Positions 1 to 64,000 of a stretch of DNA of 64,000 nucleotides are shown here, in pieces. How positions within the stretch are numbered: position 1 is the first letter of the stretch; each line of letters begins with the position of its first letter. A program made the translations under genes and the position numbers. The DNA comes from Thermoplasmata archaeon (GTDB lineage Archaea > Thermoplasmatota > Thermoplasmata > GCA-020350865). A model generated the notes under the pieces. It was not told the DNA's origin, did no database searches, and saw only the letters and a list, made by a program, of their open reading frames with translations. The stretch spans positions 407,772 to 471,771 of the forward strand of contig CP070751.1 in assembly GCA_020348445.1 (NCBI GenBank). Reading direction: 5' to 3'.

Positions 1-24
1 AGAATCCATATTTAACATGTCCAT
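1..24 (-). CDS. Possible 5' end of a gene running off the left edge (MDMLNMDS...)
   Basis: Minus strand reads GGTGTGAAA-ATG (SD-like) at 24, divergent from the gene at 192/228 across an AT-rich gap. Only 8 codons are visible. Confidence 0.25.
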
Positions 25-78
25 TTTCACACCAAAGATGGTCCAAAACGCTTTAATATAATAATATATTAACGTAAA

Positions 79-88
79 TTATATATAA
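79..88 (+). promoter_or_regulatory. TATA-box-like element for the first large gene
   Basis: TTATATATAA lies about 140 nt upstream of the ATG at 228; an SD-like GGAGGGGG is at 211-218. Confidence 0.45.
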
Positions 89-191
89 CCGATATATCAA
101 TTATGTACTGGCCTTACCTGGGAGGGAGAGCCAGAATATGGTGTTATTAAAAGTGGGCGATTGTACATGAATCCAGTGAGTTTACACAGTA

Positions 192-3100
192 ATGACCATG
201 ACTTTTTCGAGGAGGGGGAATTGGCGAATGACAAGTAGTGAATACAGTGCCAAACTGAAGAAGATATGCTCTGTCATTATAGTTACCAATTTGTTTTTGA
301 CTTTGTTTGTAACAATTGGATTGTGGAATTCACCCAATGTAAGGGCAGATTCCTTAAGCCACACAGTTGGGAACCTCGATATCATCGGCATGACAGATTA
401 CGGAAGAATCGGAACACGATCGATATTATGGAATAATATTGAGCAGACTGCCGCTGTCTCAACTGATAGACCTTATCACGGTCTAGTGCTTGACCACAGT
501 CTCTACGATCACAGTGGTGGAGACTATGGGATAGCTGATTGGTGGGATTCATACCAGAATCCAATTTATCCCGATTTTAGGTCATTAGATGCCGATCAAA
601 GCATCATATTCGAGGAAAACTCCCCCAGTCTTCAAAAGAGCATATGCTCGTTCACCCAGGTGGATGCAAATGGAGAAATCGGAGTTGGATATGACGTTCG
701 CGTTCATCAGACAGTTTGGACCCTTGAGAACAAGAATTGGGCCATTGTTGAATGGGAAATAGAGAATCTCATGGGTTCAGACCTCACCCAGGTCCATGTG
801 GGTATGGAGGTATTTTCTTCGGCTTCTGGTGGGTCAAATTGGTTTGGTGTGGCCGGAGATGAGGCCGATGATCTAGACTACTGGGATGACACAAACAAGG
901 TATATTATCTACAGGATAACTTCCTGACCACAATTGGCTATTGCTCGGCAGATATTTCAAATCCATTGGATCATTACTATGGCGATGAGACCAACTTTTT
1001 TAACGAAGATAAGAGCGCCTACACGGCATTGACATCGGCAGATACCCTTGCACAAAATGATCCTCAATTTAATTACGGAACAGATCCGATATATTCCCTG
1101 GTCAGTTGGAATAACAAGGTTATCCCAGCCTATCAAACTCTGGTCTTTCCCATGGTGATTGCCTGCGGTTATGATTCCTCATTCATGCTCAATGCCATAA
1201 ATGAGGCACGGGATTTTTGGGACTCCACAAGGTTGAAGATCACGGAAATTCAGGACTCACCTGATATCGATGAAAAAATAGAAATATACAACAGCGGAAG
1301 CAGAGATATAAACCTCGCAGGATATTATCTTTCACCGGATGGAGGAACAACAAAATGGTATCTGGATTCACTTGGTACGATACCAAGTGGTGGTTATGCC
1401 GTTTATACTCCTTTCGGAGGGGATGACCTTGACGATGAGGGAGATATTCTAACCCTCTTTACCGATGGTAACTTCTACCTGGATAGGATAGGTTACGGAA
1501 CCATGGGTACGACTCCCGACCCTCTTCTTGGCGAGTCAACAGCCAGACATTGGGAAGGTACAAAATACTCCAGGATTTGGAACAGAGAAACCACCCCCAC
1601 CTTCGGGTCTCAGAACACGGTTTTGGGCTCTGAGACAGATCCAAAGGTCGTGCTAAACGAGGTCTTGTTCAATCCAGGTACGTATGAGGCCTTCATAGAA
1701 TTGAAGTACATTGGATTGGGTGTGGATGTAAATCTCAATGGTTGGCAGGTGGTGATTGACGTACCTTATACAATTGGAGATATCACATTAAATCCCACGT
1801 ATCAGTATTATATAATCAATGAACCCATTGCTCCGGGACTGTTTGGCACCATTACTCCATCGGGGGATAATGTATACCTCTATGACGACACTGGAGTTTT
1901 GATGGACATGGTTGGATGGAGTTCGGCCCATCAACCAGACACAAGTGTGATGAGGGTGCCTGAAGGAGAGGGCACCTACGATGGATACGACGATCCCAGC
2001 TCCATTTCTGCTGGTTGGCAGTTTGATCAATACCCAACAATGGCATTGGTGAACATAGATCCTGATCAAGAAAAAGCTGGAGACCTTGGATCAATGATAA
2101 TATTTAATTTAACAATCACCAATGTAGGGCCAACAGCCGATGTTGTGGATGTTAATTATAGTTCACTGGTAGATGGCCTACCTGGTTGGTGGGAGATAGA
2201 GCTGTTTTATGGTGGCGGGGGCTGGATCCCGTTGGCTGATACAGATGGCGATGGCCTTTTAGATGTTGGTTCATTGGACCCGTTCTCCTCGATTATCATA
2301 GTGGTGAGGGTGACTGTGCCCTCAGAGTTGCCCATAGGCGGTGTATGCGTGATAACTTTGGATGTCACTTCATCGATAAATCCTTGGGCATTCGATACTG
2401 CGGTTCTACAAGCAGGAGCCTATCCACATATAGAAGCCTATAAATCTGTCAATTACGAGTATATGTATCTGTATGGTGGTAGGCTAGTGGGTTTCGTTCC
2501 CGACGAGGCTACACTGACCATAACCCTTGAAGGCAAAGGGGGAGTCCCTGGTGCCTTAATCTCACAGGATGTTATCTTTTGCATGGACAGCTCAAGCAGT
2601 ATGCTATCCAGTGATCCGAGCAGAGAACGAATAGCAGGAGCAAAATACTACGTGGACCTGTTATCATATCCTGCAAGGGCTGGTGTGGTGGACTTTGATG
2701 ACACCTCCAGATTGGTAATTGGTTTGACTGACGATTATGATGCAGTAAAAGCCGCCCTAAACTCCATAAATGATGATGGGATGACTGATATGAGTAGGGG
2801 ATTGATACTTTCAATCAATGAGCTGATCAATAATGGCAATTACAATTACAATCGAATCATAATACTACTTACTGATGGAAGCAATAATTACCCAATTCAG
2901 GACGATGCGACATTGGCGGAAGCTCAAAGGGCCGCAGATAATGGAATAATAATATACACCATCGGTTTGGGCGATAATGCTGATGAGGCTCTGCTTCAGC
3001 AGGTAGCCAGCATAACAGGTGGCAAATATTATTGGAGCCCAACTCCCGATAACCTGCAGGATATATTTGGAATCATTGCAGAGGAAACCATCAGCATTGC

Positions 3101-5684
3101 AGGTGAGGACCCTGATCCCGATGATCTGATTCCTTTACTCACTGACGTACTACCACCATACATCGACTATATTCCTGGAAGCTTCATAAACCCGTACACA
3201 GGGGAGCCGATGGAGCCAAGCAGGATCACCATCGATGGTTTTGGTAACACGATCCTGGAGTGGAATATTACCAAAATCGCCATTGGAGCCAAATGGGGAG
3301 TTTCCTTCAATATCACGGCAAGTGAAATTGGATTAAAAGAGACCAACTTATACGGAGTTTCTGCCATCAATTACGATCGATACACAGATGTGAACACCAC
3401 AGTACCAACAATTGACTTTCTTCCAAGAGTATGGATCAATGTGTTGCCCATTCCGCCGACACCACCAATTCTATACAACAATTTAACAGAAGACAAAGAG
3501 GATGTCTGGTTGAATTGGACAGAGCCTCTAACGTCCACACATCATTATTTGATATACAGGGCCGAGGACAAACAGGGTTTTGATTTTTCCACTCCCTGGA
3601 AAAACACATCAAATGATATAAACCCGATATCAGGTATTAAGGACCCATTGAACCGAAACTGGTTGGATGATAATGCAGCATTACCCACATCAGCTCCACA
3701 GTACTACTACTGTGTAAGAAGTGTGGAAGCCTCGGGTAACATCAGTACCACCAGCAATACAGTAGGCAAGTGGACCAAGGCTTTTTCTGAGGGTGTGGGC
3801 ACGTTTTCTCTGCCCCTTGAGCCATTTGAAATCAAAGAGGTTGACTGGTATTGCGATGACATTCCAAATGTGGAATATATTAAATGGGTGGATCCTGCAA
3901 CACAGACCTGGATAACCCATTACAAATCCGATGCCCTGGGTATAAATGATACCCAAGTGGTTGTGGGAGAAGGTTATGAGATAAAAGTGGATACACAGAC
4001 TTACTACACGTTCACGGGCAGGCCTGGTTGCTCCATAAGATATGACGAAGGATGTCTACCTGCTCCAACTGGTTTTTCCTTGAGCTTGGGACCCATGGCC
4101 AATACCATGCGCTCCTCAAATTTTGGTTCACGTTCAACTTGGTCCATGTGTGTTGCACTAGGTGATGTGGATTCAGATGGCAACCTCGATGCTGTTGTGG
4201 GGAATTTCTTTGAGCAGAATGTCGTGTATCTAGGAGATGGTAACGGCAAGTTCAGTGCATTTTCTTACTTTGGTGAAGCATTTGAGGCAACGGCCAGTAT
4301 TGCCCTGGGGGATGTGGATTCAGACAACGACCTTGACATAGTAACTGGAAACCAGTACATGGGATATGGCGGTCAGAATGTTGTTTTCCTAGGTGATGGT
4401 GACGGAACCTTTGACACAACTTCCTATAATTTCGGAACAGGATCGGACTCCACAGGAAGCATCGCCCTTGGCTATATCGATTCCGACAGCAATCTGGACA
4501 TCGTTTGCGGGAACCAGTTCAATGGTGTCGACTGCCAGAATGTGGTTTACCTGGGAGATGGAGACGGCACTTTTGATACGACATCATATAATTTCGGTTC
4601 AGGCTTTGATTTCACCACCTGTGTAGCCCTCGGATACGTGGATTCTGATGCGATCCTCGATATCGTGGTTGGAAATTATGCAGAACAGAACGTGGTCTAT
4701 ATCGGGGACGGCGACGGCAGTTTCGATACCACATCATATAATTTCGGGATAGGAGATGATCCCACGTCCAGCATTGCCCTTGGATATGTGAATTCAGATT
4801 CTTATCTTGATATAGCTGTGGGAAACAGATATGATGGTGTGAATGGACAGAATGTCGTATACCTGGGTGACGGGGACGGCACCTTCGACACCACATCCCA
4901 TAATTTTGGAAATGGCACAGATATAACTTCAAGCGTTGCCCTGGGCGATATGAACCAAGACGACATCCTTGATATCTTTGTTGGAAACGAGTACGATTGG
5001 ATTGATGATGGACAGAATTTTGTTTATTTTGGAAATGGCGACGGTACAGTAGACACCTATTTCGAATTCGGCACTGGAATAGATAACACAATGGATTTGG
5101 CTGTGGACGATATCAACAACGATGACAGGCTTGACATAGTCTGCGCAGACAGTAATGATGCAAATGCAGTTTATTACACTACAATCTCTTACACTGTCAA
5201 TCTAAGCTGGGATCCTGTTTCCTCCCCGGCCTTTGACAGGTATGTGATATACAGGGCAGGAACCAGGGACGGCCTGAATATCATTTCCCTACCCGTTCTT
5301 GCTACAACCACGAGTACCCGATTTTCCGACCTGGTGGATCTATGTGACGGGACCGAATTTTATTACATGGTTGCCGCCCTTAAATCAAGCGAGATAGTGG
5401 GTTACAACTCAACCTACAGCATTGGAATATGGTTTTGCGAATTTTCCAAGGGATATGAATCCCTAGGATTGCCCCTGGAGCCATTGGTAGTAAAAAATGT
5501 GGACTCATACTGTGATGACATACCAAACATGGTTGGTATGAACTACTATCTTTACAGTGAGTCGCGATGGGGATGGCATTCAACGAGAATGCCCAAGGGA
5601 GCATATGATCCTTTTGTGGTCATGTCAGAGGGTTATCAGCTCTCCACAGAAGATGATGCCAGGTTCGCTTTTATTGGGATATAG
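192..5684 (+). CDS. Large secreted modular protein: signal/TM, 2 lamin-tail domains, VWA, FN3-like modules, 7-blade FG-GAP propeller (start probably 228)
   Basis: Hydrophobic N-terminus. LTD motifs (KITEI...EKIEIYN...INLAGYYL; VVLNEV...FIEL). VWA MIDAS DSSSSM, then TDMSRG and LLTDG. Seven xLGDxDxDxxLDIVxGN repeats. The LPLEP...YCDDIP module occurs twice. Confidence 0.85.
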   Translation: MTMTFSRRGNWRMTSSEYSAKLKKICSVIIVTNLFLTLFVTIGLWNSPNVRADSLSHTVGNLDIIGMTDYGRIGTRSILWNNIEQTAAVSTDRPYHGLVLDHSLYDHSGGDYGIADWWDSYQNPIYPDFRSLDADQSIIFEENSPSLQKSICSFTQVDANGEIGVGYDVRVHQTVWTLENKNWAIVEWEIENLMGSDLTQVHVGMEVFSSASGGSNWFGVAGDEADDLDYWDDTNKVYYLQDNFLTTIGYCSADISNPLDHYYGDETNFFNEDKSAYTALTSADTLAQNDPQFNYGTDPIYSLVSWNNKVIPAYQTLVFPMVIACGYDSSFMLNAINEARDFWDSTRLKITEIQDSPDIDEKIEIYNSGSRDINLAGYYLSPDGGTTKWYLDSLGTIPSGGYAVYTPFGGDDLDDEGDILTLFTDGNFYLDRIGYGTMGTTPDPLLGESTARHWEGTKYSRIWNRETTPTFGSQNTVLGSETDPKVVLNEVLFNPGTYEAFIELKYIGLGVDVNLNGWQVVIDVPYTIGDITLNPTYQYYIINEPIAPGLFGTITPSGDNVYLYDDTGVLMDMVGWSSAHQPDTSVMRVPEGEGTYDGYDDPSSISAGWQFDQYPTMALVNIDPDQEKAGDLGSMIIFNLTITNVGPTADVVDVNYSSLVDGLPGWWEIELFYGGGGWIPLADTDGDGLLDVGSLDPFSSIIIVVRVTVPSELPIGGVCVITLDVTSSINPWAFDTAVLQAGAYPHIEAYKSVNYEYMYLYGGRLVGFVPDEATLTITLEGKGGVPGALISQDVIFCMDSSSSMLSSDPSRERIAGAKYYVDLLSYPARAGVVDFDDTSRLVIGLTDDYDAVKAALNSINDDGMTDMSRGLILSINELINNGNYNYNRIIILLTDGSNNYPIQDDATLAEAQRAADNGIIIYTIGLGDNADEALLQQVASITGGKYYWSPTPDNLQDIFGIIAEETISIAGEDPDPDDLIPLLTDVLPPYIDYIPGSFINPYTGEPMEPSRITIDGFGNTILEWNITKIAIGAKWGVSFNITASEIGLKETNLYGVSAINYDRYTDVNTTVPTIDFLPRVWINVLPIPPTPPILYNNLTEDKEDVWLNWTEPLTSTHHYLIYRAEDKQGFDFSTPWKNTSNDINPISGIKDPLNRNWLDDNAALPTSAPQYYYCVRSVEASGNISTTSNTVGKWTKAFSEGVGTFSLPLEPFEIKEVDWYCDDIPNVEYIKWVDPATQTWITHYKSDALGINDTQVVVGEGYEIKVDTQTYYTFTGRPGCSIRYDEGCLPAPTGFSLSLGPMANTMRSSNFGSRSTWSMCVALGDVDSDGNLDAVVGNFFEQNVVYLGDGNGKFSAFSYFGEAFEATASIALGDVDSDNDLDIVTGNQYMGYGGQNVVFLGDGDGTFDTTSYNFGTGSDSTGSIALGYIDSDSNLDIVCGNQFNGVDCQNVVYLGDGDGTFDTTSYNFGSGFDFTTCVALGYVDSDAILDIVVGNYAEQNVVYIGDGDGSFDTTSYNFGIGDDPTSSIALGYVNSDSYLDIAVGNRYDGVNGQNVVYLGDGDGTFDTTSHNFGNGTDITSSVALGDMNQDDILDIFVGNEYDWIDDGQNFVYFGNGDGTVDTYFEFGTGIDNTMDLAVDDINNDDRLDIVCADSNDANAVYYTTISYTVNLSWDPVSSPAFDRYVIYRAGTRDGLNIISLPVLATTTSTRFSDLVDLCDGTEFYYMVAALKSSEIVGYNSTYSIGIWFCEFSKGYESLGLPLEPLVVKNVDSYCDDIPNMVGMNYYLYSESRWGWHSTRMPKGAYDPFVVMSEGYQLSTEDDARFAFIGI
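4141..5160 (+). repeat. Seven intragenic FG-GAP repeats, visible at DNA level
   Basis: Near-identical DNA blocks such as GGAGATGGAGACGGCACTTTTGATACGACATCATATAATTTCGG recur about every 145-160 nt. Confidence 0.85.
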
Positions 5685-5753
5685 AAGTGATGTACGGTAT
5701 AATAGGTATCGGCATCTCTTTTGAACACTTATTATTAAAATATATCCTAATTT

Positions 5754-8700
5754 CTATTCAGGTGGGGGTGGAGGAGGTGGTGGTAAATCATTCTTTTTTC
5801 CTTCTTCTGGTTGATCAGATTCAGGAGTTTCAGGTGTCTCAGAAGGCTCAGGGGTATCCTCAGATGGCCCCTCGGGTAATCCCTCCTCAGAGGGTGTTGG
5901 AGTTGTGGCCGGAGGCTCAGAAGGTTCATCTGGCTCCTTTGATATTTCAGAGGATGGTTCTTCATCTATTTCTGGGGAAGGGGGCTCCTCCGAGGGGATT
6001 TCTTTTTCAGGCTCCAATTCAGTTTTTTCTTCCTCTGGCAGTTCTTTAATTGTTTTCATCTTTGTGATAGTGAGCAATAAAAATATTATAATAATGAGGA
6101 GAATAATGATTATCAAAAGCAGAATCGGTATTAACAGATCAGGCTCCTCTGTTTCTTCTTTTTCAGTAACATCCGGGTCTAGAGGATCCAGGTCTATCAC
6201 ATCCGGGATTCCATCACCATCATCATCTGTATCTTTATTGTCTCCTATGCTGTCACCATCTGTATCTTTGCTTTCCTCTGGATCAAATGGGAAATCATCC
6301 TCGGTATCTAAAACGCCATCATTGTCGTCATCTGTATCTGCATTGTCGCCTATACCATCATCATCCGAATCCTTGGTCTCATTTGGATCTTTGGGAAAAT
6401 CATCCTCGGTATCTAAAACGCCATCATTATCGTCATCAGTATCGAATTCATCGAATTCGCCGTCTCCATCAGTGTCCTCTAAAATCGTGATTGTGATTAC
6501 ATCAGTTGCCGTGTCACCCTCGTCGTCTGTGACCGTCACAGTTACAGTGTATGAGCCGGGATCGTCATAGGTGTGCGTCGGAGATGGTTCAGAAGAGGTG
6601 TCACCGTCGCCGAAGTCCCATAACCACACCAAATCATTGGGAGGAGTCTCGTAGTCGGTACCATCCGCTAGGAAAGTTATACTAAAGGAATCCTGCGTGC
6701 CACCTTGTGTTAGAATAGTCACCTCGGGATCCTTATTCTTCAATTCAAAAACATTATTTTTTACCTTCCAATCGCTCCAATCAACACCATCAGAAAACCG
6801 CACCTGGAAATCGTAATCACCAATACCCATTTCCGTAATTGGAGCGAAAGTGATTTGCCATTCCTCGTTTATATATTTTAGACCTTTAAGAATGCTGCTA
6901 TTGCTTAGCCAATCTCCTGTTTGTCCTCTGTATTGAAACTCCACTGTAAAGTGGGATTCTGTACTGGGGGCAAAATCCACATCCTGGCCATTGGCCGTGA
7001 TTGTTATCTCCTCCCCGCGATACCCCTCCTCCTCAGAAACATCAAGGTCCGTTACCTCTGGTTTTACATTTAGAACTTTTAGTAAATTGTTAGCTGTTGT
7101 CCAATCACTTTCATCCTCTTCATCATCTTCGAACTTTATCCTAAAGGAGTAATTGCCCACAGTAAACGTTTTCAATTTGGGTGGCGTAAATTCGATTTTC
7201 CATTTACCTCCTGAGTAGTAGATATCAAAGTAAGAATCATCGGTATCCCAACCTGTACCATCGTTCCACTCGAGGATTGTTTCCAGATCACGCTCATGGG
7301 TTTCCACATCATATCCGTTCGCTATTAACAGTATGGTTCCTCCTCTCTTAACTGTGTCAATGTTCTCATCTTCCAATTCCAGGGCAATGGCTGATGGAGG
7401 ATTGTTCAGGACATCCACTTTATTGTCGTTACCTGGCCAGGCCGTTGTCCAGGCTCCACCATCGCTGTAACCACCTGCGCTGTTTTTTACCTTAACACGG
7501 AAGGCGTATTCACCATCTTTTTCAGTTTCTGTGGGTGTAAATTCAATTATCCAATAACCTGTATCATCGTATAGATTGGAGTTTGTATCCGCGTAATAAA
7601 TGCTTATAAGATTAGAATCTTTAAACTTGGTCCAAGCAGTCTGACCTGGTTTTAAAAACTCGCCTTCCACCGTCATATTGGGCTCGTATTCCAGTTGATC
7701 TATTGTATTGAGTACTATATATAGAGACTGGGTTCTGTATATCTGCTGTGAATCAAAGAGTATGCTTTGAATCTCAGGCTCTGGCACCTGTACCTCAACG
7801 GCCCGGGCTATGGCAATCCACGAGGGACCGACACTCTCTTCACCATCTGCATCCTCCACCTTTGCCCTGAAATCGTAGCGCCCCAGTTGCATGTCGATCC
7901 CAGGTTCGAATTTGATACGCCATCTTCCGCTCGGGGGAGTCCCGATATATTCCTTAGTAGTTACGTAACCGACTGACCATCCCTGCGGGGTGCTTTCGTT
8001 GTACTGCCATTGCACAGTAACTGTCAGTTGGTTTTCAGAAGTCTCGTAGTCACTTGCGTTCAAATAGATGTATATGAACTCCACTCCTTTTTTCACAGTT
8101 GATGCCGAGACGCCGATATCTTCCAGTTGCGGCGCGTTGTTCTGAACCTCAACCAACGCGGTTTCAATGTGTTCGTCGTACCCGCCATCACTGTCCGTGA
8201 TTCTCACCTTGAACTTGTACCAGCCCAAAGGTGCATTCTCATCAGGATTGAAGCTGGCGTAAAAGATGCCGTTGGATTCTTCTACTGTCCCGATATATGT
8301 TTGCTCCCAGACGGTGCCTCCACTGGAGGTGTTGTAATAGAACTCCACGCCACTTTTATTTAAAATGCTCTCTTCCAAATCGGTGCCATTGGCAAAGAGC
8401 CAAATCGAATCACCCCTGATTACCTCGACTTCGCCGGTTTTTAGGTCAATGACATTGGGGTGATTGTTGAGTAGATCAACCAGGTTATCCTGCTGGTACC
8501 AATCGCCCCAGTCCAAGTCTGGATCCCTGAATCTTACCCTGAAATCCACAAGGCCGTGATGGGGATCGGGCCTTGCAGCCGGAGGCTCGAATTTGAATCT
8601 CCAATGGCTGTTCGTGGAATCCCAAACACTCTCTGTGATATAATTGCCAGACCATTGGCTGCTGTCGTTGAGCCTGTATTCACACTGTGCCTCCCATGTG

Positions 8701-11174
8701 CCATCCTCACCGTTGTCCTCTACATCGTTTCCGTCAGCGTATATGTATGCAGATTCACCTCTGTATAGTGATGCCTGACCCTCACCAACCCAGATGGTTA
8801 CAGGGGGATTGTTCAGAACATCCACCATATCAAGGACTTCAAACCAGTTGCTGAAAGCAGGATATGTATCATTGAACCTCACACGGAAGTCGTATATTCC
8901 CAAATCAGCACCATTGGGCGGTGAGAACTCAATTTTCCAGGTTCCATTTTCTCCTGGCTCAGTCTCCTCGTAATATTTAGTTCCAAAATAATTACCAGGG
9001 GTCGTTTCATTTATCCAACCACTCAAATTCAATTTATAAGAGAAATGGGGAGTCAACTTTGCATCGTCGGTATCTTTGGCATCCTCACCCTCTGCCTCGA
9101 TAATTATCGTCTTTCCCCTGTATACATTTCCAGTTGGACCAACTTCGGTTCGAAGGGCCTCGACTATTGGTTTCTCATTGAGGGTCAACACTATAAATTG
9201 AGATATCCACATGTTGGCCATCTTAGTTCCATATCTCCCGGCTTCAGATGCTTCCACTATATGGGGGGTATAGAATGTCCTCCCAGAGGCGGTCTGGATG
9301 AATTCAGTTAAATTAAGGAATTTTACCCTGCCGTCGGAATCGGTTATAAAAGGCTGTCCCGTGGGCTGCCGTGCGCCAAAATAATCGGTGACATAAACCT
9401 CGGCACCAGCCACAGGAGTGGTGTCAAATTCCTGGACTTTGATATGACTGTAAAACTGAGCCTCAAATCGTGAATCTGTGAAGGTCTCAATATGAATCGA
9501 GGTATTATCATCCCAAGTAACGTTGACGAATGTAACATAATTTTCAGGGCGAGTAGGAAACGTATCTTCCTCTACCAGGTAGACTTGAAACGGCACTGGA
9601 TCTGATATAGATGATAAATTATATGTGCTGTTGCAATCGATTACATCTACAGAACCGCGACAATAGAGATTCCAGTTATTTTTATCCATCTGGTTATTTT
9701 CTAGGGATACATTACATACTCTTGAGCTGCCCGAGAGATATATTCCTGCCACTACACCATCTGCCAATGTCCGAACGTTTTCGATAAACCAGTTTTCAGC
9801 AGCATATATTTCATAGCTATTCATGATACCCAAACCGCAGTCCTGGAAGGATGGATCCCCATTATAGGGATAACCATCTCCATTGTTCTCAAACCTGTTT
9901 CTTGTTATATTGAAATCATTTCCAACAACATACAATCCCATATCGTCATTATTTTTAAAGGTGTTGTTGAAAATTAATCCACCATAAGGGGCCATTTGCA
10001 CGCCACAACCGATAGCACCATTATTTTCAAAATGGTTGTTTATCACATCGACTTCACCCGCAGTAAAGATGGCACCTATACCCACATTATCATTGACAAA
10101 ATTATTATTAAAAATAAAATCGATACAACCTATGGCAATAAAATAAGTTTGAGTAATGTTCCCCCCGCCCTGACATATGTAATTATTTCTCATCTCAAAG
10201 CCATTTATACTACGGAAATATGTAAAATCTGTAGAGCCGTTGAGCTCGTTACGTAGAACTTTGATATCAACCCCATTTTCGATATATAGACTGTACTCAG
10301 CATTGGCTGTGATATTATTATCCTGAATTGTAATATAGGAGGATTCCCAAACGCCCAATCCACCACTTATATCCTCTATACCATTGTTTACAAGGGTGTT
10401 GTTATGCACATTAATATATGATGAAGAATTGATTTCTATTCCCCAAGAGCAATTGTAGATGGTATTATCTGGTCCTATATTAAGCGTCTGTAATGAAGTT
10501 CTAAAGGTATTATCCACCAAGATCCCAGTTGCGTTGGGACAGTCGTGAATAGTATTATTCTCGATGGTTATGGAGCTATTGAGAGTGGGATCATATATTA
10601 TTATCCCACCTTCACATTGGGTGATTTCATTACTTAGAATTAATGCATCTCCTCCGATCCACAATCCTCCCTCCTCGGGAAGTGATTCATTATAGGCCCA
10701 ACCACAGTTCATCAATGTGCTGTTTCTCATCTCCAAGTAGCCGTTATCATACGTTAGTGAAGTTGCTGGCATTACTTTAATCCCGAAATTTCCAGTCCCA
10801 TTATTTGTAATAACAGAAGGATCGCCATCGACGTCCTCGATTATCAATATACCCCCGCCTAATATACTCACACCACCTTCAACAGTGATGTTATATGCAC
10901 CATCAAAGGGGCAGTTCATAATCAAGGTCACATTTTGAAGTGTTAATGTCCAGGTATCCTTAATAACTAGATTCCCATTTACTATTATCATGGTGTTGGT
11001 CCAAAGTGGTGTCGTAGAACCATCGACAATCCAATCCCCGGAAGTTTCCCAATGGTCAACAACCCAAACTGGATCACCTGTGCCCTTCACATTCTCAATT
11101 GGTACCATATCCAATATAGCTAGCACACTAAAAATCATCAAGGCAGTAAAGCCTATAGATGTTATTTTTTTCAT
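5754..11174 (-). CDS. Membrane-anchored surface protein: parallel beta-helix, 7 Ig-like repeats, PKD, thrombospondin-type-3-like Ca-binding repeats, C-terminal TM and Pro/Glu tail
   Basis: Signal peptide, then an Asn/Gly/Ile-rich beta-helix (NNTI..N..GI). Repeated N.P...RG..I...A.G.D...YDFRV units. PKD WLWDFGDG...PTHTYDDPGSYTVTVTVTD. DTDDDNDGVLDTEDDFP repeats. A poly-Leu/Ile TM and a tail ending PPPPPPPPE. Confidence 0.85.
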   Translation of the reverse strand: MKKITSIGFTALMIFSVLAILDMVPIENVKGTGDPVWVVDHWETSGDWIVDGSTTPLWTNTMIIVNGNLVIKDTWTLTLQNVTLIMNCPFDGAYNITVEGGVSILGGGILIIEDVDGDPSVITNNGTGNFGIKVMPATSLTYDNGYLEMRNSTLMNCGWAYNESLPEEGGLWIGGDALILSNEITQCEGGIIIYDPTLNSSITIENNTIHDCPNATGILVDNTFRTSLQTLNIGPDNTIYNCSWGIEINSSSYINVHNNTLVNNGIEDISGGLGVWESSYITIQDNNITANAEYSLYIENGVDIKVLRNELNGSTDFTYFRSINGFEMRNNYICQGGGNITQTYFIAIGCIDFIFNNNFVNDNVGIGAIFTAGEVDVINNHFENNGAIGCGVQMAPYGGLIFNNTFKNNDDMGLYVVGNDFNITRNRFENNGDGYPYNGDPSFQDCGLGIMNSYEIYAAENWFIENVRTLADGVVAGIYLSGSSRVCNVSLENNQMDKNNWNLYCRGSVDVIDCNSTYNLSSISDPVPFQVYLVEEDTFPTRPENYVTFVNVTWDDNTSIHIETFTDSRFEAQFYSHIKVQEFDTTPVAGAEVYVTDYFGARQPTGQPFITDSDGRVKFLNLTEFIQTASGRTFYTPHIVEASEAGRYGTKMANMWISQFIVLTLNEKPIVEALRTEVGPTGNVYRGKTIIIEAEGEDAKDTDDAKLTPHFSYKLNLSGWINETTPGNYFGTKYYEETEPGENGTWKIEFSPPNGADLGIYDFRVRFNDTYPAFSNWFEVLDMVDVLNNPPVTIWVGEGQASLYRGESAYIYADGNDVEDNGEDGTWEAQCEYRLNDSSQWSGNYITESVWDSTNSHWRFKFEPPAARPDPHHGLVDFRVRFRDPDLDWGDWYQQDNLVDLLNNHPNVIDLKTGEVEVIRGDSIWLFANGTDLEESILNKSGVEFYYNTSSGGTVWEQTYIGTVEESNGIFYASFNPDENAPLGWYKFKVRITDSDGGYDEHIETALVEVQNNAPQLEDIGVSASTVKKGVEFIYIYLNASDYETSENQLTVTVQWQYNESTPQGWSVGYVTTKEYIGTPPSGRWRIKFEPGIDMQLGRYDFRAKVEDADGEESVGPSWIAIARAVEVQVPEPEIQSILFDSQQIYRTQSLYIVLNTIDQLEYEPNMTVEGEFLKPGQTAWTKFKDSNLISIYYADTNSNLYDDTGYWIIEFTPTETEKDGEYAFRVKVKNSAGGYSDGGAWTTAWPGNDNKVDVLNNPPSAIALELEDENIDTVKRGGTILLIANGYDVETHERDLETILEWNDGTGWDTDDSYFDIYYSGGKWKIEFTPPKLKTFTVGNYSFRIKFEDDEEDESDWTTANNLLKVLNVKPEVTDLDVSEEEGYRGEEITITANGQDVDFAPSTESHFTVEFQYRGQTGDWLSNSSILKGLKYINEEWQITFAPITEMGIGDYDFQVRFSDGVDWSDWKVKNNVFELKNKDPEVTILTQGGTQDSFSITFLADGTDYETPPNDLVWLWDFGDGDTSSEPSPTHTYDDPGSYTVTVTVTDDEGDTATDVITITILEDTDGDGEFDEFDTDDDNDGVLDTEDDFPKDPNETKDSDDDGIGDNADTDDDNDGVLDTEDDFPFDPEESKDTDGDSIGDNKDTDDDGDGIPDVIDLDPLDPDVTEKEETEEPDLLIPILLLIIIILLIIIIFLLLTITKMKTIKELPEEEKTELEPEKEIPSEEPPSPEIDEEPSSEISKEPDEPSEPPATTPTPSEEGLPEGPSEDTPEPSETPETPESDQPEEGKKNDLPPPPPPPPE
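6290..6437. repeat. Intragenic near-exact DNA duplication (about 45 nt, about 102-nt period) encoding DDDNDGVLDTEDDFP
   Basis: AAATCATCCTCGGTATCTAAAACGCCATCATT(G/A)TCGTCATC occurs twice. Confidence 0.85.
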
Positions 11175-11266
11175 ATTGCTTACCCCCTCGCCTAGGGCAT
11201 TCCTTTAAATAGGGTCTGTTTACCCAATTTAATAATGTACATTTTTTCATATATATATATTATTCC

Positions 11267-11291
11267 TGGTAATTACCATAGATAACCATAT
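11267..11291 (-). promoter_or_regulatory. Candidate transcription-factor site upstream of the TATA box of the 11174 gene
   Basis: Minus strand ATATGGTTATCTATGGTAATTACCA contains the 12-bp palindrome TGGTAATTACCA, just upstream of a TATATATAT run. Confidence 0.35.
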
Positions 11292-11317
11292 TTAAAAAAT
11301 ATTATACGTGAATTTGT

Positions 11318-14300
11318 CTAATATTGCTTCATTCTTGGATCATCGTAGTAAGCCTGCACATGATAAGGCCCTTTTTCTTTTTCCTTTTTATTTCTTGAGG
11401 CCAAAACCACAGCCGCGATAATAACAATCAATACAATTATCACAATCAGTATCAAAAACCAAAGCCACGGATTTTCCTCAACCGAAGATGTATCCAAGGG
11501 TATAGGTCCGGTGTCACCATCCCCATCATCCTTCGCCTTCTCAATAACCACAATGGTTTCAACAGGCTCTGACCAGGCTCCACTATCGTCCATGACCTTG
11601 AAGGTGATGACATGGGTTCCCACATCAAGATCAGAGGTGCTAAAAGACCTTTCCTGGTTGAGTTGTCCATCCATATCAGATTCCCATAAATATTCCACTA
11701 TCCGGCCGTCATCATCTTCACCATGACCAATAAATGTCACGATCTCTCCCTTCTTAGCTTTTGTTGGGGAGACCTCGTCTATAAAGGCTTTTGGTATCAC
11801 ATTTTGTGGCTCGTTTACCGTCAATTCATCCTCAACACCCTCTGACCATTCACCTTTATCGTCCCTTACATAGAAGGTGATTGTATGCTCCCCTATAGAA
11901 AGGGATGCTGTGGAAAAGTAACTTCTGGAGCTTAGTTCACCATCTTTATCAGATTCCCATCTATAACCCAGGATATCCCCGTCATCTGTTCCGTATCCGG
12001 TAAATGTGACGAACTCTCCTGCCAAGGCAGGATTCGGTGATATGGACTCGATGTGGGCCTGGGGGATCTGATTGATATCAAGTGTGTCAGATTCTTCCTC
12101 TGACCAAACGCCATCATCATCCCTGACCTTGAAATAGATTATATGCGATCCAGCTGATAGACTGGATGTGCTGAACGATGCTGAGCTGCTTATAAATCCA
12201 TTGATGCTCGATCGCCAGTTGTATGCTGTGATGTCCCTGTCATCGGATCCCTCTCCTGAGAATGTTATGGTATCTCCCAGGTTAGCTGTTTTAGGTGTTA
12301 TATAATTGATATCAGCCTCAGGAATTTGATTGATACGAAGATAAGTAAAGTTGTAGTCAGACCACACACCTTCATCGTCCCTTACGCAGAAGGATATAAT
12401 ATGTTCTCCCCAGGAAAGTGCCGATAAGTTAAAATCGGGCTGATTGGAAAGCCATCCATCCCTATCTGATCTCCAGTCGTAGCCTGCGATGTTCCCATCG
12501 TCTGTTCCGTGGCCTACAAAGTGAACAGGGCTGCCGTAGGTTGCGGGATTTGGAGATATGGAATCTATTATGGCAATGGGTTTCTGATTGCCCGGAAGCA
12601 CCGTGATGGTGGCCTTTGATTCCAGGCTTTCGAGCATGGTCTCATCCCTGACTTTCAGGGATGCGTTGAAAATACCAGGGGAAGAATACGCATGATATAC
12701 AATGGGGGTCGATACCCAATCAGAATTGGTTCCATCGCCGAAATCGAAGAAGTACTGTAATGCCCCCTCTCCAGTGGACAAAGAGCCATCGAATTCCAGG
12801 ACATCCCCGATTTTGACCGTGTCATCCGAGACTTCAAGAACCGCAATTGGTGGGATACCAATTGTCCCATATATGAAATTGTAACCTCCAAAGGAGCCTA
12901 AGATCTCATTGCCTATTAGCACATCCACATCTGCAACATGAAGTAACTTTATAGTTGCAGTAACCTCGGCCCTCTGCCAGATTTCTTGATAATCCCCAGT
13001 AGTATGTTCATAAACGAAAATTCCCAATTCGCCAAATATCAAAAGCTCGTCTCCTCCCACTGGAATGTTCGCGCTCGCAAAGCACTCGTCTATGAAGGTT
13101 ATATAATCCCCTGTGCTCCATTCCCGTGTGTAAACAGTGGTTTCGTCGCCACTGTTGTTGCCGATTACCTCCAAGAGGCCTGTGAATGCCCCTTTTGTGA
13201 TCATCTCCAGCTTGCCGTCGTTATCCACATCCCTTACATCCAATGCATAATTCTCTGAATCGATTGGGATCGTGTCAGTTTCAATGAATGTGGCTCCGTT
13301 GTATTCGAACAACCTCAGAAGATTTGTCCCAATATCTGAATCGTAATCCTCGCAAATTATCTCTTTATGCCCGTCATCATCCACATCTCCAACTGCCACA
13401 CCCATGATCCAATTGTAAAAGAAACCGCTTTCCCAGACCACAGAATATCCCGGATCATTGAACTGAATCACCCGCATTTGCCCAACAAAAGGGTCATTGT
13501 TTGGCTCGTCAAAACCTGTTCCCGCCAGTACGATCTCTGGGATATCATCCTCGTCTATATCACCCACTTCAATACAAAAGGTACTGCCTGTTTCCACACG
13601 GAGTTGGCTCTCTAAAACATAATCTGGATCAGAGTACCCCACGATATAGAGATCACAAGCATAGTTTCCCCCTCTGAAGATGAAGTTACTTGTCCAGAAC
13701 ATACTTGTATTTCCTTCCACAACAATTATCTCCTCTTCACCATCATCGTCTACATCTGCAACAGCGAGATGGGTGATGGTCTTGGTCGAAACCTTGATTG
13801 AATTCTCAATTACCAAGGTATCGCCAATAAGATTGGTGACAAGGACACTTCCGTTTCCCATTCCCATATAAATCTCGTTCACACCATCTTCATCCAAATC
13901 CGCGGAACTGATACTTTCTACGGCCCCTACATTAACGCTCTGGGACATGATAAAGTAAGTATCACCGTCATATGAATGCACATAGAACTTGTAATTTGTG
14001 CCGCAGAGAACCTCTTCTGTAGCTCCATCCAAATCAATATCTCCGCTTCCCATACCGTATACGAATGAGTCCAGGCCAAGGCTCTTGAAAACTTCCTGGT
14101 ACTGACCTGGGAAGTAATGAAAAACAGAGATATTATTCCAGCTGCCAATTATGATAGAATCGAATTCGGCGTCGTCGATTCTCGCCACTGTAAGTGCGTA
14201 TGTCGCCTCACCATCGCTTACCCATTGGGATATGTACGCAAAACTGAAGTAACTATAGACATGAATCTCTCCAAAGTAGAGGCCGATTACTATCTCCAGA

Positions 14301-15325
14301 TCAGCATCCAAATCGGTATTACCTATATCCATTCCAATTATCCACTCCCCAAAATCATCACTCTGCCATTCCAGGGAACCGGAACCATGGGTGTAGCCAA
14401 AGACATAGAACCTACCTCCGAACTGGCCGCTGGGTCTGGGATTGGGGGGAATGGGATTTACAGGGGGATCATTTTGGAGGATCTCGTTCTCGTACGATGC
14501 AAACACGATCTCTTTAGCCCCGTCATCATCCACATCTCCCACCTCTACATTGAACAATCCTAGGTATCCCAGTGTGGTGGGTAAAGCAAAAGTCCATTCT
14601 TCAATATATGAAGAGCCATCCCAGGAGTAAATGAAGATATTATCATCCAGGATTTCTGTATAACTGGCTCCTGCTATTATCTCTATTGCCCCGTCCTCAT
14701 CAACATCGTCGGTTGTGAGGCCGTACAAATCATTACCAAGATCAGGGCTGGTCCATTCCAGAACGTAAGTTGTTCCATTGTGACCGTAAATATTCATGAA
14801 TCCCTCCTGATCTCCCACGATGATTTCCATTGTTCCATCTAAATCAACATCATCAAGGGAAAGGCCGTAGGCAAAGGTACCAATATCGACCTTCCATTCT
14901 TCAATGTAACCTGTGTCTGATTTGCCGGTGACGTAAACAAGACCCTCGTAGTTGCTGAATACGATTTCCTGCTCTCCGTCGTTATCCACATCCGCGGATT
15001 TTATTGAGTTCATATAACCGATTATGGATCCAAATCCGTCAAACCATTTCAAATCCAAATCGAGCTCTTCCCCTGCTCTGGTTGATCTTGCAGAAGGTTT
15101 AAACTCGGCAGGATTGGCATGCTCAACTATCGGAATGTCTTGATCGGGATCGGGTTGTAAAGATGGATTTTCAAACGTGAAATCATAGGATGCAATCTGT
15201 TGGCTGAAAAGGAACATCCCTGGATATAATGGAGAAAGGACCATCAAGGCTAGGGCAATTGGTAATGCCACATTCTTGATATTATTCAAATTAATATTTT
15301 CTTTGTTCATTATATCCACCGTCAC
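11318..15325 (-). CDS. Membrane-anchored FG-GAP repeat protein with about 5 PKD/Ig-like domains
   Basis: N-terminal signal/TM. Many DVDxDGxxEI repeats. PKD (YFFDFGDG...YHAYSSPG). Four P.A.I..ISP...Y.W.SD.DG...H.I.F.V.DD.G.WS repeats. A C-terminal TM followed by basic residues. Confidence 0.85.
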   Translation of the reverse strand: MTVDIMNKENINLNNIKNVALPIALALMVLSPLYPGMFLFSQQIASYDFTFENPSLQPDPDQDIPIVEHANPAEFKPSARSTRAGEELDLDLKWFDGFGSIIGYMNSIKSADVDNDGEQEIVFSNYEGLVYVTGKSDTGYIEEWKVDIGTFAYGLSLDDVDLDGTMEIIVGDQEGFMNIYGHNGTTYVLEWTSPDLGNDLYGLTTDDVDEDGAIEIIAGASYTEILDDNIFIYSWDGSSYIEEWTFALPTTLGYLGLFNVEVGDVDDDGAKEIVFASYENEILQNDPPVNPIPPNPRPSGQFGGRFYVFGYTHGSGSLEWQSDDFGEWIIGMDIGNTDLDADLEIVIGLYFGEIHVYSYFSFAYISQWVSDGEATYALTVARIDDAEFDSIIIGSWNNISVFHYFPGQYQEVFKSLGLDSFVYGMGSGDIDLDGATEEVLCGTNYKFYVHSYDGDTYFIMSQSVNVGAVESISSADLDEDGVNEIYMGMGNGSVLVTNLIGDTLVIENSIKVSTKTITHLAVADVDDDGEEEIIVVEGNTSMFWTSNFIFRGGNYACDLYIVGYSDPDYVLESQLRVETGSTFCIEVGDIDEDDIPEIVLAGTGFDEPNNDPFVGQMRVIQFNDPGYSVVWESGFFYNWIMGVAVGDVDDDGHKEIICEDYDSDIGTNLLRLFEYNGATFIETDTIPIDSENYALDVRDVDNDGKLEMITKGAFTGLLEVIGNNSGDETTVYTREWSTGDYITFIDECFASANIPVGGDELLIFGELGIFVYEHTTGDYQEIWQRAEVTATIKLLHVADVDVLIGNEILGSFGGYNFIYGTIGIPPIAVLEVSDDTVKIGDVLEFDGSLSTGEGALQYFFDFGDGTNSDWVSTPIVYHAYSSPGIFNASLKVRDETMLESLESKATITVLPGNQKPIAIIDSISPNPATYGSPVHFVGHGTDDGNIAGYDWRSDRDGWLSNQPDFNLSALSWGEHIISFCVRDDEGVWSDYNFTYLRINQIPEADINYITPKTANLGDTITFSGEGSDDRDITAYNWRSSINGFISSSASFSTSSLSAGSHIIYFKVRDDDGVWSEEESDTLDINQIPQAHIESISPNPALAGEFVTFTGYGTDDGDILGYRWESDKDGELSSRSYFSTASLSIGEHTITFYVRDDKGEWSEGVEDELTVNEPQNVIPKAFIDEVSPTKAKKGEIVTFIGHGEDDDGRIVEYLWESDMDGQLNQERSFSTSDLDVGTHVITFKVMDDSGAWSEPVETIVVIEKAKDDGDGDTGPIPLDTSSVEENPWLWFLILIVIIVLIVIIAAVVLASRNKKEKEKGPYHVQAYYDDPRMKQY

Positions 15326-15450
15326 GAATTTATAAAGAGCAACTTCCTAGGTTTCGCCCTTCAATTAACTTAATGTACTTAATTGTATAAAGGTTTATAG
15401 GAAGTGCAATGTGGCTCTTCGAAAATTATAGAAAAAAAACGGAAAAACTT

Positions 15451-15532
15451 GACCCCCAACTCCCCTCAGGAGGAAAAATTTTCGGGTCAGATAGCCGCGT
15501 TTGTGCGAGGAAGGGTCGGGAAATTGGGGGCC
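15451..15532 (-). ncRNA. 82-nt structured element closed by a 15-bp stem and followed by a U-tract (terminator, sRNA or switch)
   Basis: Minus strand GGCCCCCAAUUUCCC pairs with GGGGAGUUGGGGGUC using three G-U pairs, which work only on this strand. UUUUUCCGUUUUUUUU follows. Confidence 0.4.
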
Positions 15533-15564
15533 AGTTAGCGTAATTTATTATGATTTCATATTTT

Positions 15565-15720
15565 CTATTTCTTTTTTCTATTGGTACCCACGGGATTTGC
15601 AGTGGGAAAGATTCGGGTTTGGATAAGGTCCTGAATGCTCTCAAGTTGATCCTCGATTCTTCCTAGTCGACAGTTCATACAGTTACAGCCCTTAAGTGGT
15701 TCTGAATTGTTTTTCGTCGT
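15565..15720 (-). CDS. Possible 51-aa small protein with an ACG start (or a decayed ATG), CxCxxC motif
   Basis: GAGGTGA-gact-ACG has the same SD spacing as GAGGTGA-ggat-ATG at 28566. The frame TKNNSEPLKGCNCMNCRLGRIEDQLESIQDLIQTRIFPTANPVGTNRKKK is open to TAG. Confidence 0.3.
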   Translation of the reverse strand, partial: TTKNNSEPLKGCNCMNCRLGRIEDQLESIQDLIQTRIFPTANPVGTNRKKK

Positions 15721-15729
15721 AGTCTCACC

Positions 15730-15894
15730 TCATAACGCCTCTATACCAGTTGGCTGTTGTTTTGAGTAGACTCCCATGGTCCTTACCCTGCCCATGAATC
15801 GGGATAGTTTATCCCAGATTATGGTGTCCTCTGGGATGTCCTCTACGATTGGGAGTAGGCCGTTCCATCTGATTATCATTTTACCATCTTTCAT
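15730..15894 (-). CDS. Small hypothetical protein, 54 aa (below the ORF-track cutoff)
   Basis: MKDGKMIIRWNGLLPIVEDIPEDTIIWDKLSRFMGRVRTMGVYSKQQPTGIEAL, with purine-rich AAGGTAAGGAAC before the ATG. Confidence 0.4.
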   Translation of the reverse strand: MKDGKMIIRWNGLLPIVEDIPEDTIIWDKLSRFMGRVRTMGVYSKQQPTGIEAL

Positions 15895-16013
15895 GTTCCT
15901 TACCTTCTACCCGAAACTTTGTCTTTGTTAATATGAAAGGGTAACCATACATTAAAACTTGTTGTAAATAATATGCAAAGATAGGGGAAGATAGGAGCAG
16001 AATGCCCACAAAA

Positions 16014-19000
16014 TCATAGGATTTCTTTGCCTTTTTCTGTCAAAACTAGGTATTTGAATCTACCGCTTTTCCTCTCCATTATCAGGCCTTTGTCCACAAG
16101 TTCCCTTATTCTTTTTCTTGCCGTTGTCCTTGAGATTCTAAACCCGTCACCCACATGCTTGTAAGATGGGCTTTCACCCACCATATTTCGCTTGTTCACG
16201 AACTCCAGAAGATCGAGAAGATCTGCTGATAATCTTTCCTCGAGTTTCTTCTCTAAAACAGAGGATTCTTTTTCGAGGAGGCTCAATTCTTGGGGATTCA
16301 ATGTACCCGGATCAAGGGAGATGATCAAGGTGGCCTTACGATCATAGAATATCTCGTTCAGATGCTGGACAAAATTCAAAGCCTCTTTGAAGCTGTTTTG
16401 GGTAACCAGATAATCGAAGCGATCAAGAAGCACGAAGGTGGTTCTGTCTATGTTATCATCGATTATCTTCTCTAAAAGAGGAAACTCTGGTTTGACGGAG
16501 GCCTTGTCCTTGGGATTCTTTGTCATCCAGAAGATGGGAATATTCAAATCGATTTCCCTTTTTATCTTCTCGGGGTGCTCCCTTGTGATTATGAGCCCCT
16601 TGAAGTGATTCTTGTAAAGCTCGAAAACCACATCTTTTCCCCTTTCAAGCTCCTTTTCCTTTATCAGATAGGTCGAGCCTTTTTTGATCTTGTATTTCAT
16701 CAACTCTTCCCTTGCGATCTCCTCTCTCTTTCTTTCCGAGATATCTGTTATCACAGCCAGAACACCCCTAAAGACCCCGTCCTTCATCTGGGGCGAAGCA
16801 GAGATCAGAACCGGAAGCTCTGTTCTGTTTTTCTTGAGTAAAACGGCCTCGAACCTGTCCTGCTCTCCCCTGAGGTTTTCTGCAAAACAGTCCCTCATAC
16901 GTCTGTGAAAATCAGTAGCCAGTATGTCCTCCCAGTGATTACCTATGAGTTTCGCGCTTTTGTACCCAAGCACCTTTTCCACCTTGGGATTTATGAAGCT
17001 AACTGTACCTTCTTCATCCAGGATCATGATGCCCTCTGCCATGGACTGCACAATGGATTCGTTGAACTCCTTTAGCTCTCTTACCTCCTCCTCGGCCTTC
17101 TTTCTCTGTGTGATGTCATGGGATATGATTTGAACTCCTATGACATTGCCACTGGCATCTCTCATGGGATGGTAATGCGACCTATACCATCCTATTCCAG
17201 TGGGAAGCTCCACAATATCTTCATGTTCTTCACTTCCCAGGGACTCAGCTACCCGACGAATCCTCTTCAGGCTGGTATCTGCAAGATCCCGTTGGAACAT
17301 ATCACTTATGTGCTTTCCTAAAAAGTCGTCGGGTACACCTCCAAGCCCCTCTGCTGCATTGTGATTCATGGCAAGGATAAAACCTTCTGGACTAAAGTAG
17401 GTGATAATATCACCTGATTGGTCGAGCAACATCCTGTATTTTTGTTCACTTTCTCGCAGTGCCTCCTCGGACCGAATTCGTTCAAATGCATTTGTAAATA
17501 TTTCTGAGACCATGTGCAAAATCGATATGATATCGTCAGGCCAGCTTCTTTTTTTTCGAATGGAATCGAAGCCAACAAATCCGTACAAGGAACTCTCAAT
17601 CACGATGGGAACAGCTAAAAGTGATTTGATTTTTGTCTTCTTAAGAAATTTTTTATAGTAACTGGCATCTTTTGGAAGCTCCTCGACATTTGGGACGTCC
17701 ATGGGAAACAGTTTTTTTAACCTATCTATTCCCCATGAGAAGGATTCCACATCCAGGTTCTGCAGCTGATCCTTAAGGGATTTTATACCATCAGCACACC
17801 ACTCGTGGGTATTGCTGAATTTCTTGCCCTCATCATGCAATAGAAAAACAAAACTGCGATCCACATCTGCAAAACTTCCAATTTCTTTTAAGGCCATGTT
17901 AATTCCGTCGTCGATTTCCTCGGTTTTTAAGTATATGAAATGAGTGGAGAAAGTTGTGATAAGCTCCTCGAAGGCCAATCTATACCTTAGATCTTCTGTG
18001 GCCTTCTTGCGGTCTGTAATGTCCCTTGTTGTTGCAATGAAACCCTTTGGTTTTCCAAAGGCATCCTTGATTACAGCTGCACTCAGCTCACCTGTATAGG
18101 TGGTTCCATCCTTTCTTAGCATTGTGTATTCGGCATTTTTTAAAACTCCTTGTTTTATGGTTTTTCGTAGATTTTTAAGTGCTCTGTTTTTGTCCTCTTC
18201 TGCAATGAAATCAAAGGCATTTTTACCAATCACTTCCTTGGCTTTTTTAAAACCAGAGAGTTCAAGTGTTTCGTCTGATACAAAGGTAATCTGTCCTTCC
18301 AAGTCTGTAACTGTTATGGGATCTGGTGATGTTTTGATCAGTGACCTGTACATTTCCTCGCTCTCTTTTAATGCCTCCTCCACTTTCTTTCTCTCAGTAA
18401 TATCGCGAACAATACCCTGGATAACTTTCTTTTCGCCTATCTCAAAAAGGCTTGACGAAACCTCGGCAGGAAAGATATCACCATTTTTCTTCTTAAAATT
18501 GATTTCAAAGTTCACAAATCCTTTCTTTGATATTGTTTTGAAGGCCTTCTCTGATTTTTTTAACTCACTGGGTGGATGTAGTTTTGGTATTTTGAGTTTT
18601 AAAATCTCCTTTCTCGAATATCCAAAAATATCTAAAACCCTCTGGTTGGCATCGACAATGTTGCCTTTTACATCATGTAAAATGATGGCATCGTTGGATT
18701 GATGAAAGAGATTGCTGAATTTTTCCTCACTTTCTTTGAGCTTCTCCTCGGCTATCCTACGTTCAGAAAGGTTCCTTGAAATGCCTAAAAATGCCTTTGG
18801 TTCTCCCTTTTCGTCATAGACCAAGGATGCATTGAACTCAACTGGTATTAAACTTCCATCCTTTTTCACAAAATTGAACTCCACATTATTGACCTTCCCT
18901 TTTTCAATCATCTCACCAACATTTTCCATTATCCGGGGTTGATCCTCCTGAGCCATCAAATCAAAGGCACTCATACCAATAAGTTCCTCAGGACTATCAT

Positions 19001-19961
19001 AACCCATATCCTTGGCACCCTTGGGGTTGGTCATAATTATGTTTGTATCCAAATCTGTGAGAACTATTCCGTCGGGGGAGGTTTCCACAAGTGTGCGGTA
19101 AAGTTCCTCCCTTTCCAAAAGGGCTTTTTCAGCCTCTTTTCGCTCTGTTATATCCCTTGCAGTTGCCACAATGCTTTGAACTTTTCCTTCTTCCTTTTTT
19201 AATGATACCTGCACCTCCACAGGAATTATTTTGCCGTTTTTATGAATAAGCTCTATTTCGTACAATTTTGGTACCTTTTTTCCAGCCATCCTATCCTTGA
19301 ATATTTTTGCAGAGACCTTTTTGGACTTAGGTGTTAGAAAGTCATAAAAACTGTCAGCTGTTAAAATCTCCTCCTTTGTATAGCCTGTAAAATCCTTTAT
19401 ATTACCACCTATAAAGGATGGATTCATTTTGGTGTCGTACTCAACTATCACATCCCTGCTTACAGATAGCAACTCCCCTAGTCTTCTTTCATATCCTTTT
19501 ATCTCTTCCTCAAGCTTTTTCTCTCTTGTGATGTTTCTTGAGTACTCAACCACACTTTTAACTTCCCCTTTGTCGTCGTATATGGGGTAAAAATAGATTT
19601 CCCAATAGAGCTCGTTTTTATGATGATCCTCTGTTGAAAAAATCGTATGCTCGGGTTTTCCAGTCTCGAATACGTCTTTTGTGGGACAATCCTTGCATCT
19701 GGTTTTCTTGTCGCGAAAAGCCTTGTGACATTTTTTTCCTATTATTTCTTTTGGCCCCTTGTACCCATAGAAGTGTGCAAGGCTTTGATTTATATATATG
19801 ATATTATAGTTTTTGTCAATAACAGTGATCCCATCAGTTATTGCATTGAATACAGATTCAAGAAACTCCTTTGTCTCTGGCTCCTTCATTTTCGTATCCT
19901 TTTCCTTCTTCGATACCTTTTTTTTACCCTGCCCCACGGACTTTTTGGTCTTTGCCATCAT
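16014..19961 (-). CDS. One-component sensor/regulator: 7 PAS(PAC), GAF, DUF835 (KaiC/RecA-like, degenerate), C-terminal winged HTH
   Basis: Seven PAS starts (e.g. LVETSPDGIVLTD, LFHQSNDAIILHD) with ...RDITERK ends. GAF (ALKEIGSFADVDRSFVF...SLLAVPI...YGFVGFD). DUF835-like GLIITREHPE...VLLDRFDYLVTQNSF. wHTH ISRTTARKRIRELVDKGLI...LVLTEKG. No H-box or HATPase. Confidence 0.85.
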   Translation of the reverse strand: MMAKTKKSVGQGKKKVSKKEKDTKMKEPETKEFLESVFNAITDGITVIDKNYNIIYINQSLAHFYGYKGPKEIIGKKCHKAFRDKKTRCKDCPTKDVFETGKPEHTIFSTEDHHKNELYWEIYFYPIYDDKGEVKSVVEYSRNITREKKLEEEIKGYERRLGELLSVSRDVIVEYDTKMNPSFIGGNIKDFTGYTKEEILTADSFYDFLTPKSKKVSAKIFKDRMAGKKVPKLYEIELIHKNGKIIPVEVQVSLKKEEGKVQSIVATARDITERKEAEKALLEREELYRTLVETSPDGIVLTDLDTNIIMTNPKGAKDMGYDSPEELIGMSAFDLMAQEDQPRIMENVGEMIEKGKVNNVEFNFVKKDGSLIPVEFNASLVYDEKGEPKAFLGISRNLSERRIAEEKLKESEEKFSNLFHQSNDAIILHDVKGNIVDANQRVLDIFGYSRKEILKLKIPKLHPPSELKKSEKAFKTISKKGFVNFEINFKKKNGDIFPAEVSSSLFEIGEKKVIQGIVRDITERKKVEEALKESEEMYRSLIKTSPDPITVTDLEGQITFVSDETLELSGFKKAKEVIGKNAFDFIAEEDKNRALKNLRKTIKQGVLKNAEYTMLRKDGTTYTGELSAAVIKDAFGKPKGFIATTRDITDRKKATEDLRYRLAFEELITTFSTHFIYLKTEEIDDGINMALKEIGSFADVDRSFVFLLHDEGKKFSNTHEWCADGIKSLKDQLQNLDVESFSWGIDRLKKLFPMDVPNVEELPKDASYYKKFLKKTKIKSLLAVPIVIESSLYGFVGFDSIRKKRSWPDDIISILHMVSEIFTNAFERIRSEEALRESEQKYRMLLDQSGDIITYFSPEGFILAMNHNAAEGLGGVPDDFLGKHISDMFQRDLADTSLKRIRRVAESLGSEEHEDIVELPTGIGWYRSHYHPMRDASGNVIGVQIISHDITQRKKAEEEVRELKEFNESIVQSMAEGIMILDEEGTVSFINPKVEKVLGYKSAKLIGNHWEDILATDFHRRMRDCFAENLRGEQDRFEAVLLKKNRTELPVLISASPQMKDGVFRGVLAVITDISERKREEIAREELMKYKIKKGSTYLIKEKELERGKDVVFELYKNHFKGLIITREHPEKIKREIDLNIPIFWMTKNPKDKASVKPEFPLLEKIIDDNIDRTTFVLLDRFDYLVTQNSFKEALNFVQHLNEIFYDRKATLIISLDPGTLNPQELSLLEKESSVLEKKLEERLSADLLDLLEFVNKRNMVGESPSYKHVGDGFRISRTTARKRIRELVDKGLIMERKSGRFKYLVLTEKGKEIL

Positions 19962-19997
19962 ATTCCCCCCAGATGATTCCTATTTATATATGGTTAG

Positions 19998-20013
19998 ATA
20001 TGGTTAACCATAT
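19998..20013. promoter_or_regulatory. Perfect 16-bp palindrome at the promoter of the PAS-DUF835-HTH gene (candidate operator)
   Basis: ATATGGTTAACCATAT lies 7 nt from the TATA-like TATATAAATA (19981-19990, minus strand), with an extra half-site ATGGTTA in between. Confidence 0.5.
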
Positions 20014-20185
20014 ACTTACACTGTCTGGCTCTTTGAATTTTAATGATAGGGTTAGGTAATATTGCACCTCTCATATATATCTTTATGGTTTTAGGATCAA
20101 AAGGAGTTTATCATGACCCCTTTTTTGCCAGTGGAAAACCTTGGTTTTGGGCCCCATATCACCAAAAATACGGGATTTTGCACTA

Positions 20186-22594
20186 TCATGCAATATAAAC
20201 TATCACTATATTGATACCACTGTCATCATCTTCAACAGATAGGGTTAATGACCCAGGTCCCTCATATGTTAGGATCGTTGTATCATAAATGTCCCTTGGA
20301 TTTACATCTGGGGAAGGATATGGATCAGGAGTTGGTGGATTATTTAGGTATTCCACAGAGGCAGCCTGGGAACCATAGGTGTAGGTAAGTGCCTCGTCGT
20401 CGCTTCCAGGATCTGTGATATGGGAGGTCACTTCAAAGGAATGCCCTACAAAATATGCGTTCAAATCCACCTCCCAGGGCTCCACATGATTTGGATGGTC
20501 GCTGTCCCTTTTCTTGGACTGCTGCGTGTTGAAGGTATGATGTATCCTCTCCTCGGAGCCGTCCTCAAACCTTAGTATGATCCAAACTGGGTTTCCTGCG
20601 TTGTTTTGCTTGTCTTTACCGTTGTTTGGCTGGTCACCTTCGATCTCGTCGCCAACATCTGGATAAGGATCGTAGGTCACGATGGCGGAATAGCTCTTTG
20701 ACAGATCAAGGGTTGTGGGAAGTAGGGGATCCTCATAGGTAGGATTGTCATCTGGGCTGCCTGGCCATCTTTCCACTTCGAGATAGCCTGCATGATTTTC
20801 GTCCGCATAAAGTGTCAGGCCCACATTGCTCCATTTTGAGCCCGCCACTCTCAATCCGATTTTTACATCCATTGTTACCGACTCGATTTCCACTGTTGGA
20901 TCGACATTTAGGACCGTTATATTGCATGTGTCTGTATCAGATAATCCCTGTTCGTCTGTTACAGTCAAGGTCACTATGAAAATCCCGTCATCACCATATA
21001 TATGGGTGGATCTGGGCCCTGTTGCGTCAATATCATCTTGTGGGTCTCCATCTCCATTGGAATCAATTTCTGCATCAAAATCCCATTCATAGGCTCCTAT
21101 GGGGCCATCAGGATCGTAACTTCCTGTTCCATCGAACTTTACCTCATCCCCTTCATATACAATCTGATTTTCACCAGCATGGGCAATTGGGGGTTTGTAC
21201 CTATTCTCTAAAACATAAAGATAATTATCATGGCAACCAAATATCACCTCTGCGAGGCCGTCCTGCTCTATATCTGCTATGCACGGCTGGCCCCATATAT
21301 GACCCGTGGTCTCAAAGGTCCATTCTATGGCTCCATCCAGGGTGCTCAGACAGTACAGATTTGGATATGCACCGCATATGACCTCGATTACACCATCCCC
21401 GTCTATATCTGCCGTGACCAAAGGCGCCTGTGACCATGTGGAATTTGGTAAGACTGTTTCCCAGAGTATGGCTCCATTTGTACCCTTGTAGGCCACAATG
21501 GTGTGGTCATTTGAGTCCCCACCTATAATATCCTCAAGGCCGTCAGAATCAATGTCCAATAATGTTGGCGAGGTATAGAAATAGGTGTGAGCGCTGCTTC
21601 GCCAAAGCTCTGAGCCGTTGTGGTAAAGCACCACTGCATCCCCCGAAGAGCCATTCCCACCGATGGTAAAGACTATGATCTCGTCAAAGGTATCGCCGTT
21701 AACATCTGCTAAAACAGGTGTGGCTTCCACCCCATATCCCACATCCTGCTCCCATTCAAGGGCTCCTGTTTTAGCATTATATGATCTTATAATTGCATGA
21801 TTGTCTATGACAATCAATTCAAGCTCTCCATCCTTGTCAAGATCGCCTATGGGTGAGGATGCCCTAACAAAATGCTCGAATTCAAAAGAGCGCCATAAAA
21901 TACTCCCGTCAGGGCCGTTGAGGGCATAAAAATACTCATCCTGGCTACCTAAAAGAACATCGTTAATCCCATCATCATTTATGTCCAAAAGGAGGGGTGA
22001 AGACTGAAAGCCCCTGAAAATCCCTCCTGATACATTGCTCTCAAACCGCCATATTTTGCTACCGTCCTCACCATTGAGCACATACAGATTTGGATCCCCA
22101 GTGTTGTCGAAATAACCCCCGAACACGATCTCGTTTTTTCCGTCTCCATCAACGTCCCCTATACTGGGCGAGTTAACGATATCCCCAAGTGCTGAGAAGT
22201 TCCAGAGTTCGCTTCCAAATCTGTCAAGGGCATAGAGATGATCATCGTTCGAGCCAAAGACAACCTCATACTCACCGTCGTTGTTGATGTCCCCAACAGT
22301 GGGTGGTGATTTAACGGCAGCGCCTGTTAAAAAGGACCATTTCACGGCTGGCTCCACGATATTGCTGGTAAGGGGTGAGTTTCCCGTGCGTTTATCATCG
22401 TACCTGTACATCAACCAGTCATCATCATTTGCGACTCCGCTTGTGGCCGAAACCAGGGTGGATAATATCAGAATTATCGATAAATATATTACTACATGGT
22501 TTTGTGTGGACTTTTCCATTACTTTCATGGAGTCCTCCCTCCCTAATTTGTTGATTTTCCTTGTATTTACGGAAAATATATGGTTTTTTGGCAT
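20186..22594 (-). CDS. Secreted PQQ-like/FG-GAP beta-propeller protein with PKD domain and an unknown inserted domain (start probably 22528)
   Basis: GGAGG before MKVMEK, then a signal peptide. WLMYRYDDKRTGNSP. Repeated SP..GD.D.DG..EIV and LY.L...G...W. PKD YEWDF...HIYGDDGIFIVTLTVTD. Confidence 0.8.
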   Translation of the reverse strand: MPKNHIFSVNTRKINKLGREDSMKVMEKSTQNHVVIYLSIILILSTLVSATSGVANDDDWLMYRYDDKRTGNSPLTSNIVEPAVKWSFLTGAAVKSPPTVGDINNDGEYEVVFGSNDDHLYALDRFGSELWNFSALGDIVNSPSIGDVDGDGKNEIVFGGYFDNTGDPNLYVLNGEDGSKIWRFESNVSGGIFRGFQSSPLLLDINDDGINDVLLGSQDEYFYALNGPDGSILWRSFEFEHFVRASSPIGDLDKDGELELIVIDNHAIIRSYNAKTGALEWEQDVGYGVEATPVLADVNGDTFDEIIVFTIGGNGSSGDAVVLYHNGSELWRSSAHTYFYTSPTLLDIDSDGLEDIIGGDSNDHTIVAYKGTNGAILWETVLPNSTWSQAPLVTADIDGDGVIEVICGAYPNLYCLSTLDGAIEWTFETTGHIWGQPCIADIEQDGLAEVIFGCHDNYLYVLENRYKPPIAHAGENQIVYEGDEVKFDGTGSYDPDGPIGAYEWDFDAEIDSNGDGDPQDDIDATGPRSTHIYGDDGIFIVTLTVTDEQGLSDTDTCNITVLNVDPTVEIESVTMDVKIGLRVAGSKWSNVGLTLYADENHAGYLEVERWPGSPDDNPTYEDPLLPTTLDLSKSYSAIVTYDPYPDVGDEIEGDQPNNGKDKQNNAGNPVWIILRFEDGSEERIHHTFNTQQSKKRDSDHPNHVEPWEVDLNAYFVGHSFEVTSHITDPGSDDEALTYTYGSQAASVEYLNNPPTPDPYPSPDVNPRDIYDTTILTYEGPGSLTLSVEDDDSGINIVIVYIA

Positions 22595-22684
22595 ATAAAA
22601 CGGTTTTGGAAAACTGCAGCCTTTTTAAAGAATTGTTCATGTTTTGTTCATATTACCCGAATTTGAACGTTATTACCTCGAAAT

Positions 22685-22924
22685 TCAATCTGCAGCCACC
22701 AATGTGGTTGTACCTATCACACCCTTTACCCCTCTTATGTTCTTCATGATGATATCTCTGAGTTTTGTGGTGTCCCTCTCCTCTATTACTATCACCATAT
22801 CGTACTCCCCGTAAACAAAATGTATGCTCTGTATTCCCTCGATATCCTTTAGTTTGCTGTATGCTTCGTCCTCTTCGCCCACAGCTATCTTTACCAAAAC
22901 AAAATTTGAGGATTTACCGTTCAT
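22685..22924 (-). CDS. Stand-alone Lrp/AsnC ligand-binding (RAM) domain protein
   Basis: FVLVK...IEGI..IHFVYGEYDMVIVI...IRGVKGV..TTTL, with no HTH. Confidence 0.8.
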   Translation of the reverse strand: MNGKSSNFVLVKIAVGEEDEAYSKLKDIEGIQSIHFVYGEYDMVIVIEERDTTKLRDIIMKNIRGVKGVIGTTTLVAAD

Positions 22925-23017
22925 GGAATGTCACCTTGCACAAATAGGCCTTAAGGTATAAAAGACTTGTCGGTTTTTTTTAATCCGATTATAAAAGATA
23001 TGTCTTATAAATGGATC

Positions 23018-23407
23018 CTATGAGGCTGCAACTAGGGTCTGCACATCCACTACACCATGGATTTCCCAGATCCTCCTCATCAATGCCTGTTTGTTTAGCT
23101 TGTTTCTCTCCCTGACTATCAGCACCAGATCATATTCTCCGTAAACCTTGTGGAAACCGTTGATACCCTGGATTTCCTTGAGCTCGGCCATGCTTTTTTC
23201 CATGGTGCCGGGAAGTAGTTTAACCAAAATGAATGACGCCGAATGTTCTTGCGGTCTGTAGGAAGGCGGGGGTGCCACGATTTTCGGTCTTAGGGTGCCT
23301 TCGGCAAATACTGGAGTTATATCAGAATTGTCTTTGTCATGTTTCAAGGTATCACCTACCTTAATTATTGTAGAATAATTATAAATCCGTTTTGAACCAA
23401 AAATCAA
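23018..23407 (-). CDS. Lrp/AsnC ligand-binding domain protein with N-terminal extension (true start uncertain)
   Basis: FILVKL.PG...KEIQGI..FHKVYGEYDLVLIV...IHGVVDVQTL. Confidence 0.7.
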   Translation of the reverse strand: MIFGSKRIYNYSTIIKVGDTLKHDKDNSDITPVFAEGTLRPKIVAPPPSYRPQEHSASFILVKLLPGTMEKSMAELKEIQGINGFHKVYGEYDLVLIVRERNKLNKQALMRRIWEIHGVVDVQTLVAAS

Positions 23408-23409
23408 GG

Positions 23410-24015
23410 CTAAAAATCAACATTCATAATCATATTCAATAACAATTTATGGACTCTCGTATCATTGGTTAGCTCAGGGTGAAAAGCAGCAGCAATAAGG
23501 TTATCTTGCCTTGCCAAAACAATCTTATCCTCAAAGGTGGCCAGGGTCTCGCATTCAGACCAAATCTTCTCTATTGCAGGTGCGCGGATGAACACAGCCT
23601 TATAGGGTGAATCAAAACCCTTGATTTCGAGTTTCGTCTCAAAGGATTCACGTTGTCTTCCAAAAGCGTTTCGTGCGACCTTCATATCCATTAAGCCAAG
23701 GAGGTTTGTATCTGTTTTATTTACCTCCAAATCCCCCTCCTTTGCCAGAAGTATACAACCTGCACATGTACCCATAATGGGCATTTTCGCAAAGGCCTTG
23801 TCTTTGATCATCTGAGATAATCCTGATTTTTCAATGAGCCTGGATATGGTAGTGCTCTCTCCCCCGGGAATGATCAGGCCTTGCACTTCCTTCAATTCCC
23901 TCTTACCCTTCACCTGAATTGCTTCTCCTTTAACATCCATCTCTAAAAAGGCTCTTTTTACGGCCTCTATATGCTCTGATACCGCCCCCTGAAGGGCAAT
24001 TACTCCCACCTTCAT
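23410..24015 (-). CDS. pdxT: Pyridoxal 5'-phosphate synthase glutaminase subunit
   Basis: GVIALQGAVSEH, LIIPGGESTTI, GTCAG nucleophile, RNAFGRQRESFE, FIRAP and FHPEL. Confidence 0.95.
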   Translation of the reverse strand: MKVGVIALQGAVSEHIEAVKRAFLEMDVKGEAIQVKGKRELKEVQGLIIPGGESTTISRLIEKSGLSQMIKDKAFAKMPIMGTCAGCILLAKEGDLEVNKTDTNLLGLMDMKVARNAFGRQRESFETKLEIKGFDSPYKAVFIRAPAIEKIWSECETLATFEDKIVLARQDNLIAAAFHPELTNDTRVHKLLLNMIMNVDF

Positions 24016-24045
24016 TTATTCACCATATGTATCTAAAAGAACACT

Positions 24046-25080
24046 TTAGGCTTTCTTCTCAAGATATATTAATATATCTTTGGGTTTCAGTTTAATTGCA
24101 TCCATGTCCTTTGCATCAAGGAGCTTTTTATCCCTATAAACTCCCATGACCACTATGCCCTTCAGTTCTTTTGGTCCCTTCCCGATTTCCCCTTCTGTTA
24201 CCACTCTTTGGCTGGATCTTACACCGCGCTGTGCTGTGAGCATGTCCTGAAATAAAAGCGCTAGATGCTCGTTTTGGGTTGCCGCGGCCATGAGATGTCC
24301 TCCTGCAATTGAGGGCGAGATTATGATATCGGCGCCGCTTCTCGTAAGGAGTTTGAAATTCTCCTCTTGATTTGCCCTAGCAATTATCTTGATGTTCTTG
24401 TTCATGTCCCGTGCTGTGAGGCTTATCAGGACATTGGCATCATCTCTTGGGAAGGTAATTATGATGTGTCTTGCCTTTGTTACCGCGGCCTTTGTGAGCA
24501 TGGCCTCCTTGGAAGCGTCGCCTAAAAAGCCCATAAATCCATCCTCGGCAGCTTCGCTAATTGCCTCCTGATTGTTATCTATTACTATTATCTGCTCCTT
24601 TTGATAGTTCTTTGCCACAAGCTCCTTTGCCGTGGCCTTTCCCGTGTTTCCATAGCCTGCGATGATCACGTGGTTCTCCAACTCCTTCTGAAGCTTCTTC
24701 ATGCGCCTTTCCTCCATAAACTGCTGTAATACCAATTGATAGGCAGTGCCTATAAAAACGATCCAGATAATGGCCCTCATTGGTGTTGCTACAAATGAAT
24801 CAAATAGCATTGCAAAAGTACTGTTGGGATGGATGTCCCCGTACCCTGTTGTGGTAATGGTGATGGCTGTAAAGTATATGACATCCACGGCATCCACCTC
24901 ACCGTCTCTTGTGTCCTCCAATCCCTCCCTATCCAACCAAAAAGCCAAGGCTATGATGCATAGTAGAATGAATATGAACAGCATTCTGTAAAGCAGGGTT
25001 TTTAATGGTGAGGTTTTATCCTTGACAAACAGTATCTTTCCTCTCAGACGCAACACCGTGTGCAGGTTATGATTTAACAT
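24046..25080 (-). CDS. Two-TM potassium channel with RCK (TrkA-N) domain
   Basis: Canonical filter TTTGYGD; HVIIAGYG RCK motif; NV..SLTAR. Confidence 0.9.
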   Translation of the reverse strand: MLNHNLHTVLRLRGKILFVKDKTSPLKTLLYRMLFIFILLCIIALAFWLDREGLEDTRDGEVDAVDVIYFTAITITTTGYGDIHPNSTFAMLFDSFVATPMRAIIWIVFIGTAYQLVLQQFMEERRMKKLQKELENHVIIAGYGNTGKATAKELVAKNYQKEQIIVIDNNQEAISEAAEDGFMGFLGDASKEAMLTKAAVTKARHIIITFPRDDANVLISLTARDMNKNIKIIARANQEENFKLLTRSGADIIISPSIAGGHLMAAATQNEHLALLFQDMLTAQRGVRSSQRVVTEGEIGKGPKELKGIVVMGVYRDKKLLDAKDMDAIKLKPKDILIYLEKKA

Positions 25081-25167
25081 GTTTTAAATGTTTTTAATGC
25101 AAAGGAGTAACTTGAAAAAGCCATAAATTTTTAATACCCACTAGCAGTTGTCGTAACGGGCTTTGGG

Positions 25168-26235
25168 ATGCAGGACAATATCTTAAAAAGAAGGGTAGCT
25201 GTACTGATAGTAGCCATAATTGCCCTTCTGGTTTTGAGCCCCATAGGGTATATGATAATAAGAGGGACGGTCGAGGACAAACCAGCGTCGTTTATCGAGG
25301 CATTTTTCTGGACAGTGGCAACGATAACAACCATGGGTGCTCCAAGCGAGCTGGTTCTTGCAAGTGAGGTGGGCAGGGTCTACACAGTGATCGTGGTTTT
25401 CTCGGGAATCGCAATATTCTTCATAGGCTTTCCATTCTTCATCATAGGGCCCTGGCTTGAGGAGCAGGTGAAAAAGGCAACGTCCCCGGAGCGCATCCCC
25501 CTGCCTGAAAAGGATCATGTTATTGTATGTGGATACACTGAAATGGGCGAGGAGGTAATAGACGATCTAGAGCTGCACAACGTCCCCTATATACTAATTG
25601 ACCAGGACAAGAGCCTTGGAGACAAACTCGTTAGAAGCAAGACCCCCTTTATAATAGGCGATGCCAGGGATGCAGATGTTCTAAAGAGGGCAAATATCGA
25701 ATCATCCTTTTGTGTCGTGACTGCGGAAAACGACTCCAAGAATCCCATAATATGCCTTACAGCCAAAAGCATAAAACCCGATCTCAGAATCATAGCCAGC
25801 GTTGACGACGAGGAGCATGAGGAGGTTCTCATACGTGCAGGTGCCACAAAGGTTGTATCACCCAGGGCTTCCTCGGGAGTATTGCTGGCAAATATGGCAC
25901 TCTCCCGCTTCGATGTTGATATCAAGGGCAAGATCGCACTTTTGGAGAAGATGCATATCTGGCAGTATCCAATAAGCCATGACTCTGCATTAAAGGACAA
26001 GACCCTAAACGAGGCAGGCATCAGAAAGAAGACTGGGGCAACTGTAATCGGACTTTGGAAGAATAAGACACTGATCATAAATCCCTCCGCCAACGAAATC
26101 TTACCCGAGGGCTCAATACTTGTAACTATAGGTACCCCAGAGCAGCTCTCCAAAATCGGTGAGATCATGGTAACTGAGGAATCAAAGGCCAAGAAAAAGA
26201 AGAAAGAAGGCAAAAAATCCGGAGGTTCAGAATAA
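25168..26235 (+). CDS. Two-TM channel-like protein with RCK-N and RCK-C domains, non-canonical filter
   Basis: AFFWTVATITTMGAP pore region; HVIVCGY..G; TrkA-C (LKDKTL.EAGIR..TGATVIG). Confidence 0.8.
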   Translation: MQDNILKRRVAVLIVAIIALLVLSPIGYMIIRGTVEDKPASFIEAFFWTVATITTMGAPSELVLASEVGRVYTVIVVFSGIAIFFIGFPFFIIGPWLEEQVKKATSPERIPLPEKDHVIVCGYTEMGEEVIDDLELHNVPYILIDQDKSLGDKLVRSKTPFIIGDARDADVLKRANIESSFCVVTAENDSKNPIICLTAKSIKPDLRIIASVDDEEHEEVLIRAGATKVVSPRASSGVLLANMALSRFDVDIKGKIALLEKMHIWQYPISHDSALKDKTLNEAGIRKKTGATVIGLWKNKTLIINPSANEILPEGSILVTIGTPEQLSKIGEIMVTEESKAKKKKKEGKKSGGSE

Positions 26236-26897
26236 TGGTCAAAGTGATAGTTTGCGGCTACGGAACAGTGGGCAGGAAGGTGGTGGAGGAGCTGAGAAAG
26301 GCAAAGGTGGACTACTGTGTAATAGACCGTAATGGCGAGGTTTTCAAGGACGAGGTGTTCAAGTTCATAGTCGGTGACTCCATGAAAAAGAGGGTGCTTA
26401 AAGCCGCGGGAACAAGCTCAGCCGAGATGCTCATTGCCGCATGCGATACAGACGAGACAAATATATTTACAATCCTTGTAGCCAAGGGATTGAATCCAAA
26501 ATTGAGGATATTTGCCCTTGGTAAAAAAAGCGAGAGCATAAAGAAGCTGTACATGGCAGGAGCAGAGGCAGTGGTCTCAAGCTCGGCAGCCGGGGGAAGG
26601 GCTATTGCAAAGCATGCGATCATGCCCCATGTGGCAGAGTTCGTTGACAGGATAACTTTGACAAAGGATGTTCACATATCTGAACTTGTGATATCTTCAA
26701 AATCCAGGCTAGTCAATGTACAGTTGAAGAACTCCCGAATCAGGGAGAACACTGGTGTATCAATTTTGGCGATAAGAAGGGGAAAGGAGCTGATACCGAA
26801 TCCTCCAAGCAACACAGTGCTGCATGCCAAGGAGACCCTGATAGTAATTGGAAACCGGGAGCAGATAAAGTTACTTTCTCGGATAACTAAGGGTTAG
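26235..26897 (+). CDS. Soluble TrkA-family RCK regulatory subunit
   Basis: VIVCGYGTVG, GDS, D..NIF..L and TrkA-C IRENTGVSILAIRRG. It overlaps the upstream stop codon by 1 nt. Confidence 0.9.
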   Translation: MVKVIVCGYGTVGRKVVEELRKAKVDYCVIDRNGEVFKDEVFKFIVGDSMKKRVLKAAGTSSAEMLIAACDTDETNIFTILVAKGLNPKLRIFALGKKSESIKKLYMAGAEAVVSSSAAGGRAIAKHAIMPHVAEFVDRITLTKDVHISELVISSKSRLVNVQLKNSRIRENTGVSILAIRRGKELIPNPPSNTVLHAKETLIVIGNREQIKLLSRITKG

Positions 26898-28027
26898 TGG
26901 GTGATGGTATCGATTACGATGTTATCGTTGTGGGAGCAGGCCCAGCTGGACTGGTTGCCGGGGAATATGCGGCCAGAACCGGAGCCAAGGTTGTTGTAAT
27001 AGACAGGAAAAGAGAAATCGGGGCCCCTGTGAGGTGTGGAGAAGGTCTTGGCACTCCAAGTTTTGACCTTCTGGGTCTTCAACCCTCTTCTGATTTTGTC
27101 TTGAATAAAGTGAACAAGGCGGTGTTATTCTCGCCTAAAGGAAGGACATTAAAAATCAGTTTTCCCTATAGGGAATTCTCCTTGTATAGTCTTGATAGAT
27201 GTGCTTTCGAAAAGACGTTGGCATCCCGTATGGAAGCACAGGGAGGAGAAACCCTATTAGACACACAAGCCACAGGGCTTTTAAGAAAAGAAGGGAAAAT
27301 CTTGGGTTTGAAGACTACAAAAGGAGGGATTTTGGGGAAGGTAATCATAGGAGCAGATGGTCTCGAGTCGAGAATTGGTAGGTGGTGCAAACTTGTTAAG
27401 AGACTCAAAATGAACGAGATTTATACTTGTGCCCAGTACACCCTTATTGATCTGGAGGGGATAGACGATCACTTCGAGATACATTTTGGCGCAAAATACG
27501 CACCCGGGGGTTATGCCTGGCTATTTCCCAAAGGAAACAGGGAAGTGAATCTTGGGTTGGGTGTTTTAGCGTCATACAACCAAAAACCTATAGAGCTTCT
27601 TAATAAATTCAAAAAAAAGAGGGCCGAAAAAGCTCATTTTACACGATTTGTTACAGGCTGTATACCCTCCACACTGCCCCCACCTAAAACTGTGAAGGAG
27701 AATATTCTTCTTGTCGGTGATGCTGCAAGGCAAACTAACGCGGTTTCAGGGGGCGGGATTGCAAATGCGATTTTAGCCGGAAAGATAGCAGGGAAGGTGG
27801 CAGGAGAGGTATCAGTGGGGAATAAACCCATTTCTAGTTTGGAGGAATACGAAACTTCTTGGAGAAGCCATCTGGAAAAGATCCTGATTAAAAAGTACAA
27901 GCAGAGAAGATTCCTTGAAAGCGACAAAAAAAACGAAAGGATGTTCAGCTTTATGAAGCTGGCTGCAACCCTCAAACCAATAATACCAAAAAGCGTGATA
28001 GTACGGTGGCTTACCCCTGACTTTTAA
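26897..28027 (+). CDS. Geranylgeranyl reductase family (digeranylgeranylglycerophospholipid reductase-like)
   Basis: GAGPAG FAD motif, RCGEG, GADG.ES, GGYAWLFP, LLVGDAA...GGGI..A. Confidence 0.9.
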   Translation: MGDGIDYDVIVVGAGPAGLVAGEYAARTGAKVVVIDRKREIGAPVRCGEGLGTPSFDLLGLQPSSDFVLNKVNKAVLFSPKGRTLKISFPYREFSLYSLDRCAFEKTLASRMEAQGGETLLDTQATGLLRKEGKILGLKTTKGGILGKVIIGADGLESRIGRWCKLVKRLKMNEIYTCAQYTLIDLEGIDDHFEIHFGAKYAPGGYAWLFPKGNREVNLGLGVLASYNQKPIELLNKFKKKRAEKAHFTRFVTGCIPSTLPPPKTVKENILLVGDAARQTNAVSGGGIANAILAGKIAGKVAGEVSVGNKPISSLEEYETSWRSHLEKILIKKYKQRRFLESDKKNERMFSFMKLAATLKPIIPKSVIVRWLTPDF

Positions 28028-28566
28028 AGGGCATTTATTGTTTTCATCTCTTTTAATATCAAACGGATCTCAGGGGTTTTTATTTTTAAGTCCGCTTCTT
28101 TTATGAATTCATAAAGGTCCTTTTCAGGGGACATCTTCTGGTATTCCACAGCAGTTATCGCCATCTCAAGTTTGTCGATTTCTCTTAGTATCTTTGCTTC
28201 CTTGCTCTCCCCCTTCTCATATTCCATCCACAGGTTGAGGATTTGTTCTTTATTGGATATATCCAGAAGTAGTTCTCTCAGACCTTCTTCTTCTTTTTCC
28301 CGCTTTTCCTCCCTTGTTATTCCGTCATGCGGAGTGATATCACCTGCCATAACCTCTGCAAGGTCATGGACAACTGCCATGCGAATTAGCTTGGAGGAAT
28401 CCACATCCAAAGTGTCCCCCAGCACCATTGCCATAAAGACTGTTCTGAAGGAGTGATCTGCAACTGACTCAGGCTCTGGGATTTTGTGCCTAAGCCAGCC
28501 TGATCTGAGCAATCTCTTGAGCTTTCCCACCCTAAAAAACAATTGAGTTTGCGCTCTTTCGTTCAT
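28024..28566 (-). CDS. HD-domain 5'-deoxynucleotidase-like protein (YfbR/HDDC2 family)
   Basis: LKR..RSGW, ESVADHSFR, VHDLAE..GDI and DKLEM. Confidence 0.85.
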   Translation of the reverse strand: MNERAQTQLFFRVGKLKRLLRSGWLRHKIPEPESVADHSFRTVFMAMVLGDTLDVDSSKLIRMAVVHDLAEVMAGDITPHDGITREEKREKEEEGLRELLLDISNKEQILNLWMEYEKGESKEAKILREIDKLEMAITAVEYQKMSPEKDLYEFIKEADLKIKTPEIRLILKEMKTINAL

Positions 28567-28586
28567 ATCCTCACCTCATAAAGATG

Positions 28587-29231
28587 TTATTTTAATTTAG
28601 AAAGATGTTTTAAGAAATCATCTTTTAGCTCCTGGGGAAGGAAATTCAACTTCAAGTCCGAGATTCTTGAGAAGACAAGCATTTTACATAAAAACTCCAA
28701 GGTCTCTGTTTTAAGAAGGGCGTCATCCAGACTTTTTGCCCAGCAGATTGCCCCGTGGTTTGAGAGAATTATTATGTCGCTGTTCAATGCCTTTTCAGAG
28801 ACTGACTTGGCAAGTTCCATGCTCCCTGGATGATTGTACTCCACCCTGCCTATCTTCTCTATGTACGCCATTGACTCGGGAAAAAGCTTGGTATCCACTT
28901 CAAAATCTGTGCAGGATACAAGTGTTGTGAAAAACGGTTGTGAATGAAACACACAATTGGCTTCTTTTTGGATTTTGTATATCTCGGTATGCATTTTCAA
29001 CTCGATGGATGGTTTTCCTTTATCTTGTGGTTCTTCGTTCTCCAGATTCATTACCACAAAGTCATTTTCATTTAGTTTTTCAAGGTGTGCACCCGAGCCA
29101 GTGATCAAGTATGTTTGTTCATCCAGCCTGCAACTGATGTTGCCCGAGTGACCCCATATCAGATTCTTTGTTTCTGCCTCAGATCCGAATTCTACCATGC
29201 TCTTGATCAGCATCTTTTTATTTGGTACCAT
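28587..29231 (-). CDS. Class II aldolase/adducin family protein
   Basis: GNISCR...LITGSG, PSIE..MH..IY, FHSQP and LSNHG. Confidence 0.8.
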   Translation of the reverse strand: MVPNKKMLIKSMVEFGSEAETKNLIWGHSGNISCRLDEQTYLITGSGAHLEKLNENDFVVMNLENEEPQDKGKPSIELKMHTEIYKIQKEANCVFHSQPFFTTLVSCTDFEVDTKLFPESMAYIEKIGRVEYNHPGSMELAKSVSEKALNSDIIILSNHGAICWAKSLDDALLKTETLEFLCKMLVFSRISDLKLNFLPQELKDDFLKHLSKLK

Positions 29232-29312
29232 AAAAGGATAATCCCTATTACATATTATATTACTTTCTTAAGATGCACAAGATTATAAAAGAACCAAGAT
29301 TTTAAAACGACG

Positions 29313-30788
29313 TTACTCTACCTGATCTATAATGTCTGAATCACTACTGTGATAAATCGTGGTAACCTTTTGGTTGATATTTATCCTCAGGCGATCTTCA
29401 TTTATTATCCCTTGATATTTGGTTGGTAATGCGTCCATATAGTCCTGATATATTGAATAGAATTCACTTGCCTCGCCTGTGGTGTCCCAGGTGATTTTTA
29501 AAACAGACAGATAATCTGTGTCATTTTTATAATAGTAATATTTATCACCACCCCAACCTTCTGCCGCATCTGCTGCATCCGATTCTGAGATGTAATTAAC
29601 CAGCATAACATAGAGGGTGTATTCCCCCATTATTTCCTCGAATACAAGGTCCATACCCTGCACATTCTTGTCAAAACTCACACTCACAGGTTCTTCCCTC
29701 TGATGATATTTTTCAATGTGCATTATCTGCTCTGTGGAAACTGGTGGGTCATAGTACAGTTTGTTTACCTCATCCCATCCTCCGTCATCATATATTTCCT
29801 CTACAAATTCCTCACCATAGAGATAAGGAAAATACATAAGTCTTAAAACCATCTCTGGGATATAAACGCTAGAACCAACAATCTTTGATATTTCTTTATT
29901 ATACTCTCTTTTTTCGCTGGTAGATAGTGTATCTTTGTAAATATTCTCTGTCAAACTCGCATCTCCCTCGACAACTGCCTCCCTTGCAGCATCTTCTTCG
30001 CTGTCTGCTCCCTTCTCAAATGCCGTGAGATTGAAATGCTGATCCTGAAGTGCATGTGTGAACTCATGCGATAATATCACTCTGTCCATAATTGATGCAT
30101 GCCCTTCTACCAACCATACCTCTTTTTCCTCTGGTTTATAGAATCCAAGTATCTGGGACGAATATGCATCTAATATTATTTGAGTCAGGTTCTCTTCGTA
30201 ATCCAAAAGAAACAAGGCGTCCATAACAAGTCTCAATTCCTCCATCTCTTCATAGTCCTCGGGTTCAAGTGATTGGATGATGTCTTGTCTTAGTTCATCT
30301 TCGGTAAGGTACATTACCGGGACATCCTGAAGCACATCCAGTTCCCTGATCTTCGAGACATCATTGATCGTTACCATATCATTTTCGTCAGGGGGTTTAT
30401 ACAAAACTGTATATGCGTACACTGCCAACACCAACATAATAACCACAAAAGCAGTGGCAATTATCGGGAAAACCTTGCGCTTCTGCTTTGGAGGAGGCGG
30501 CTTTTCTGCTGGTTGTGGGAAATACTGGTGCTTTGCGACGGGTGGTTGTGGTTGGACTGCAGGTTGCTGAACTTGTGGAGGTAATGTATATACATTGCAT
30601 CGATAGCAGTACCATTGATTGTATTGGGGAATGTATGTAAGGGGACCATTGCAGTATTGACAGGCATTTAGTTGCATTTGTGGTGAATAATTCATAATAT
30701 CATCATTTTTGGTATAATAAATTATGTATCGTTCCAATATTATATAAATGTATATCAACTTACTTATGCACGCATCCCATACGTTCAT
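29313..30788 (-). CDS. Membrane-anchored putative zinc metallopeptidase with N-terminal Zn ribbon and Pro/Gln linker (start probably 30695)
   Basis: CQYC-x14-CYRC, then a PQ-rich linker and a single TM. HEFTHALQDQHF plus a downstream EGDA; FPY.YG.EF; STEQI.H.EKY. Confidence 0.7.
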   Translation of the reverse strand: MNVWDACISKLIYIYIILERYIIYYTKNDDIMNYSPQMQLNACQYCNGPLTYIPQYNQWYCYRCNVYTLPPQVQQPAVQPQPPVAKHQYFPQPAEKPPPPKQKRKVFPIIATAFVVIMLVLAVYAYTVLYKPPDENDMVTINDVSKIRELDVLQDVPVMYLTEDELRQDIIQSLEPEDYEEMEELRLVMDALFLLDYEENLTQIILDAYSSQILGFYKPEEKEVWLVEGHASIMDRVILSHEFTHALQDQHFNLTAFEKGADSEEDAAREAVVEGDASLTENIYKDTLSTSEKREYNKEISKIVGSSVYIPEMVLRLMYFPYLYGEEFVEEIYDDGGWDEVNKLYYDPPVSTEQIMHIEKYHQREEPVSVSFDKNVQGMDLVFEEIMGEYTLYVMLVNYISESDAADAAEGWGGDKYYYYKNDTDYLSVLKITWDTTGEASEFYSIYQDYMDALPTKYQGIINEDRLRININQKVTTIYHSSDSDIIDQVE

Positions 30789-30876
30789 TTATGAAGTAAT
30801 ACAAAACAAATGAATAAGGCTATCGTCGAACTATACTTCGACAGTTTTATATACGCCATCATGTATTCACATCCAC

Positions 30877-31554
30877 ATGAAAATGGAACTCAAAGAGAAG
30901 ATTGCAGGGGAAATCTCCCTGTCTGAAGAGCCTGGTGTGACAATAAGGAAATGGAGAGAGGCCTTTGCCCTGAGCCAGCAGGAGCTTGCAGAGTATCTCG
31001 GTATTTCGCCGTCTGTGATATCGGACTACGAATCAGGAAGAAGAAAATCACCTGGTGTGGCAACAGTAAAAAGGATTGTGGATGCCCTAATTGAGCTCGA
31101 TGAAAAGGCTGGGGGCAGGATACTCAAACGGTACCAGTCAGAAAAACAGAACAAGGCGATTTTGAGTATGAAGGAGTTTCCGGTGCCTGTTCCCACCAAG
31201 AAGTTCGTATCGTCTATAAAAGGCAAGAACCTTTCAAAGGTTTCATTTGAAAGCGACGTTCATGGGTACACGGTAATAGACAGCCTGAGGGCCATAACAT
31301 CCCTGGATTCGTCTGATTACCTTAAAATCTACGGGTGGAGCAGTCAAAGGGCCCTGATATTCACTGGTGTCAAGTACGGAAGATCACCCATGGTAGCAAT
31401 CAGGGCGCACCCATTAAAACCGGCCATGGTAGTGTTTCATGAACCCGAGCGTGTGGACGACCTTGCTGTGAAGCTGGCGAACCTTGAGAGAATACCTCTT
31501 GTGGTTACTGATTTATCCATGCAGAAGCTGATTGAAAGGCTTGAGGCTCTATAA
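30877..31554 (+). CDS. XRE-family HTH transcriptional regulator (archaeal, with DRTGG-like C-terminus)
   Basis: IRKWREAFALSQQELAEYLGISPSVISDYESGRRKSPG; GWSSQRALIFTGV.YGRSPMVAIR. Confidence 0.85.
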   Translation: MKMELKEKIAGEISLSEEPGVTIRKWREAFALSQQELAEYLGISPSVISDYESGRRKSPGVATVKRIVDALIELDEKAGGRILKRYQSEKQNKAILSMKEFPVPVPTKKFVSSIKGKNLSKVSFESDVHGYTVIDSLRAITSLDSSDYLKIYGWSSQRALIFTGVKYGRSPMVAIRAHPLKPAMVVFHEPERVDDLAVKLANLERIPLVVTDLSMQKLIERLEAL

Positions 31555-31572
31555 TTTTTCGAGGGTGAGTAA

Positions 31573-32625
31573 ATGGAAGTTGGTATAGTGAGTTATGGTG
31601 CGTACGTACCACGATACAGGATCAAACCCCATGAGATCGCAGCTGTATGGGGAGTTGACGGGGATGCCATGAGCAAGGGACTTGGAATTCAAAGCAAATC
31701 TGTTCCAGGTCCTGATGAGGATGTCATTACAATCGCTGTGGAGGCAGCACGAATCGCACTTTCAAGATGTAAAATAGATACAAAAGATATAGGATCCATT
31801 TATGTGGGTTCAGAGTCCCATCCCTACGCAGTCAAACCTTCTGCTACAATTGTTGCAGAGGCAATAGGTGCAACTCCTGATTTGACAGCAGCTGATTACG
31901 AGTTCGCGTGCAAGGCAGGAACAGCGGCAATTCAGACTTGCGCTGGGCTTGTTGGTTCCGGTTCAATTAAATATGGTGTGGCAATAGGTTCTGACACCTC
32001 TCAGGGAGCCCCTGGAGACGCACTTGAGTACACTGCCTCAGCAGGCGGTGCCGCATTCATCATAGGATCTGAAAATGTGATAGCAAAAATCAATAGAACA
32101 TGTTCTTACACAACAGATACACCAGATTTCTGGAGACGGGAGGGCGAGAAGTACCCAAGTCACGGTGGTAGGTTCACAGGCGAACCCGCGTATTTCAAAC
32201 ATATAATCTCCTGTGCCGGCAATCTTATGAAGAAGCAGGACACAAAACCCTCTGACTACAACTATGCAGTGTTTCACCAGCCCAATGGCAAGTTCCCTGT
32301 TTCAGTGGCAAAGAAATTGGGCTTTACAAAGGAGCAGATTAAAGAGGGCCTTTTGACTCCTGTCATTGGTAACACATATTCTGGTGCAGTGATGATAGGG
32401 CTTGCCGCAGTTTTGGATGTTGCCAAACCCGAGGATAGAATCCTCATGGTTGCATACGGCTCAGGTGCAGGCTCAGACAGCTTTGACATAACTGTGACAG
32501 ATGAAATAGAAAAACTAAATCGCAACGGCACGCAATCTGTTTCGGCTCTAATCAAAAACCACAAGTTCGTGTCCTATGCAACCTACGCAAAGTACATGGG
32601 CAAGATACATCTGAGGGGTGCATAA
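31573..32625 (+). CDS. mvaS: Hydroxymethylglutaryl-CoA synthase (archaeal)
   Basis: [18 protein letters not shown] (catalytic Cys), [16 protein letters not shown] and YGSGAGSD. Confidence 0.93.
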
Positions 32626-32626
32626 T

Positions 32627-33796
32627 ATGAGGGAAGTGGCTGTGATAGGAATAGGCGAGACCAAGTTCGGGGAGCTTTGGGACAAGTCCTTTAGGGAGAT
32701 AGGAATAGAGGCTGGTCTTTTGGCTATTTCTGACTCCAAGATCAAGGGCGAGGAAATTGATGCTCTATATATCGGAAACATGTCAGCTGGGAGATTCATA
32801 GACCAGGAGCATATAGCTCCCTTGGTTGCAGATTATGTGGGACTTGCTGGACAGAACCTTCCTGCAACGAGAATAGAGGGTGCAGGAGCCTCAGGCGGTT
32901 TAGCCTTGTCTTCGGCCTATATGGCCGTGGCATCCGAGGTTCACGATATCGTGGTTGTGGGGGGTGCTGAGAAGATGACAGATGTGAGCGAGGTGTACGC
33001 CCAGGAAATCCTTGCCTCCACAGCAGATCAGGAATGGGAATCTGTTTTCGGCGCCACATTTGCAGGTCTTCATGCCATGATCGCAAAAAGACACATGCAT
33101 GAGTTTGGAACAACAAGGGAGCAACTTGGTATGGTTGCAGTCAAGAACCATAAAAACGGAGCTCTTAATCCCAATGCACAGTACAGAAGGGAGATGGCCT
33201 TGGAGGTGGTTCTGCGTGCTCCTATGGTTGCAGAGCCTCTTGGACTTTTTGACTGCGCACCTTTATCTGACGGTGCAGCAGCTTTGGTTTTATGTCCCTT
33301 GGATAAGGCAAAGGAGTACACTGACAATCCAGTAAGAATCGCGAGCTGCGGTCAGGCCGGGGATTTCATGGCCCTTCATGATAGACGAGATATCTGCACC
33401 ATGGATGCAACTGTAGTTGCAGGGAAGAAGGCCTTCAAGTATGCTGGCATAGGCCCATCAGATATCAATTTGGCTGAGGTGCATGACAACTACACTATTT
33501 CCGAGATACTGGCAATAGAGGATATTGGATTCTTTAAAAAGGGTGAGGGTGGGAAGGCCACCGAAGAAGGTAAAACTGCATTGAACTCCGAGATTTCAAT
33601 TAATTCATCAGGAGGCCTTAAAGCTAGAGGGCAGCCTGTGGGTGCGACAGGAGTTGCCCAGGCAGTTGAGGTGGTGAGGCAGCTTAGAGGTGAGGCAGGT
33701 GACAGGCAGGTTAAGGATGCAAGGTATGGATTGACTCATAATGTTGGAGGGACTGGCGCTTCAGTGATTGTGCACATCTTCGAGGGAGGTGTTTGA
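32627..33796 (+). CDS. Acetoacetyl-CoA thiolase (archaeal thiolase-domain protein)
   Basis: ATG at 32627. [46 protein letters not shown]...G.PVGATG and HNVGG. Confidence 0.9.
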
Positions 33797-33797
33797 A

Positions 33798-34196
33798 ATG
33801 GCCATACCACGTTTTTGGCGTGAGATCCCCAGTAGGTACAATCTCATAGGAACAGAATGTGGGAATTGCGGCAAGAGGTACTTTCCCCCAAGGATCATAT
33901 GCCCTCAGTGCCACAGAAAGAGCTTTGGTAAGATGAAGAACGTGAGATTTACTGGATCAGGGGAGATTGTTACATACTCTGTTATCCACAACGCACCAAA
34001 GGCCTTTGAGATGCAGGTTCCTTATATCATAGCAATTATAGAATTTGAAGAGGGTGTGCGGGCAACTGGTCAGATCATTGACTGCGAGGTTGAGGATGTC
34101 AAAATCGGAATGAAGGTAAGTCCAGCCTTCAGAAAGATAGGGGAGGATGGAAAATCGGGTGTGATATACTACGGCTATAAATTTAAGCCCGCCTAG
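33798..34196 (+). CDS. DUF35 Zn-ribbon/OB-fold scaffold protein
   Basis: MAIPRFWR...C..CG..YFPPR.ICP.C...G.I.TYS.I...PY..AII...YGYKF.P. This is the classic partner of thiolase and HMG-CoA synthase. Confidence 0.9.
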   Translation: MAIPRFWREIPSRYNLIGTECGNCGKRYFPPRIICPQCHRKSFGKMKNVRFTGSGEIVTYSVIHNAPKAFEMQVPYIIAIIEFEEGVRATGQIIDCEVEDVKIGMKVSPAFRKIGEDGKSGVIYYGYKFKPA

Positions 34197-34237
34197 GTCT
34201 TTTTGGTTACGTCAGCCCATCCTAAAAATAGCTTTGT

Positions 34238-35092
34238 ATGGAAGGTGATTGCATGGTAGACAAAAAAATTCCGATTTATATTGTGGATGCTTTTACAGAC
34301 GAAAAATTTAAGGGGAACCCTGCTGCAGTCTGTCTTCTCAATCAACGTCTAGATGAGGGTGTGATGCAGAAAATAGCTGCTGAGATGAACCTATCTGAGA
34401 CCGCATTTTTGACTTCTATCGAAGGTAAGCCAATTTCCGAATCAAAGAATTTTTCCCTTAGATGGTTCACTCCCAAGGTTGAGGTTCCTCTTTGTGGACA
34501 TGCGACCCTGGCCACTTCTGCTATACTTTTTAACGAGGTAGGATTGTCATCTGAAGAGGTATCCTATGAGACTAAAAGCGGGACTTTGACTGCAAAGAAA
34601 GTAGAGGAAGGAATACTTCTTAACTTCCCTTCCAATGAACCAGAGCCCATCGATCCTCCAATGGAATTACTAAAGGCCATGGGAATTTCTGAGTTTGAAG
34701 ATGTCGCTTTGGCAAAGAATGCCAAGAAACTTCTTGTTCATCTAAAAAACGAGGAAACTGTGAGGAATCTGCAACCAAATTTTGAAAAGATGATGCGAGC
34801 AACCACGAAGGAAAATATTATTGGTGTTATTGCCACCTCAGAAGGTTCTCCCCCCTATGATTTTGTCTCGAGGTTCTTTGCTCCGTGGGTTGGGATAAAT
34901 GAAGATCCTGTGACTGGGGCGGCTCATACTGTATTAACTCCGTATTGGTCCAAGATGCTGAATAAACAGAAGATGACTGCGTACCAGGCTTCGGAGAGAG
35001 GGGGCAAGTTGATTGTAAGTCTTGATCCTGACAATAGAGTTGATTTGATTGGTGACGTTGTCATTGTTTCAAAAGGGGAACTGTATTTATGA
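34238..35092 (+). CDS. PhzF-family isomerase/epimerase
   Basis: VDAFT...GNPAAV, NLSETAF, LRWFTP..EV.LCGHATLA and EDPVTGAAH. Confidence 0.9.
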   Translation: MEGDCMVDKKIPIYIVDAFTDEKFKGNPAAVCLLNQRLDEGVMQKIAAEMNLSETAFLTSIEGKPISESKNFSLRWFTPKVEVPLCGHATLATSAILFNEVGLSSEEVSYETKSGTLTAKKVEEGILLNFPSNEPEPIDPPMELLKAMGISEFEDVALAKNAKKLLVHLKNEETVRNLQPNFEKMMRATTKENIIGVIATSEGSPPYDFVSRFFAPWVGINEDPVTGAAHTVLTPYWSKMLNKQKMTAYQASERGGKLIVSLDPDNRVDLIGDVVIVSKGELYL

Positions 35093-35976
35093 GAAATACG
35101 GGGGAAATGAATAGAAACCAAATACAGAAGAAGTTGATTATAAAAAAACCTGAGAATTCTGAACTCATAGATACTGCAAAATTCTATTTAAGGGCTTTTG
35201 GAGCAACTGATATGTCAAAGGCAGAGAAATTAATCGATTTTTGGAAATTATTTATTGAAAATAAGATTTGTCATTTTATTATAGCCAAGCACAAAGAAAA
35301 AGCAGTTGGCTGCGGTGCCTTGGTAACATACCCTGATATGGCTTGGGTTGCATGGATGGCCACTGATATTGATTTTCAGAAAAAAGGTATTGGAAATGTG
35401 ATAATGAAGAATTTGATGGATTATGCCCATGAAATGGGGATAAAAACCTTGAAACTGGATGCAACAGAAATCGGAGAAAAACTGTATTCAAAATTCGAAT
35501 TTAGAAATGAGTACCAGGTTATATGGTATGAAATTAATTATCCACGCAAATCAAATGATCAAAGAGGAATGGAAATTACAGTGATGGATGAAATTCCAGA
35601 ATGGTGTTTAAAATTAGACAAGGAAGCCTTTGGAGATGACAGGAGCCAGCTTTTACAACTATTATTAAAGAATGGCGGAAAAGTATTATCTATTGAAAAT
35701 GAAGGATATGGAATTCTGTGGAAAAACAGAATCGGCCCGGTGATAGCTGAAAATATGGAATGTGCAATTGCTATCGTAAGGCATGCGTCCGAAATGGGAG
35801 CTGAGAAAATATATATCCCTTTGCACAAAGAACTACCTAATAAATTTATTATAGATTTTAATAAAAAAAGGATGGGAAATACCCAAATTCCCTGTTGCAC
35901 AAGGATGACATACGGGGAGATAATAAAAGAAAACACAAAGAACGTATATGCTTCATTCATTGCTGCTACAGGATAA
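35089..35976 (+). CDS. GNAT N-acetyltransferase (tandem GNAT, YitH-like)
   Basis: FQKKGIG..IM, LDAT..G..LY.KF.F; second half LDKEAFG.DRS.LL..L, IGPV.A. Confidence 0.75.
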   Translation: MRNTGEMNRNQIQKKLIIKKPENSELIDTAKFYLRAFGATDMSKAEKLIDFWKLFIENKICHFIIAKHKEKAVGCGALVTYPDMAWVAWMATDIDFQKKGIGNVIMKNLMDYAHEMGIKTLKLDATEIGEKLYSKFEFRNEYQVIWYEINYPRKSNDQRGMEITVMDEIPEWCLKLDKEAFGDDRSQLLQLLLKNGGKVLSIENEGYGILWKNRIGPVIAENMECAIAIVRHASEMGAEKIYIPLHKELPNKFIIDFNKKRMGNTQIPCCTRMTYGEIIKENTKNVYASFIAATG

Positions 35977-36015
35977 TATAAAATTAGAAAAATCAAATAT
36001 GTTCTTACACAGTTA

Positions 36016-37344
36016 TTATTCCTTCAAGCTGCACTCTTTGATTATCCTCTTTATTTTTTCAATCACATCCTGCGGATCCTTCCCCAGTATCCTTATCATG
36101 GCTTCCTTCCCAATGCCACCTTCATCATAGATGATATCCGGCACTTTACCTTGTTGTTTTATCGCGATCTCGGTTCCCCATTCCATAGTCGTTGTTGTTC
36201 CTGGTTCCTCTTTCCTATCAAAGGTCCCGATTTCAAAATCCAAAGAAGAACACCCTTCGATAATCTCCTGATCATATCTTATATTCATAGCACTCCTTTT
36301 ATCAGGCTCGAACTTCATTGCAGTCAATATGATTCTTGCGATGTGTTTTGAGGCCCCAAATTTCAATCCCCCCAAATGATCAATACCCTCTCCAACTCTA
36401 ACCAGCCTTCCCTCCAAGGCACAAACCTCATCCAAAGAAGAAGCCTGGGGCAGTGCATAACCAATGTTTATTCCAACCTCTGGCACGTAGAAAACTGGAA
36501 GCATATCCTGAACTTCGTAAACTGCCTTCTGCAATGCCTCCATCACCCCAAGTTCCTCAGGTGAAAACGAAGGTTGGGGAACAATACCTGCCACCTCAAC
36601 TCCCTTTCCTATGGCATATCCATGCTCTATGATATCAACAATGTGGAACTTGGCTTCAGAAACAGCTTCCTCGATTTTTTTTCCCTTGGCAATTAATGCG
36701 GTAATTAATGCAGAGAAAGTGCATCCAGTACCATGAAGTTCTCTTGGATAGCTCTTTGACATATATATTCTCGTTTCATTTCCATCATAGAGAACATCGG
36801 CTGCTAAAAGACCAGCCAAATGCCCGCCTTTTAAAAGTACATATTTACAACCACTGGCATGGATTTTTTTTGCCGCATCTTTCATATCATCAAATGATTT
36901 GATTTGTTCACCTAAAAGGGCCTCGGCCTCGGGAATATTGGGTGTGACCAATGTGGCCTTTGGCATGAGTTCATTTTTTAGGGCCTCGACAAAACCTGAA
37001 TCATGTAGGCTCCCTCCCACAGTTGCCTTCATCACTGGATCCACTATAAGGGGAAAATCAAAGGCCTCTAATTTCTCTGCCACAAGTTCCACCACATTTG
37101 GTGAGTACAGCATGCCGGTCTTGCAGGCCGAGATTTTTATATCCTCCAAGACAGCATCCAGCTGTCCCTCTACTGCAGTCTGGGGAACTGCATTTATCTG
37201 GTACAATTTCTGGGTATTTTGGGCAGTGACACAAGTAATAACACTGCACCCGTGCACACCCATATAGGAGAATGCTCTAAGGTCGGCTTGAATTCCTGCC
37301 CCTCCAGAAGGATCAGATGCTGCGATTGTCAAGGCAGATTTCAT
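36016..37344 (-). CDS. thiDN: Bifunctional HMP/HMP-P kinase - thiamine-phosphate synthase ThiN fusion
   Basis: SDPSGGAGIQAD, KTGML, VDPVM, TPN.PEA, KGGH and HGTGCTFS; ThiN PEVG.N, FGASKH.AR, TMEWG and D.GG.GKE.MIR. Confidence 0.92.
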   Translation of the reverse strand: MKSALTIAASDPSGGAGIQADLRAFSYMGVHGCSVITCVTAQNTQKLYQINAVPQTAVEGQLDAVLEDIKISACKTGMLYSPNVVELVAEKLEAFDFPLIVDPVMKATVGGSLHDSGFVEALKNELMPKATLVTPNIPEAEALLGEQIKSFDDMKDAAKKIHASGCKYVLLKGGHLAGLLAADVLYDGNETRIYMSKSYPRELHGTGCTFSALITALIAKGKKIEEAVSEAKFHIVDIIEHGYAIGKGVEVAGIVPQPSFSPEELGVMEALQKAVYEVQDMLPVFYVPEVGINIGYALPQASSLDEVCALEGRLVRVGEGIDHLGGLKFGASKHIARIILTAMKFEPDKRSAMNIRYDQEIIEGCSSLDFEIGTFDRKEEPGTTTTMEWGTEIAIKQQGKVPDIIYDEGGIGKEAMIRILGKDPQDVIEKIKRIIKECSLKE

Positions 37345-37507
37345 GGGTAGGAAATGGAGATTGTAGATAAAAAGGTTTTATGTAAAAGTGGTAAATCTTT
37401 AAGATATTCTGTATTTTAAAATTCTCTAGTATTACCCGCTTCCGAGAAGTTCCTGAGCCGCGAATATGTCTAACTTCACCTTGAGATCAGGGATTTCGAT
37501 TCCATCT

Positions 37508-40090
37508 TCAACTCAAAGTAATATCAATCATCACATCCACAGCTCCGCCGTCATCGTCAGTCACAGTCAATTTGAAAGTATAACTTCCAGCTATTGAGTA
37601 TGTATGGGTTCTTGCATCAGTTGCTGTGAAAGGGTATGTCCCCCATGGACTTTGTATTGGATCAGGATTCGAACCATCGTTGTAAACAGTGTGAATATCA
37701 ATCCCTCCAACCCCAAAATCCCAGGAGAATGTAAGATCGTCAGTACCTTGATCTGATGCTGTTGCTTCGTATGTTATCTCATGATCCACGAAGTATTGAT
37801 TTGCACCGAAACTCCATTCCCAGGTCTCAGGGTGCTTGACATTGCAGGTGTGATGCAGACGTTCATCTTTCCCGTCTTCAAAGTCAATGATCACCCAAAC
37901 TGGAGTTGCTCCGTTCGGCTGGCCATTAATAGGATCGTCCTTGGGTGTGTATAATACTGTTATTTTTATGTATTGTGTCACATCGCATTTTATGTTATAA
38001 ATAGTCTCACTCTGGTCGTCTGGACTTCCTGGATATCTCGTAACTTCTGTATTTCCAATTATTGCATCATTTGCGTAAATGACCATCTCTACGTTGTGCC
38101 ATTTTTCCCCTGCTGCCCGAAGTGTGAAGTCGACAAGGATATAGGCCTCTACCTTCTCAATAGTGGGAGCTACATTATCCACAATGACATATGTGATGTA
38201 TTCTGCAACTGCACCATCATCATCAGTCACAGTGAGGGTTACTGAGTAATTACCATTGTCACCATATTCATGGGAAACCGAGTCTGTTGCAATAAATGGG
38301 TAGGTTCCTCCAATGGCACTTGGGTAGGGATCGGGGCTCGCTCCATCATTAAAGAAAATATTTGTTATGGTGGGTCCATATTCAAATTCCCATTTGAAAG
38401 TCAGATCATCACTTCCCGGGTCTGTAGAATCTGTGGTAATATCCACAAGATAGGGTTCGTTTCCGAAGAATGGGCCGAACTTTATGATCGTTGGCGCCAC
38501 ATTGTAGACTGAGACTGTTGTATTTTCGGAATCTGTAAAAACACCATCTGTTACCTCCAAAATTACATCTCCGAAATAATTATCGCTCCATGTATAATTT
38601 TCAAAAGGACTTGAAGACCAATTTGTGTCCCAAATCCCATCGTTATCGAAGTCCCATCTGTACTGCAAGGGATCTCCATCAGGGTCATATGAAAGGGAAG
38701 CATCAAAAGATATTGCTGATCCCTCAAATCCACTATATGGGCCATTTGCATTTGCTACAGGTTGTTTAAAGAGCCAACCGTTTGGATATATAAATGGATA
38801 AAAGTCATAATCAGTGGTTGGATGCGGTATCAACGTATCACCGATACCATCTCCTGCTATTGCATGTTTACCAGTTCCACTTCCATTATCTACACCAGTA
38901 TAATTAGACCAATAGTTACCCTCTAATAATCCAGGGTGGTGCCAAAAATTGGCATATGGATTATAATCCTCGGCTTGAATGGTATTATCAATAATATTGT
39001 TGTGATAAATGGTGTTGTTGGATGATCTTATAATATAAAAGCCGTAATCGTAATCCGAAACAGTATTTCCTTTAACGATATTGAGATTAGAAGATTGGTA
39101 AAGACCTATACCCAGCCAGCACGAGTATTTCGAACCTGATAGGATGTTATCTTCGATAATGTTGTATGAAGATCCCCAAAGGTTAAGGGCCCATCGACCA
39201 TTGGAAGATAAATTGTTGTTTATTATTCTGTTGTTTGATGAACTACGAAGGCCGAGTCCATCTATACCACTTGCATCGTTGTTTGTTATGGTATTATTTG
39301 AGGAGTGGGAAAGTGAGATACCGACCTCATTTCTTAAAAAGTTGCTCGTTACATTGTTCCCACTGGAATACGAGAGAACGATACCAAATCCCTTATTTGA
39401 TATGGCGTTGGTACCTGTGACGTGATTCCCACGGGAATCATTAAGTAAGATACCAATCCATTCATTCGATGATGCCAAGTTATTGACTATTAGGTTGTTA
39501 TCTGACGAGTACAGAGATAATCCATTACCTTGATATGAGCCGTAAATTCCATTGTTTGATAAATTATTATTTGTTATTTTGTTGTTAGAAGATGACCAAA
39601 GAAAGATACCATCTGCACCGTTTCTGAAGACCTTATTACCCTCTATTTTGTTGTTTGAAGAATAGAGTGTGATACCATTAGATCCATTGAATACAGAAAA
39701 ACCTGTTACATTCACTGAATTTGCTTTAATGAAGACAACATTCCCAGCTCCACCACCATCTATGATGGTTGTTTCCCTATCCTCACCTTCCATGTTTAGA
39801 GCCTTATCTATTTCCACATTTTCATAATATTTGCCTGCATATACATGCACTGTCCCCCCTCCTGCAACAGCATCCACACCATCTTGAATAATATCAAAAT
39901 GGTCTACTCCCCAACCTGGAGTTGACGGATTAAAGTCATCATCAACCCATACTTCTGTGGGTGAACTTGTGGGATTGTTTATTAGGTCCATTCCATCTCC
40001 GGAATTTATCGATGCAGCTAATGCAAAAACGCTAATCATAATCATTAGACACAACCATATACATAACACCCTTGGTTTCATGTATTTCAT
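37508..40090 (-). CDS. Secreted NosD/CASH beta-helix protein with PKD domains and an unknown inserted domain
   Basis: Signal peptide; VWVDDD...IQDGVDAV..GGTVHV..G.Y.ENV; many SSNN.I..N repeats; NYWS.Y.G.D..GDGIGD; PKD Y.WDFD.DG. Confidence 0.85.
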   Translation of the reverse strand: MKYMKPRVLCIWLCLMIMISVFALAASINSGDGMDLINNPTSSPTEVWVDDDFNPSTPGWGVDHFDIIQDGVDAVAGGGTVHVYAGKYYENVEIDKALNMEGEDRETTIIDGGGAGNVVFIKANSVNVTGFSVFNGSNGITLYSSNNKIEGNKVFRNGADGIFLWSSSNNKITNNNLSNNGIYGSYQGNGLSLYSSDNNLIVNNLASSNEWIGILLNDSRGNHVTGTNAISNKGFGIVLSYSSGNNVTSNFLRNEVGISLSHSSNNTITNNDASGIDGLGLRSSSNNRIINNNLSSNGRWALNLWGSSYNIIEDNILSGSKYSCWLGIGLYQSSNLNIVKGNTVSDYDYGFYIIRSSNNTIYHNNIIDNTIQAEDYNPYANFWHHPGLLEGNYWSNYTGVDNGSGTGKHAIAGDGIGDTLIPHPTTDYDFYPFIYPNGWLFKQPVANANGPYSGFEGSAISFDASLSYDPDGDPLQYRWDFDNDGIWDTNWSSSPFENYTWSDNYFGDVILEVTDGVFTDSENTTVSVYNVAPTIIKFGPFFGNEPYLVDITTDSTDPGSDDLTFKWEFEYGPTITNIFFNDGASPDPYPSAIGGTYPFIATDSVSHEYGDNGNYSVTLTVTDDDGAVAEYITYVIVDNVAPTIEKVEAYILVDFTLRAAGEKWHNVEMVIYANDAIIGNTEVTRYPGSPDDQSETIYNIKCDVTQYIKITVLYTPKDDPINGQPNGATPVWVIIDFEDGKDERLHHTCNVKHPETWEWSFGANQYFVDHEITYEATASDQGTDDLTFSWDFGVGGIDIHTVYNDGSNPDPIQSPWGTYPFTATDARTHTYSIAGSYTFKLTVTDDDGGAVDVMIDITLS

Positions 40091-40336
40091 TCTCCCTTAT
40101 TTTTTTATTTTATGGTTCAGCCAAAGGAACGGTCAATAAAAGACGATAATACCCTCTACCCTAGTTCAAGGCTTTCGAAATACGAGCCCTCGTCTTCTCT
40201 TTCCACCCTTTTCCAAGGCCTCCCTCCAGTTGAGCATGAATCGGTTTCTGGATATAAAATTCTTTGCATTTTATTATATTATTTTGTTATAAAATTCAAT
40301 ATCTATTAACCTTTAATTATATCAATTGGAAACGAA

Positions 40337-41212
40337 TTAAAATATTAGATGGTTTAAGATGCCCGCCTTTTCCTTATTCAGTTTGGTGCAAATGACTTCC
40401 TCTCTCCCTCCGATTGCCGAGATAATATCCTCCCTCTTCTCAACCTCAGCCAAAATCACAGTTGCCGGCCCTGTCCCAGAAATCCCAGCAGTCACAGCAC
40501 CAGCCTCAATCGCCTTCTTCGCAACTTCTGTATCCAATCCCATGGCCTCTCCATAAGCCATGCCGTTCATTCGAATCGCGGATATGTAATCACCTTTCAT
40601 TGCCAGGTCATGGGCCTCAGCCAGAGTCCCCCTGATCCTCTTCAGTCTTTGAATATCCACCTCGGATTTCCTGATCTTCATCTTGGGAACATGGATTATA
40701 ACCTCATAGTCCTCATCAAAGGGATACTGGTTCAATATCTCCCTTATGATATTATCCGTGACCACCACATTACCAAAATAAGTAGCGCAAGCATCGTCGA
40801 AAGCTCCCGTGAGTGTGACCTTGGCCAAAAGGGAAGCATTGATCCCCATATTGATTACTTCCATATCAGAATATTCCTTTCCAAGAGCCGCAAATGCCGC
40901 AAGCACGATGGCATTGGAAGCCGCACTCGAGCTTTTCAGTCCCCTCGATATAGGGATATCAGAAGTTGTGATTATCCTGGCTCCGTATTCTAATTCCAAT
41001 TCAAATTTTTTCAGAACCTCCAAGACACAATGCTTTGCTAGGTCTGTATTTTCGCCTTCGTCCCCCCGAATCTCCACCTCGAAAATACCAGGCTCATTTG
41101 TAAGTTCCACTTTCGCCTCGGTCTTTAGTGCGACTCCAAAGGCCCCACCTTTACCCAAAGCAATGCCGTTTATTATGGTAGCAGCACCGTGACAGTACGC
41201 ACTAGCTTCCAA
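40337..41212 (-). CDS. aroK: Archaeal (GHMP-type) shikimate kinase, TTG start
   Basis: GA.TI.N.IA.G.G.A.G, IP...GLKSSSA, TGAFDDA.A and GISGTGP. Confidence 0.92.
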   Translation of the reverse strand: MEASAYCHGAATIINGIALGKGGAFGVALKTEAKVELTNEPGIFEVEIRGDEGENTDLAKHCVLEVLKKFELELEYGARIITTSDIPISRGLKSSSAASNAIVLAAFAALGKEYSDMEVINMGINASLLAKVTLTGAFDDACATYFGNVVVTDNIIREILNQYPFDEDYEVIIHVPKMKIRKSEVDIQRLKRIRGTLAEAHDLAMKGDYISAIRMNGMAYGEAMGLDTEVAKKAIEAGAVTAGISGTGPATVILAEVEKREDIISAIGGREEVICTKLNKEKAGILNHLIF

Positions 41213-41224
41213 TACTTTTCCTCC

Positions 41225-42085
41225 TTATTTTTCAGTATCCAGTGCATCAAGAACCACTTTTTGCATAACATCGATAGGAGCAGATTCGCAAGTCCACTTC
41301 TCAAAGGCCATTACACCCTGATAAATGAACATCTCATAACCATATATCACCTTAGCCCCGCTCTTTTGGGCTGCCAAAACAAGTTCAGTATTTTTAGGTG
41401 AATAGACCATGTCAAATACGATTATGTCCTTTCTCAGTAGCTCTGGTGATATAGGACTGCCTTGAGGACCTCCTTTCATTCCCACAGGCGTGCAGTTTAT
41501 GATCATGTCAACATCTTCGATTATCTCCTCGATATCATCCAAAATGTTCACTTTGATTGTACCTTGGGATTTGAACTTTGTTGCCAATTCCCTTGCCCTT
41601 TCAAAGGTTCGGTTCGCAATGACTACATCCTTTCCCATCCTGGCCAAAGGCAATGCAATTGCCCTTGCAGCACCCCCGGCACCGAGAATCAATATTGTCA
41701 TGTGATGCTCAAGATCTATTTTATTTCTTCTAATTGCCTCGACTGCAGCAGGTGAATCTGTGTTGTAACCCGTGAGCTTTCCTTCATCATTTACGATGGT
41801 GTTCACTGCCCCAAGATCCTCTGCCAATTCATCCACATCATCCAGATGCTCCATGACCTTGATTTTAAAGGGGAGGGTCACAGAAAGTCCCCGAAAATTC
41901 CTTTTCTTAAGGTTTTTCATGGTATTGGCAAGTTCGCTTTCCTCGATTTCAAAGGAATCGTAAACGTAATCAAGACCTAACTTTTTAAATGCGGCATTAT
42001 GCATTTTCGGGGAGAGAGTGTGTTTTAAAGGTTTGCCTATTATTCCGCATATGCGTTTTTTGGAATTACTATCATTGCGTTTCAT
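41225..42085 (-). CDS. aroE: Shikimate dehydrogenase
   Basis: HTLSP.MHN, G.SVT.PFK, AVNT, GYNTD, LGAGGAARA, NRT, IN.TP.GM and DMVY.P. Confidence 0.95.
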   Translation of the reverse strand: MKRNDSNSKKRICGIIGKPLKHTLSPKMHNAAFKKLGLDYVYDSFEIEESELANTMKNLKKRNFRGLSVTLPFKIKVMEHLDDVDELAEDLGAVNTIVNDEGKLTGYNTDSPAAVEAIRRNKIDLEHHMTILILGAGGAARAIALPLARMGKDVVIANRTFERARELATKFKSQGTIKVNILDDIEEIIEDVDMIINCTPVGMKGGPQGSPISPELLRKDIIVFDMVYSPKNTELVLAAQKSGAKVIYGYEMFIYQGVMAFEKWTCESAPIDVMQKVVLDALDTEK

Positions 42086-42115
42086 GTTGTTTCACCTGAG
42101 ATCTCCCACCTCAAT

Positions 42116-42823
42116 TCATAGGTTTTCAAGGGCATCCCATAATTCCAAAAGCGTCCTTATATCAACCTGCCCGTCTTCCACCTTCTTCTCGGGGTCCACT
42201 GCGGCATATACCATCTCACATCCAATTAACGGGGCCAAAACCCTTGTAAATTGCCCATAGGACCCCATTCCCATGACAGTGTATTTGTGATTCAAATCCT
42301 TGGCTGTTTTTCCACCCTTGGTCACATTTAGCACATCTTCGAAATTGTTGCTAGTTAAAACCACCTTGGCTATATCCCCTTCAGTTTCCTTGCATTGTTT
42401 TATCAGGGCAAAAATCTCGGACCATGACGGTGTCTTAAAAAAATCATGATAGGAGATAATGGTTTTTATTTCCTCTTTTTTGGCCAAGGCAATCAACGGA
42501 TCCCTCAAATTCCCCTCCATTTTCAATTCCAAATCAATGTAATCAAAGCCTGTCGTTATCGCCTCTTCAAGCAAAGCTGTCCTTTTCTCCTCATCCTCCT
42601 TGTAATCGCCGCCATCCCAATAGGGGCGGATCGTTAAAATTAGGGGCAAGCCAGTGTCCTTCTTTATTTCAGATAATCGGTTCAATATAGAAGAAGAAAT
42701 TGGCTCTTTTAACTTATCCAGTCTCAGCTCAATTAGATTTGCACCAAGGGATTTGCATAAATCAGCTTGTGAGACTAAATCAGTTACGCTTTGTTCAGCC
42801 AATGAAACACATACCAAAGTCAT
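42116..42823 (-). CDS. aroD: Type I 3-dehydroquinate dehydratase (start reassigned to 42823)
   Basis: IELRLD, LTIR...DGG, YIDLE, ISYHDF..TP, KVV and MG..G..TRV. The longer ORF-track start overlaps the upstream gene. Confidence 0.9.
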   Translation of the reverse strand: MTLVCVSLAEQSVTDLVSQADLCKSLGANLIELRLDKLKEPISSSILNRLSEIKKDTGLPLILTIRPYWDGGDYKEDEEKRTALLEEAITTGFDYIDLELKMEGNLRDPLIALAKKEEIKTIISYHDFFKTPSWSEIFALIKQCKETEGDIAKVVLTSNNFEDVLNVTKGGKTAKDLNHKYTVMGMGSYGQFTRVLAPLIGCEMVYAAVDPEKKVEDGQVDIRTLLELWDALENL

Positions 42824-42836
42824 GCTCTCACGTTTT

Positions 42837-43877
42837 TTATTTCTCTTGGATGCTCTCATCCACCTTCGTCCCGAAATGCCTTCCCTTATCATCCATCCAT
42901 ACAAGTACAGAGTCGCCTTCATTCAGATCCACTATGGAAACAGGCTTTTCTTGGGAAATCAATCGTATAGTCTCGGCATTCTGGAGTATTATATTGAACG
43001 TTCTGCCTTCATATTCAGCTTCCAGGAAAACCATGGGCCTTTTCTCGATCTTCACCCTTCCGAGAATCACAGGCCTTGTGCTTCCCTGGCTGTCAATGAC
43101 AAGGACCTCGTCCCCGGACTTTAAATCGGACAGGTACTTTGTCTTTTCATTGGGGGCTAGAATATAAGAGTGAACAGGTCCAGCATTGACCCTAAAGGGC
43201 CTTGTGTCCGCAAACTCTGATTCAACAGATTCTGAGTGGACCAGGAACATGCCATTGGACTGCGAGCCTATTAGCATACCCTCGCCAACGTTCAACATAG
43301 AACACGTATCAATGCAGACCCTGTCCCCCATTCCCAGGGGTTTTAACTTGGTAATCCTGGCAGATACAAGGGAAAGGGAGCCTTTTTCAAATTCATCCAT
43401 AAATCTCCGAAGGTTGTTTATCCTATTAAAATCCACGGTAGATAAAACAACACCATCCACTCCAACCTCCAAAGTCTCGAAAAACAATTTTGCATCCTCT
43501 ACATTATTCACCTTAACAAGGAGTTTGGATTTCGAATTTTGAAATGCGGCAATAAGGTTTTCAACTGGTATAACCTTCCAGTTTTCGGCAGAAACAAGAA
43601 CATAATCCATCTTCCCTTCCAGGGCTTTGGCCCTCTCCTCATCGGTTTTATCTTGGATCTCGATGTGTTCCCCCTGTCCATCATCCATCTTGATTTTCCC
43701 CTCTGAAAGAGAAATCAAATTGAACTTTCCCAGTTTTTGGAATATCTCCTGATCCTCCTCTCTCACAATTATATCTGTGAAATTGTTTATCAGTGCAGTT
43801 ATGGCTATTTTCTTTCTAATTTCCTGCTTTTTGTGAACGTCCGAGTCTATCCATATGATTTTTTTCAACGTTTTCAC
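42837..43877 (-). CDS. aroB': 3-dehydroquinate synthase II (AroB'), GTG start
   Basis: W.VIP.ENLIA, LE.GVDGV, G.GDRVCIDTC, GMLIGS, RPFRVNAG.VHSY, VKIE.RP and LQNAETIRL. Confidence 0.95.
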   Translation of the reverse strand: MKTLKKIIWIDSDVHKKQEIRKKIAITALINNFTDIIVREEDQEIFQKLGKFNLISLSEGKIKMDDGQGEHIEIQDKTDEERAKALEGKMDYVLVSAENWKVIPVENLIAAFQNSKSKLLVKVNNVEDAKLFFETLEVGVDGVVLSTVDFNRINNLRRFMDEFEKGSLSLVSARITKLKPLGMGDRVCIDTCSMLNVGEGMLIGSQSNGMFLVHSESVESEFADTRPFRVNAGPVHSYILAPNEKTKYLSDLKSGDEVLVIDSQGSTRPVILGRVKIEKRPMVFLEAEYEGRTFNIILQNAETIRLISQEKPVSIVDLNEGDSVLVWMDDKGRHFGTKVDESIQEK

Positions 43878-44674
43878 CCTGTGATTTCCTTGTATGCATC
43901 ATCAACTTCGGCGTCCTGGCAGATGATTTTCACCAATGCCCGGGTCATTCCAATTATATTGTCATGCTGAAATATGTTCCTGCCAATGGAGATACCAGCG
44001 GCCCCTGCCTTGATTGCGTCGTGTACCATGGTAAGCACATCCATGTCAGAGTCGGTCTTGGGTCCCCCGGCAATGATAACAGGAACAGGGCATCCTGAGA
44101 TGACCTCCTTGAAGGTATCAATACTTCCCGTGTAATTTGTCTTAATCACATCAGCACCCAACTCAGCACCAAGTCTGGCCACATGTTTTACCAACTCAAC
44201 ATCAAAAGGGTTCTTTACCCCGGGCCCTCTCGGATACATCATTGCCAAAAGGGGAATCTGCCATCTATTGCACTGACCAGATATGAATCCCAGATCCTGC
44301 AGCATCTCAGGTTCTGTCTCTGCTCCCACATTCACGTGAATTGAAACAGTATCTGCACCCATTAATAGAGCCTCCTCCACCTCAGCAACCAATACCTTGG
44401 CATTTGGATCAGGGCTCATTTTAGTACTTGCAGAAAGATGAAGTATGAATCCAATATCAACTTGGGCTTTTTCAAGTCCAAATAAAGCATTGCCTTTATG
44501 AAGAACCACGGCAGTTGCACCCCCTTCTGCCACCTTTTTTATGGTATCCTCCATATCAACGATACCCTTTATAGGGCCTGAAGATACACCGTGATCCATT
44601 GGTACTATCACAAATCGTCCTGTTTTTTTGTCCTGAATCCTTCGCAGACGGATATTCTTTCCAAGGTCTGTCAT
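43874..44674 (-). CDS. aroA': 2-amino-3,7-dideoxy-D-threo-hept-6-ulosonate synthase (AroA')
   Basis: VPMDHG, HKG, HLSAST..SPDPN.K, VS.HVN.G, LAMMYPRG, AELGAD..KT.Y, AGGP and GRNIFQ. Confidence 0.9.
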   Translation of the reverse strand: MTDLGKNIRLRRIQDKKTGRFVIVPMDHGVSSGPIKGIVDMEDTIKKVAEGGATAVVLHKGNALFGLEKAQVDIGFILHLSASTKMSPDPNAKVLVAEVEEALLMGADTVSIHVNVGAETEPEMLQDLGFISGQCNRWQIPLLAMMYPRGPGVKNPFDVELVKHVARLGAELGADVIKTNYTGSIDTFKEVISGCPVPVIIAGGPKTDSDMDVLTMVHDAIKAGAAGISIGRNIFQHDNIIGMTRALVKIICQDAEVDDAYKEITG

Positions 44675-44705
44675 ATTCTATCACCAACCTTCCTGCTAAA
44701 TAAAT

Positions 44706-45641
44706 TCACAGCACTCCCGCAATAAACGAAAGTGTCAAAACAATGGTGAACGTCAAAATATAACCCTTGTGCAATTTTCTTGCCTTCGCTTTTGTATATC
44801 TTTTATATATGGAGCGGCAGAGATTGAAGCATATGAAGTTCCATACAAACACAACTGTTAAAATGAGTATTTGTAGTATGATATGGGTTTGATAGACAGA
44901 AAAATAGGGGATGGCCCAGATAACCAAACCGGGAAAAGAGAACGCAAAAGAAGTGGCAGCGGCAGCCTTGGGCCCGAAACGAACAGGTGTTGTATTTTTT
45001 CCACCTGCTTTGTCATTTTCAAGGTCCCTTAAATCCTTTGCCAGGGTTTCGGCAATGGCCATAAAGAGCATCAAGGCTATAAGGAAGTACAGCCCGTTAA
45101 ATACGTTAACAAGAGCTATGTTCTCATACCGTATAAGATATGCAGCTATCGCAAAATAATAAAGCAGTCCAAATCCCACCCAGAACAGCTGGGAGATTAT
45201 GGGGCGGCCGTCCATCTTAAGTGGCTTCATGGCATATTGATAGGACAGTAATATCAACAAGAAGGCAGAAAGGAATATCAAGATATCGAGGTAGAATGCC
45301 AAAATCAATCCAATAGAATACAATATGATGGCTTGATTCCTGGCAGCTTTCTTTGAAACAACACCAGTGCACAAGGGCCTTTTCTTTCTCGATGCCTCTG
45401 AACTTCTGCAATCTGAATTAAAGTCCCCAAGGTCGTTCATGGTACAGGCTCCTGCATCTGCAATCACGGCAGTCATAATAAATAGTATAAAATGGGGATT
45501 TGGAGCATGTTGGGCAATGATGGCATAAAAACCCATTGAAGCAAAAACATCGAGCCATACAAGTTGCTGCGGCCTAGTTAAAATGAAATGGCCCTTTAGC
45601 TTCTGGCCCAATGTGAACTTCTTTTTTTCCAATTTCTTCAC
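44706..45641 (-). CDS. UbiA-superfamily membrane prenyltransferase, GTG start
   Basis: About 8-9 TM segments; Asp-rich NDLGDFNSD...RP...G and KDLRDLEND...G..TTPV..G; Y...P.K. Confidence 0.88.
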   Translation of the reverse strand: MKKLEKKKFTLGQKLKGHFILTRPQQLVWLDVFASMGFYAIIAQHAPNPHFILFIMTAVIADAGACTMNDLGDFNSDCRSSEASRKKRPLCTGVVSKKAARNQAIILYSIGLILAFYLDILIFLSAFLLILLSYQYAMKPLKMDGRPIISQLFWVGFGLLYYFAIAAYLIRYENIALVNVFNGLYFLIALMLFMAIAETLAKDLRDLENDKAGGKNTTPVRFGPKAAAATSFAFSFPGLVIWAIPYFSVYQTHIILQILILTVVFVWNFICFNLCRSIYKRYTKAKARKLHKGYILTFTIVLTLSFIAGVL

Positions 45642-46960
45642 GCGCCTTCAACTACCTCGGATTTACCAGATACCGCATCAACAACCCTGGAAAGGGGTTT
45701 TCCCGGTCGAATCTCGCTGTAATTGTACAAACTCCCGGGAGGAACCAGCATAACCTCCACGTTCTCCTTTAACACAGATTCGAAGTTGGATTTGATCTCG
45801 TTCTTCAGATTTGGATATTGATCCCTGTCCCTGTGCTCGGCAATTATCTGCGTGCGGCCTTTCATTACCTTGATCTTGTACCAGACACCGTTTAATTTTG
45901 ATTTGTAAAGCATCTCCTCCAGCTCAATTGGGAAGAACTTCTTTTTACCAATTGATAACTCAGTGCGCTTTCGTCCCAGGATCTTCATTGTGGGAAGGGG
46001 AAGACCGCAGGGACACTGGTCCTTTTCTATGATAATCACATCCCCTGTTTCGTACCTGAGAATGGGCATGGCCTCCCGCCATGTTGGGGTGACAACTGAC
46101 TTTGCCCTCTCCCCAGGCGCAGCCTCAGTGCCGTCATCATGATATATCTCAGTGAACATGACAAAGGACGGCAGGTGCAGCACGTTATTTTCGCAGGGTA
46201 TCGCCGCTCCGATTTCGTTTTGTCCAAGAAGTGATAGGAATTTTGCACCGTACAGATCGCCAAGAACCTTTCCCCTGGAATTTGCACAGGGCTCTGCCCC
46301 TGAGACAATCAATTTGATGCCTATGCTTTTTGGATCAACACCCTGGTCCATGAGAATGTTGGCATAGGAGAAGGCATCAGTTGCTGCGGCACCCAAAATC
46401 GTGGGTCTGAGCCTCTTCAGGGCATCAGCCACCTCAAGGGGAGGGTACATGTTGTTTCGTGTACCCATGGGAATTATGGTAACCCCTGCTTTCTGATTTA
46501 TGAGATCGGCAGAACGTCCTGCAAGGGTTCGGGTGTAGGGATAACATAATGCAACCCTATCCTCGGGGGACATTAACTTCTGAAACACAGGAAGGCATAT
46601 TGCTAGGTCAATGGACCTCTCAAGCTCGTCTTTGGTAACCCAGATGGGAACATGTCCTCCTGTTGTACCTGAGGTCTGGGAGTAAATCAGGCATTTTTGC
46701 CCTGGCGTAACTGCCAGCATATCAGTGGGGTCAATTTCCACAAGTTCGGATCTTTTAGTAAGGGGAACCTTTTCCTTGAAATCTTTGATGCTCTTGATAT
46801 CCCTTCCCTTAACGCCAGCAACTGTCAATTTCCTGGAATAGAATTTACTTTTATAGGCGTAGTCCACGGCCTTTTTTAGACGTTTTAAGACCGAGCTCTC
46901 CTTATCTGCCATCTTGATTATACCAGGAAACTTCTGCAACATCTTTGCCTTAAAACCCAT
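45638..46960 (-). CDS. Phenylacetate-CoA-ligase/F390-synthetase-like adenylate-forming enzyme
   Basis: P-loop TSGTTG, GAEP, GQNE.G and MP..RY.TGD...ILGR; PL..R..L N-terminal signature. Confidence 0.85.
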   Translation of the reverse strand: MGFKAKMLQKFPGIIKMADKESSVLKRLKKAVDYAYKSKFYSRKLTVAGVKGRDIKSIKDFKEKVPLTKRSELVEIDPTDMLAVTPGQKCLIYSQTSGTTGGHVPIWVTKDELERSIDLAICLPVFQKLMSPEDRVALCYPYTRTLAGRSADLINQKAGVTIIPMGTRNNMYPPLEVADALKRLRPTILGAAATDAFSYANILMDQGVDPKSIGIKLIVSGAEPCANSRGKVLGDLYGAKFLSLLGQNEIGAAIPCENNVLHLPSFVMFTEIYHDDGTEAAPGERAKSVVTPTWREAMPILRYETGDVIIIEKDQCPCGLPLPTMKILGRKRTELSIGKKKFFPIELEEMLYKSKLNGVWYKIKVMKGRTQIIAEHRDRDQYPNLKNEIKSNFESVLKENVEVMLVPPGSLYNYSEIRPGKPLSRVVDAVSGKSEVVEGA

Positions 46961-46970
46961 AACATACCTC

Positions 46971-48047
46971 CTATGCTCTCCTATTCATAAAATCGTACCG
47001 CAATCGATCTTTACGGGGAATTATTGAATCCTGGGGAACGTACCCTGACAACATCAGATGATCTGCGCAAACAATTGCAGATACTGCCTCTGCCACAACA
47101 AGAACCCTGGGTGTATAGTTCGCATCGAACCTGCCCTCAGTTGCCATTTTCGTGTTCTTCATGGTCCTTAAATCCACGCTCTTTTGGGCTATTAAAATCG
47201 ATGGTGTGGGCTTCACCGCAAACCTGAACACCACAGGTGGTCCATAGGTGATTCCCCCGAGAACCCCACCAGCGCGGTTTGAGCTTGTGGTGACAGAGCC
47301 TCCTTGTGTTACAATGGGATCATTGAATTCCGAAGCTCTCATGCGTGCAGAATCTAGCCCGTCTCCCAACTCGAAGGTCTTTATTCCAGGTATATTCAGT
47401 ATGGCGTGCCCCAAATCGGCCTGGAATCTGTTGAATGCCGGAGCGCCCAGGCCCGAGGGAAGATTTTGAATCTGAATCTCAATTATCCCCCCTGTTGTGT
47501 CGCTGTCCCTCTTGGATTGCTCAGCCAACTTTTCAATGATTTGTTCTAAATTGTTATTATCCACCTTTACTCCGCCAAGCTCAAGCATAGTGCTTTTTAT
47601 TGCTATCTTCTTGAGAAGACAAATTCTCTTGGCAACTGCACCAGCTGCAATAGTCGATACCCAGGTCCTTCCGCTGGCCCTGGATCCCCCTCTCCAGTCG
47701 ATATGACCGTACTTCATCCTGTACGTCAAATCGGCATGCCCTGGCCTTGGAGTGTGCATTATCTTTTTGTACTTTTCGCTCTCCACGTTCGAGTTCCTGA
47801 CTATAATTGAAATCGGAGTTCCGATGGTGTAGCCCTCGAAGACACCGCTTAAAATCTGGAAGTTGTTCTCCTCGACACGTCTTGTCAGAAGGGGATAAGG
47901 GACATCTCTGTCAAGCTCACTTTTTATATGCTGGCGAGAAAGTCTTATTCCTGCTGGGCATCCGTCGATTACACAGCCAATTGCATCTCCGTGGGATTCT
48001 CCCCAGGTTGTGACCCTGAAGATGTTTCCCAAAGTGTTTCCTGCCAA
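46971..48047 (-). CDS. aroC: Chorismate-synthase-like flavoprotein (divergent), TTG start
   Basis: TWGESHG..IG.VIDG.P, PRPGHAD, GG++G, N..GG.LGGI..G and .AVKPTPSI. Several signature positions are altered (see findings). Confidence 0.85.
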   Translation of the reverse strand: MAGNTLGNIFRVTTWGESHGDAIGCVIDGCPAGIRLSRQHIKSELDRDVPYPLLTRRVEENNFQILSGVFEGYTIGTPISIIVRNSNVESEKYKKIMHTPRPGHADLTYRMKYGHIDWRGGSRASGRTWVSTIAAGAVAKRICLLKKIAIKSTMLELGGVKVDNNNLEQIIEKLAEQSKRDSDTTGGIIEIQIQNLPSGLGAPAFNRFQADLGHAILNIPGIKTFELGDGLDSARMRASEFNDPIVTQGGSVTTSSNRAGGVLGGITYGPPVVFRFAVKPTPSILIAQKSVDLRTMKNTKMATEGRFDANYTPRVLVVAEAVSAIVCADHLMLSGYVPQDSIIPRKDRLRYDFMNRRA

Positions 48048-48066
48048 TACCCCTCACCTCGTTCTG

Positions 48067-49011
48067 CTACTGGACGAAAACCAATTTTCTTTTGGATGAG
48101 GGGTCGTCAGCCAGTTCGCGAACAAAAAACTTGCCTTTTGAGCTCAATTCAAATAACATAACAAATAATATGGGAAATATCGAGGCTAAAAAGAATCCTG
48201 TGGAAAACTGCCATGCAGTGTATATGGAATCAAAAAGTGCCAATGTCATTAGGATCAATATAAAAGGAATATAGGCGACAACTCCAATCAATACTTTTAA
48301 TTCAATGCCATTTGTGGGATTTTTCTTGGCTCGAATCATATTGACTATTGTGATTCCTGATATGGCCCCAAATCCCAGAAGAAAACCTCCGAGGATTATC
48401 ATCACCTGATGTTCAAAATCATACGGAAACTGATAGACATAACTGTTGAGCATCTGAATGGATATTACCCCGAACAATATTGGTAAAATGCTCCCTTTGA
48501 TCATTCGGGTTCTGTATCTGTAATTCGAGAACCGCTCTTTCTGTTTGTCAAAGAGACTTTCCTCTTGGGCTTCGGTTCCAGTCAGCTCATCGAGATCTGA
48601 CAGATAATCCTCCATTTCCTGCTCCTCGGTTTGTGTAAGTACCCCTTCTGCCACCTCGGCTTCAGCTTCTTCATAGGGCTCCTTGATCTCTTCGGCAACC
48701 TCTGTCCCCTCAGGTGCAGCAGCTCCTTCCTCCTCTGTAATTTCCAAATAGAAGTTGCATGTATAGCAGTAGTATCTGTTATATTGCTGTATATATGCGG
48801 CCTTTTGATTGCATTTGGGGCATAAATATTCGGCTGTTTCTTTTATTTCAGGTTCTGGTTGTGCTTCCCTTTCCTCCTCTTTTTCCCCAGGCTCTTTTGA
48901 CGTCACATACTTGTTGCAGGAGAAGCAGTAGTATCTGTTGTTTTCCTTGATAAAAGTGGCCCTTCTGTCACAAGAGGGACATTTAATCTGAACATCTTCT
49001 TCCAAAGACAT
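48067..49011 (-). CDS. Membrane protein with two N-terminal Zn ribbons, acidic linker and about 4 TM helices
   Basis: CPSC-x14-CFSC and CPKC-x14-CYTC, a Glu-rich linker and four hydrophobic segments. It ends 19 nt before aroC. Confidence 0.75.
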   Translation of the reverse strand: MSLEEDVQIKCPSCDRRATFIKENNRYYCFSCNKYVTSKEPGEKEEEREAQPEPEIKETAEYLCPKCNQKAAYIQQYNRYYCYTCNFYLEITEEEGAAAPEGTEVAEEIKEPYEEAEAEVAEGVLTQTEEQEMEDYLSDLDELTGTEAQEESLFDKQKERFSNYRYRTRMIKGSILPILFGVISIQMLNSYVYQFPYDFEHQVMIILGGFLLGFGAISGITIVNMIRAKKNPTNGIELKVLIGVVAYIPFILILMTLALFDSIYTAWQFSTGFFLASIFPILFVMLFELSSKGKFFVRELADDPSSKRKLVFVQ

Positions 49012-49173
49012 ACCACTGACCTCTTCAATACAATAATTTATTTACCATCTCCGCAAGCACTATTTCGAGTTATAAGAAGATATCCTGCCTAATTAATTTT
49101 TTGTTATTATTTTCAGAGTTTTAATTTAATCGACGAAATGAGGGGTATTTATGGGCTTTTCTGGTATTTTTTC

Positions 49174-51060
49174 TCAAAAAACCTCTACAAGGGACCTTCT
49201 TCCCACTGGAATCATAAGAAGGTCAGCTGCGATTATAAGGCCAGATACCGCAACAATTAGAGTGGGTATCTCAGGCAAGCCCCGCTTTGTGGGGGGTGTA
49301 AGTCCTGGAATCAGATCAATTCCCTGGGGCAGATATCTCTGATCTCTGTTGTAATTGATAAACACCATAACAGGGTGTTTTGATTTGACCTTCACTGTAG
49401 AGCCCAAGGTTATGTTCTCCCAGTCCAAATGGATCTCCTCGCTGTCCCCATCATCAACTGCTATTCGGGGAGTGGAATCCAGGGCATAATAGTTGTGGGG
49501 GTCCCTCGTGGTCCATTCAGGGGGCTGTTTGAACTGGGTATCTTCGATCATCATGTCCATGTAGTAGTAGCTGCTTTCCGAGAAATCAAAGGTGACAGAC
49601 TCATGGACGTCCATTTTGGCAGAGTACGGTTTGATAAGCATATCGAAGTCCACTTCTACATCATTGTTCCCCTCTCTGAGGTTCACGACAGTGAGATATG
49701 CCTGGCTCCAGATTGGAATCTCGAATTCTGTTGATGCAGGATAGGGCACCCAGCCGTGAGGATAGAATTCAGTGATTTTTTTGTAGACAGTGAAGTATTC
49801 TTCCCCAGACATGCTTCTCCTATTATCTTCCCTCAAATACCATGTACTGTTGGCGAATGTGTAGACCAGTATGGGATCGCTTGACCTTAGATGCGCCCAT
49901 TCATATGAGGAATATTCCCGTAATTTGTAGGCAACCTTGAAATCGAACAGTCTGAGCTCACCCGGATTTAAATATCCTTTGAACGTGCCTTGATTGCCGT
50001 TTTTGTCCTTTAAATCGATTGTTGCCCCAGTGGGAGCCGAAATAAGTATTTTACCGAAACAAGGGAATAGAAAGTCTTTTCCGTCTTTTCCAAAAACCTG
50101 GACAAATCCCTGATCCGACTGTATGCCCGCAACTATGGACACAGGTTTGTCGGCACTGATTAGAACCAGGTCATCGTCGAATCCGTACTGCTCAAATATG
50201 GGATTACGGGTATAATCCCAGCCTTCGAACCTGTCAAGGATGAGAGTGGCATCGTCGTTTTTGTCAGAATAATCCCATACATTGACAGTTGTATCTGCCT
50301 CCAGGGCTGAAATCCAGCAATCTCCCGTAATTCTGGTAAATATCTTTTTTCCGTAGGCAGAGTAAATGCCCTCCCATCCATCCCAGTAGTAATCCACGAT
50401 ATAATCATAGCCTCTGTCATCCATGGTTCCCATTGGAAATAATTTATGGTGCATTACTGAGATGGGATAGTTGCTTGTAACCTTGACAATCCCGGAGATC
50501 ATTCGAAAGCCCTGGCCAACCATCCAAGTGTTTATCTGAATCTGTCTTGTTTCGTACTCTCCCAAATGAATGGTCTTTGTGAGATTTTCAGGTTTTTGAA
50601 TCTGATCCAACCAAACTATTTCTGCGCCATCACCCAGTACCCATTTTCCACATACCCCCAAATCACAATCGAATATTGTATCATTTATTGCGGTGCCGTT
50701 GAGCCATTCAATACGGATTTTTGCACCGTTCTCATAGGAAAAAAATTGAATGTTGCTGAAATTTGCCATGGGGTAGCTTCTATAGGTTGTATCTTCATAT
50801 CCTGCCCACCATGTATATATTCGATCCTGCATCAAGACAGTGGGGGGTGGAACATAGAATATAAAGTAATCGTTCACAAATGTTGTAATGTCCGAGGAGT
50901 GATAGTCAGTATGTTCTACTTGCTCAGATGTCACCCTCATAAAATCGGAAACTGCGGTGTCCATGGATTGTCTGTGTAAAAAGATATCGCTCATGGGCAG
51001 GAAGATAAGACCCACAATACATATTATCAATAATATGGGTTTTATAGCTCTAAGGAACAT
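49174..51060 (-). CDS. Membrane-anchored surface protein with repeats resembling the IgGFc-binding N-terminal domain
   Basis: N-terminal signal/TM; repeated (I/V).S(D/N)(K/Y)P(I/V).V strands; C-terminal LPEIPT plus TM plus RR. Confidence 0.7.
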   Translation of the reverse strand: MFLRAIKPILLIICIVGLIFLPMSDIFLHRQSMDTAVSDFMRVTSEQVEHTDYHSSDITTFVNDYFIFYVPPPTVLMQDRIYTWWAGYEDTTYRSYPMANFSNIQFFSYENGAKIRIEWLNGTAINDTIFDCDLGVCGKWVLGDGAEIVWLDQIQKPENLTKTIHLGEYETRQIQINTWMVGQGFRMISGIVKVTSNYPISVMHHKLFPMGTMDDRGYDYIVDYYWDGWEGIYSAYGKKIFTRITGDCWISALEADTTVNVWDYSDKNDDATLILDRFEGWDYTRNPIFEQYGFDDDLVLISADKPVSIVAGIQSDQGFVQVFGKDGKDFLFPCFGKILISAPTGATIDLKDKNGNQGTFKGYLNPGELRLFDFKVAYKLREYSSYEWAHLRSSDPILVYTFANSTWYLREDNRRSMSGEEYFTVYKKITEFYPHGWVPYPASTEFEIPIWSQAYLTVVNLREGNNDVEVDFDMLIKPYSAKMDVHESVTFDFSESSYYYMDMMIEDTQFKQPPEWTTRDPHNYYALDSTPRIAVDDGDSEEIHLDWENITLGSTVKVKSKHPVMVFINYNRDQRYLPQGIDLIPGLTPPTKRGLPEIPTLIVAVSGLIIAADLLMIPVGRRSLVEVF

Positions 51061-51088
51061 CCTGCTCTTCCTCCGTTGTATTATATTC

Positions 51089-53569
51089 TTACTTACTAAG
51101 GGTTTTTAGGAACTTCCCCTTTCCAGTGAAGGAGAGGGTTCCAACTATTCCTTTTCCTCCAGCAGCTACGGTTCCAATATCAGTTGCCATAAGTACAGCC
51201 AGAACCGGCGGCAGTAGCCAGAAAGGATCTCCTGTCGTGGTTCTCTGGGTCGTGGGTATTATGCTCAATGGGATGTCCATGTCCTGGGGCTCACACGAGT
51301 AATCCCTTGCATATCTCACCATGAGCATCACATCCTTATCGGCATGAATATGCATCATCTGGATCACGGATTCAAGCTCGTCCTGATTATCAGGCTCAAC
51401 ATCGTCCCTTTCATCACCATTGTAGTCCTCGTTATCATCCACAACGATTCTGTAGATTTCGTATGCATCAAGGGTGGCACCGGATGGTTGATTGTCAAGC
51501 CACGTTCCGTCCCAGCCGACTGAGGTATCATCCTCCAAGGCTATGATATACACGATGCATTGATGGTGGATCGCCAGATCCCATTTTTGCTCTGCCGGGT
51601 AGAAGTCGAATCCCTCTTTGAAGGTGGATATCTGTGTTTCGTCGAAAGCGTTGTCATCATTTGCCATCCAGAGCTCCACGCGAATTGGCCAATCCGAGAT
51701 GATTCTGACCCATTTTACCTCGGCAATGTAATTGTTGGAGAAGGGGCCTGAGCACATGGATGATATTGTCACCTGCTCCCCAGGTTCAACTGTAAACTCA
51801 TCATCGCCCTCGGAGGTATCGTCGAAATCAAGCTCGACATGCGCCTCCTTTTCAAGTCCTGTTATTGTAATTGCAGCCGACATTGGTACATAGTATCTTG
51901 AGCCAAGGAATCCGTAGACCTGTGTGTGAAAATTGTTGTCCCATATTCCGCCGTATATGGTAACAGGTTTTTCAGCCTTCACAACCACCCAATCGGCCTC
52001 GAAATTTCCAGAATCCACAGCCCTTTTTATGTAATCGCTTTCCATAATTTCTTTGGCGGCTTGAGGATCCTCCCAATCAACATCCCAGTCAGGCTGATAA
52101 CCAAAATATTGATAGTTGTTATCCAGTTCATTGTTGTCTCCTGCATCATCACCACCACACATCGTGTCCACGACAAAAGTGCTTGCCCACTGGAAATTCT
52201 CCCAATCATTTAACGTGATTTCTCGGGAGTCATCACCATCTGATTTATCTATTATTGTTATGTGGTTATCATCGTCGTAACTTGCTATCATGAGGTCACG
52301 GTGCACAAAACCAAAGAACTCGTCACCGTAAAAGGACCATATCGCATCGTCGGATAGGCCATTTGCAAACCATTCTGTGTTCACACCGTGGGCCACCTCA
52401 TCGTCTCCATCGACCTCGTCGTTCGGGTCGCAGTCGTCTGCAAGATCGGGTATCCCATTGTCGTTCTTGTCGATGTACCCGTCAGTTACCGTCATCTTCT
52501 GAACAGTGACGCGTCCTGAAGATTCAACCTTGATGACCCCGTCCCACATCCACCAGTCCCGAGTAGTGTAGTTAAGGATTCCCTGGTATTTATTAAGGGT
52601 TCCGGTCCACAGGATATGGTTTTCAACATACTCCAGATCAGGTGAGTTCAGGGGTCTTCTTGCAGGGTCGTACAAGTCTATTCTCCATTTTGAACGATCA
52701 AGGGTACGCCATTCACGGTCAGCGCGGTCGTTTTCATCGTCGTTGTCATCCTCCCAACAATCCTCGTCAATCCAATTATAAAATGGTTCTGGATCGTCAT
52801 CAGGGTAACTGTTTGGATTGTTGGGATTTGTACCCTCATACAGCTCCTGCCCGTCACAGTAGCCGTCCCCATCAGAGTCAACTGAGTCACCGTCATTATC
52901 ATCTTCTATTCCGCCAGTATCCTCATCAATTAATCCATCGTCATCATTATCACGGCCATCAGCACGATCCTCATTATTACTCCCGTCGTCATCATCATCA
53001 CGGGGATCTTCATTTACTCGACCATCCCTATCCCTATCTGGATTACCATCACCCCGATATATTCCACCCCACCAGCCGTGGATGGTATTTGCCGGGTACT
53101 CGTCTTTGAAGGCCTGGGTAAATATGTGGCCCTTTAGCATTGTGACAGTGATACGATTGTTGTTATCGTAACTACCTATGGCAATTGCACCTTCATCAGA
53201 AATCCAGGAATCTCCATAAAATGTGATTCCGCACCTCTCTTCGTCATTGGTCTGCCCGTTGTTGTCATCTTGATTATGACCATTGTAAATTCCCCATGGA
53301 CAATTCTGTTCGTTGTCTTCCTGTTCATATATTGCATCAATGGGACTCCAGTAGAATATGAATTCCTTGTTTACAAAGGGGGTGTAGGCACTTGTTTTCA
53401 CATCCTGGGTGATCTCCTCGATTATTCCTTTATCATGTGTGACCACATGTGTCGAGGGTAAAAGCAGTGTTCCGAACAGCATCAGCATTATTGCCAAGAC
53501 TGTAAAATAACCCAGTATTATTTCTTTAGCCTTCGGTCTATTATTTGCATTGGATTTTGCCGATTTCAT
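51089..53569 (-). CDS. Paralog of 49174-51060 with Asp-rich Ca-binding insertions
   Basis: Shares FIFY..P, W.G.(I/V)KV.S, S.YG..(I/F)F, D.S..DD, F..D.V.(I/V).A.KPV.I..G and QV.G..G..(F/Y)..P. Inserts include DNDDDGLIDED and DSDGDGYCDGQELYEGTNP. Confidence 0.75.
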   Translation of the reverse strand: MKSAKSNANNRPKAKEIILGYFTVLAIMLMLFGTLLLPSTHVVTHDKGIIEEITQDVKTSAYTPFVNKEFIFYWSPIDAIYEQEDNEQNCPWGIYNGHNQDDNNGQTNDEERCGITFYGDSWISDEGAIAIGSYDNNNRITVTMLKGHIFTQAFKDEYPANTIHGWWGGIYRGDGNPDRDRDGRVNEDPRDDDDDGSNNEDRADGRDNDDDGLIDEDTGGIEDDNDGDSVDSDGDGYCDGQELYEGTNPNNPNSYPDDDPEPFYNWIDEDCWEDDNDDENDRADREWRTLDRSKWRIDLYDPARRPLNSPDLEYVENHILWTGTLNKYQGILNYTTRDWWMWDGVIKVESSGRVTVQKMTVTDGYIDKNDNGIPDLADDCDPNDEVDGDDEVAHGVNTEWFANGLSDDAIWSFYGDEFFGFVHRDLMIASYDDDNHITIIDKSDGDDSREITLNDWENFQWASTFVVDTMCGGDDAGDNNELDNNYQYFGYQPDWDVDWEDPQAAKEIMESDYIKRAVDSGNFEADWVVVKAEKPVTIYGGIWDNNFHTQVYGFLGSRYYVPMSAAITITGLEKEAHVELDFDDTSEGDDEFTVEPGEQVTISSMCSGPFSNNYIAEVKWVRIISDWPIRVELWMANDDNAFDETQISTFKEGFDFYPAEQKWDLAIHHQCIVYIIALEDDTSVGWDGTWLDNQPSGATLDAYEIYRIVVDDNEDYNGDERDDVEPDNQDELESVIQMMHIHADKDVMLMVRYARDYSCEPQDMDIPLSIIPTTQRTTTGDPFWLLPPVLAVLMATDIGTVAAGGKGIVGTLSFTGKGKFLKTLSK

Positions 53570-53779
53570 CTCTTCACCCCAGCTTTATCCTGATTTGCCA
53601 ATTCCCTACCAATCCCCTTATCAATAAATTGGCACCACTGGGTACTATGTGTAACAGGATTGATAAATGTTTCCATTCTGTTTTTCTCCTTGATTCTATT
53701 TACATCCTACTGGGGTTTTGAATACCGATATCAATGTTAATTGGAATCAGATATCATCGTTGATTATGCAAAATGAAAT

Positions 53780-54682
53780 TCAGGTCTCCTTTTTACCTGT
53801 AATTGTATAGCCAAAGACCGTGCTCACCGACAGTGCGTTGGACTTGCATTCCCTTGCGCAGCGGCCGCATTTGACACAATCCAGCTTGCTTTTTAAATCG
53901 TCCTCTGTGGGATCCAGGCCCATGGGGCAGACTTTTTTACACCTCTCGCATTGGGTGCACCATTTGAAATCGTACCTTCGCTTTATGGATGAGAACGGAT
54001 TCAAAAGCGAGAAAACGGCTCCCAGTGGACAGAAGTACCTGCACCATGCTCGGCCGTGTGTGAAATAGCTGAACGTGAAGTAAAATGCGAACAAGGCCAG
54101 ATGATATATGAGCCAAAAGGCGCTGACGGTCTGCCAGGTCAGCCAGTACGGCACCACCCCCAACAAAGCTCCGAAACACAGGTACCTGCACCAGAAAATG
54201 GAGGCTGTGAGGACGGCCAATATAACGACACCTACGAGGTAGATGTACTTCCACAATCTCAACCAATCAGGTGGTCTATATTTATGGGTACAAACCTTGT
54301 TGCAGGTGTCAAGGATAAGACCAAAGGGACACAGCCAACCGCAGATCGCCCTGCCCAATGCAGTGCCAAAACCAAGTACAACTCCAAATACATAAAAAGG
54401 CAACCGGAAGTTAATAACATACTGCTGCAGCATACCCACAGGACAGCCCAGCCACGCGAGCTCGCAGGCCTGGCAGTTGAGTGTGCACGTGATTCCACTC
54501 GTTCTCGGAATTGGTGCATGCCACCCACCGGGTAGCTTCCTGAAGATACCGAGTCTGTGAAATCCAAAACTAAGTACCTGGCTTACCAAACGGAACTTCG
54601 GGCCTCCCAGTAGTATGACAATCATCATAACCACTATGATTATGATCATACTTCCAAGGATTAACGGAAATTCTCCTGCCAT
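53780..54682 (-). CDS. Membrane polyferredoxin (NapH/MauN/4Fe-4S_5 family)
   Basis: C.LNC.AC...GCP.G.LQ, GR..CGW.CPFG, GR.WC.Y.CPLG, CxxCxxCxxxCP and CxxCxxCxxxC. Confidence 0.88.
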   Translation of the reverse strand: MAGEFPLILGSMIIIIVVMMIVILLGGPKFRLVSQVLSFGFHRLGIFRKLPGGWHAPIPRTSGITCTLNCQACELAWLGCPVGMLQQYVINFRLPFYVFGVVLGFGTALGRAICGWLCPFGLILDTCNKVCTHKYRPPDWLRLWKYIYLVGVVILAVLTASIFWCRYLCFGALLGVVPYWLTWQTVSAFWLIYHLALFAFYFTFSYFTHGRAWCRYFCPLGAVFSLLNPFSSIKRRYDFKWCTQCERCKKVCPMGLDPTEDDLKSKLDCVKCGRCARECKSNALSVSTVFGYTITGKKET

Positions 54683-54786
54683 CTTCGCTCCCCACCGAGT
54701 TCTTATATCGTGACTTCTTTACACCACCTTCAATATGATCAATTTACACAAACTAACTTTTCTAACACACATTAATTGCCACATTG

Positions 54787-55014
54787 TTAGTACCCAATGG
54801 ATCTAGCCCAATCGTAATTGGCAAATTCTCTAACAAACCAGTCATCACCCACCTGAAATGCCAGAAAAAGCAGTAAAAATGCAATGACGTACAATATCAG
54901 CCTCATTCGCCCGATAAACTCGGGTTTCACACTAAAATCAACGATTCTTTGTTTCAGGGATTTTTTCTCCCTTTTTACTTTCCCATTTCTTCTCATCTCG
55001 CTTCCTCCGTTCAC
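54787..55014 (-). CDS. Small single-TM protein (start perhaps MRRNG), partner of the polyferredoxin
   Basis: Basic N-terminus, one TM, and a C-terminal GDDWFVREFANYDWARSIGY. GGAGG precedes MRR. Confidence 0.6.
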   Translation of the reverse strand: MNGGSEMRRNGKVKREKKSLKQRIVDFSVKPEFIGRMRLILYVIAFLLLFLAFQVGDDWFVREFANYDWARSIGY

Positions 55015-55174
55015 TCTTTTATACCCTTATTTTGCCTCCAACACGTACGGATGCACCAGGTTTTTTATGGAATTTGGAATGCCAAATCCATCATTTCTAT
55101 AATCTACGGAATCTGGTTGGGTATCCTGACACCCCATATAAACAGGTACATATTTATTTAGATTTCTCTTTAAT

Positions 55175-55189
55175 TATCGGTAACCGATA
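55175..55189. promoter_or_regulatory. 15-bp palindrome abutting a TATA-like box (candidate operator)
   Basis: TATCGGT-A-ACCGATA lies next to minus-strand TTTATAT (55187-55193), upstream of the small-protein/polyferredoxin unit. Confidence 0.4.
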
Positions 55190-55226
55190 TAAATTACTTC
55201 GACGATAAAAGAACCCAAAATGAACG

Positions 55227-56597
55227 TTATTTCTCACAAAAGGTCTGGTGTATCGCTGAGATCGTCTTTTTTAAATCAATTCTTTTAATTATGAAATGTG
55301 AAGCCACTGACGAAGCTCCTGCCGAGATCATCTCCACATTGACTCCAGCTTTGGAGACAGCAGAGAATATCTTACCTGCCAGTCCTCTATTTTCCCGTGA
55401 GCCTTCACCCACAACACATACAAGTGCTATATCGCTTAGATGGTCTATATGTTCAATTACACCGCCCTGGACTCCATTTAGGGCTTCATTGCAAATTGAA
55501 AGGTCATTTTTATGGATTAAAAGGCTGAGCTGGGTATGGGATGTTGAAACTGAATAGATATTTATATTGGAGTCACCCAGGGTGCTTGTAACTTCCTTTA
55601 ACACTCCTGGCCTGTATCCTGCACCAGCACCCGATACCTTTATTTCTATTAGGTCTTTTGAATACACCACACTTTTTATGACTTTTTCCGTCTTAAATCC
55701 CGTTTTTTCTATGGTGGTACCGTCTTTGTTAGGTTTCAATATATTTTTGATGACAATGGGTATATCCTTCTCTCTTGCAGGTTGTACAGTCCTGGGATGC
55801 AAAAGTCCTATTCCAAAATAGGCAAGCTCCGCAGCCTCATCATAGGAGAGCCTTTGGATGGTATGGGCATTTTCAATGATACTTGGATTGGCGCTCATGA
55901 ATCCATCCACATCCTTCCAAAGCTCCAGTATGTCAGCATTCAATGCATTAGCGATAACGGCAGCACTGTAGTCTGAGCCGTTTTTTCCGAATGTGGTGGT
56001 CCTCCCTTTTGAATCGCAGCCAAAAAATCCAGTGATCACTGGGATGGTACCCTTTTGAATACCGGGAAGGATGTTCTTTTTAAGATTCTCTTTGGTCTTA
56101 ATAAGATCCGCGGTGGCATTTAAGAAAATCCCGTCCGTCACAACACCCGCCAAATCCGCCTCATAGGCCTTGGCCTTGACATTCTTTGAGAGCAGCATAC
56201 CTTCCATGATATAGGCACTTGCGCGCTCCCCAAAGCTGAGTATTAGGTCCTTTGTGCGGGGCGTGAGTTCCTCTGTATAGACAACACCGTATAATAGCCG
56301 CTCCAATCTTAAAATGTGCTTGTTTAGGGTCTCGAGGATATCCTTTAAGACCGTTTTATCTGAAATGGTTTTCTTGACCATGAAAGTGTGTCTTTTCCAT
56401 ATCTTTTTTATGAATTCATCCACTTCATGCCTTTTAATTCTGGATTGTGCGATAAATTCCCTGATTTCGTTTGTCTGGCCAGAAAGAGCCGATACCACCA
56501 CGACCTTTTTTCCCTTCTCTTTTTGGATGATATTTCCGACATCCTTCATCATCTTGGGGTCCTTTATGGTGGCGCCACCGAATTTCATGACCTTCAT
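55227..56597 (-). CDS. lysC: Aspartate kinase with two ACT domains
   Basis: KFGG, VVVSA..G.T, S.GE..SA, V.TGF.G, GSDYSAA, WKDVDG...NP, SY.EA.ELA.FG..LHP and ACT domains. Confidence 0.93.
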   Translation of the reverse strand: MKVMKFGGATIKDPKMMKDVGNIIQKEKGKKVVVVSALSGQTNEIREFIAQSRIKRHEVDEFIKKIWKRHTFMVKKTISDKTVLKDILETLNKHILRLERLLYGVVYTEELTPRTKDLILSFGERASAYIMEGMLLSKNVKAKAYEADLAGVVTDGIFLNATADLIKTKENLKKNILPGIQKGTIPVITGFFGCDSKGRTTTFGKNGSDYSAAVIANALNADILELWKDVDGFMSANPSIIENAHTIQRLSYDEAAELAYFGIGLLHPRTVQPAREKDIPIVIKNILKPNKDGTTIEKTGFKTEKVIKSVVYSKDLIEIKVSGAGAGYRPGVLKEVTSTLGDSNINIYSVSTSHTQLSLLIHKNDLSICNEALNGVQGGVIEHIDHLSDIALVCVVGEGSRENRGLAGKIFSAVSKAGVNVEMISAGASSVASHFIIKRIDLKKTISAIHQTFCEK

Positions 56598-56674
56598 AGG
56601 TACACCTTTTCTGTTGCCGTATTCTCATCTTCTGTCATCCATTATTATACTAATTACAATATCTTATCAATGAA

Positions 56675-57796
56675 TTAAATGTAACCCTCCATTTCAGCCA
56701 GCTCTGCATTCATTATGGAGCATCCAGCAGCCCCTCTTACTGTATTATGTATTAAAAGGTAGAACCGTATTTTGCCATGGATCCTTTTTATTCGGCCGAT
56801 TGTGACGGCCATACCCCTTGCCCTTTCAGGCTCTCCATTGTAAACATCAAATATTGGTTGGGGCCTGCTTTCATCTTCGGTTACGATAATGGGCCTTTTT
56901 GGTGACGTAGGAGTTTTATTATCAAGACCTTCATAACCAGATAGAGCTCTTTTTACCTCCTCTTCTGAAACATCTTCCTTAAAATCCACCAAAACGGACT
57001 CAAGATGTCCGTCTCTTACAGGAACCCGTGCACAGCTTGCATATACATTGATAGGTGAATGTTCTATCCCAGAATCTGTCAATTTACCCAGTATCTTCCT
57101 GCATTCCACCTCGATTTTCTCCTCCTCGGATTGAATATATGGAACTATATTTCCCGTAATGTCCAGGGAGGGCACACCAGGATATCCAGCTCCCGAGAGG
57201 GCCTGGTAGGTGGTAACGACCACGCTCTTTATTCCAAAGGCCTCATGAAGCGGTTTTAAGGCCGTGGCAAGGCCTGTTACAGAGCAGTTGGCATTGGTCA
57301 CCACATACCCGGATTTTGTCTTCTTTTGATGCTCCACAAGAGCCAGATGATCTGGATTGATATCGGCGATAAGCAGGGGAACATAATCTGCCATACGATT
57401 GGCACTGGCATTTGAGAAAACGAAAAAACCCAAAGATGCCAGATCCATTTCCACATCCTTGGCTATTTTAGGCGGCAGGGCGCTGAATATCAGTTTTATT
57501 TCCTTATCCTTGAAGGTTTTAGGATGGATTTGCTCCACATTCATCTCGCCTATTCCCTCGGGCATTATTTCCTTTAATCTCCAGCTTGCTATATCCCTAT
57601 AAATATGACCCTGGGATTTTCCTGAAGCTACCACAACTCGCAAATCGAACCACGGATGGCCCCAAAGAAGCGCAACAAATCTTTGTCCCACGGCTCCTGT
57701 GGCTCCAATTACCGCAACTGGGATTTTATCCAGATTCTCACGACCCTGACATTCACGATATATAGAATATTTTCTTTTTTTCATTCCAGATAGCAT
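56675..57796 (-). CDS. asd: Aspartate-semialdehyde dehydrogenase (archaeal type; true start probably later)
   Basis: GATG.VGQRF, SNASA.RM...VPL, NANC, YQA.SGAG, EE.K...E, C.RVPV..GH and HNT.RGAAG. Confidence 0.95.
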   Translation of the reverse strand: MLSGMKKRKYSIYRECQGRENLDKIPVAVIGATGAVGQRFVALLWGHPWFDLRVVVASGKSQGHIYRDIASWRLKEIMPEGIGEMNVEQIHPKTFKDKEIKLIFSALPPKIAKDVEMDLASLGFFVFSNASANRMADYVPLLIADINPDHLALVEHQKKTKSGYVVTNANCSVTGLATALKPLHEAFGIKSVVVTTYQALSGAGYPGVPSLDITGNIVPYIQSEEEKIEVECRKILGKLTDSGIEHSPINVYASCARVPVRDGHLESVLVDFKEDVSEEEVKRALSGYEGLDNKTPTSPKRPIIVTEDESRPQPIFDVYNGEPERARGMAVTIGRIKRIHGKIRFYLLIHNTVRGAAGCSIMNAELAEMEGYI

Positions 57797-57927
57797 CTTT
57801 TATTAAATAAACTTTTTACTGAAAATATCGGGTCGTGAAAATGGGGTGATTTATAATAAATATATCAATTATATAACTTCCTCTATGTAACGAATCGATA
57901 TTTAGAGAAAATAGGGTGGTATTTTTT

Positions 57928-58092
57928 CATGGCGCCCCACCCAAGGCGCTCGGTAGTAAGGGGAGCTTGACGATGAAAGGACAGTTGAGTTCCTTAGTGT
58001 TGGAGATGAAGAGAATCATGGATATCTGATGTTTCAGATTTTTATCAGCTTGCCCTTTCTTCAACACCTCCCCTTAGGGCTCAAGCCCTTGG
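57928..58092 (-). ncRNA. Structured leader element, copy B (no large gene attached)
   Basis: Hairpin, GGGGAGGUGU, long nested stem, GAGCGCC-UUGGGUG-GGGCGC, then AUG. Homologous to copies A and C. Confidence 0.55.
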
Positions 58093-58329
58093 TACTTAAT
58101 TGTCTTGCCAGATATATAAAATTTTCGAATCAATTTTATTTATTAATATTAACTTATTAACATTATCTTAACTTTTATTTAAATCGAAACAAAATAATAA
58201 AATATCCAGATGATAAAAATAATTGAATTTGCCCCGATTTTGCCGAAAATCCCCTCTAATCTCTTGATTTTCTTTAAAAAATATAAAAAAAGGAAGAAGG
58301 TTTAGGGTGGACATTAGCGTTCCAATAGT

Positions 58330-60243
58330 TCAATGTATTATTCTCACTGTGTCGGATCCTTCAAAAGACATGCCGCCAATAAGCTGTCCCGTGACCTTGA
58401 ATTCAGCAGGTCTTCCGTAGCCTCCTCCTACTACCAGATCCTCAAGATCACCGCGGTCGAACTTCACATTCAAAGAGTCCCCTGTCAGTGTTGGATTTTC
58501 GGCCGGAATAATACTCTCCAGATACATTGTTGCTGGATCAATATCTGCCTCATCATAACCATCTGGCAGCTTGATTATGCACGAGACCCATTTGCCATTG
58601 CTCTTGAGATTCAATGTCTCTGGGTGGATCTCTATATCTGCGGGAATCAATTTTATCAATTGGGTCAGATAAGCCTTTGCACCCCACAATTGCAGGGTCT
58701 GGGTCCAGTAGGCCCTAACGCCTGTTAAGTTGGTACCTGGTTTGACCCACACTCCAAAGTGCACCCACTCGCAGTGCTCAATGGGATGGTCCGGGTCCTT
58801 CCATATGATTTCTGTACCTTTTCCGCTGGGAAGCCAGGTGATATGCGGTGGAGTTCCCCATCCGCCGTATAAAGTGGGTCCCCAAGTCTTGTTCACCCAG
58901 TAATAGCTGGGAGCCTTTCCCTTCCAGTACCATTTATCTATGTCCGATGGCTGCACCCCGAATAGCTCCAACTCGAAATTATCGACTTTCTCATGGTAGT
59001 CGTTGTGTACGTCGAAGTTAACCAACTGGCCGACTATGGTCGGAGTGCTATTGGCCTCTATTATGGCTTCATTGACAAAATGGCCCTCGATGATATTGGG
59101 AGTGGATCCAAATGCCACAGTGTAGCGAACCAAAACAGCTCTATCGCCTGGATTGGTGGGAATATCATACTCCAAAACATCACCGGCTTCCATTATGGCT
59201 GGGTCCCTGATTCCATCTCCATCCATGTCCACATCTATCTCTTCCCAAGGTAACATCTCTGTCCCATCCCATGTGAGGTCATCCAACGGGATTTCGTCCT
59301 GAAGGACCACGAAGTCACGGAGAAGTGCCGCGGGCTCTGGGTGCGGTTCGCCGGCCGGGGGTTCTGGCTCGTATACAATAAAATCTGTTACTCCTCCGGA
59401 AAATTGTCTCCAGAACTGAATTGGTGCTGGAATGCGCTTTACCTTCTTCTCCAGTCTGAGGGCAACACCGAAATGGATCCACTCGCATGGCTGAACAGGA
59501 TGACCCGGGTCTATCCATTCTATCTCTATGCCACCTGGTATAGTGTTAATCTGCGGTGGTGCGCCCCAACCCCCATACCATACTGTTCCAAGGGATGTGT
59601 TGTACCGGGTAGGTGGACCTGCTGGATCGTAGACATAGAGAATATCGTCTGGTTCTATATTGCCGTAAAGCTCCAGCTCGAAGTTGTCAATGGGTTCGTG
59701 ATAGTCGTTGTGAACGTCGAAGTTCGAAAGGGAGCCCCTAATGGCTGGGGGACTTCCTCTCTCGAGTATGGCCTCGTTGATGAAATGTGCCTCGATCACA
59801 TCGGGAGAAGATTCCCACGCCACTGAGTATCGAACTAAAACTGCATTGTCGTTATCGGTAATGGGTATTGTTACCCTTATTTCTCCGTTTAAGGGTATTA
59901 ATGCGCCTGGGTATGGATCTATCTCAACCCAATGTTGTCGCAGTATTTCTGGGTCCTGTATTGTGAGATGGTTTAGTGGAATTGCCATATCTGCCACAGC
60001 ATACTCGCGCTGAACATATACTCCATCATCAGTTCCTGGTGGATCGAAGAATATGATGTCCTCAACACCGATTACAGCTTCCCCTGTTGGATCTGTAGGG
60101 TCCCTTACGATTCGCCACTTCTGCCACGGGACCGGGATCTTTTTCACTTTCTTTACATCATAATCTCCCGCTGTGGGAGTCACGAATAGCGCCATTGCTA
60201 CCAATGCTAAACAAAGCAACACGCTTATCGCTTTTCCTCGCAT
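58330..60243 (-). CDS. Secreted protein with two copies of a ~235-aa unknown domain and a C-terminal TLN..K..G.W...FDR domain
   Basis: Signal peptide; duplicated AVLVRY.VA...IE.HF.NEAI, NFDVHNDYHE..DNFELEL.G, YGGWG.PP.I and CEW.HFGV. Confidence 0.85.
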   Translation of the reverse strand: MRGKAISVLLCLALVAMALFVTPTAGDYDVKKVKKIPVPWQKWRIVRDPTDPTGEAVIGVEDIIFFDPPGTDDGVYVQREYAVADMAIPLNHLTIQDPEILRQHWVEIDPYPGALIPLNGEIRVTIPITDNDNAVLVRYSVAWESSPDVIEAHFINEAILERGSPPAIRGSLSNFDVHNDYHEPIDNFELELYGNIEPDDILYVYDPAGPPTRYNTSLGTVWYGGWGAPPQINTIPGGIEIEWIDPGHPVQPCEWIHFGVALRLEKKVKRIPAPIQFWRQFSGGVTDFIVYEPEPPAGEPHPEPAALLRDFVVLQDEIPLDDLTWDGTEMLPWEEIDVDMDGDGIRDPAIMEAGDVLEYDIPTNPGDRAVLVRYTVAFGSTPNIIEGHFVNEAIIEANSTPTIVGQLVNFDVHNDYHEKVDNFELELFGVQPSDIDKWYWKGKAPSYYWVNKTWGPTLYGGWGTPPHITWLPSGKGTEIIWKDPDHPIEHCEWVHFGVWVKPGTNLTGVRAYWTQTLQLWGAKAYLTQLIKLIPADIEIHPETLNLKSNGKWVSCIIKLPDGYDEADIDPATMYLESIIPAENPTLTGDSLNVKFDRGDLEDLVVGGGYGRPAEFKVTGQLIGGMSFEGSDTVRIIH

Positions 60244-60288
60244 CTGTTTTCACCTCCTCCCTGCGAAGGGATTATTGGTTTTTTTTGT

Positions 60289-60452
60289 CATTGCGCCCCA
60301 CCTCGGCGCTCAATATTGGGGGATTGTTATTTAAGAACCCTTTTGTTAAGTTATTAAGAGATATTCTAAAAATCACTGATATCCTGGCTATGAGATTAAC
60401 TTCACAAGTTCTCTTTCTCTCTGACACCTCCCCCCAAAGGCATTTGCCTTGG
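60289..60452 (-). ncRNA. Structured leader element, copy A (upstream of 60243)
   Basis: Same layout as B and C; GAGCGCCGAGGUGGGGCGC-A-AUG. Confidence 0.6.
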
Positions 60453-60968
60453 CAGTTGATTGCAATGAAAATACTTAATATTTTCGTATATATATAAATT
60501 AAAAATTATATTAACAATCTCGCATTTGTATTACACTTTTACATTCTTTTTTGTTACAACTTTGCAATACAGCGCCTTATCTATGGTAAACACTTTAATG
60601 AAAAATCGATAATGCGTTCTTTGGGGGAGATGTAAATTGGGAGAGCGAATTATAAGTTGGGATTAAAGGAACCAAACCAACATATTCAAACTCTCGAAAT
60701 CTATATCAAAGCCCTGGGATATTTTTCCACCCCCCCCAAAGTTTTTCCACGCGAAGATTTGTATGGAATAGAAATATATAAAAGTTGCGAAGAGGCAATA
60801 TGATATTGTTATTTTTTTCTTTTATATTTAACTATATATTAAATCAACTCTTTAAAATAAAAATGCCAGACCTGAAAATTTATAACAAAATAGTTGAAGA
60901 TATGATAACCAGTTTTAAGGCTTCTAAATAAAAAAAGAAAAAAGTGAAAGATGCGTGGGTTGGGCTTA

Positions 60969-62048
60969 TCATTTGACTCTAAAGGCATTGCTTTCCCCCT
61001 CGAATTCTGTACCATCAACGAACTTTCCTGTGATTTTTATGTTGTATACACCTGGTGGAAAGACGTCTTCCATTTCGCTGCGATCGAACTTGACCATTCG
61101 TTCAAGTATACCGTCATTGTCTTCATCCTTGATGTAACCGTCCTCTGACTTCACGAACCCGTATTTCTCATTTAATTCCGGCGGAATCGATTTTTCCATG
61201 AGGATCGTTTTTGGATTTATATCTCTGACAGATAATGTGTCATTGATTTCGATATAGACGGTGACCCAATTTCCGCGCACACCTCCAGTTTTAAGGATGT
61301 TCAGTGTTGGAGGATTTATTTCTACACCAATAACAGTAACAGGAGGTACCTCTTTGGTGATGATCCCAAATCCCATATCCAGCGAATCGCCAGTCTCGGG
61401 GTCCCTCAGTTCCTCCCATGTTATCGAATTGGGATCTCCGCCGGCCCAGTATCCCCAGACCGCATCATCCTCCCATTGAACATTAGAGGTCTTCCAGCCC
61501 CAAATGCCACCGGTGGCCGTTACCTGAATGTCAAGCCAATAGATAGTTCCCAATTCCTGATAGTAGGCATCACCATCAGGGATGGTAACTTGATATTCGT
61601 ACCAAAATTCATGATCATCCAAGTTCCATACATCATTATGGGGATCAAGCCAATTCTGCGTTGAATTAATTTGTGGTAGTATGTAGTCTGGCAGTGCGTT
61701 GTAGGACCACAGCTCATCACCCGGTTTACTGAAAAGAGGGCCAGGGCCATCCGGATCAGGGATATTTTCGTGAAGGCTCAGATGCACGTTCGTGATAATA
61801 CCTATTTGATCCTCTTCCCATGATCCCCAAAAACGAATTCCTACAATCAATCCGCTCTTGTTGCAAGGAAAGTCATCTGCCAAGATTGCAGGCCAGGTGG
61901 CGTTCACGTCCCAGCCACCTGGATTCGGCGACTGTAAATACATGGGTTCAACCAAGGGATCGCCGCTCACAGTTCTCATTTCTGGTAAAACTGCACAGGT
62001 ACCAATCAACAAAACACAGACCAAAATTCCAACTATTTCCTCTCTCAT
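60969..62048 (-). CDS. Secreted protein with a DUF7901-like domain and the same C-terminal domain as 58330-60243
   Basis: Signal peptide; ILADDF.C..SG.I..I.FWGSW, YYQ..GTIYWLDI and WGWKTS (resembles DUF7901, recalled). C-terminal PPTLN...GNWV...VKFDR...TG...G..FEG. Confidence 0.75.
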   Translation of the reverse strand: MREEIVGILVCVLLIGTCAVLPEMRTVSGDPLVEPMYLQSPNPGGWDVNATWPAILADDFPCNKSGLIVGIRFWGSWEEDQIGIITNVHLSLHENIPDPDGPGPLFSKPGDELWSYNALPDYILPQINSTQNWLDPHNDVWNLDDHEFWYEYQVTIPDGDAYYQELGTIYWLDIQVTATGGIWGWKTSNVQWEDDAVWGYWAGGDPNSITWEELRDPETGDSLDMGFGIITKEVPPVTVIGVEINPPTLNILKTGGVRGNWVTVYIEINDTLSVRDINPKTILMEKSIPPELNEKYGFVKSEDGYIKDEDNDGILERMVKFDRSEMEDVFPPGVYNIKITGKFVDGTEFEGESNAFRVK

Positions 62049-62153
62049 TTTTTTATCACCTCCTCCCTGGCTTTGGGATTATTGGTTTTTTGACACATCG
62101 CTGTGCTCATCTTTCACACAGCAAATGCCGCGATTTGCCCGTGCAAATCCTGC

Positions 62154-62314
62154 CATAGCGCCCCACCTCGGCGCTCATTAATGGGAAGGCTGATTAAAAA
62201 AGAGCAAATTGTTCTTAAAATTGGAGATATGATCATTTATATTGTAAATATCTGGATTGTTTGATTAGAACCATCTGCTCCAATTCTCTCTGACACCTCC
62301 CCCCTAGTTTCTAG
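62154..62314 (-). ncRNA. Structured leader element, copy C (upstream of 62048)
   Basis: Same layout as A and B; GAGCGCCGAGGUGGGGCGC-U-AUG. Confidence 0.6.
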
Positions 62315-62443
62315 GATGCAAAAGGAAATTGCGATATAAATACTTAAATCTTATGTAATTGAATAAAATGTTTTAAACAATGTGCCAATAGAAAAGTATT
62401 TATTTCAAACATGGTTTATGAGGTTTGGGGGAGTAATACGATA

Positions 62444-64000
62444 GTGGCAAGGGACGTTACTCAAAGGATCATATATACTTCAATCCTAGCACTGGTACTT
62501 ACAATCTGCATTCTCATACCTAGCCCAATACCCGCCGATTTTGAATACAGGGCAGATTACCCAACAGGCAACGGACCCCATGCAGCACGCCTTGCAGATT
62601 TGGACGATGACGATGATTTGGATATCGTTACCTCAGATTACTATGCAGACAAGGTCTCGGTGCTGTTAAATGATGGCGAGGGAATATTTTCCAAGGAGAG
62701 TGAATATGTAACAGGTGACGGCCCCAGATCGTTTTTTCTTGCCGATGTGGATAACGATTTTGATGAGGATATCGTCACAGCCAATTATATTGATGATACA
62801 GTATCGGTCTTAAAAAACCATGGAAATGGCGCCTTCGCTCCAAAGGTAGATTATGATGCGGGTGCCGGCCCCTTCTACATTTTCTTGGCTGATGTCGGTG
62901 AGGATGCAAACAATGATTTGGATATTATCACGGCAGATGATCAGGACGATCGAGTCTCGGTTCTGGAAAACGACGGCAGCGGAGCTTTTTCCAATAGAAA
63001 CAGCTATCAGGTGGGATCCAGACCAAAGGGTGTGTTTTGTGCCGATCTAAACGACGATGGCAAAAGCGACATAGCATGTGCCAATTGGGCAGATTACACT
63101 GTCTCGATTCTTTTTAACAAAGGGGACGGCACATTTAAAAGTGAGATAAATTACGACACCGGCAGGGGCCCGCGTTCGATTTTTCTTGCGGATGTAAATG
63201 GGGATGAATATCCCGATCTTGTCACTGCAAATCAGTACGACAACACCACCTCGATCTTGATTAACAATGGGGACGAAACCTTCAAATCCAAGGTCGATTA
63301 CACTGTGGGTACCAATCCATTATCAATTCTTTTAAGCGACATAGACTATGACAATGATAACGACATCTTGACAACGAATCTACATGACAACACGATATCA
63401 GTTCTGAAAAATGATGGACAGGGGAATTTCCAGTCAAGAATCGATTACAGTACGGACCGTGGCCCATATTCTGTCGTCTTGGGAGATGTAAACGGTGATG
63501 ATGAAGTGGATCTTGTCACAGCCAATAACTATGCCGACACAGTTTCAGTACGCTATTCCCACTTCCCCTCATCGATTATGGTAACACAACCTGATGGAGC
63601 AAATGACATTACCGACACTTCCTATATGATAACGTGGGAGGATTGCTATCCATACGGCGAGGCAACAATAACACTTTACTGGGATGATAATGGAAATGGT
63701 CTTGATGGAACCGAAATTGCAGGCAGTCTTTCCGAAGATGACGATGGTATTGGAGGAAGATATTATTGGAACATCTCAAACATGCCTGAAGGTGATTATT
63801 GGATCTATGCAAAAATTGATGATGGAGTATATGAGCCCAGCTATGATTACTCCCCAGGTCCGCTCACCATTGACTACTCCCAATCATCCAACTCGCCTCC
63901 AACATTTCAAATAATCGAGCCCGATGGAAACGGAGATTTCGCAGATATCGAGTTCACAATAATGTGGATGGATTCAGATCCCGATGATGACGCTGCAATT
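62444..64000 (+). CDS. Secreted FG-GAP/VCBS repeat protein with Ig-like domains, truncated by the window edge (absent from the ORF track)
   Basis: Open frame from GTG 62444 (or ATG 62411): MARDVTQRIIYTSILALVLTICILIPS...LADLDDDDDLDIVTSDY..VSVLLNDG.G repeats, ending ...MWMDSDPDDDAAI with no stop. Confidence 0.85.
   Translation, partial: MARDVTQRIIYTSILALVLTICILIPSPIPADFEYRADYPTGNGPHAARLADLDDDDDLDIVTSDYYADKVSVLLNDGEGIFSKESEYVTGDGPRSFFLADVDNDFDEDIVTANYIDDTVSVLKNHGNGAFAPKVDYDAGAGPFYIFLADVGEDANNDLDIITADDQDDRVSVLENDGSGAFSNRNSYQVGSRPKGVFCADLNDDGKSDIACANWADYTVSILFNKGDGTFKSEINYDTGRGPRSIFLADVNGDEYPDLVTANQYDNTTSILINNGDETFKSKVDYTVGTNPLSILLSDIDYDNDNDILTTNLHDNTISVLKNDGQGNFQSRIDYSTDRGPYSVVLGDVNGDDEVDLVTANNYADTVSVRYSHFPSSIMVTQPDGANDITDTSYMITWEDCYPYGEATITLYWDDNGNGLDGTEIAGSLSEDDDGIGGRYYWNISNMPEGDYWIYAKIDDGVYEPSYDYSPGPLTIDYSQSSNSPPTFQIIEPDGNGDFADIEFTIMWMDSDPDDDAAI

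Follow-up and report, generated by a model that had tools for sequence, protein, structure and literature searches.

What might a shikimate operon make when it contains no gene for EPSP synthase and genes for an adenylate-forming ligase and a UbiA prenyltransferase lie inside it? The archaeal shikimate pathway (Methanocaldococcus type) is entered via AroA' (ADH synthase) and AroB' (DHQ synthase II). In a 64,000-nucleotide stretch of DNA from a Thermoplasmata archaeon (the window), six of the seven enzymes of this pathway are encoded as family members (AroA', AroB', AroD, AroE, a GHMP-type AroK and an AroC homologue, designated AroC* below), with linked ask and asd genes for the supply of aspartate semialdehyde. 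The locus departs from the pathway in that genes for a ligase and a UbiA enzyme lie within the operon, the AroC homologue falls in a divergent clade that has lost a carboxylate-binding Arg, and neither EPSP synthase nor chorismate-using enzymes were found in the genome.

Gene content and extent of the locus

Eight genes in the same direction occupy positions 40337-48047 on the minus strand, in the order aroC*, PaaK-like ligase, ubiA, aroA', aroB', aroD, aroE, aroK. Their positions and shared orientation were as given in the preliminary description, and profile scores confirmed every family. The core and its upstream neighbours are as follows.

40337..41212, minus: aroK, archaeal GHMP-type shikimate kinase (TIGR01920 246 bits, cut-off 127)
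41225..42085, minus: aroE, shikimate dehydrogenase (TIGR00507 285 bits, cut-off 200)
42116..42922, minus: aroD, type I 3-dehydroquinate dehydratase (TIGR01093 173 bits, cut-off 139; domain from residue 37-38)
42837..43877, minus: aroB', 3-dehydroquinate synthase II (PF01959 427 bits; NF002627 383 bits, cut-off 392)
43874..44674, minus: aroA', 2-amino-3,7-dideoxy-D-threo-hept-6-ulosonate (ADH) synthase (TIGR01949 358 bits, cut-off 299; PF01791)
44706..45641, minus: membrane prenyltransferase of the UbiA superfamily, in a clade specific to the cluster, 311 aa (PF01040 96.6 bits)
45638..46960, minus: adenylate-forming ligase, PaaK-like but in an orthologous subfamily of its own, 440 aa (PaaK/BagE/F390-like, 81-120 bits)
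46971..48047, minus: aroC*, divergent chorismate-synthase homologue, 358 aa (PF01264 361 bits; TIGR00033 338 bits, cut-off 212)
48067..49011, minus: X314, a membrane protein (4 TM helices) with two zinc ribbons at its N terminus and an acidic linker, no function assigned; 19 nt upstream of aroC*
49174..51060, minus: X628, secreted protein with N-terminal signal/TM and C-terminal TM anchor, no function assigned; conserved neighbour
51089..53569, minus: X826, acidic secreted protein with TSP3-type Ca-binding repeat and C-terminal TM anchor; conserved alongside the cluster
53780..54682, minus: membrane polyferredoxin resembling NapH/MauN, with two 4Fe-4S motifs and 4 hydrophobic segments (PF12801 and Fer4 families)
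55227..56597, minus: ask, aspartate kinase (PF00696 154 bits, with ACT domains)
56675..57796, minus: asd, aspartate-semialdehyde dehydrogenase, supplier of the AroA' substrate (PF01118, PF02774)

Intergenic distances within the core are 10 nt (aroC*/ligase), -4 (ligase/ubiA), 31 (ubiA/aroA'), -4 (aroA'/aroB'), 30 (aroD/aroE) and 12 (aroE/aroK). As called, aroB' and aroD overlap by 86 nt, and the aroD start is uncertain. Because the Pfam domain begins only at residue 38, this overlap is a probable product of a mechanical first-start rule, and the real start of aroD is probably downstream of 42922.

The eight-gene core of the operon stood as originally described but its limits did not, since the conserved unit reaches upstream to 54682 and takes in the zinc-ribbon membrane protein X314, the two large anchored surface proteins and the NapH-like polyferredoxin. 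Homologues of X314, for which an Atlas search returned no informative match, adjoin aroC* upstream in every Thermoplasmatota locus with sequence covering that side. X628, of which X826 is a distant paralogue, is conserved alongside the cluster in 11 Thermoplasmatota loci and has a weak structural likeness to IgGFc-binding/DUF5719 surface proteins. Orthologs of the polyferredoxin (443-628 bits) also adjoin the cluster in 11 Thermoplasmatota loci; its score against the NapH model TIGR02163 is 82.7 bits, under the cut-off of 213. Farther upstream on the same strand, as had been noted, lie ask and asd, 7.2-9.7 kb away. Linkage to the cluster recurs in 9 further loci for ask and in several for asd.

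Conservation of the cluster and absence of EPSP synthase

Had relatives shown no conserved linkage of the ligase and UbiA with aro genes, the original proposal would have been refuted. Such linkage (aroC-ligase together with aro-ubiA) holds for 13 species of Thermoplasmatota and extends to Asgard archaea of the Hod, Hermod and Loki types. With 16 species representatives from two phyla sharing the arrangement, and additional metagenome contigs besides, it is not due to chance. Thermoplasmatota loci maintain X314-aroC*-lig-ubiA synteny at 55-80% ligase identity. A Hermodarchaeota locus has a co-directional operon (aroB'-aroD-aroA'-ubiA, four membrane/surface genes, lig-aroC*) with convergent aroK and aroE, and a Hodarchaeota locus resembles it. 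In a Promethearchaeota MAG aroC*-lig adjoins aroA'DE, and a further MAG has ubiA and lig next to aroA'B' and to a gene for a non-homologous P-loop shikimate kinase. The cluster is under purifying selection (dN 0.15-0.20, with dS saturated). We found no published description of it in the literature.

EPSP synthase had been named as the only archaeal-route step missing from the window. This proved correct, and none was detected elsewhere in the source assembly (G000) with PF00275, TIGR01356 or a custom HMM (built from 11 class-level EPSP synthases and run with --max on all six-frame ORFs). Detection of an intact enzyme elsewhere, together with normal EPSP-to-chorismate activity, would have told against the proposal. 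It was likewise not found in four congeners, in genome G005, or in 13 of the 15 other genomes with a ligase ortholog; the remaining two (G042 and G052) have it. The recommended search for aromatic amino-acid genes downstream of chorismate gave the same picture: PF00425 (TrpE/PabB-type) is absent from the source assembly and from 14 of the 15 other cluster genomes, with one of the 15 carrying a TrpE-family gene; prephenate dehydratase (PDT) was found in no cluster genome; and PDH, CM_1, CM_2, TrpA and MqnA/D were not found in the source assembly. The EPSP synthase and TrpE exceptions are on contigs that are small or separate, and may be either genuine or contaminants. As a control, all 15 genomes of the same class with AroC but outside this taxonomic order have EPSP synthase, and in 12 of them aroA directly adjoins aroC.

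The source assembly is a MAG and not a closed genome (81.7% complete, some 350 contigs strung together with spacers of 100 N), and all relatives are MAGs, so each absence is probabilistic. With that limit, the gene content predicts that the Thermoplasmata archaeon cannot make aromatic amino acids.

AroC*, the ligase and the prenyltransferase

AroC* scores above the equivalog cut-offs for chorismate synthase. Like characterized members of that family (EC 4.2.3.5; 1QXO, 5z9a, 7rca), it has the full-length domain and keeps GESHG (H19), RPGHAD (R101, H104), GGSR (R123), GRFD (R306, D308) and TPR (R314), and with them the catalytic His19, His104 and Asp308 and the equivalents of the phosphate-binding Arg123 and Arg306. 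It differs in having D48 for an invariant Arg (PbCS R46), N61 for Asp, W129 for Thr and GRFD for GRHD, in its long-stemmed clade, and in coming from a genome without an EPSP supplier. At the position of the invariant Arg, two residues ahead of a conserved Pro, the 13 Thermoplasmatota copies and the Loki copy all have Asp and the Hod/Hermod copies have Gly, while ExD has become ExN in all AroC* copies; the catalytic and phosphate-binding residues are kept. The Thermoplasmatota copies form a clade with 100/100 support and a stem length of 0.82. The Hod/Hermod copies fall outside this clade, so the altered enzyme has not been shown to have arisen only once.

In P. brasiliensis chorismate synthase (PbCS), R46 is reported to pair with R362, R46 and R103 to hold the two EPSP carboxylates, and R129 and R354 to hold the phosphate (PMC11633415). 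Mapped by motif alignment through the fungal structure 7rca rather than on a structure of AroC* itself, AroC* is predicted to be without an arginine that binds one or other of the two EPSP carboxylates. In G042 and G052 a canonical aroA-aroC pair is present on a separate contig besides aroC*-lig, which fits two distinct functions.

The ligase scores far under the NCBIfam cut-offs for BagE/FevW (119.5 bits), PaaK (117 and 99.9) and F390 synthetase (81). Its closest solved structures are AjiA1 (6wuq), a phenylacetate-CoA ligase (9s3l) and a PaaK-like ligase (6siw). It shares fold and motifs with PaaK and with the PaaK-like aryl-acid ligases, its best solved and curated matches, of which AjiA1, 6siw and BagE/FevW-type enzymes adenylate benzoate-type acids from shikimate or aspartate-semialdehyde routes. 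It differs from them in identity (~28-33%, missing curated cut-offs by a factor of at least 5), in genomic context, and in that its acceptor (CoA, hydroxyl or amine) is unassigned. About 98 orthologs match at E<1e-96 before the next matches fall to 1e-31, and the TSGTTG loop and Lys421 are invariant.

The prenyltransferase has both Asp-rich motifs (NDxxDxxxD, DxxDxxxD) and seven hydrophobic segments. Grouping with DGGGP synthases would have refuted the proposal and was not seen: the protein scores 65 bits against the DGGGPS model (cut-off 296), the cluster UbiAs of Thermoplasmatota and Asgard archaea are reciprocal best hits between the two phyla and form their own clade (100/100 support), and a much better DGGGPS candidate, apart from this clade, is encoded elsewhere in the source genome.

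A putative chorismate-independent branch and its alternatives

The preliminary description proposed that the operon may not make chorismate and could lead from shikimate-3-phosphate, by way of a dihydro-dihydroxybenzoate that is activated and then prenylated, to a quinone-like carrier. The lack of EPSP synthase and chorismate users, the conserved linkage, the separate UbiA clade and the Arg loss in AroC* all support its central inference. None of the three observations named above as refuting it was made, and we conclude that the operon does not feed aromatic amino acids and that a prenylated ring compound is its probable product; the specific chemistry put forward there is hypothetical. We therefore favor, with moderate confidence and with its chemistry inferred, an EPSP- and chorismate-independent archaeal shikimate branch whose end product is a membrane-bound prenylated ring compound and not aromatic amino acids. 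By family assignment, Ask and Asd make aspartate semialdehyde, which AroA', AroB', AroD, AroE and AroK convert to shikimate-3-phosphate (S3P). AroC* may retain the FMN-dependent 1,4-elimination of the 3-phosphate, acting on S3P or an S3P derivative without the enolpyruvyl carboxylate; its inferred product would be of the 3,4-dihydroxy-cyclohexa-1,5-diene-carboxylate type, able to aromatise to a hydroxybenzoate. The ligase would adenylate the ring carboxylate to give a CoA thioester, ester or amide, which may drive aromatisation, and UbiA would add a polyprenyl chain. Neither the order in which AroC*, the ligase and UbiA act nor the nature of the product has been established.

This putative route has in common with the prenylquinone pathways of UbiA (4-hydroxybenzoate), MenA (DHNA) and MenE a ring acid derived from shikimate, an enzyme that forms adenylates and a prenyltransferase of the UbiA family. 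Unlike the proposed route, the UbiA and MenA pathways begin at chorismate; moreover, the cluster UbiA reaches only 20-29 bits on UbiA/MenA models (cut-offs 102-275), the ligase is PaaK-type and not MenE-type, and MenF/PF00425 and MqnA/D are missing. The bacterial ebo cluster, whose product is unidentified, is a precedent for pairing a UbiA-like enzyme (EboC) with a carbocycle-forming one, a sugar-phosphate cyclase; the cluster UbiA matches the EboC model weakly (31 bits). The bacterial route from shikimate to cyclohexanecarboxyl-CoA, in ansatrienin and omega-cyclohexyl fatty acids, is a precedent for an activated shikimate acid bypassing chorismate. To our knowledge, neither system has a gene set homologous to the archaeal cluster or a chorismate-synthase homologue.

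The same genes could instead yield a compound that is not aromatic, in which a cyclitol derived from shikimate bears a prenyl chain in ether or ester linkage; it would serve as a lipid carrier or anchor and not in redox as a quinone-like carrier. UbiA would then O-prenylate S3P (DGGGP-synthase-like) or esterify the carboxylate (chlorophyll-synthase-like), AroC* would act on lipid-linked S3P, and coupling of the acid to some other molecule, possibly for the co-conserved surface proteins, would fall to the ligase. The nearest solved or curated relatives of UbiA do O-prenylate (DGGGPS 6m31 at E 4e-8, PRK12884, ChlG/BchG), and the ligase's top matches, AjiA1 6wuq and BagE/FevW, form esters rather than CoA thioesters; there is, however, no direct evidence for the acceptor atom, and the ligase is a soluble cytoplasmic protein. 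Polar or basic residues of the AroC* pocket have become bulkier and hydrophobic (T to W, H to F, I to Y/F), but such residues could equally fill a pocket vacated by a smaller substrate. Clusters of both phyla contain paralogous pairs of anchored secreted proteins and polytopic membrane proteins, although no homology is detectable between the surface proteins of the two. We regard this alternative as possible but unlikely.

Chorismate might still be made if EPSP synthase were replaced non-orthologously by an enzyme not yet recognised, perhaps the ligase and/or UbiA or a neighbour of unknown function, and unknown enzymes consumed the chorismate. The equivalog-level scores of AroC*, its intact catalytic His and Asp and phosphate-binding Arg, and the position of the ligase and UbiA genes next to aroC*, where relatives have aroA, are compatible with this. 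Yet adenylation and prenyl transfer offer, in established enzymology, no chemical route to enolpyruvyl transfer from PEP. The Arg replacement by an acidic residue, the near-complete lack of known chorismate-using families and the canonical pair in G042 and G052 also make this reading very unlikely. Hardly credible, finally, is an artefact in which EPSP synthase and aromatic amino-acid genes are present but unbinned and an ordinary shikimate operon merely happens to contain the unrelated ligase and UbiA genes: the incomplete, fragmented MAGs and the two genomes with EPSP synthase leave room for it, but the absences repeat (EPSP synthase in 14, PF00425 in 15 and PDT in 16 of 16 genomes), sampled class members with canonical AroC all have EPSP synthase, the linkage survives rearranged gene orders in two phyla, and the active-site changes in AroC* are clade-specific.

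For the favored chorismate-independent branch, co-conservation of the NapH-like polyferredoxin and the anchored surface proteins suggests that the membrane is where the product works, either as a quinone-like redox carrier or else as a lipid carrier or anchor; the putative link to redox function is a below-cut-off family resemblance only. The gene set is common to the Thermoplasmata archaeon and Asgard archaea and therefore probably makes an undescribed prenylated membrane compound.

The eight-gene operon and an undetected sixth step

Eight minus-strand open reading frames (ORFs) lie in one direction between 40337 and 48047, with a spacing of -4 to 31 nt, and their identities were assigned with Pfam and NCBIfam profiles. 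The preliminary description had read this region as a shikimate operon that also carries a ligase and a UbiA prenyltransferase, with ask and asd upstream. The ORF layout, the profile matches and the position of ask and asd bear this out, and that observation is therefore correct.

Genes of the operon and of its surroundings (scores in bits)
46971-48047, minus strand: aroC, chorismate-synthase homologue (PF01264, 361; TIGR00033, 338 with a cut-off of 212)
45638-46960, minus strand: PaaK/BagE/F390-like adenylate-forming ligase (81-120, far under all equivalog cut-offs)
44706-45641, minus strand: ubiA, UbiA-superfamily prenyltransferase
43874-44674, minus strand: aroA', ADH synthase
42837-43877, minus strand: aroB', DHQ synthase II
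42116-42922, minus strand: aroD, type I dehydroquinase (the mechanically called start is probably too far upstream)
41225-42085, minus strand: aroE, shikimate dehydrogenase
40337-41212, minus strand: aroK, archaeal GHMP-type shikimate kinase
55227-56597, minus strand: ask, upstream of the operon on the same strand
56675-57796, minus strand: asd, upstream of the operon on the same strand
53780-54682, minus strand: NapH/MauN-like membrane polyferredoxin (below the family cut-off)
Directly upstream of aroC: X314, two zinc ribbons and four transmembrane helices
Further upstream: X628 and X826, two secreted, C-terminally anchored proteins that are distant paralogues

Textbooks give the shikimate pathway seven steps to chorismate, and EPSP synthase, the target of glyphosate, is regarded as indispensable to it. 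Six of the seven steps of the archaeal pathway are encoded here, and step six, EPSP synthase, was not found in the window, the MAG or its congeners. The cluster genes are under purifying selection (dN 0.15-0.20, dN/dS ratio approximately 0.05 or less); only dN and an approximate ratio are stated because dS is saturated.

The nominally single 5.16-Mb contig of the assembly consists of ~350 contigs joined by 100-N spacers, in falling length order over the first 2 Mb and irregular order after that, and its marker completeness is 81.7%. The window sits on a 140-kb contig. Since the assembly is fragmented and incomplete, every claim of absence is probabilistic. PF00275 and TIGR01356, which matched in 14/14 known genomes used as positive controls, found no EPSP synthase in this 81.7% complete assembly. 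A custom HMM built from 11 sequences of the same class (Thermoplasmata) and run with --max, unfiltered, on all six-frame ORFs gave a best E of about 0.3-1, and a hidden or divergent EPSP synthase in the assembly was rejected on these searches. X314 was also considered as an EPSP synthase remnant and rejected, as it has no EPSP synthase similarity and is instead a zinc-ribbon protein with four membrane helices.

No EPSP synthase was matched in four congeners, in one genome of the same order, or in any of the 20-kb Thermoplasmatota cluster loci, and, when the remaining 15 genomes with the cluster were searched in full, 13 gave no match. As far as these searches reach, the earlier claim that this enzyme is missing extends from the window to the MAG, its congeners and most cluster-bearing genomes. 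EPSP synthase is present in all 15 AroC-bearing genomes from the remaining families of the class, and aroA directly adjoins aroC in 12 of them. The two cluster-bearing MAGs with an EPSP synthase (G042 and G052) have its gene next to an additional aroC, of the canonical type, on a contig other than that of the cluster (7.6 kb and 29 kb; L064 and L065) and therefore hold two AroC types. The GC content of these contigs is 2-4 points off that of the cluster locus, and the aroA-aroC pairs represent real second pathways or else contaminants from binning.

Enzymes that use chorismate are likewise not detected. The assembly, at 81.7% completeness, has no match to the TrpE/PabB/MenF family, prephenate dehydratase, prephenate dehydrogenase, either chorismate-mutase family, TrpA or MqnA/D. 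Across the whole genomes of the 15 other cluster-bearing organisms, PF00425 was not found in 14, and prephenate dehydratase was not found in any. By its gene content the organism resembles an auxotroph for aromatic amino acids, yet it keeps six shikimate enzymes.

Residue changes in the ligase-linked AroC

The AroC encoded beside the ligase is a full-length chorismate-synthase homologue that scores above the curated cut-offs (PF01264, 361 vs 27 bits; TIGR00033, 338 vs 212; NF003793, 355 vs 321). Its residues were mapped by alignment to solved chorismate synthase structures and to canonical archaeal AroC, and the ligase-linked copies as a group were aligned against canonical copies of the same class. 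The protein keeps the catalytic residues H19, H104 and D308 and the phosphate-binding residues R123 and R306, and the ligase-linked copies retain the GESHG and RPGHAD motifs, the GGxR and GR(x)D arginines and the catalytic Asp. Three positions differ: (i) the Arg two residues before a conserved Pro is lost, being Asp (Asp48 here) in 13/13 Thermoplasmatota copies and in the Loki copy and Gly in the Hod and Hermod copies; (ii) ExD is ExN in every ligase-linked copy; and (iii) a Thr is replaced by Trp or Met.

Motif alignment via the fungal structure places Asp48 on R46 of the P. brasiliensis enzyme. In that enzyme R46 pairs with R362, R46 and R103 hold the two EPSP carboxylates (which of them R46 itself holds is not specified), and R129 and R354 hold the 3-phosphate (2024 study, PMC11633415). 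The arginine set for the EPSP carboxylates (R46, R103 and R362) is incomplete in the ligase-linked AroC, where R46 has become Asp48 and the equivalents of R103 and R362 are kept. From the retained catalytic and phosphate-binding residues and the Arg-to-Asp change we infer, by motif mapping and without a structure, that the enzyme has kept the machinery for phosphate elimination with the charge reversed at the carboxylate-binding site. Such a change would fit a substrate short of one carboxylate, as shikimate-3-phosphate (S3P) is relative to EPSP; there are no activity data for this inference.

In a maximum-likelihood tree, the Thermoplasmatota ligase-linked copies form a clade (100/100 support) on a long stem, apart from canonical AroC, and the Hod and Hermod copies are on a separate long branch whose position among canonical sequences is unresolved. 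A single origin of the altered AroC was not retained, since the latter copies do not join the Thermoplasmatota clade, though the Loki copy has the Thermoplasmatota signature.

Ligase, UbiA and conserved neighbours

The ligase keeps the ANL motifs, with TSGTTG at 96-101 and Lys421 invariant in 16 orthologs. It falls under the PaaK equivalog cut-offs (TIGR02155, 99.9 vs 646; NF041878, 117 vs 700) and is about equally far from PaaK, BagE/FevW, FlxY and F390 synthetase. Its family is sharply bounded, with ~98 proteins at E<1e-96 and the next matches at 1e-31; by these missed cut-offs and this gap in scores, it is a distinct subfamily. Among enzymes of known structure it is closest to AjiA1 (6wuq), a phenylacetate-CoA ligase (9s3l) and the PaaK-like ligase 6siw; of these, AjiA1 and 6siw adenylate benzoate-type acids.

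The UbiA matches PF01040 (96.6 vs 34.2 bits), carries NDxxDxxxD and DxxDxxxD and has seven hydrophobic segments. It misses the cut-offs for 4-hydroxybenzoate and DHNA prenyltransferases (TIGR01474, 29 vs 275; TIGR00751, 20 vs 102) and that of the DGGGP-synthase model (65 vs 296 bits), for which a gene at 3915118-3915951 of the assembly is a far better candidate (245 bits). In a tree, cluster-linked copies of both phyla group with one paralogue from this assembly in a clade of their own (100/100 support). The Hodarchaeota and window UbiAs are each other's best match, and the subfamily has only ~50 members, from the same lineages throughout. The assembly encodes 18 UbiA paralogues in total. A second locus at 1208007-1212768 (L069, a locus cut from the assembly, 3182-7949) has three of them around a B12-binding radical-SAM gene; one of the three is closer to the window UbiA than any other paralogue and lies inside its clade. 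UbiD, present in 15/16 genomes, was discarded as support for a quinone pathway because homologues of UbiD have a role in the archaeal mevalonate pathway as well.

With one genome scanned per prokaryotic species, ligase orthologs turned up in 13 Thermoplasmatota and 3 Asgard species. The Thermoplasmatota core order is X314-aroC-ligase-ubiA, followed by either aroA'B'DEK or aroK-ask. The Hermodarchaeota operon runs in one direction as aroB'-aroD-aroA'-ubiA, two polytopic membrane proteins, two paralogous anchored secreted proteins and ligase-aroC, with aroK and aroE convergent to it. The Hodarchaeota locus has the same arrangement except for one inversion and a TnpB insertion; the inserted gene, a TnpB/Cas12f-like transposon gene, interrupts the cluster at 6325-7488 of L050. 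In a Promethearchaeota MAG aroC-ligase adjoins aroA', aroD and aroE, and in another MAG (L068) ubiA and the ligase adjoin aroA'B' and, at 5005-5529, a P-loop (AroK/AroL-type) shikimate kinase that is not homologous to the archaeal GHMP kinase of the window. This swap of a non-homologous kinase into one cluster points to S3P as the intermediate that matters.

Two further expectations raised by the preliminary description hold: the linkage of ligase and UbiA to aro genes is conserved in Thermoplasmatota and Asgard loci, with differing orders, and the UbiA neither groups with DGGGP synthases nor scores as one, with a better candidate elsewhere in the assembly. At L032 9023-11338, in a Promethearchaeota MAG, a more distant ligase ortholog (42% identity) lies beside a gene of the NAD-synthase family without aro genes in the vicinity, so the ligase family is not always linked to the cluster.

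X314, X628, X826 and the polyferredoxin are conserved neighbours of the cluster in most Thermoplasmatota loci, also where the gene order is shuffled. The polyferredoxin, found in 11 of these loci, may hint at a redox role in the membrane. Between ubiA and ligase, the Asgard operons (L049 6573-9885; L050 4645-9569) encode two polytopic proteins (eight and seven hydrophobic segments) and a paralogous pair of secreted proteins anchored at the C-terminus. None of these Asgard proteins has a Pfam family or detectable homology to X314, X628 or X826, and the parallel is one of type alone. Atlas structural look-alikes and Pfam matches down to E 5 yielded no more than weak leads to the function of X628, X314 and the Asgard membrane proteins (IgGFc-binding/DUF5719-like surface folds; FtsX, E 0.015). 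The co-conservation of membrane and surface proteins suggests a site of action for the product at the membrane or cell surface.

Other genes lie nearby. A PhzF-family isomerase gene is found on the plus strand at 34238-35092, 5 kb from the operon. This family acts on dihydro-hydroxy-cyclohexadiene carboxylates; its synteny here is limited to the nearest relative, and we counted the gene as neighbourhood and not as a core pathway member. Between the operon and the PhzF/GNAT pair is a ThiD-ThiN fusion (phosphomethylpyrimidine kinase and thiamine-phosphate synthase; 36016-37344, minus strand). Just downstream of aroK is a NosD/beta-helix/PKD secreted protein (37508-40090, minus strand) matched by >150 ORFs of the assembly, where secreted beta-helix proteins are massively expanded.

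A proposed branch at shikimate-3-phosphate

The best-supported reading is a shikimate branch that is independent of EPSP and chorismate and ends in a membrane-bound ring compound. Family assignment shows, at the level of predicted function, a route of canonical enzymes from aspartate semialdehyde to S3P. The ligase-linked AroC would then remove phosphate from S3P, or from an S3P derivative that has no enolpyruvyl carboxylate; the ligase would activate the ring carboxylate; and UbiA would attach a polyprenyl chain. Whether the ring of the presumed product is aromatised, whether prenylation is at carbon, oxygen or carboxylate, the order of the enzymes, and whether the compound serves in redox or as a lipid carrier or anchor are undetermined.

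There are at least two other possibilities for these observations. EPSP synthase could have been replaced by a non-orthologous enzyme, in which case chorismate would still be made; the chemistry, the active-site change in AroC, the lack of chorismate users and the genomes that hold both AroC types all speak against this, and we disfavour it. The absences could also reflect an incomplete MAG, and the gene neighbours chance. Incompleteness is real in this assembly, but identical absences recur across 16 genomes, and this explanation is disfavoured as well.

We lean slightly towards the full form of the S3P-branch reading: the ligase-linked AroC, derived from chorismate synthase but with a new substrate, S3P or a form without the enolpyruvyl carboxylate, would open a chorismate-independent branch by which Thermoplasmatota and Asgard archaea make prenylated membrane compounds of a new class. 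The compound could be the membrane electron carrier that has not been identified in them, or a lipid carrier for the co-conserved surface proteins. Full-text literature searches turned up neither a description of this gene set nor any mention of S3P serving chorismate synthase as substrate. On this reading the gene set belongs with those for shikimate-derived prenylated compounds, and it is unusual in its repurposed chorismate synthase and its lack of EPSP synthase.

Across two archaeal phyla, among them the Asgard relatives of eukaryotes, a conserved gene set keeps six shikimate steps under purifying selection in organisms without step six or known chorismate use, and a membrane prenyltransferase and an enzyme for adenylation are coupled to these steps. 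The proposal is directly testable with four recombinant proteins and LC-MS. If true, it would give the chorismate-synthase fold a second reaction, the shikimate pathway a new branch point at S3P and these organisms an unknown prenylated lipid, and it would supply candidate genes for the membrane-soluble carriers or anchors of these uncultured archaea.

Follow-up and report, generated by a model that had tools for sequence, protein, structure and literature searches.

The window analyzed here, a stretch of 64,000 nucleotides from the genome of a Thermoplasmata archaeon, contains a gene whose product is, by its sequence, a member of a conserved side branch of the chorismate synthases (AroC), a distinct paralog clade that probably represents an exit from the shikimate pathway not previously described. 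The members of this clade have lost an arginine that is invariant in canonical AroC, the source genome has neither EPSP synthase (aroA) nor the chorismate-consuming enzymes searched for, and the variant gene is inherited as one set with the genes of an adenylate-forming ligase and of an iron-sulfur membrane protein, which in some bacteria are fused to each other. We give about an even chance to the view that the variant is a functional FMN-dependent enzyme that has kept phosphate elimination but would no longer bind EPSP, its most likely substrate being shikimate-3-phosphate (S3P). The wider proposal is more tentative, and we hold its chances to be somewhat below even: a chorismate-independent exit in which an S3P (or acyl-S3P) phospho-lyase would work with a partner made of a membrane iron-sulfur protein and an adenylating ligase, joined in archaea by UbiA, to build a membrane-bound compound in uncultured Thermoplasmatota, Asgard archaea, Riflebacteria, and Wallbacteria. 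A full-text literature search returned no report on AroC paralogs or on aroA-less shikimate operons.

Gene, Fold, and Family Membership

The gene (46971..48047, minus strand) encodes 358 amino acids and begins with TTG at 48047, just 5' of which lies the Shine-Dalgarno-like GAGGTGAGGGG (48050..48060, minus strand). The N-terminus of the protein, (M)AGNTLG, aligns with solved AroCs from residue 1. The protein scores 361 bits (E 5e-108) against the Pfam family Chorismate_synt (PF01264, cut-off 27), and it also exceeds the cut-offs of two NCBIfam aroC equivalogs, with 355.5 bits for NF003793 (cut-off 321) and 338 bits for TIGR00033 (cut-off 212). Its AlphaFold2 model (pLDDT 94.4, pTM 0.93) has the beta-alpha-beta sandwich that is unique to chorismate synthases, with TM-scores of 0.81-0.84 to 1UM0, 1QXO, and 7RCA, and every Foldseek match of probability 1.00 (E 6.5e-18 or better) is a chorismate synthase. 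Family membership and predicted fold are, on these grounds, intact.

Conserved and Substituted Residues

The five motifs quoted in the original prediction are all present as it gave them; they lie, as do all features named below, on the minus strand, a detail it had left out. Two are retained, namely GESHG (residues 16-20, 47988..48002), which holds the His that in AroC donates a proton to the departing phosphate (PMC7144000, PMC12697075), and RPGHAD (residues 101-106, 47730..47747), whose Arg and His are the equivalents of fungal R103 and H106. The other three are altered. ELDRDVPY (residues 44-51, 47895-47918) replaces the usual LDRRRPG, and its Asp48 (47904..47906) stands in the place of the invariant middle Arg of RRR, which corresponds to fungal R46 by alignment to 7RCA. 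SRASGRTW (residues 122-129, 47661..47684) does differ from GRSSARET as predicted, though only mildly (G to S, S to A, A to G, ET to TW), for both arginines and one serine are kept (R123, S125, and R127), and G122S is specific to the clade. RFDAN (residues 306-310, 47118..47132) takes the place of RHDPC, with clade-specific H307F and C310N around a conserved D308, the flavin-N5 base in AroC. In addition, Asn61 (47865..47867) replaces an Asp that is invariant in canonical AroC. Measured against the canonical signatures, the variant thus departs at the middle Arg, at Asp61, at GGGR (S122), and at R-H/S-D-x-C/T (F307, N310).

The residues involved in catalysis and in binding FMN and phosphate are conserved in both clades (H19, R57, R101, H104, S125, R127, N257, G260/261, K279, and D308), in line with the retention that had been predicted, and the NxxGGxxGG and KPTxS motifs are preserved as well (N257, G260/261/264/265, K279, and P280). 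The roles of these elements, including the two invariant His, the flavin-side Asp, and the FMN motifs, have been described for AroC (PMC3509576, PMC7144000). Regarding the lost arginine, fungal R46 and the Arg of the RxD motif bind one of the two carboxylates of EPSP, which one not being stated (PMC11633415); this placement contradicts the original prediction, where the RxD Arg was given as a phosphate contact, and it makes the enolpyruvyl contact predicted there for the RRR arginines only one of two possibilities. The literature sets R46 and R362 of the fungal enzyme at one anionic site and R103 at the other, the carboxylates not being told apart.

Distribution of the Variant Clade

Alignment of 346 homologs, among them 204 canonical and 123 variant sequences, separates the two groups cleanly at two positions, R48D and D61N, which are fully exclusive between the clades, while G122S, H307F, and C310N are nearly so. 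The residue at position 48 is Arg in 204/204 canonical and Asp in 123/123 variant sequences, and it is the only invariant Arg of the RRR segment; the change noticed originally in a single gene therefore holds for every member of the clade. Since the same substitutions are fixed across this whole group of homologs, they are not a product of chance or decay. The variant sequences form a monophyletic clade (FastTree support 0.84, rising to 0.99 if one outlier is included). It is found in Thermoplasmata's phylum, Thermoplasmatota, as well as in Hermodarchaeota, Riflebacteria, and Wallbacteria, and some of its members, with NHDAN and HFDAN forms, also lack the RxD Arg. Together, R48D and D61N give a simple rule to tell the paralog from true AroC.

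A peptide-pattern search for loci matched mostly canonical AroCs through the common GESHG region, its informative loci being L002-L006, and the query P0120, run across the phylum of the Riflebacteria genome G004, gave matches at 40-55% identity, which such figures alone do not assign to the variant or the canonical group. Beyond what the original prediction contained, the strongest evidence comes from D61N, from the monophyly of the clade, and from the co-inheritance with the ligase and the iron-sulfur membrane protein.

EPSP Synthase and the Consumers of Chorismate

The absence of EPSP synthase, noted at first for the operon, extends to the entire source genome (G000), a single contig of 5.16 Mb in which neither aroA nor murA was found (no PF00275 or TIGR01356 match, and no tblastn match). 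This genome contains a single AroC homolog, with no second AroC beside the variant, and none of the chorismate-consuming families searched, i.e., Chorismate_bind, CM_2, CM_1, PDT, UbiC, and MqnA/D. It offers, accordingly, neither the enzyme that supplies the substrate of a chorismate synthase nor, among those families, one that uses its product. Completeness is estimated at only 82%, but the sequence consists of one contig, and 10 other genomes show the pattern as well.

Across a sample of 401 Thermoplasmatota genomes, aroA is present in 243 and tracks the canonical AroC family by family. The variant AroC occurs in 12 of the 401, and aroA is absent from 10 of these 12, as it is from G001, a variant-bearing genome outside the sample. 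PDT is found in none of the 12 and Chorismate_bind in one. The original prediction had seen a risk to its claim in the possible occurrence of the same substitutions in the ordinary AroC of genomes with aroA; in the two variant genomes of the sample that do have aroA (G154 and G020), a separate canonical aroC lies beside it, and the Riflebacteria genome G004 likewise has aroA and a separate canonical aroC, an outcome in favor of the prediction. Genome G001 counts against our main reading, for it combines the variant AroC and the lack of aroA with a stand-alone pair of TrpE/PabB-like and TrpG-like proteins, and chorismate or a close analogue could be made there.

Gene Neighborhood and Co-inherited Partners

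The variant gene belongs to an operon that is conserved in relatives at 55-80% identity. Downstream of it come a PaaK/BagE/NatL2-like adenylate-forming ligase of 440 aa (45638..46960) and a UbiA-superfamily prenyltransferase of 311 aa with ∼7 predicted transmembrane (TM) segments (44706..45641), closest to DGGGPS and AfUbiA and conserved in the archaeal operon. These are followed by ADH synthase (ADHS, 43874..44674), the archaeal first step toward dehydroquinate; by 3-dehydroquinate synthase II (DHQS-II, 42837..43877); by a type I 3-dehydroquinate dehydratase (42116..42922), whose listed start overlaps DHQS-II and whose true start is probably downstream; by shikimate dehydrogenase (41225..42085); and by an archaeal GHMP-type shikimate kinase (40337..41212), which makes S3P, the presumed entry substrate. 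Aspartate kinase (55227-56597) and aspartate-semialdehyde dehydrogenase (56675-57796), encoded farther upstream, together supply the substrate of ADHS.

Directly upstream of the variant gene is encoded a membrane protein (48067..49011) that has two zinc ribbons at its N-terminus, followed by an acidic linker and by 4 predicted TM segments, and that is conserved in archaeal operons; it resembles the double-zinc-ribbon protein encoded after a Riflebacteria fusion gene in architecture alone, BLASTP between the two not being significant. A NapH/MauN-like membrane poly-ferredoxin (Fer4_5; 53780..54682) is encoded 6 kb upstream of the variant AroC, and in relatives it is likewise near the operon. 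Between this gene and the operon lie two paralogous surface-type proteins of 628 and 826 aa with N-/C-terminal anchors (49174..53569), syntenic in relatives, whose link to the module is uncertain. The ESM Atlas matches of the 628-aa protein are only hypothetical Bathyarchaeota proteins and surface folds of the IgGFc-binding or DUF5719-like kind, which reveal no connection with the chemistry.

The ligase and the NapH-like protein stand out as partners. Within the 401-genome sample, an ortholog of the ligase occurs in exactly the same 12 genomes as the variant AroC, and always adjacent to it. The ligase belongs to the AMP-binding/PaaK family but is not assignable to an equivalog, since its scores for BagE_FevW (119.5 bits) and PaaK (117 bits) are both far below the equivalog cut-offs; its nearest solved relatives are AjiA1 (1.4e-28), NatL2, and PaaK (3.9e-28), which adenylate hydroxy- or amino-benzoates. 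The NapH-like protein reaches 82.7 bits against TIGR02163, under the cut-off of 213 for the NapH/MauN family, and no nap, nos, or mau genes are near it. In the bacterial locus L083 the variant AroC sits with a NapH-like gene and a ligase, and in Wallbacteria and Riflebacteria the two occur as NapH-like::ligase fusions. The Riflebacteria fusion matches the NapH-like protein of the window with 36% identity (E 5e-47) through its N-terminal half, which is homologous, and the ligase of the window with 25% identity (E 7e-31). The bacterial clusters have no UbiA, which places prenylation outside the conserved core.

Proposed Pathway and Its Alternatives

The substrate, the product, the order of the steps, and the final compound that we infer would be as follows. 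The variant AroC would take S3P from the co-transcribed ADHS, DHQS-II, AroD, AroE, and AroK, or else a derivative of S3P, rather than EPSP, and a 1,4-elimination of phosphate would yield a 3,4-dihydroxycyclohexa-1,5-diene-1-carboxylate, i.e., chorismate lacking the side chain, or a hydroxybenzoate arising from that compound. Adenylation of the resulting acid would be the task of the co-inherited PaaK-like ligase, working physically with the NapH-like iron-sulfur membrane protein, which may give electrons to the flavin or perform a reduction. In archaea the UbiA-type prenyltransferase would finally link the product and an isoprenoid, so that the shikimate-derived compound would be bound to the membrane, even though an Asp is an odd neighbor for a prenyl chain, which counts against a fixed place for the UbiA step.

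A substrate modified at the ring carboxylate would fit the lost Arg equally well. In such a scheme the ligase acts before the lyase, presenting S3P with its ring carboxylate converted to an ester, a thioester, or an adenylate. The Arg missing from the variant would then be the one that binds the C1 carboxylate, not the enolpyruvyl carboxylate; in a thioester the C1=C2 bond would accept electrons from the reduced flavin more readily, and electrons could come from the NapH-like protein. Esterification or thioesterification by the adjacent ligase is conceivable because PMC11633415 ties R46, with the RxD Arg, to only one of the two carboxylates of EPSP, and it agrees with the strict co-occurrence and adjacency of the ligase and with the additional loss of the RxD Arg in the NHDAN and HFDAN forms, as well as with the known route from shikimate to cyclohexanecarboxyl-CoA, whose steps act on CoA esters. 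We nonetheless regard this order of events as rather unlikely, for the nearest characterized relatives of the ligase use flat hydroxy-/amino-benzoates and phenylacetate, not phosphorylated cyclitols, and the operon holds no CoA-dependent downstream enzymes. Improbable, in our judgment, is a net redox use of the flavin, for instance to cleave off the allylic phosphate reductively or to reduce a diene; the NapH-like protein would deliver the electrons, and the outcome would be a cyclohexene or cyclohexane carboxylate in reduced form instead of an aromatic compound. In its favor, the variant is inherited along with a membrane poly-ferredoxin of its own, which in some cases is even fused to the partner ligase; a lyase without net redox change would require just catalytic priming of the flavin, and H307F and C310N alter the surroundings of the flavin-side Asp; yet no sequence feature demands net redox chemistry, and ordinary monofunctional AroCs need an external flavin reductant too.

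Slightly less probable still is that the protein is an ordinary chorismate synthase, fed with EPSP by an unrecognised, non-homologous enolpyruvyl transferase and serving equally unrecognised users of chorismate. The scores above the NCBIfam cut-offs, the full set of catalytic residues, and the TrpE/PabB-like enzyme of the aroA-less G001 speak in its favor, but it must contend with the Asp that replaces an otherwise universal Arg, with the separate canonical aroC of the aroA genomes (two archaea and G004), which would be redundant if the variant made chorismate, with the absence of all six chorismate-consuming families from the source genome, and with an operon in which no unassigned soluble enzyme is left. 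That the gene is a remnant of the shikimate pathway, decaying or no longer catalytic, in an auxotroph for aromatic amino acids, as the lack of downstream aromatic amino-acid genes in G000 might suggest, is hardly credible: the frame is intact and preceded by a strong ribosome-binding site, the model is of high confidence, the catalytic residues are invariant, the clade-specific residues are fixed across phyla, and the operon and the partner genes are conserved. Elimination of phosphate from S3P is the reading we prefer over all of these.

Two familiar end products were also considered. A classical respiratory quinone is not an obvious one, since the source genome lacks both NuoH and MqnA/D. 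Two homologs of UbiD are encoded in it, a family that archaea employ in the mevalonate pathway as well, and a quinone head group is not indicated. A supply of pABA for folate is unsupported: DHPS is found in 375/401 Thermoplasmatota genomes, including families without any shikimate genes, and does not track the variant. The source genome has a true DHPS (349 bits) and no PabB, a combination that taken alone would suggest a demand for such a branch.

Implications

The shikimate trunk is usually taken to lead obligatorily to chorismate, with all seven enzymes annotated together, and pipelines label a gene like the one described here "chorismate synthase". If the proposal is true, a new enzyme activity would exist within a mechanistically famous flavoenzyme family, and there would be a reason why some amino-acid-auxotrophic archaea keep six shikimate genes without aroA. 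Metabolic reconstructions that deduce the synthesis of chorismate or aromatic amino acids from such genes would then need correction, and the conserved module of variant AroC, PaaK-like ligase, and NapH-like iron-sulfur protein may make a lipid-linked cofactor or a membrane compound that is new.

Comparison with Known Systems

The closest known system is AroC itself (EC 4.2.3.5; PF01264, TIGR00033; 1QXO, 1UM0, 2O12, 7RCA), with which the variant has in common the family, the fold, the FMN motifs (NxxGGxxGG and KPTxS), the His pair, the flavin-side Asp, and the phosphate-binding Arg and Ser, and whose anti-1,4 elimination of the allylic 3-phosphate it probably performs likewise. It differs in forming a separate clade, with Asp for the middle Arg of RRR, Asn for Asp61, GGS for GGG, and RFDxN for RHDxC, and in its genomic company: neither EPSP synthase nor chorismate consumers are encoded with it, any genome that does have aroA carries a canonical AroC besides the variant, and the PaaK-like ligase and the NapH-like protein are its co-inherited partners.

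The best matches of the neighboring ligase, NatL2 (6SIW), AjiA1 (6WUQ), BagE/FevW, and PaaK, all adenylate aromatic carboxylic acids, but it is only ∼25-30% identical to them and below every equivalog cut-off, and in bacteria the ligase of the variant clade is fused to a membrane poly-ferredoxin, a fusion not described for the known enzymes. The NapH-like protein resembles NapH/MauN/NosR-type proteins in architecture only, with Fer4_5 CX3CP-type motifs, 4 predicted TM segments, and two ferredoxin-type clusters in common; in contrast to them, it has an adenylating ligase as its partner, in some cases within one fusion protein, and no Nap/Nos/Mau context.

The shikimate-derived cyclohexanecarboxyl-CoA pathway (AnsJKLM/ChcA, in Streptomyces collinus and Alicyclobacillus) also branches off before chorismate and brings together a CoA ligase, reductions, and a 1,4-elimination of the flavoenzyme type, but its enzymes are unrelated to those described here, and it lacks an AroC homolog, a NapH-like protein, and the shikimate kinase step. 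The chorismatases FkbO, Hyg5, and XanB2 and the chorismate lyase UbiC, which have unrelated folds, yield the same compounds as we propose for the variant, 3,4-dihydroxycyclohexadiene carboxylate or 3-/4-hydroxybenzoate, from which prenylated or polyketide products are then made. Their substrate is chorismate, whose enolpyruvyl group they remove, whereas in our proposal no such group would ever be added.

The Variant AroC and Its Fold

The chorismate synthase (AroC) homolog located at 46971–48047 on the minus strand (window positions, as are all coordinates without a genome or locus prefix), hereafter the variant AroC, is a protein of 358 aa. It starts with a TTG at 48047, preceded by GAGGTGAGGGG at 48050–48060 on the same strand, and solved chorismate synthases align with it from residue 1 of its N-terminus. 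Its full length is matched by Pfam Chorismate_synt (361 bits, E 5e-108), it passes two cut-offs of the NCBIfam aroC equivalogs, and its AlphaFold2 model, made from an input alignment of 60 sequences, is confident (pLDDT 94.4, pTM 0.93). When this model was searched with Foldseek, all the significant matches were chorismate synthases, with TM values of 0.83 for 1UM0, 0.81 for 1QXO, and 0.84 for 7RCA. By sequence, fold, and catalytic residues the protein is a member of the chorismate synthase family; it fails the features that are tied to EPSP and chorismate, i.e., an invariant Arg, Asp61, a partner EPSP synthase gene (aroA), and downstream consumers.

The motifs quoted in the original prediction are all present, namely GESHG (16–20), ELDRDVPY (44–51), RPGHAD (101–106), SRASGRTW (122–129), and RFDAN (306–310). 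Alignment to Candida lusitaniae Aro2p (7RCA) places D48 of the variant at fungal R46, the middle Arg of the RRR segment. A study based on 1QXO and a P. brasiliensis model has R46, R103, and R362 holding the two carboxylates of EPSP, with one anionic site common to R46 and R362, while R129 and R354 hold its 3-phosphate (PMC11633415); His17 and Arg56 adjoin the phosphate (PMC12697075), and the roles of both His residues and of the flavin-side Asp are described elsewhere (PMC3509576, PMC7144000). When these roles are mapped by alignment, the phosphate-handling residues H19, R57, and R127, conserved in our alignments, prove to be retained as anticipated, and the charge is reversed at one EPSP carboxylate site, either that of the enolpyruvyl group or that of the ring. 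The variant also keeps the flavin machinery (H104, D308, and the FMN motifs) and one carboxylate ligand (R101), and is thus an intact and conserved AroC-fold flavoenzyme that has lost one EPSP carboxylate ligand. The prediction had also assigned the Arg of RxD to the phosphate, which disagrees with the report that R362 sits with R46 at the carboxylate site (PMC11633415).

A Clade Apart from Canonical Chorismate Synthases

Nearly all of the 120 closest database proteins carry R-D-[VI]-P, GGSRASGR, and GRFDxN. An alignment of 346 homologs, made of database proteins, 50%-identity cluster representatives, and the AroCs from 80 fetched genome loci, holds 204 canonical sequences (x-R-[RK], Asp61, GGGR, R-H-D-x-C) and 123 variants, the other 19, N-terminal fragments or sequences with mixed motifs, falling in neither class. 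Position 48 is Asp in 123/123 variants and Arg in 204/204 canonical sequences, position 61 is Asn and Asp, respectively, in the same sets, and G122S, H307F, and C310N separate the classes almost as cleanly. Both classes have in common, among others, R57, E59, R101, P102, H104, D106, S125, R127, N257, G260, G261, K279, P280, D308, and R314, and G16, E17, S18, H19, and G20 are invariant in a curated alignment of 60 sequences. A FastTree phylogeny of 236 sequences, with no pair ≥80% identical after dereplication, unites the variants in one clade (support 0.84, or 0.99 with one degenerate outlier included), whose named members, all uncultured, belong to Thermoplasmatota, Hermodarchaeota, Riflebacteria, Ozemobacteraceae, and Wallbacteria.

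EPSP Synthase and Chorismate Users

The genome holding the window (G000) is one 5.16-Mb contig with an estimated completeness of 82%, and in it the EPSP_synthase family has no match and zero first-look candidates, TIGR01356 has no match, and tblastn with archaeal and bacterial queries for AroA, MurA, TrpE, AroB, and DAHP synthase returned nothing. The absence of EPSP synthase, originally noted for the operon, is thereby confirmed across the whole genome, where the variant is the sole AroC homolog. Chorismate_bind, CM_2, CM_1, prephenate dehydratase, UbiC, and MqnA/D are all absent as well, with control genomes scoring as expected, so that this genome has neither a source of EPSP nor a user of chorismate.

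Among 401 sampled Thermoplasmatota genomes, aroA occurs in 243 and AroC homologs in 239, and, outside the families that carry the variant, the two tallies are equal family by family. Of the carrier families, f26 has aroA in 0/24 genomes and AroC-like genes in 5/24, and f32 has 0/4 and 4/4. Variant carriers, defined by ≥58% identity, number 12, and 10 of them lack aroA. The other two, G154 (CP070629) and G020, have aroA with a second, canonical aroC directly adjoining it, in G154 within a bacterial-type operon of DAHP synthase, aroB, an aroD-E fusion, aroA, and canonical aroC (L102, G154:C1:411000-430000). A B12 radical-SAM gene (ladderane-lipid/BzaD-like) follows that operon, and the variant operon of G154 is without aroD and aroE. 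Besides the variant, one Riflebacteria genome encodes a separate canonical AroC and also has aroA and murA. The substitutions are therefore not a common trait of ordinary AroC in genomes with EPSP synthase; there, an ordinary enzyme accompanies EPSP synthase, with the variant as an additional paralog.

The Archaeal Operon

The variant AroC is co-transcribed with every enzyme needed for shikimate-3-phosphate, in a minus-strand operon with intergenic gaps of −4 to 31 nt. Its members are a zinc-ribbon membrane protein (48067–49011), a PaaK-like adenylate-forming ligase (45638–46960), a UbiA-family prenyltransferase (44706–45641), and, at 40337–44674, ADH synthase, DHQ synthase II, AroD, AroE, and an archaeal shikimate kinase. 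Upstream on the same strand lie a NapH/MauN-like poly-ferredoxin membrane protein (53780–54682), aspartate kinase, and aspartate-semialdehyde dehydrogenase. Taken at its greatest length, the aroD ORF begins at 42922 and shares 86 nt (42837–42922) with the end of DHQ synthase II, and its true start is probably downstream, since the Pfam match begins only at residue 38. The whole arrangement is repeated in relatives, where the proteins overall are 37–86% identical and those of the variant AroC, ligase, and UbiA genes 55–80%.

The operon is followed directly, on its own strand, by the gene of a secreted NosD-like protein of 860 aa with a parallel beta-helix (37508–40090). At 49174–53569 lie two large surface-type paralogs (628 and 826 aa) that have an anchor at each terminus and that Pfam does not match; their Atlas structure neighbors are IgGFc-binding/DUF5719-like, their synteny with the operon is kept in relatives, and contig L101 has a 29%-identical homolog close to a variant AroC and a ligase.

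The nearest relatives of the UbiA protein are DGGGPS and AfUbiA, not the 4-hydroxybenzoate or DHNA prenyltransferases. Elsewhere in the genome (G000:C1:1208000-1212800; L104:5005-9772), three UbiA-family paralogs of 328, 345, and 305 aa, one with 42% identity to that of the operon, surround an HpnJ-like B12-binding radical-SAM gene, and this cluster may be a second isoprenoid-modification locus.

The Ligase and Its Iron–Sulfur Partner

At a threshold of E ≤1e-70, the ligase ortholog occurs in the same 12/401 genomes as the variant AroC and in no others, adjoining it every time. Among solved structures its closest relatives are AjiA1, NatL2, and PaaK, and its best NCBIfam match is BagE/FevW; every one of these enzymes adenylates aromatic acids, and several make esters instead of CoA thioesters. 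The variant is thus strictly co-inherited with an aromatic-acid-type adenylating ligase, which is in turn physically tied to a membrane iron–sulfur protein. A bacterial locus (L083) has the order variant AroC, NapH-like gene, PaaK-like ligase, and in Riflebacteria the two partners are fused in an 821-aa protein (L103:172-2637, G004:C95), the N-terminal half of which is 36% identical to the NapH-like protein of the window (E 5e-47) and the C-terminal half 25% identical to its ligase (E 7e-31). On a Wallbacteria contig and a related one, the variant clusters with periplasmic-binding, FG-GAP/ASPIC, and propeller proteins; the former (L107, 15205-17035) ends in a NapH-like::AMP-binding fusion that runs off the locus and is preceded by a Peripla_BP_6 gene, while the last gene of the latter (L108), interrupted by the contig end, has no family matches. 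In Riflebacteria locus L109, a Peripla_BP_6 gene also precedes the fusion, and a large protein starting with a double zinc ribbon follows it.

Such a Rosetta-stone fusion is an argument for joint action of the ligase and the iron–sulfur protein. As partner genes and fusions extend into bacteria, the variant AroC, the ligase, and the NapH-like protein make up the conserved core, to which the archaea add UbiA and the shikimate-3-phosphate supply genes.

Proposed Pathway and Alternatives

We propose that the variant AroC would eliminate phosphate from shikimate-3-phosphate to give either a hydroxybenzoate or a diene-diol equivalent to chorismate without the side chain; the ligase would activate the resulting acid, the NapH-like protein would reduce the flavin or a later intermediate, and UbiA would join an isoprenoid to the product. 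As a whole, we give this scheme about an even chance. Counting against it is the genome G001 (CP070739), which has the variant, no aroA, and no canonical aroC, and which encodes a stand-alone pair of TrpE/PabB-like (498 aa, below the TrpE cut-offs) and TrpG-like proteins outside any trp operon (G001:C1:1003063-1006818; L095/L098). The role of this pair might be to aminate the proposed product; alternatively, the pair may point to a chorismate-like intermediate.

The main rival keeps the same partners in another order, with the ligase acting first and the variant then working on carboxyl-activated shikimate-3-phosphate, and we consider it unlikely. That the variant catalyzes a net reductive reaction, with an iron–sulfur protein at hand, is distinctly improbable, and there is a slim chance that it is an ordinary chorismate synthase with unknown partners, a reading that has the family-level matches on its side and the Asp in place of an invariant Arg against it. 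A relic, set beside the conservation of the catalytic residues, is very improbable indeed.

As for the end product, there is no obvious need for a respiratory quinone, because neither NuoH nor Mqn was found in G000. This genome encodes a genuine dihydropteroate synthase (DHPS; G000:C1:549124-549891, L110:1447-2286), and no PabB-family enzyme and no chorismate, which suggested a role in making pABA. That role has no specific support, since DHPS is nearly universal in Thermoplasmatota (375/401 genomes) irrespective of their shikimate genes, and genomes with DHPS that lack these genes are common in the phylum.

Comparison with Known Systems

Public annotation names the variant proteins “chorismate synthase”, and we found no description of an AroC paralog of this type in the searchable literature. 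To our knowledge, the fusion of a NapH-like Fer4_5 poly-ferredoxin to a PaaK-like adenylating ligase is an undescribed architecture. Newly found for the variant clade are this fusion, the D61N co-change, and the phylogenetic profile of the ligase.

Follow-up and report, generated by a model that had tools for sequence, protein, structure and literature searches.

The STAB-SD elements and 5′ stabilizer stem-loops of Bacillus leaders (cryIIIA, aprE) are bacterial and function at the mRNA 5′ end or close to it, ahead of genes whose abundant products are secreted; they carry a Shine-Dalgarno (SD)-like sequence that does not start the main open reading frame (ORF) and is believed to retain a 30S subunit. 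Leaders under CsrA/RsmA control carry two sites, a GGA displayed by a hairpin loop and another at the SD, CsrA again being bacterial. The preQ1-I riboswitches (Rfam RF00522) fold as an H-type pseudoknot in which a 5-bp stem and its loop are followed by an A-rich tail and a segment complementary to the loop. In archaea, the mRNAs of l7ae carry L7Ae-binding k-turn hairpins in their 5′ UTRs (Daume et al. 2017, PMC5539422; Huang, Ashraf and Lilley 2019, PMC6298567). The hairpin plus AARUACC module considered here is apparently an undescribed archaeal cis-regulatory leader motif: we found no paper in the literature that matches it, and neither the leaders nor their core match any Rfam family; an earlier note had likewise recognized no known riboswitch in them.

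Three copies lie on the minus strand of the window, the whole 64,000-nt stretch of Thermoplasmata archaeon DNA that was analyzed. The earlier note had described them as elements of about 165 nt at 57928-58092 (B), 60289-60452 (A) and 62154-62314 (C), and they are located there. Much of its structural account is borne out as well: each named helix occurs once, in nested order, in A, B and C; the block that follows the short 5′ hairpin P1, GGGGAGGTGT, is unchanged among them; the 3′ hairpin GAGCGCC-(GA/TTG)GGTG-GGGCGC is found in each; and a TATA-like box is read just upstream of every leader, at 60487-60498 in A (TTTATATATATA), 58112-58121 in B and 62332-62343 in C. The spacer between the invariant blocks, given as 113, 113 and 117 nt, comes to 112, 112 and 116 nt on recounting. 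In 0-based leader positions, the 5′/3′ strands of the helices fall at 21/132, 43/117, 53/102 and 71/91 in A, at 22/130 and 36/112 in B, and at 16/129, 37/108, 46/102 and 64/87 in C, with P1 and the 3′ hairpin in addition. Enforcing the named helices costs 0.9 (A), 3.7 (B) and 2.4 (C) kcal/mol relative to the free minimum-energy fold. When folding energies are compared with those of dinucleotide shuffles, the z-scores of B (-4.15) and C (-2.85) are strongly negative, so the stability of these two copies clearly exceeds chance, but the same cannot be said of A (-0.09). The structured 5′ leaders are real, and A, B and C belong as paralogues to a large family of RNA elements in archaeal 5′ leaders.

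In copy A, folding and the helix check place P1 (AAGGC/GCCUU) at 60437-60450; the long irregular stem P0 (60318-60434), defined by its nested helices and the enforced fold, has an outer helix GGGGGA/UCCCCC whose 5′ strand is held within the invariant GGGGAGGUGU (60424-60433). The core hairpin, GCGCC-GAGGUGG-GGCGC, with a 5-bp stem and a 7-nt SD-like loop, occupies 60293-60309 and scores 36.8 bits against the covariance model (CM); family co-occurrence sets it in a k-turn-like frame, with GA before the stem and AAU-GA after it (60288-60311). Beyond it come the box (60272-60283), a variant, AAAAACCAAUAA, of the family consensus AAAUACCAAUAA that sits in a 17-nt block with 100% identity to copy C (family D9), a small hairpin UCCCU/AGGGA with the SD GGAGGAGGUGA and ATG (60241-60271), and the gene for a 637-aa signal-peptide protein (58330-60243). 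Copy C likewise has P1 (62303-62315), GGGGAGGUGU (62293-62302) and a long stem closed by GGGAGG/CUUCCC, which together span 62183-62315 (z -2.85). Its core hairpin proper lies at 62158-62174, or 62153-62176 with the flanks GA (5′) and UAUGG (3′), in the latter of which AUG is retained and the k-turn GA is replaced by GG. Two hairpins (62100-62149), also present in the genus relatives L017 and L032, are inserted between the core hairpin and the region of box, SD and ATG (62046-62090), in which the box AAAAACCAAUAA is at 62079-62090 and the SD GGAGGAGGUGA at 62056-62066; the gene that follows encodes a 359-aa DUF7901 signal-peptide protein (60969-62048).

The functional core of these leaders is the 3′ hairpin together with a downstream AARUACC box that was absent from the earlier note. 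The 3′ boundary drawn there took in the hairpin, but the conserved unit extends beyond it, with box, SD and start codon downstream. This core, some 45-50 nt between the promoter and the ribosome-binding site, has four parts: (i) a 5-bp GC hairpin, GCGCC/GGCGC, with a 7-nt purine loop, GAGGAGG or GAGGUGG; (ii) a linker, 8 nt long in a k-turn subclass and 5 nt otherwise; (iii) the invariant single-stranded box AARUACC(C/A)AA; and (iv) the true SD, about 8-18 nt beyond the box, with the start codon next. Of the leader structure first proposed, the terminal hairpin is conserved, but the long irregular stem is the least conserved part. Represented by the three sequences A, B and C, that stem has no sequence match even within the same genus, and at its site other family members have unrelated stems or a short upstream stretch without a stem; the long stem and P1 are lineage-specific additions 5′ of the core.

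Covariation in a larger alignment upholds the terminal hairpin: in more than 100 relatives, compensatory and G-U changes keep the pairing, which holds at 98.9% across 109 distinct sequences; double changes (A-U, U-A) occur in four of the five pairs, and none of 500 shuffles matched the observed covariation. U-G and G-U wobbles of the core hairpin pair on the sense strand only, as had been claimed for the leaders, and the view of a structured, sense-strand 5′ leader that works at the RNA level is upheld; the element is not coding sequence. The inverted repeat GCGCC-N7-GGCGC could in principle be the DNA operator of a dimeric transcription factor; its half-sites are perfectly palindromic, and compensatory changes preserve a palindrome too. 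We nevertheless regard an operator as highly improbable, because at least eight U-G/G-U substitutions keep the RNA pairing while breaking the palindrome, the orientation relative to the gene is strict, the spacing is fixed to the start codon with no preferred value to the promoter, and an asymmetric conserved box follows the repeat.

The family is far larger than the three copies originally claimed, with at least 18-28 in this genome and more in many archaeal phyla. A 17-nt hairpin pattern is found 18 times in the genome and not once for a reversed control, where our own arithmetic puts the chance expectation at about 0.02, so the recurrence of the hairpin is beyond chance; the pattern is present in all four genus relatives. 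The CM yields 28 matches in the genome itself at E ≤ 1, 3-10 in each genus relative at E ≤ 0.05, and, at E ≤ 0.001, 1-15 in single genomes of ANME-1, Borrarchaeum, Methanomassiliicoccales, Bathyarchaeota and Promethearchaeota. The exact hairpin plus box pattern occurs in at least 117 stretches; among the matches listed, nearly all are archaeal MAGs, from at least eight phylum- or order-level groups. These groups (more than 100 loci) include Bathyarchaeia, Asgard archaea, ANME-1 and Methanosarcinales, and further Methanomassiliicoccales, Archaeoglobi, Hadarchaeota and Aenigmatarchaeota. Distribution is patchy, the strict short form appearing in only 4 of the 301 Thermoplasmatota genomes sampled; such patchiness would be odd for an element that needed the universal ribosome only, and it fits better with a dedicated, patchily distributed partner. 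Being multi-copy, patchy over lineages and clustered in some genomes, the element might also be taken for a selfish or neutral MITE-like repeat without host function, a reading to which we give almost no credence. A search for terminal inverted repeats and target duplications found neither, and the element, which the earlier note had allowed might prove to be a MITE, is not one; it always has a single orientation and a single position relative to SD and start codon, its loop and box are near-identical between phyla within unrelated flanks, and its stem carries compensatory changes.

In all contexts read, the element has the orientation of the downstream gene, and an SD and start codon follow it in 127 of 148. 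From the end of the box to the SD-led start codon is mostly 19-31 nt; the distance to the TATA-like box has no preferred value, ranging from 30 to more than 200 nt. An N-terminal hydrophobic (signal or membrane) segment is present in 83 of the 127 downstream proteins (65%), against a background of 24.6% for 2182 SD-led ORFs of this genome. The earlier link to secreted-protein genes gains support from this enrichment (65% versus about 25%); copy B, however, precedes no secreted-protein gene, and roughly one-third of family members lie ahead of genes for cytosolic proteins. The protein families downstream are diverse. The motif precedes mostly secreted-protein genes and probably serves in the control of their translation.

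An SD-like leader sequence that does not start the main ORF, ahead of secreted-protein genes, recalls the STAB-SD elements, and the hairpin could be an mRNA stabilizer that blocks 5′-to-3′ decay, by recruiting the 30S subunit to its SD-like loop or by stable structure alone, as STAB-SD and 5′ stem-loops do in Bacillus, and so raises the output of abundant exported proteins without regulation. This is compatible with the roughly 60% of members in which the SD-like loop is remote from a functional start codon, with several lineages (Loki-type loci L039, L121, L149 and L134) in which the hairpin seemingly lies about 5-25 nt from the inferred transcription start site, and with the large surface proteins with many paralogues among the downstream genes. 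We consider it unlikely, however, in that the element keeps its place relative to the start codon rather than the 5′ end, the promoter distance has no preferred value (about 150 nt in A, B and C and in many copies of this genome), and the invariant single-stranded box would have no role. Unlike STAB-SD elements, moreover, the present element is start-codon anchored, displays its SD-like sequence in a hairpin loop and has an invariant box beside it, and the sequences are unrelated.

The 16S 3′ end in this genome reads GGAUCACCUCCU, and both common loops are complementary to the 16S rRNA 3′ tail, a 6-nt anti-SD complementarity being kept in two registers, AGGAGG and GAGGUG; letters other than A and U are rare at the variable loop position. 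We tentatively favor, at somewhat less than even confidence, an undescribed leader motif that acts on translation initiation through this SD-mimic loop, to which the 30S subunit or a protein would bind. Working in cis, the module would influence how translation of its own mRNA begins, loop and box forming a docking platform beside the real SD. That platform may be bound by the 30S anti-SD tail, as a standby or decoy site, and an RNA-binding protein is a candidate for an alternative or additional binder, with L7Ae perhaps joining in the k-turn subclass. From 1 to about 30 genes per genome, mostly for exported proteins, would thereby come under common post-transcriptional control. What we observe is the motif with its hairpin, orientation, start-codon anchoring and distribution; which partners bind it, and whether output rises or falls, we infer. 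CsrA/RsmA leaders offer a parallel, with a GGA loop about 25-40 nt upstream of an SD bearing the same motif and a regulon in which surface and secreted functions abound, but this genome lacks a CsrA-like gene, and the loop and box consensus is different.

The variable loop letter, U or A, shows tight linkage with the letters at two box positions (ACCAAU versus ACCCAA), which simple anti-SD binding does not explain, and at least 20 otherwise intact elements carry a loop G-to-A mutation, GAGGAAG, with a weaker SD match. Loop WGG might pair with box CCM across the A-rich linker in an H-type, preQ1-I-like pseudoknot that recognizes a small ligand and adjusts how accessible the SD is. The layout would suit (a 5-bp GC stem, a 7-nt loop, an A-rich tail AARUA and CC), preQ1-I riboswitches being similar in size and arrangement with the loop-complementary segment just 5′ of the SD; loop U co-occurs with box A (20 U-A, 3 U-G and 1 C-G), and the motif, like c-di-GMP riboswitches, has several copies in a genome, ahead of genes for surface proteins. 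Natural variants speak otherwise: where the middle loop G is mutated, the box CC is kept in 20 of 21 elements and compensated in one, and the third pair would be A-C in 75 of about 100 sequences. Genes downstream are diverse in function, without a metabolic theme, no queuosine-related genes were found among them, and a search at an E value as lax as 10 matched no Rfam riboswitch. The loop-box pseudoknot found no support when tested and seems to us quite improbable, and the ligand-sensing riboswitch suggested in the earlier note, though possible, gained no specific support.

The k-turn signature GA...NRUGA is present in about 35-40% of copies and absent from about 60%. Its two halves, GA 5′ of the stem and N(A/G/U)UGA 3′, occur together in 43 of 125 elements, singly in 16 and 5, and not at all in 61; the 8-nt linker exceeds the 5-nt one by just the three nucleotides of the k-turn bulge, NRU, and on our reading the flanking bases give no evident NC helix. 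Like the l7ae leaders (PMC5539422, PMC6298567), this subclass has a short 5′-UTR hairpin near the SD whose 3-nt bulge, GAU in l7ae and NRU in the present family, precedes tandem G-A/A-G; in the l7ae leaders a protein locks the hairpin for translational control, and here L7Ae is a predicted partner. Unlike them, the present family has the signature in only a minority, a stable GC stem, a conserved loop and a conserved box that l7ae leaders lack, an SD outside the hairpin, and genes for exported and miscellaneous proteins instead of l7ae. The loop could alternatively be a true SD for an AUG or GUG 6-7 nt on, a uORF of 3-15 codons governing the main ORF: about 40% of members have an RUG at the distance best suited to an SD, A:G:U proportions resemble start-codon usage, and copy C retains AUG despite having lost the k-turn GA. 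Such control is very improbable, in that a start codon is missing from the site in about 60% of members, length, frame and peptide are unconserved (indels change the frame among genus relatives), and the conserved A after RUG and the linked upstream GA suit a k-turn, not a start codon.

Copy B is a counterpoint to a regulatory reading, having no gene to regulate. Its P1 (58076-58089), GGGGAGGUGU (58064-58073) and long stem, closed by GGGGAG/CUCCCC, span 57960-58089 (z -4.15). The core hairpin GCGCC-UUGGGUGG-GGCGC (57932-57949; 57927-57951 with its GA and CAUGA flanks) is a weak CM match, 18.9 bits, because its loop has 8 nt. A canonical box, AAAUACCACCC, and a U-rich run, UAUUUUCUCU, follow at 57904-57924. 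Read downstream of the box, the sequence holds neither an SD nor a gene; the next gene, asd (56675-57796), has an AT-rich promoter region of its own. Copy B is an orphan, possibly a stand-alone small RNA or a relic.

Transcription start sites of the leaders were placed from the TATA-like boxes. In copy A, a weaker TATA-like stretch lies closer to the leader and aligns with the promoter of copy C (family D4).

The elements A (60289-60452), B (57928-58092) and C (62154-62314), all on the minus strand and each about 165 nt long, lie downstream of a TATA-like box, have an invariant GGGGAGGUGU in common close to the 5′ end, and finish at the 3′ end with the hairpin GAGCGCC-(GA/UUG)GGUG-GGGCGC. The earlier note described them as copies of a leader in which nested base pairing is conserved and sequence diverges, and that observation is confirmed, since each helix it named occurs once, in nested order, in its own copy, the fold in which those helices are enforced lies only 0.9 (A), 3.7 (B) and 2.4 (C) kcal/mol above the unconstrained MFE, and A and C have sequence blocks in common. 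These blocks (a 21-nt 5′ motif, 17 nt around a conserved box, and the SD region) are 94-100% identical, and the stem sequences between them are unrelated. Two further particulars stand in part: the spacer between the invariant blocks exists, with a recounted length of 112, 112 and 116 nt (A, B and C) in place of the lengths first reported, and the folding energy is better than that of dinucleotide shuffles in B (MFE z −4.15) and C (−2.85) but not in A (−0.09). Outside the coordinates originally assigned to the elements, a variant of the box, AAAAACCAAUAA, lies on the minus strand at 60272-60283 (A) and 62079-62090 (C); copy B, read directly on the same strand, carries the canonical box, AAAUACCA. 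Copy B contains the hairpin, the k-turn signature discussed below and the box, but what comes after them is a U-rich run and the promoter region that asd has to itself; this orphan copy is a relic or else a small RNA that stands alone. Coding is excluded for all three, because the hairpin is read in different frames in A, B and C and indels shift any frame in relatives. Nor are they a MITE, being without terminal inverted repeats or TSD and repeating only internal blocks among themselves. In every context inspected the element is co-oriented with the downstream start codon, random orientation not being encountered, and we give next to no credence to the idea that it is a functionless repeat.

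The hairpin is an RNA structure. Over 109 distinct sequences, 98.9% of its cells are paired, four of the five pairs change on both sides (G-C to A-U or U-A), and the covariation was reached by none of 500 shuffles and collapsed in slid controls; the RNA-level selection on structure that had been proposed is thus borne out for this 3′ hairpin. The U-G and G-U wobbles within it pair only on the gene-sense strand, and that the conserved unit serves as a DNA operator strikes us as extremely improbable. In the contexts inspected the order is fixed: the hairpin, in many cases with GA before it and N(A/G)UGA after it, comes first; zero to two inserted hairpins and the box (A/U)AAUACC(C/A)AA come next; and the series ends with a short spacer, with or without a small hairpin, a strong SD (GGAGGUGA-like) and a start codon, usually that of a signal-peptide protein. 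The linker between hairpin and box measures 5 nt in 65 of the 125 sequences used as a seed and 7-8 nt in 44.

The three copies first described are not alone: A, B and C belong to a much larger family spread over many lineages. The pattern GCGCC-NNGGWGG-GGCGC occurs 18 times in this organism's own 5.16-Mb genome (reversed control, 0) and is found in all four same-genus genomes. A covariance model of the 47-position core, R1, built from the 125 seed sequences, matched 28 sites in the own genome at E ≤ 1, 3-10 per genus relative at E ≤ 0.05, and 1-15 in each of five other-lineage genomes at E ≤ 0.001, often in tandem clusters. An exact-pattern scan for hairpin plus box, covering one genome per GTDB species, returned at least 117 stretches; the labels among the matches listed include Thermoplasmata, Methanomassiliicoccales, Bathyarchaeia, Promethearchaeota, Borr-, Jord- and Freyarchaeota, Methanophagales/ANME-1, Methanosarcinales, Methanocellales, Archaeoglobi, Hadarchaeota and Aenigmatarchaeota. 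About a dozen of the matches listed bear bacterial labels, six of these being one conserved alphaproteobacterial coding stretch at the longest gap. In two MAGs labeled Aminicenantes (L038) and Dehalococcoidales (L059), a hairpin-box leader is followed by an SD and a signal-peptide ORF; these leaders are apparently genuine, and may reflect misbinning or cross-domain transfer. The strict short form is present in only 4 of 301 sampled Thermoplasmatota genomes, and the distribution of the module is patchy. It is not a viral feature, since the viral contigs of IMG/VR gave a single match. Tandem arrays of three to six small paralogous genes, each with its own hairpin-box leader, occur in an ANME-1 MAG (L069), where they encode secreted proteins of ~160-210 aa, and in Borrarchaeum (L061, L106 and L141), where they encode ATC_hydrolase-like proteins of ~170 aa. 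At two sites in the own genome (G000:C1:1419722 and 2414417) and one in genome G003 (L009), what comes after the hairpin and k-turn signature is a stretch of ~40 nt that is structured and conserved, then the box variant AAAUACCU, then a GGGGAGGGAGG run. No clear ORF was seen at these three sites, which may represent a non-coding RNA that uses the hairpin-box module.

Comparison with known families bears out the earlier remark that the elements match no recognized riboswitch. In a cmscan against Rfam 15 the window had no match at gathering score and nothing overlapped the elements at E ≤ 10; the elements in seven loci from other lineages were without a match at E ≤ 1. A full-text literature search found the hairpin string in no paper and the box string only in unrelated ones, and topical searches yielded no description of the motif. 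A conserved 154-nt UTR of the Methanosarcina S-layer is mentioned in a report whose text gives no sequence to compare (PMC3361143). STAB-SD elements, CsrA-type leaders and preQ1-I-like pseudoknots are close by analogy only, most of their defining features being absent here. Because Rfam 15 and the literature search offer no counterpart and the features of known systems are mostly missing, the hairpin-box module is filed as a putative new family within a known kind, the structured cis-regulatory mRNA leader. CsrA-type regulation was considered and set aside; a six-frame search of the own genome (completeness estimate 82%) did not find PF02599, which was found in the controls E. coli, B. subtilis and T. 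maritima.

The element keeps its position relative to the start of translation and not relative to that of the transcript. From the end of the box to the start codon there are usually 19-31 nt, and the distance from the TATA-like box to the hairpin runs from 30 to more than 200 nt without a preferred value, in a survey whose strict TATA pattern missed 98 of 147 cases. Control by a uORF or leader peptide seems very unlikely, given that RUG is present in only 48 of 125 members and that the length and frame of the uORF vary among close relatives. The suggestion that these leaders control secreted-protein genes holds as a tendency: an N-terminal hydrophobic segment is predicted in 83 of 127 downstream ORFs (65%), against a background, by the same test, of 24.6% of 2182 SD-led ORFs in the own genome, but cytosolic genes are served as well and copy B is an orphan. 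The downstream families are diverse, comprising DUF7901 (the gene of C), FG-GAP repeat proteins, a gp19-like tube protein, many hypothetical secreted proteins, and the small cytosolic proteins ydhR, DUF3303 and ATC_hydrolase-like; the gene of A encodes a 637-aa protein without a Pfam match, and all homologues of the large downstream surface protein are annotated "hypothetical." The genes of A and C (58330-60243 and 60969-62048, both minus strand) encode secreted proteins with a common C-terminal domain of ~120 aa (33% identity, E 1e-10), and the 637-aa protein contains an internal duplication of ~235 aa (DNA repeats D1 and D2, spacing 705-714 nt). Some 3 kb past the end of the window, at G000:C1:474733 (locus L024:954-1457), the gene downstream of a family member with an A-type loop encodes a 168-aa T4 gp19-like tail-tube protein (PF06841, E 1e-29) whose N-terminus resembles a signal peptide, an unusual feature in a tube protein.

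Most members have the loop GAGGAGG, and about a fifth have GAGGUGG. Since the 16S rRNA of this organism ends in GGAUCACCUCCU, both versions keep six bases complementary to that tail, in two registers (AGGAGG and GAGGUG). The leader therefore contains, as in STAB-SD, an SD-complementary sequence that is not used for the main ORF; that the module stabilizes mRNA in the STAB-SD manner is unlikely, though we regard it as worth some weight. Loop and box are also coupled: U in the loop goes with ACCAAU and A with ACCCAA, the highest mutual information in the alignment. A riboswitch of the preQ1-I-like kind, in which loop and box would pair to form a pseudoknot, is nevertheless quite improbable. The GG/CC pairs of the supposed P2 hardly vary, its third "pair" is A-C in 75 sequences, and among 21 elements with a mutated loop (G11) recovered in a metagenome scan, 20 had the box unchanged and one was compensated; for these reasons the pairing is not supported, and the genes downstream have no metabolic theme. 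A search of the own genome for a trans-acting antisense to the box gave 85 ten-mers, none suggestive. At G000:C1:690626-693748 (L151), the match to the Rfam model of 16S rRNA covers only the last ~125 nt; what lies immediately upstream is unlike rRNA, 100 N fall within the stretch, and the gene there is interrupted, masked or misassembled.

A class with a longer linker has GA before the hairpin stem and N(A/G/U)UGA after it. Of 125 sequences, 43 have both parts, 16 and 5 have one part alone, and 61 lack both; the linker of signature members is mostly 3 nt longer (8 vs 5). Copies A and B carry the signature, and copy C has GG replacing the 3′ GA. From the sequence, the C helix, 3-nt bulge and tandem G-A/A-G pairs of an L7Ae-binding kink-turn are predicted in this subclass only, in which the hairpin would be the C helix and the three extra linker nucleotides the bulge. 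Among known systems the closest are the l7ae leaders, whose L7Ae-binding 5′-UTR hairpins have a GAU bulge, tandem G-A/A-G pairs and a loop on the C helix (PMC6298567), a layout that the hairpin shares within the k-turn subclass, to which the likeness is limited. Beyond the G-A pairs, inspection showed no consistent complementarity between the bases that precede GA and those that follow UGA, and three NC-helix pairs can be drawn only in a few lineages (e.g., the Bathyarchaeia loci L035, L040 and L066); we therefore speak of a k-turn signature and not of a proven k-turn.

What is observed, then, is a module that lies on the sense strand directly before the true SD and combines a conserved RNA hairpin, its loop SD-like, with a box that is single-stranded and invariant; in each genome it precedes a small set of genes rich in exported proteins. 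We give a little less than an even chance to the proposal that this module modulates translation initiation in cis, taking two versions jointly: (i) the loop would pair with the anti-SD tail and hold the 30S subunit beside the true SD, at a standby or decoy site; or (ii) a protein would read loop and box together, by analogy with CsrA in bacteria, and L7Ae would join it in the k-turn subclass. The loop variants that are allowed favor anti-SD pairing; the patchy distribution and the coupling of loop and box favor a dedicated partner. With less conviction, we speculate that the module could represent a new riboregulator class in archaea and contribute the RNA half of a dedicated post-transcriptional switch, which would work with a small ligand, with a novel protein or through 30S binding of an unusual mode. 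The switch would define a regulon of exported and cell-surface proteins, would be common to Asgard archaea, Bathyarchaeia, ANME-1, Methanosarcinales, Thermoplasmata and others, and would owe its spread in part to horizontal transfer between sediment archaea; copy B could titrate the partner as a stand-alone decoy RNA. To our knowledge, archaeal cis-regulatory RNAs are few, a handful of riboswitch classes and the L7Ae leader, and none is linked to secreted or surface proteins. The motif is short, near-invariant and easily searched, and it occurs in lineages of high current interest (Asgard archaea, ANME-1, Bathyarchaeia); it may offer a handle on co-regulation of the exported proteome in uncultured archaea, a bait RNA for the factor that reads the module, and a marker for true start codons and 5′ UTRs in MAGs. 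Should the SD-mimic loop engage the ribosome, this would be a first case of a conserved standby or decoy site in archaeal translation initiation.

The long stem upstream of the hairpin appears to be a general but free-form feature, a lineage-specific addition outside the core, because most other leaders of the own genome also fold some long stem, closing a few nucleotides before the hairpin, with unrelated sequences. The stem of A, B and C, represented by three copies, is a putative structure; a DNA-level search for it in genus relatives matched only the hairpin end. As the stems of the three copies cannot be aligned, the structure that RNAalifold derived from their MAFFT alignment was unconvincing, and the helices were therefore checked copy by copy. 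A fourth promoter-proximal long stem, at 60600-60760 on the minus strand between the gene of C and the promoter of A (MFE −42.9 kcal/mol, z −1.7), has an outer helix, CUUUGGGGGGGGUGG/CAUCUCCCCCAAAG, that resembles that of the three elements, and is without the core hairpin or box; it could be either a relative that has been truncated or a small RNA in its own right. RNAalifold on the ANME/Methanosarcinales subgroup pointed to an upstream pyrimidine run that would pair with the true SD, and so did the CUCCCC strand of A, B and C; attractive as this idea is, it is not consistent across lineages and is therefore kept as a lead only. Ten ANME-1/Methanosarcinales members (L041, L045, L069, L073, L097, L104, L105, L111, L116 and L132) have an extra conserved upstream segment of ~45 nt (..UGCCUUCGGGUA..GGUAAGUGCAUCAGA) that includes a hairpin of variable length, which suggests a larger structured leader in that lineage.
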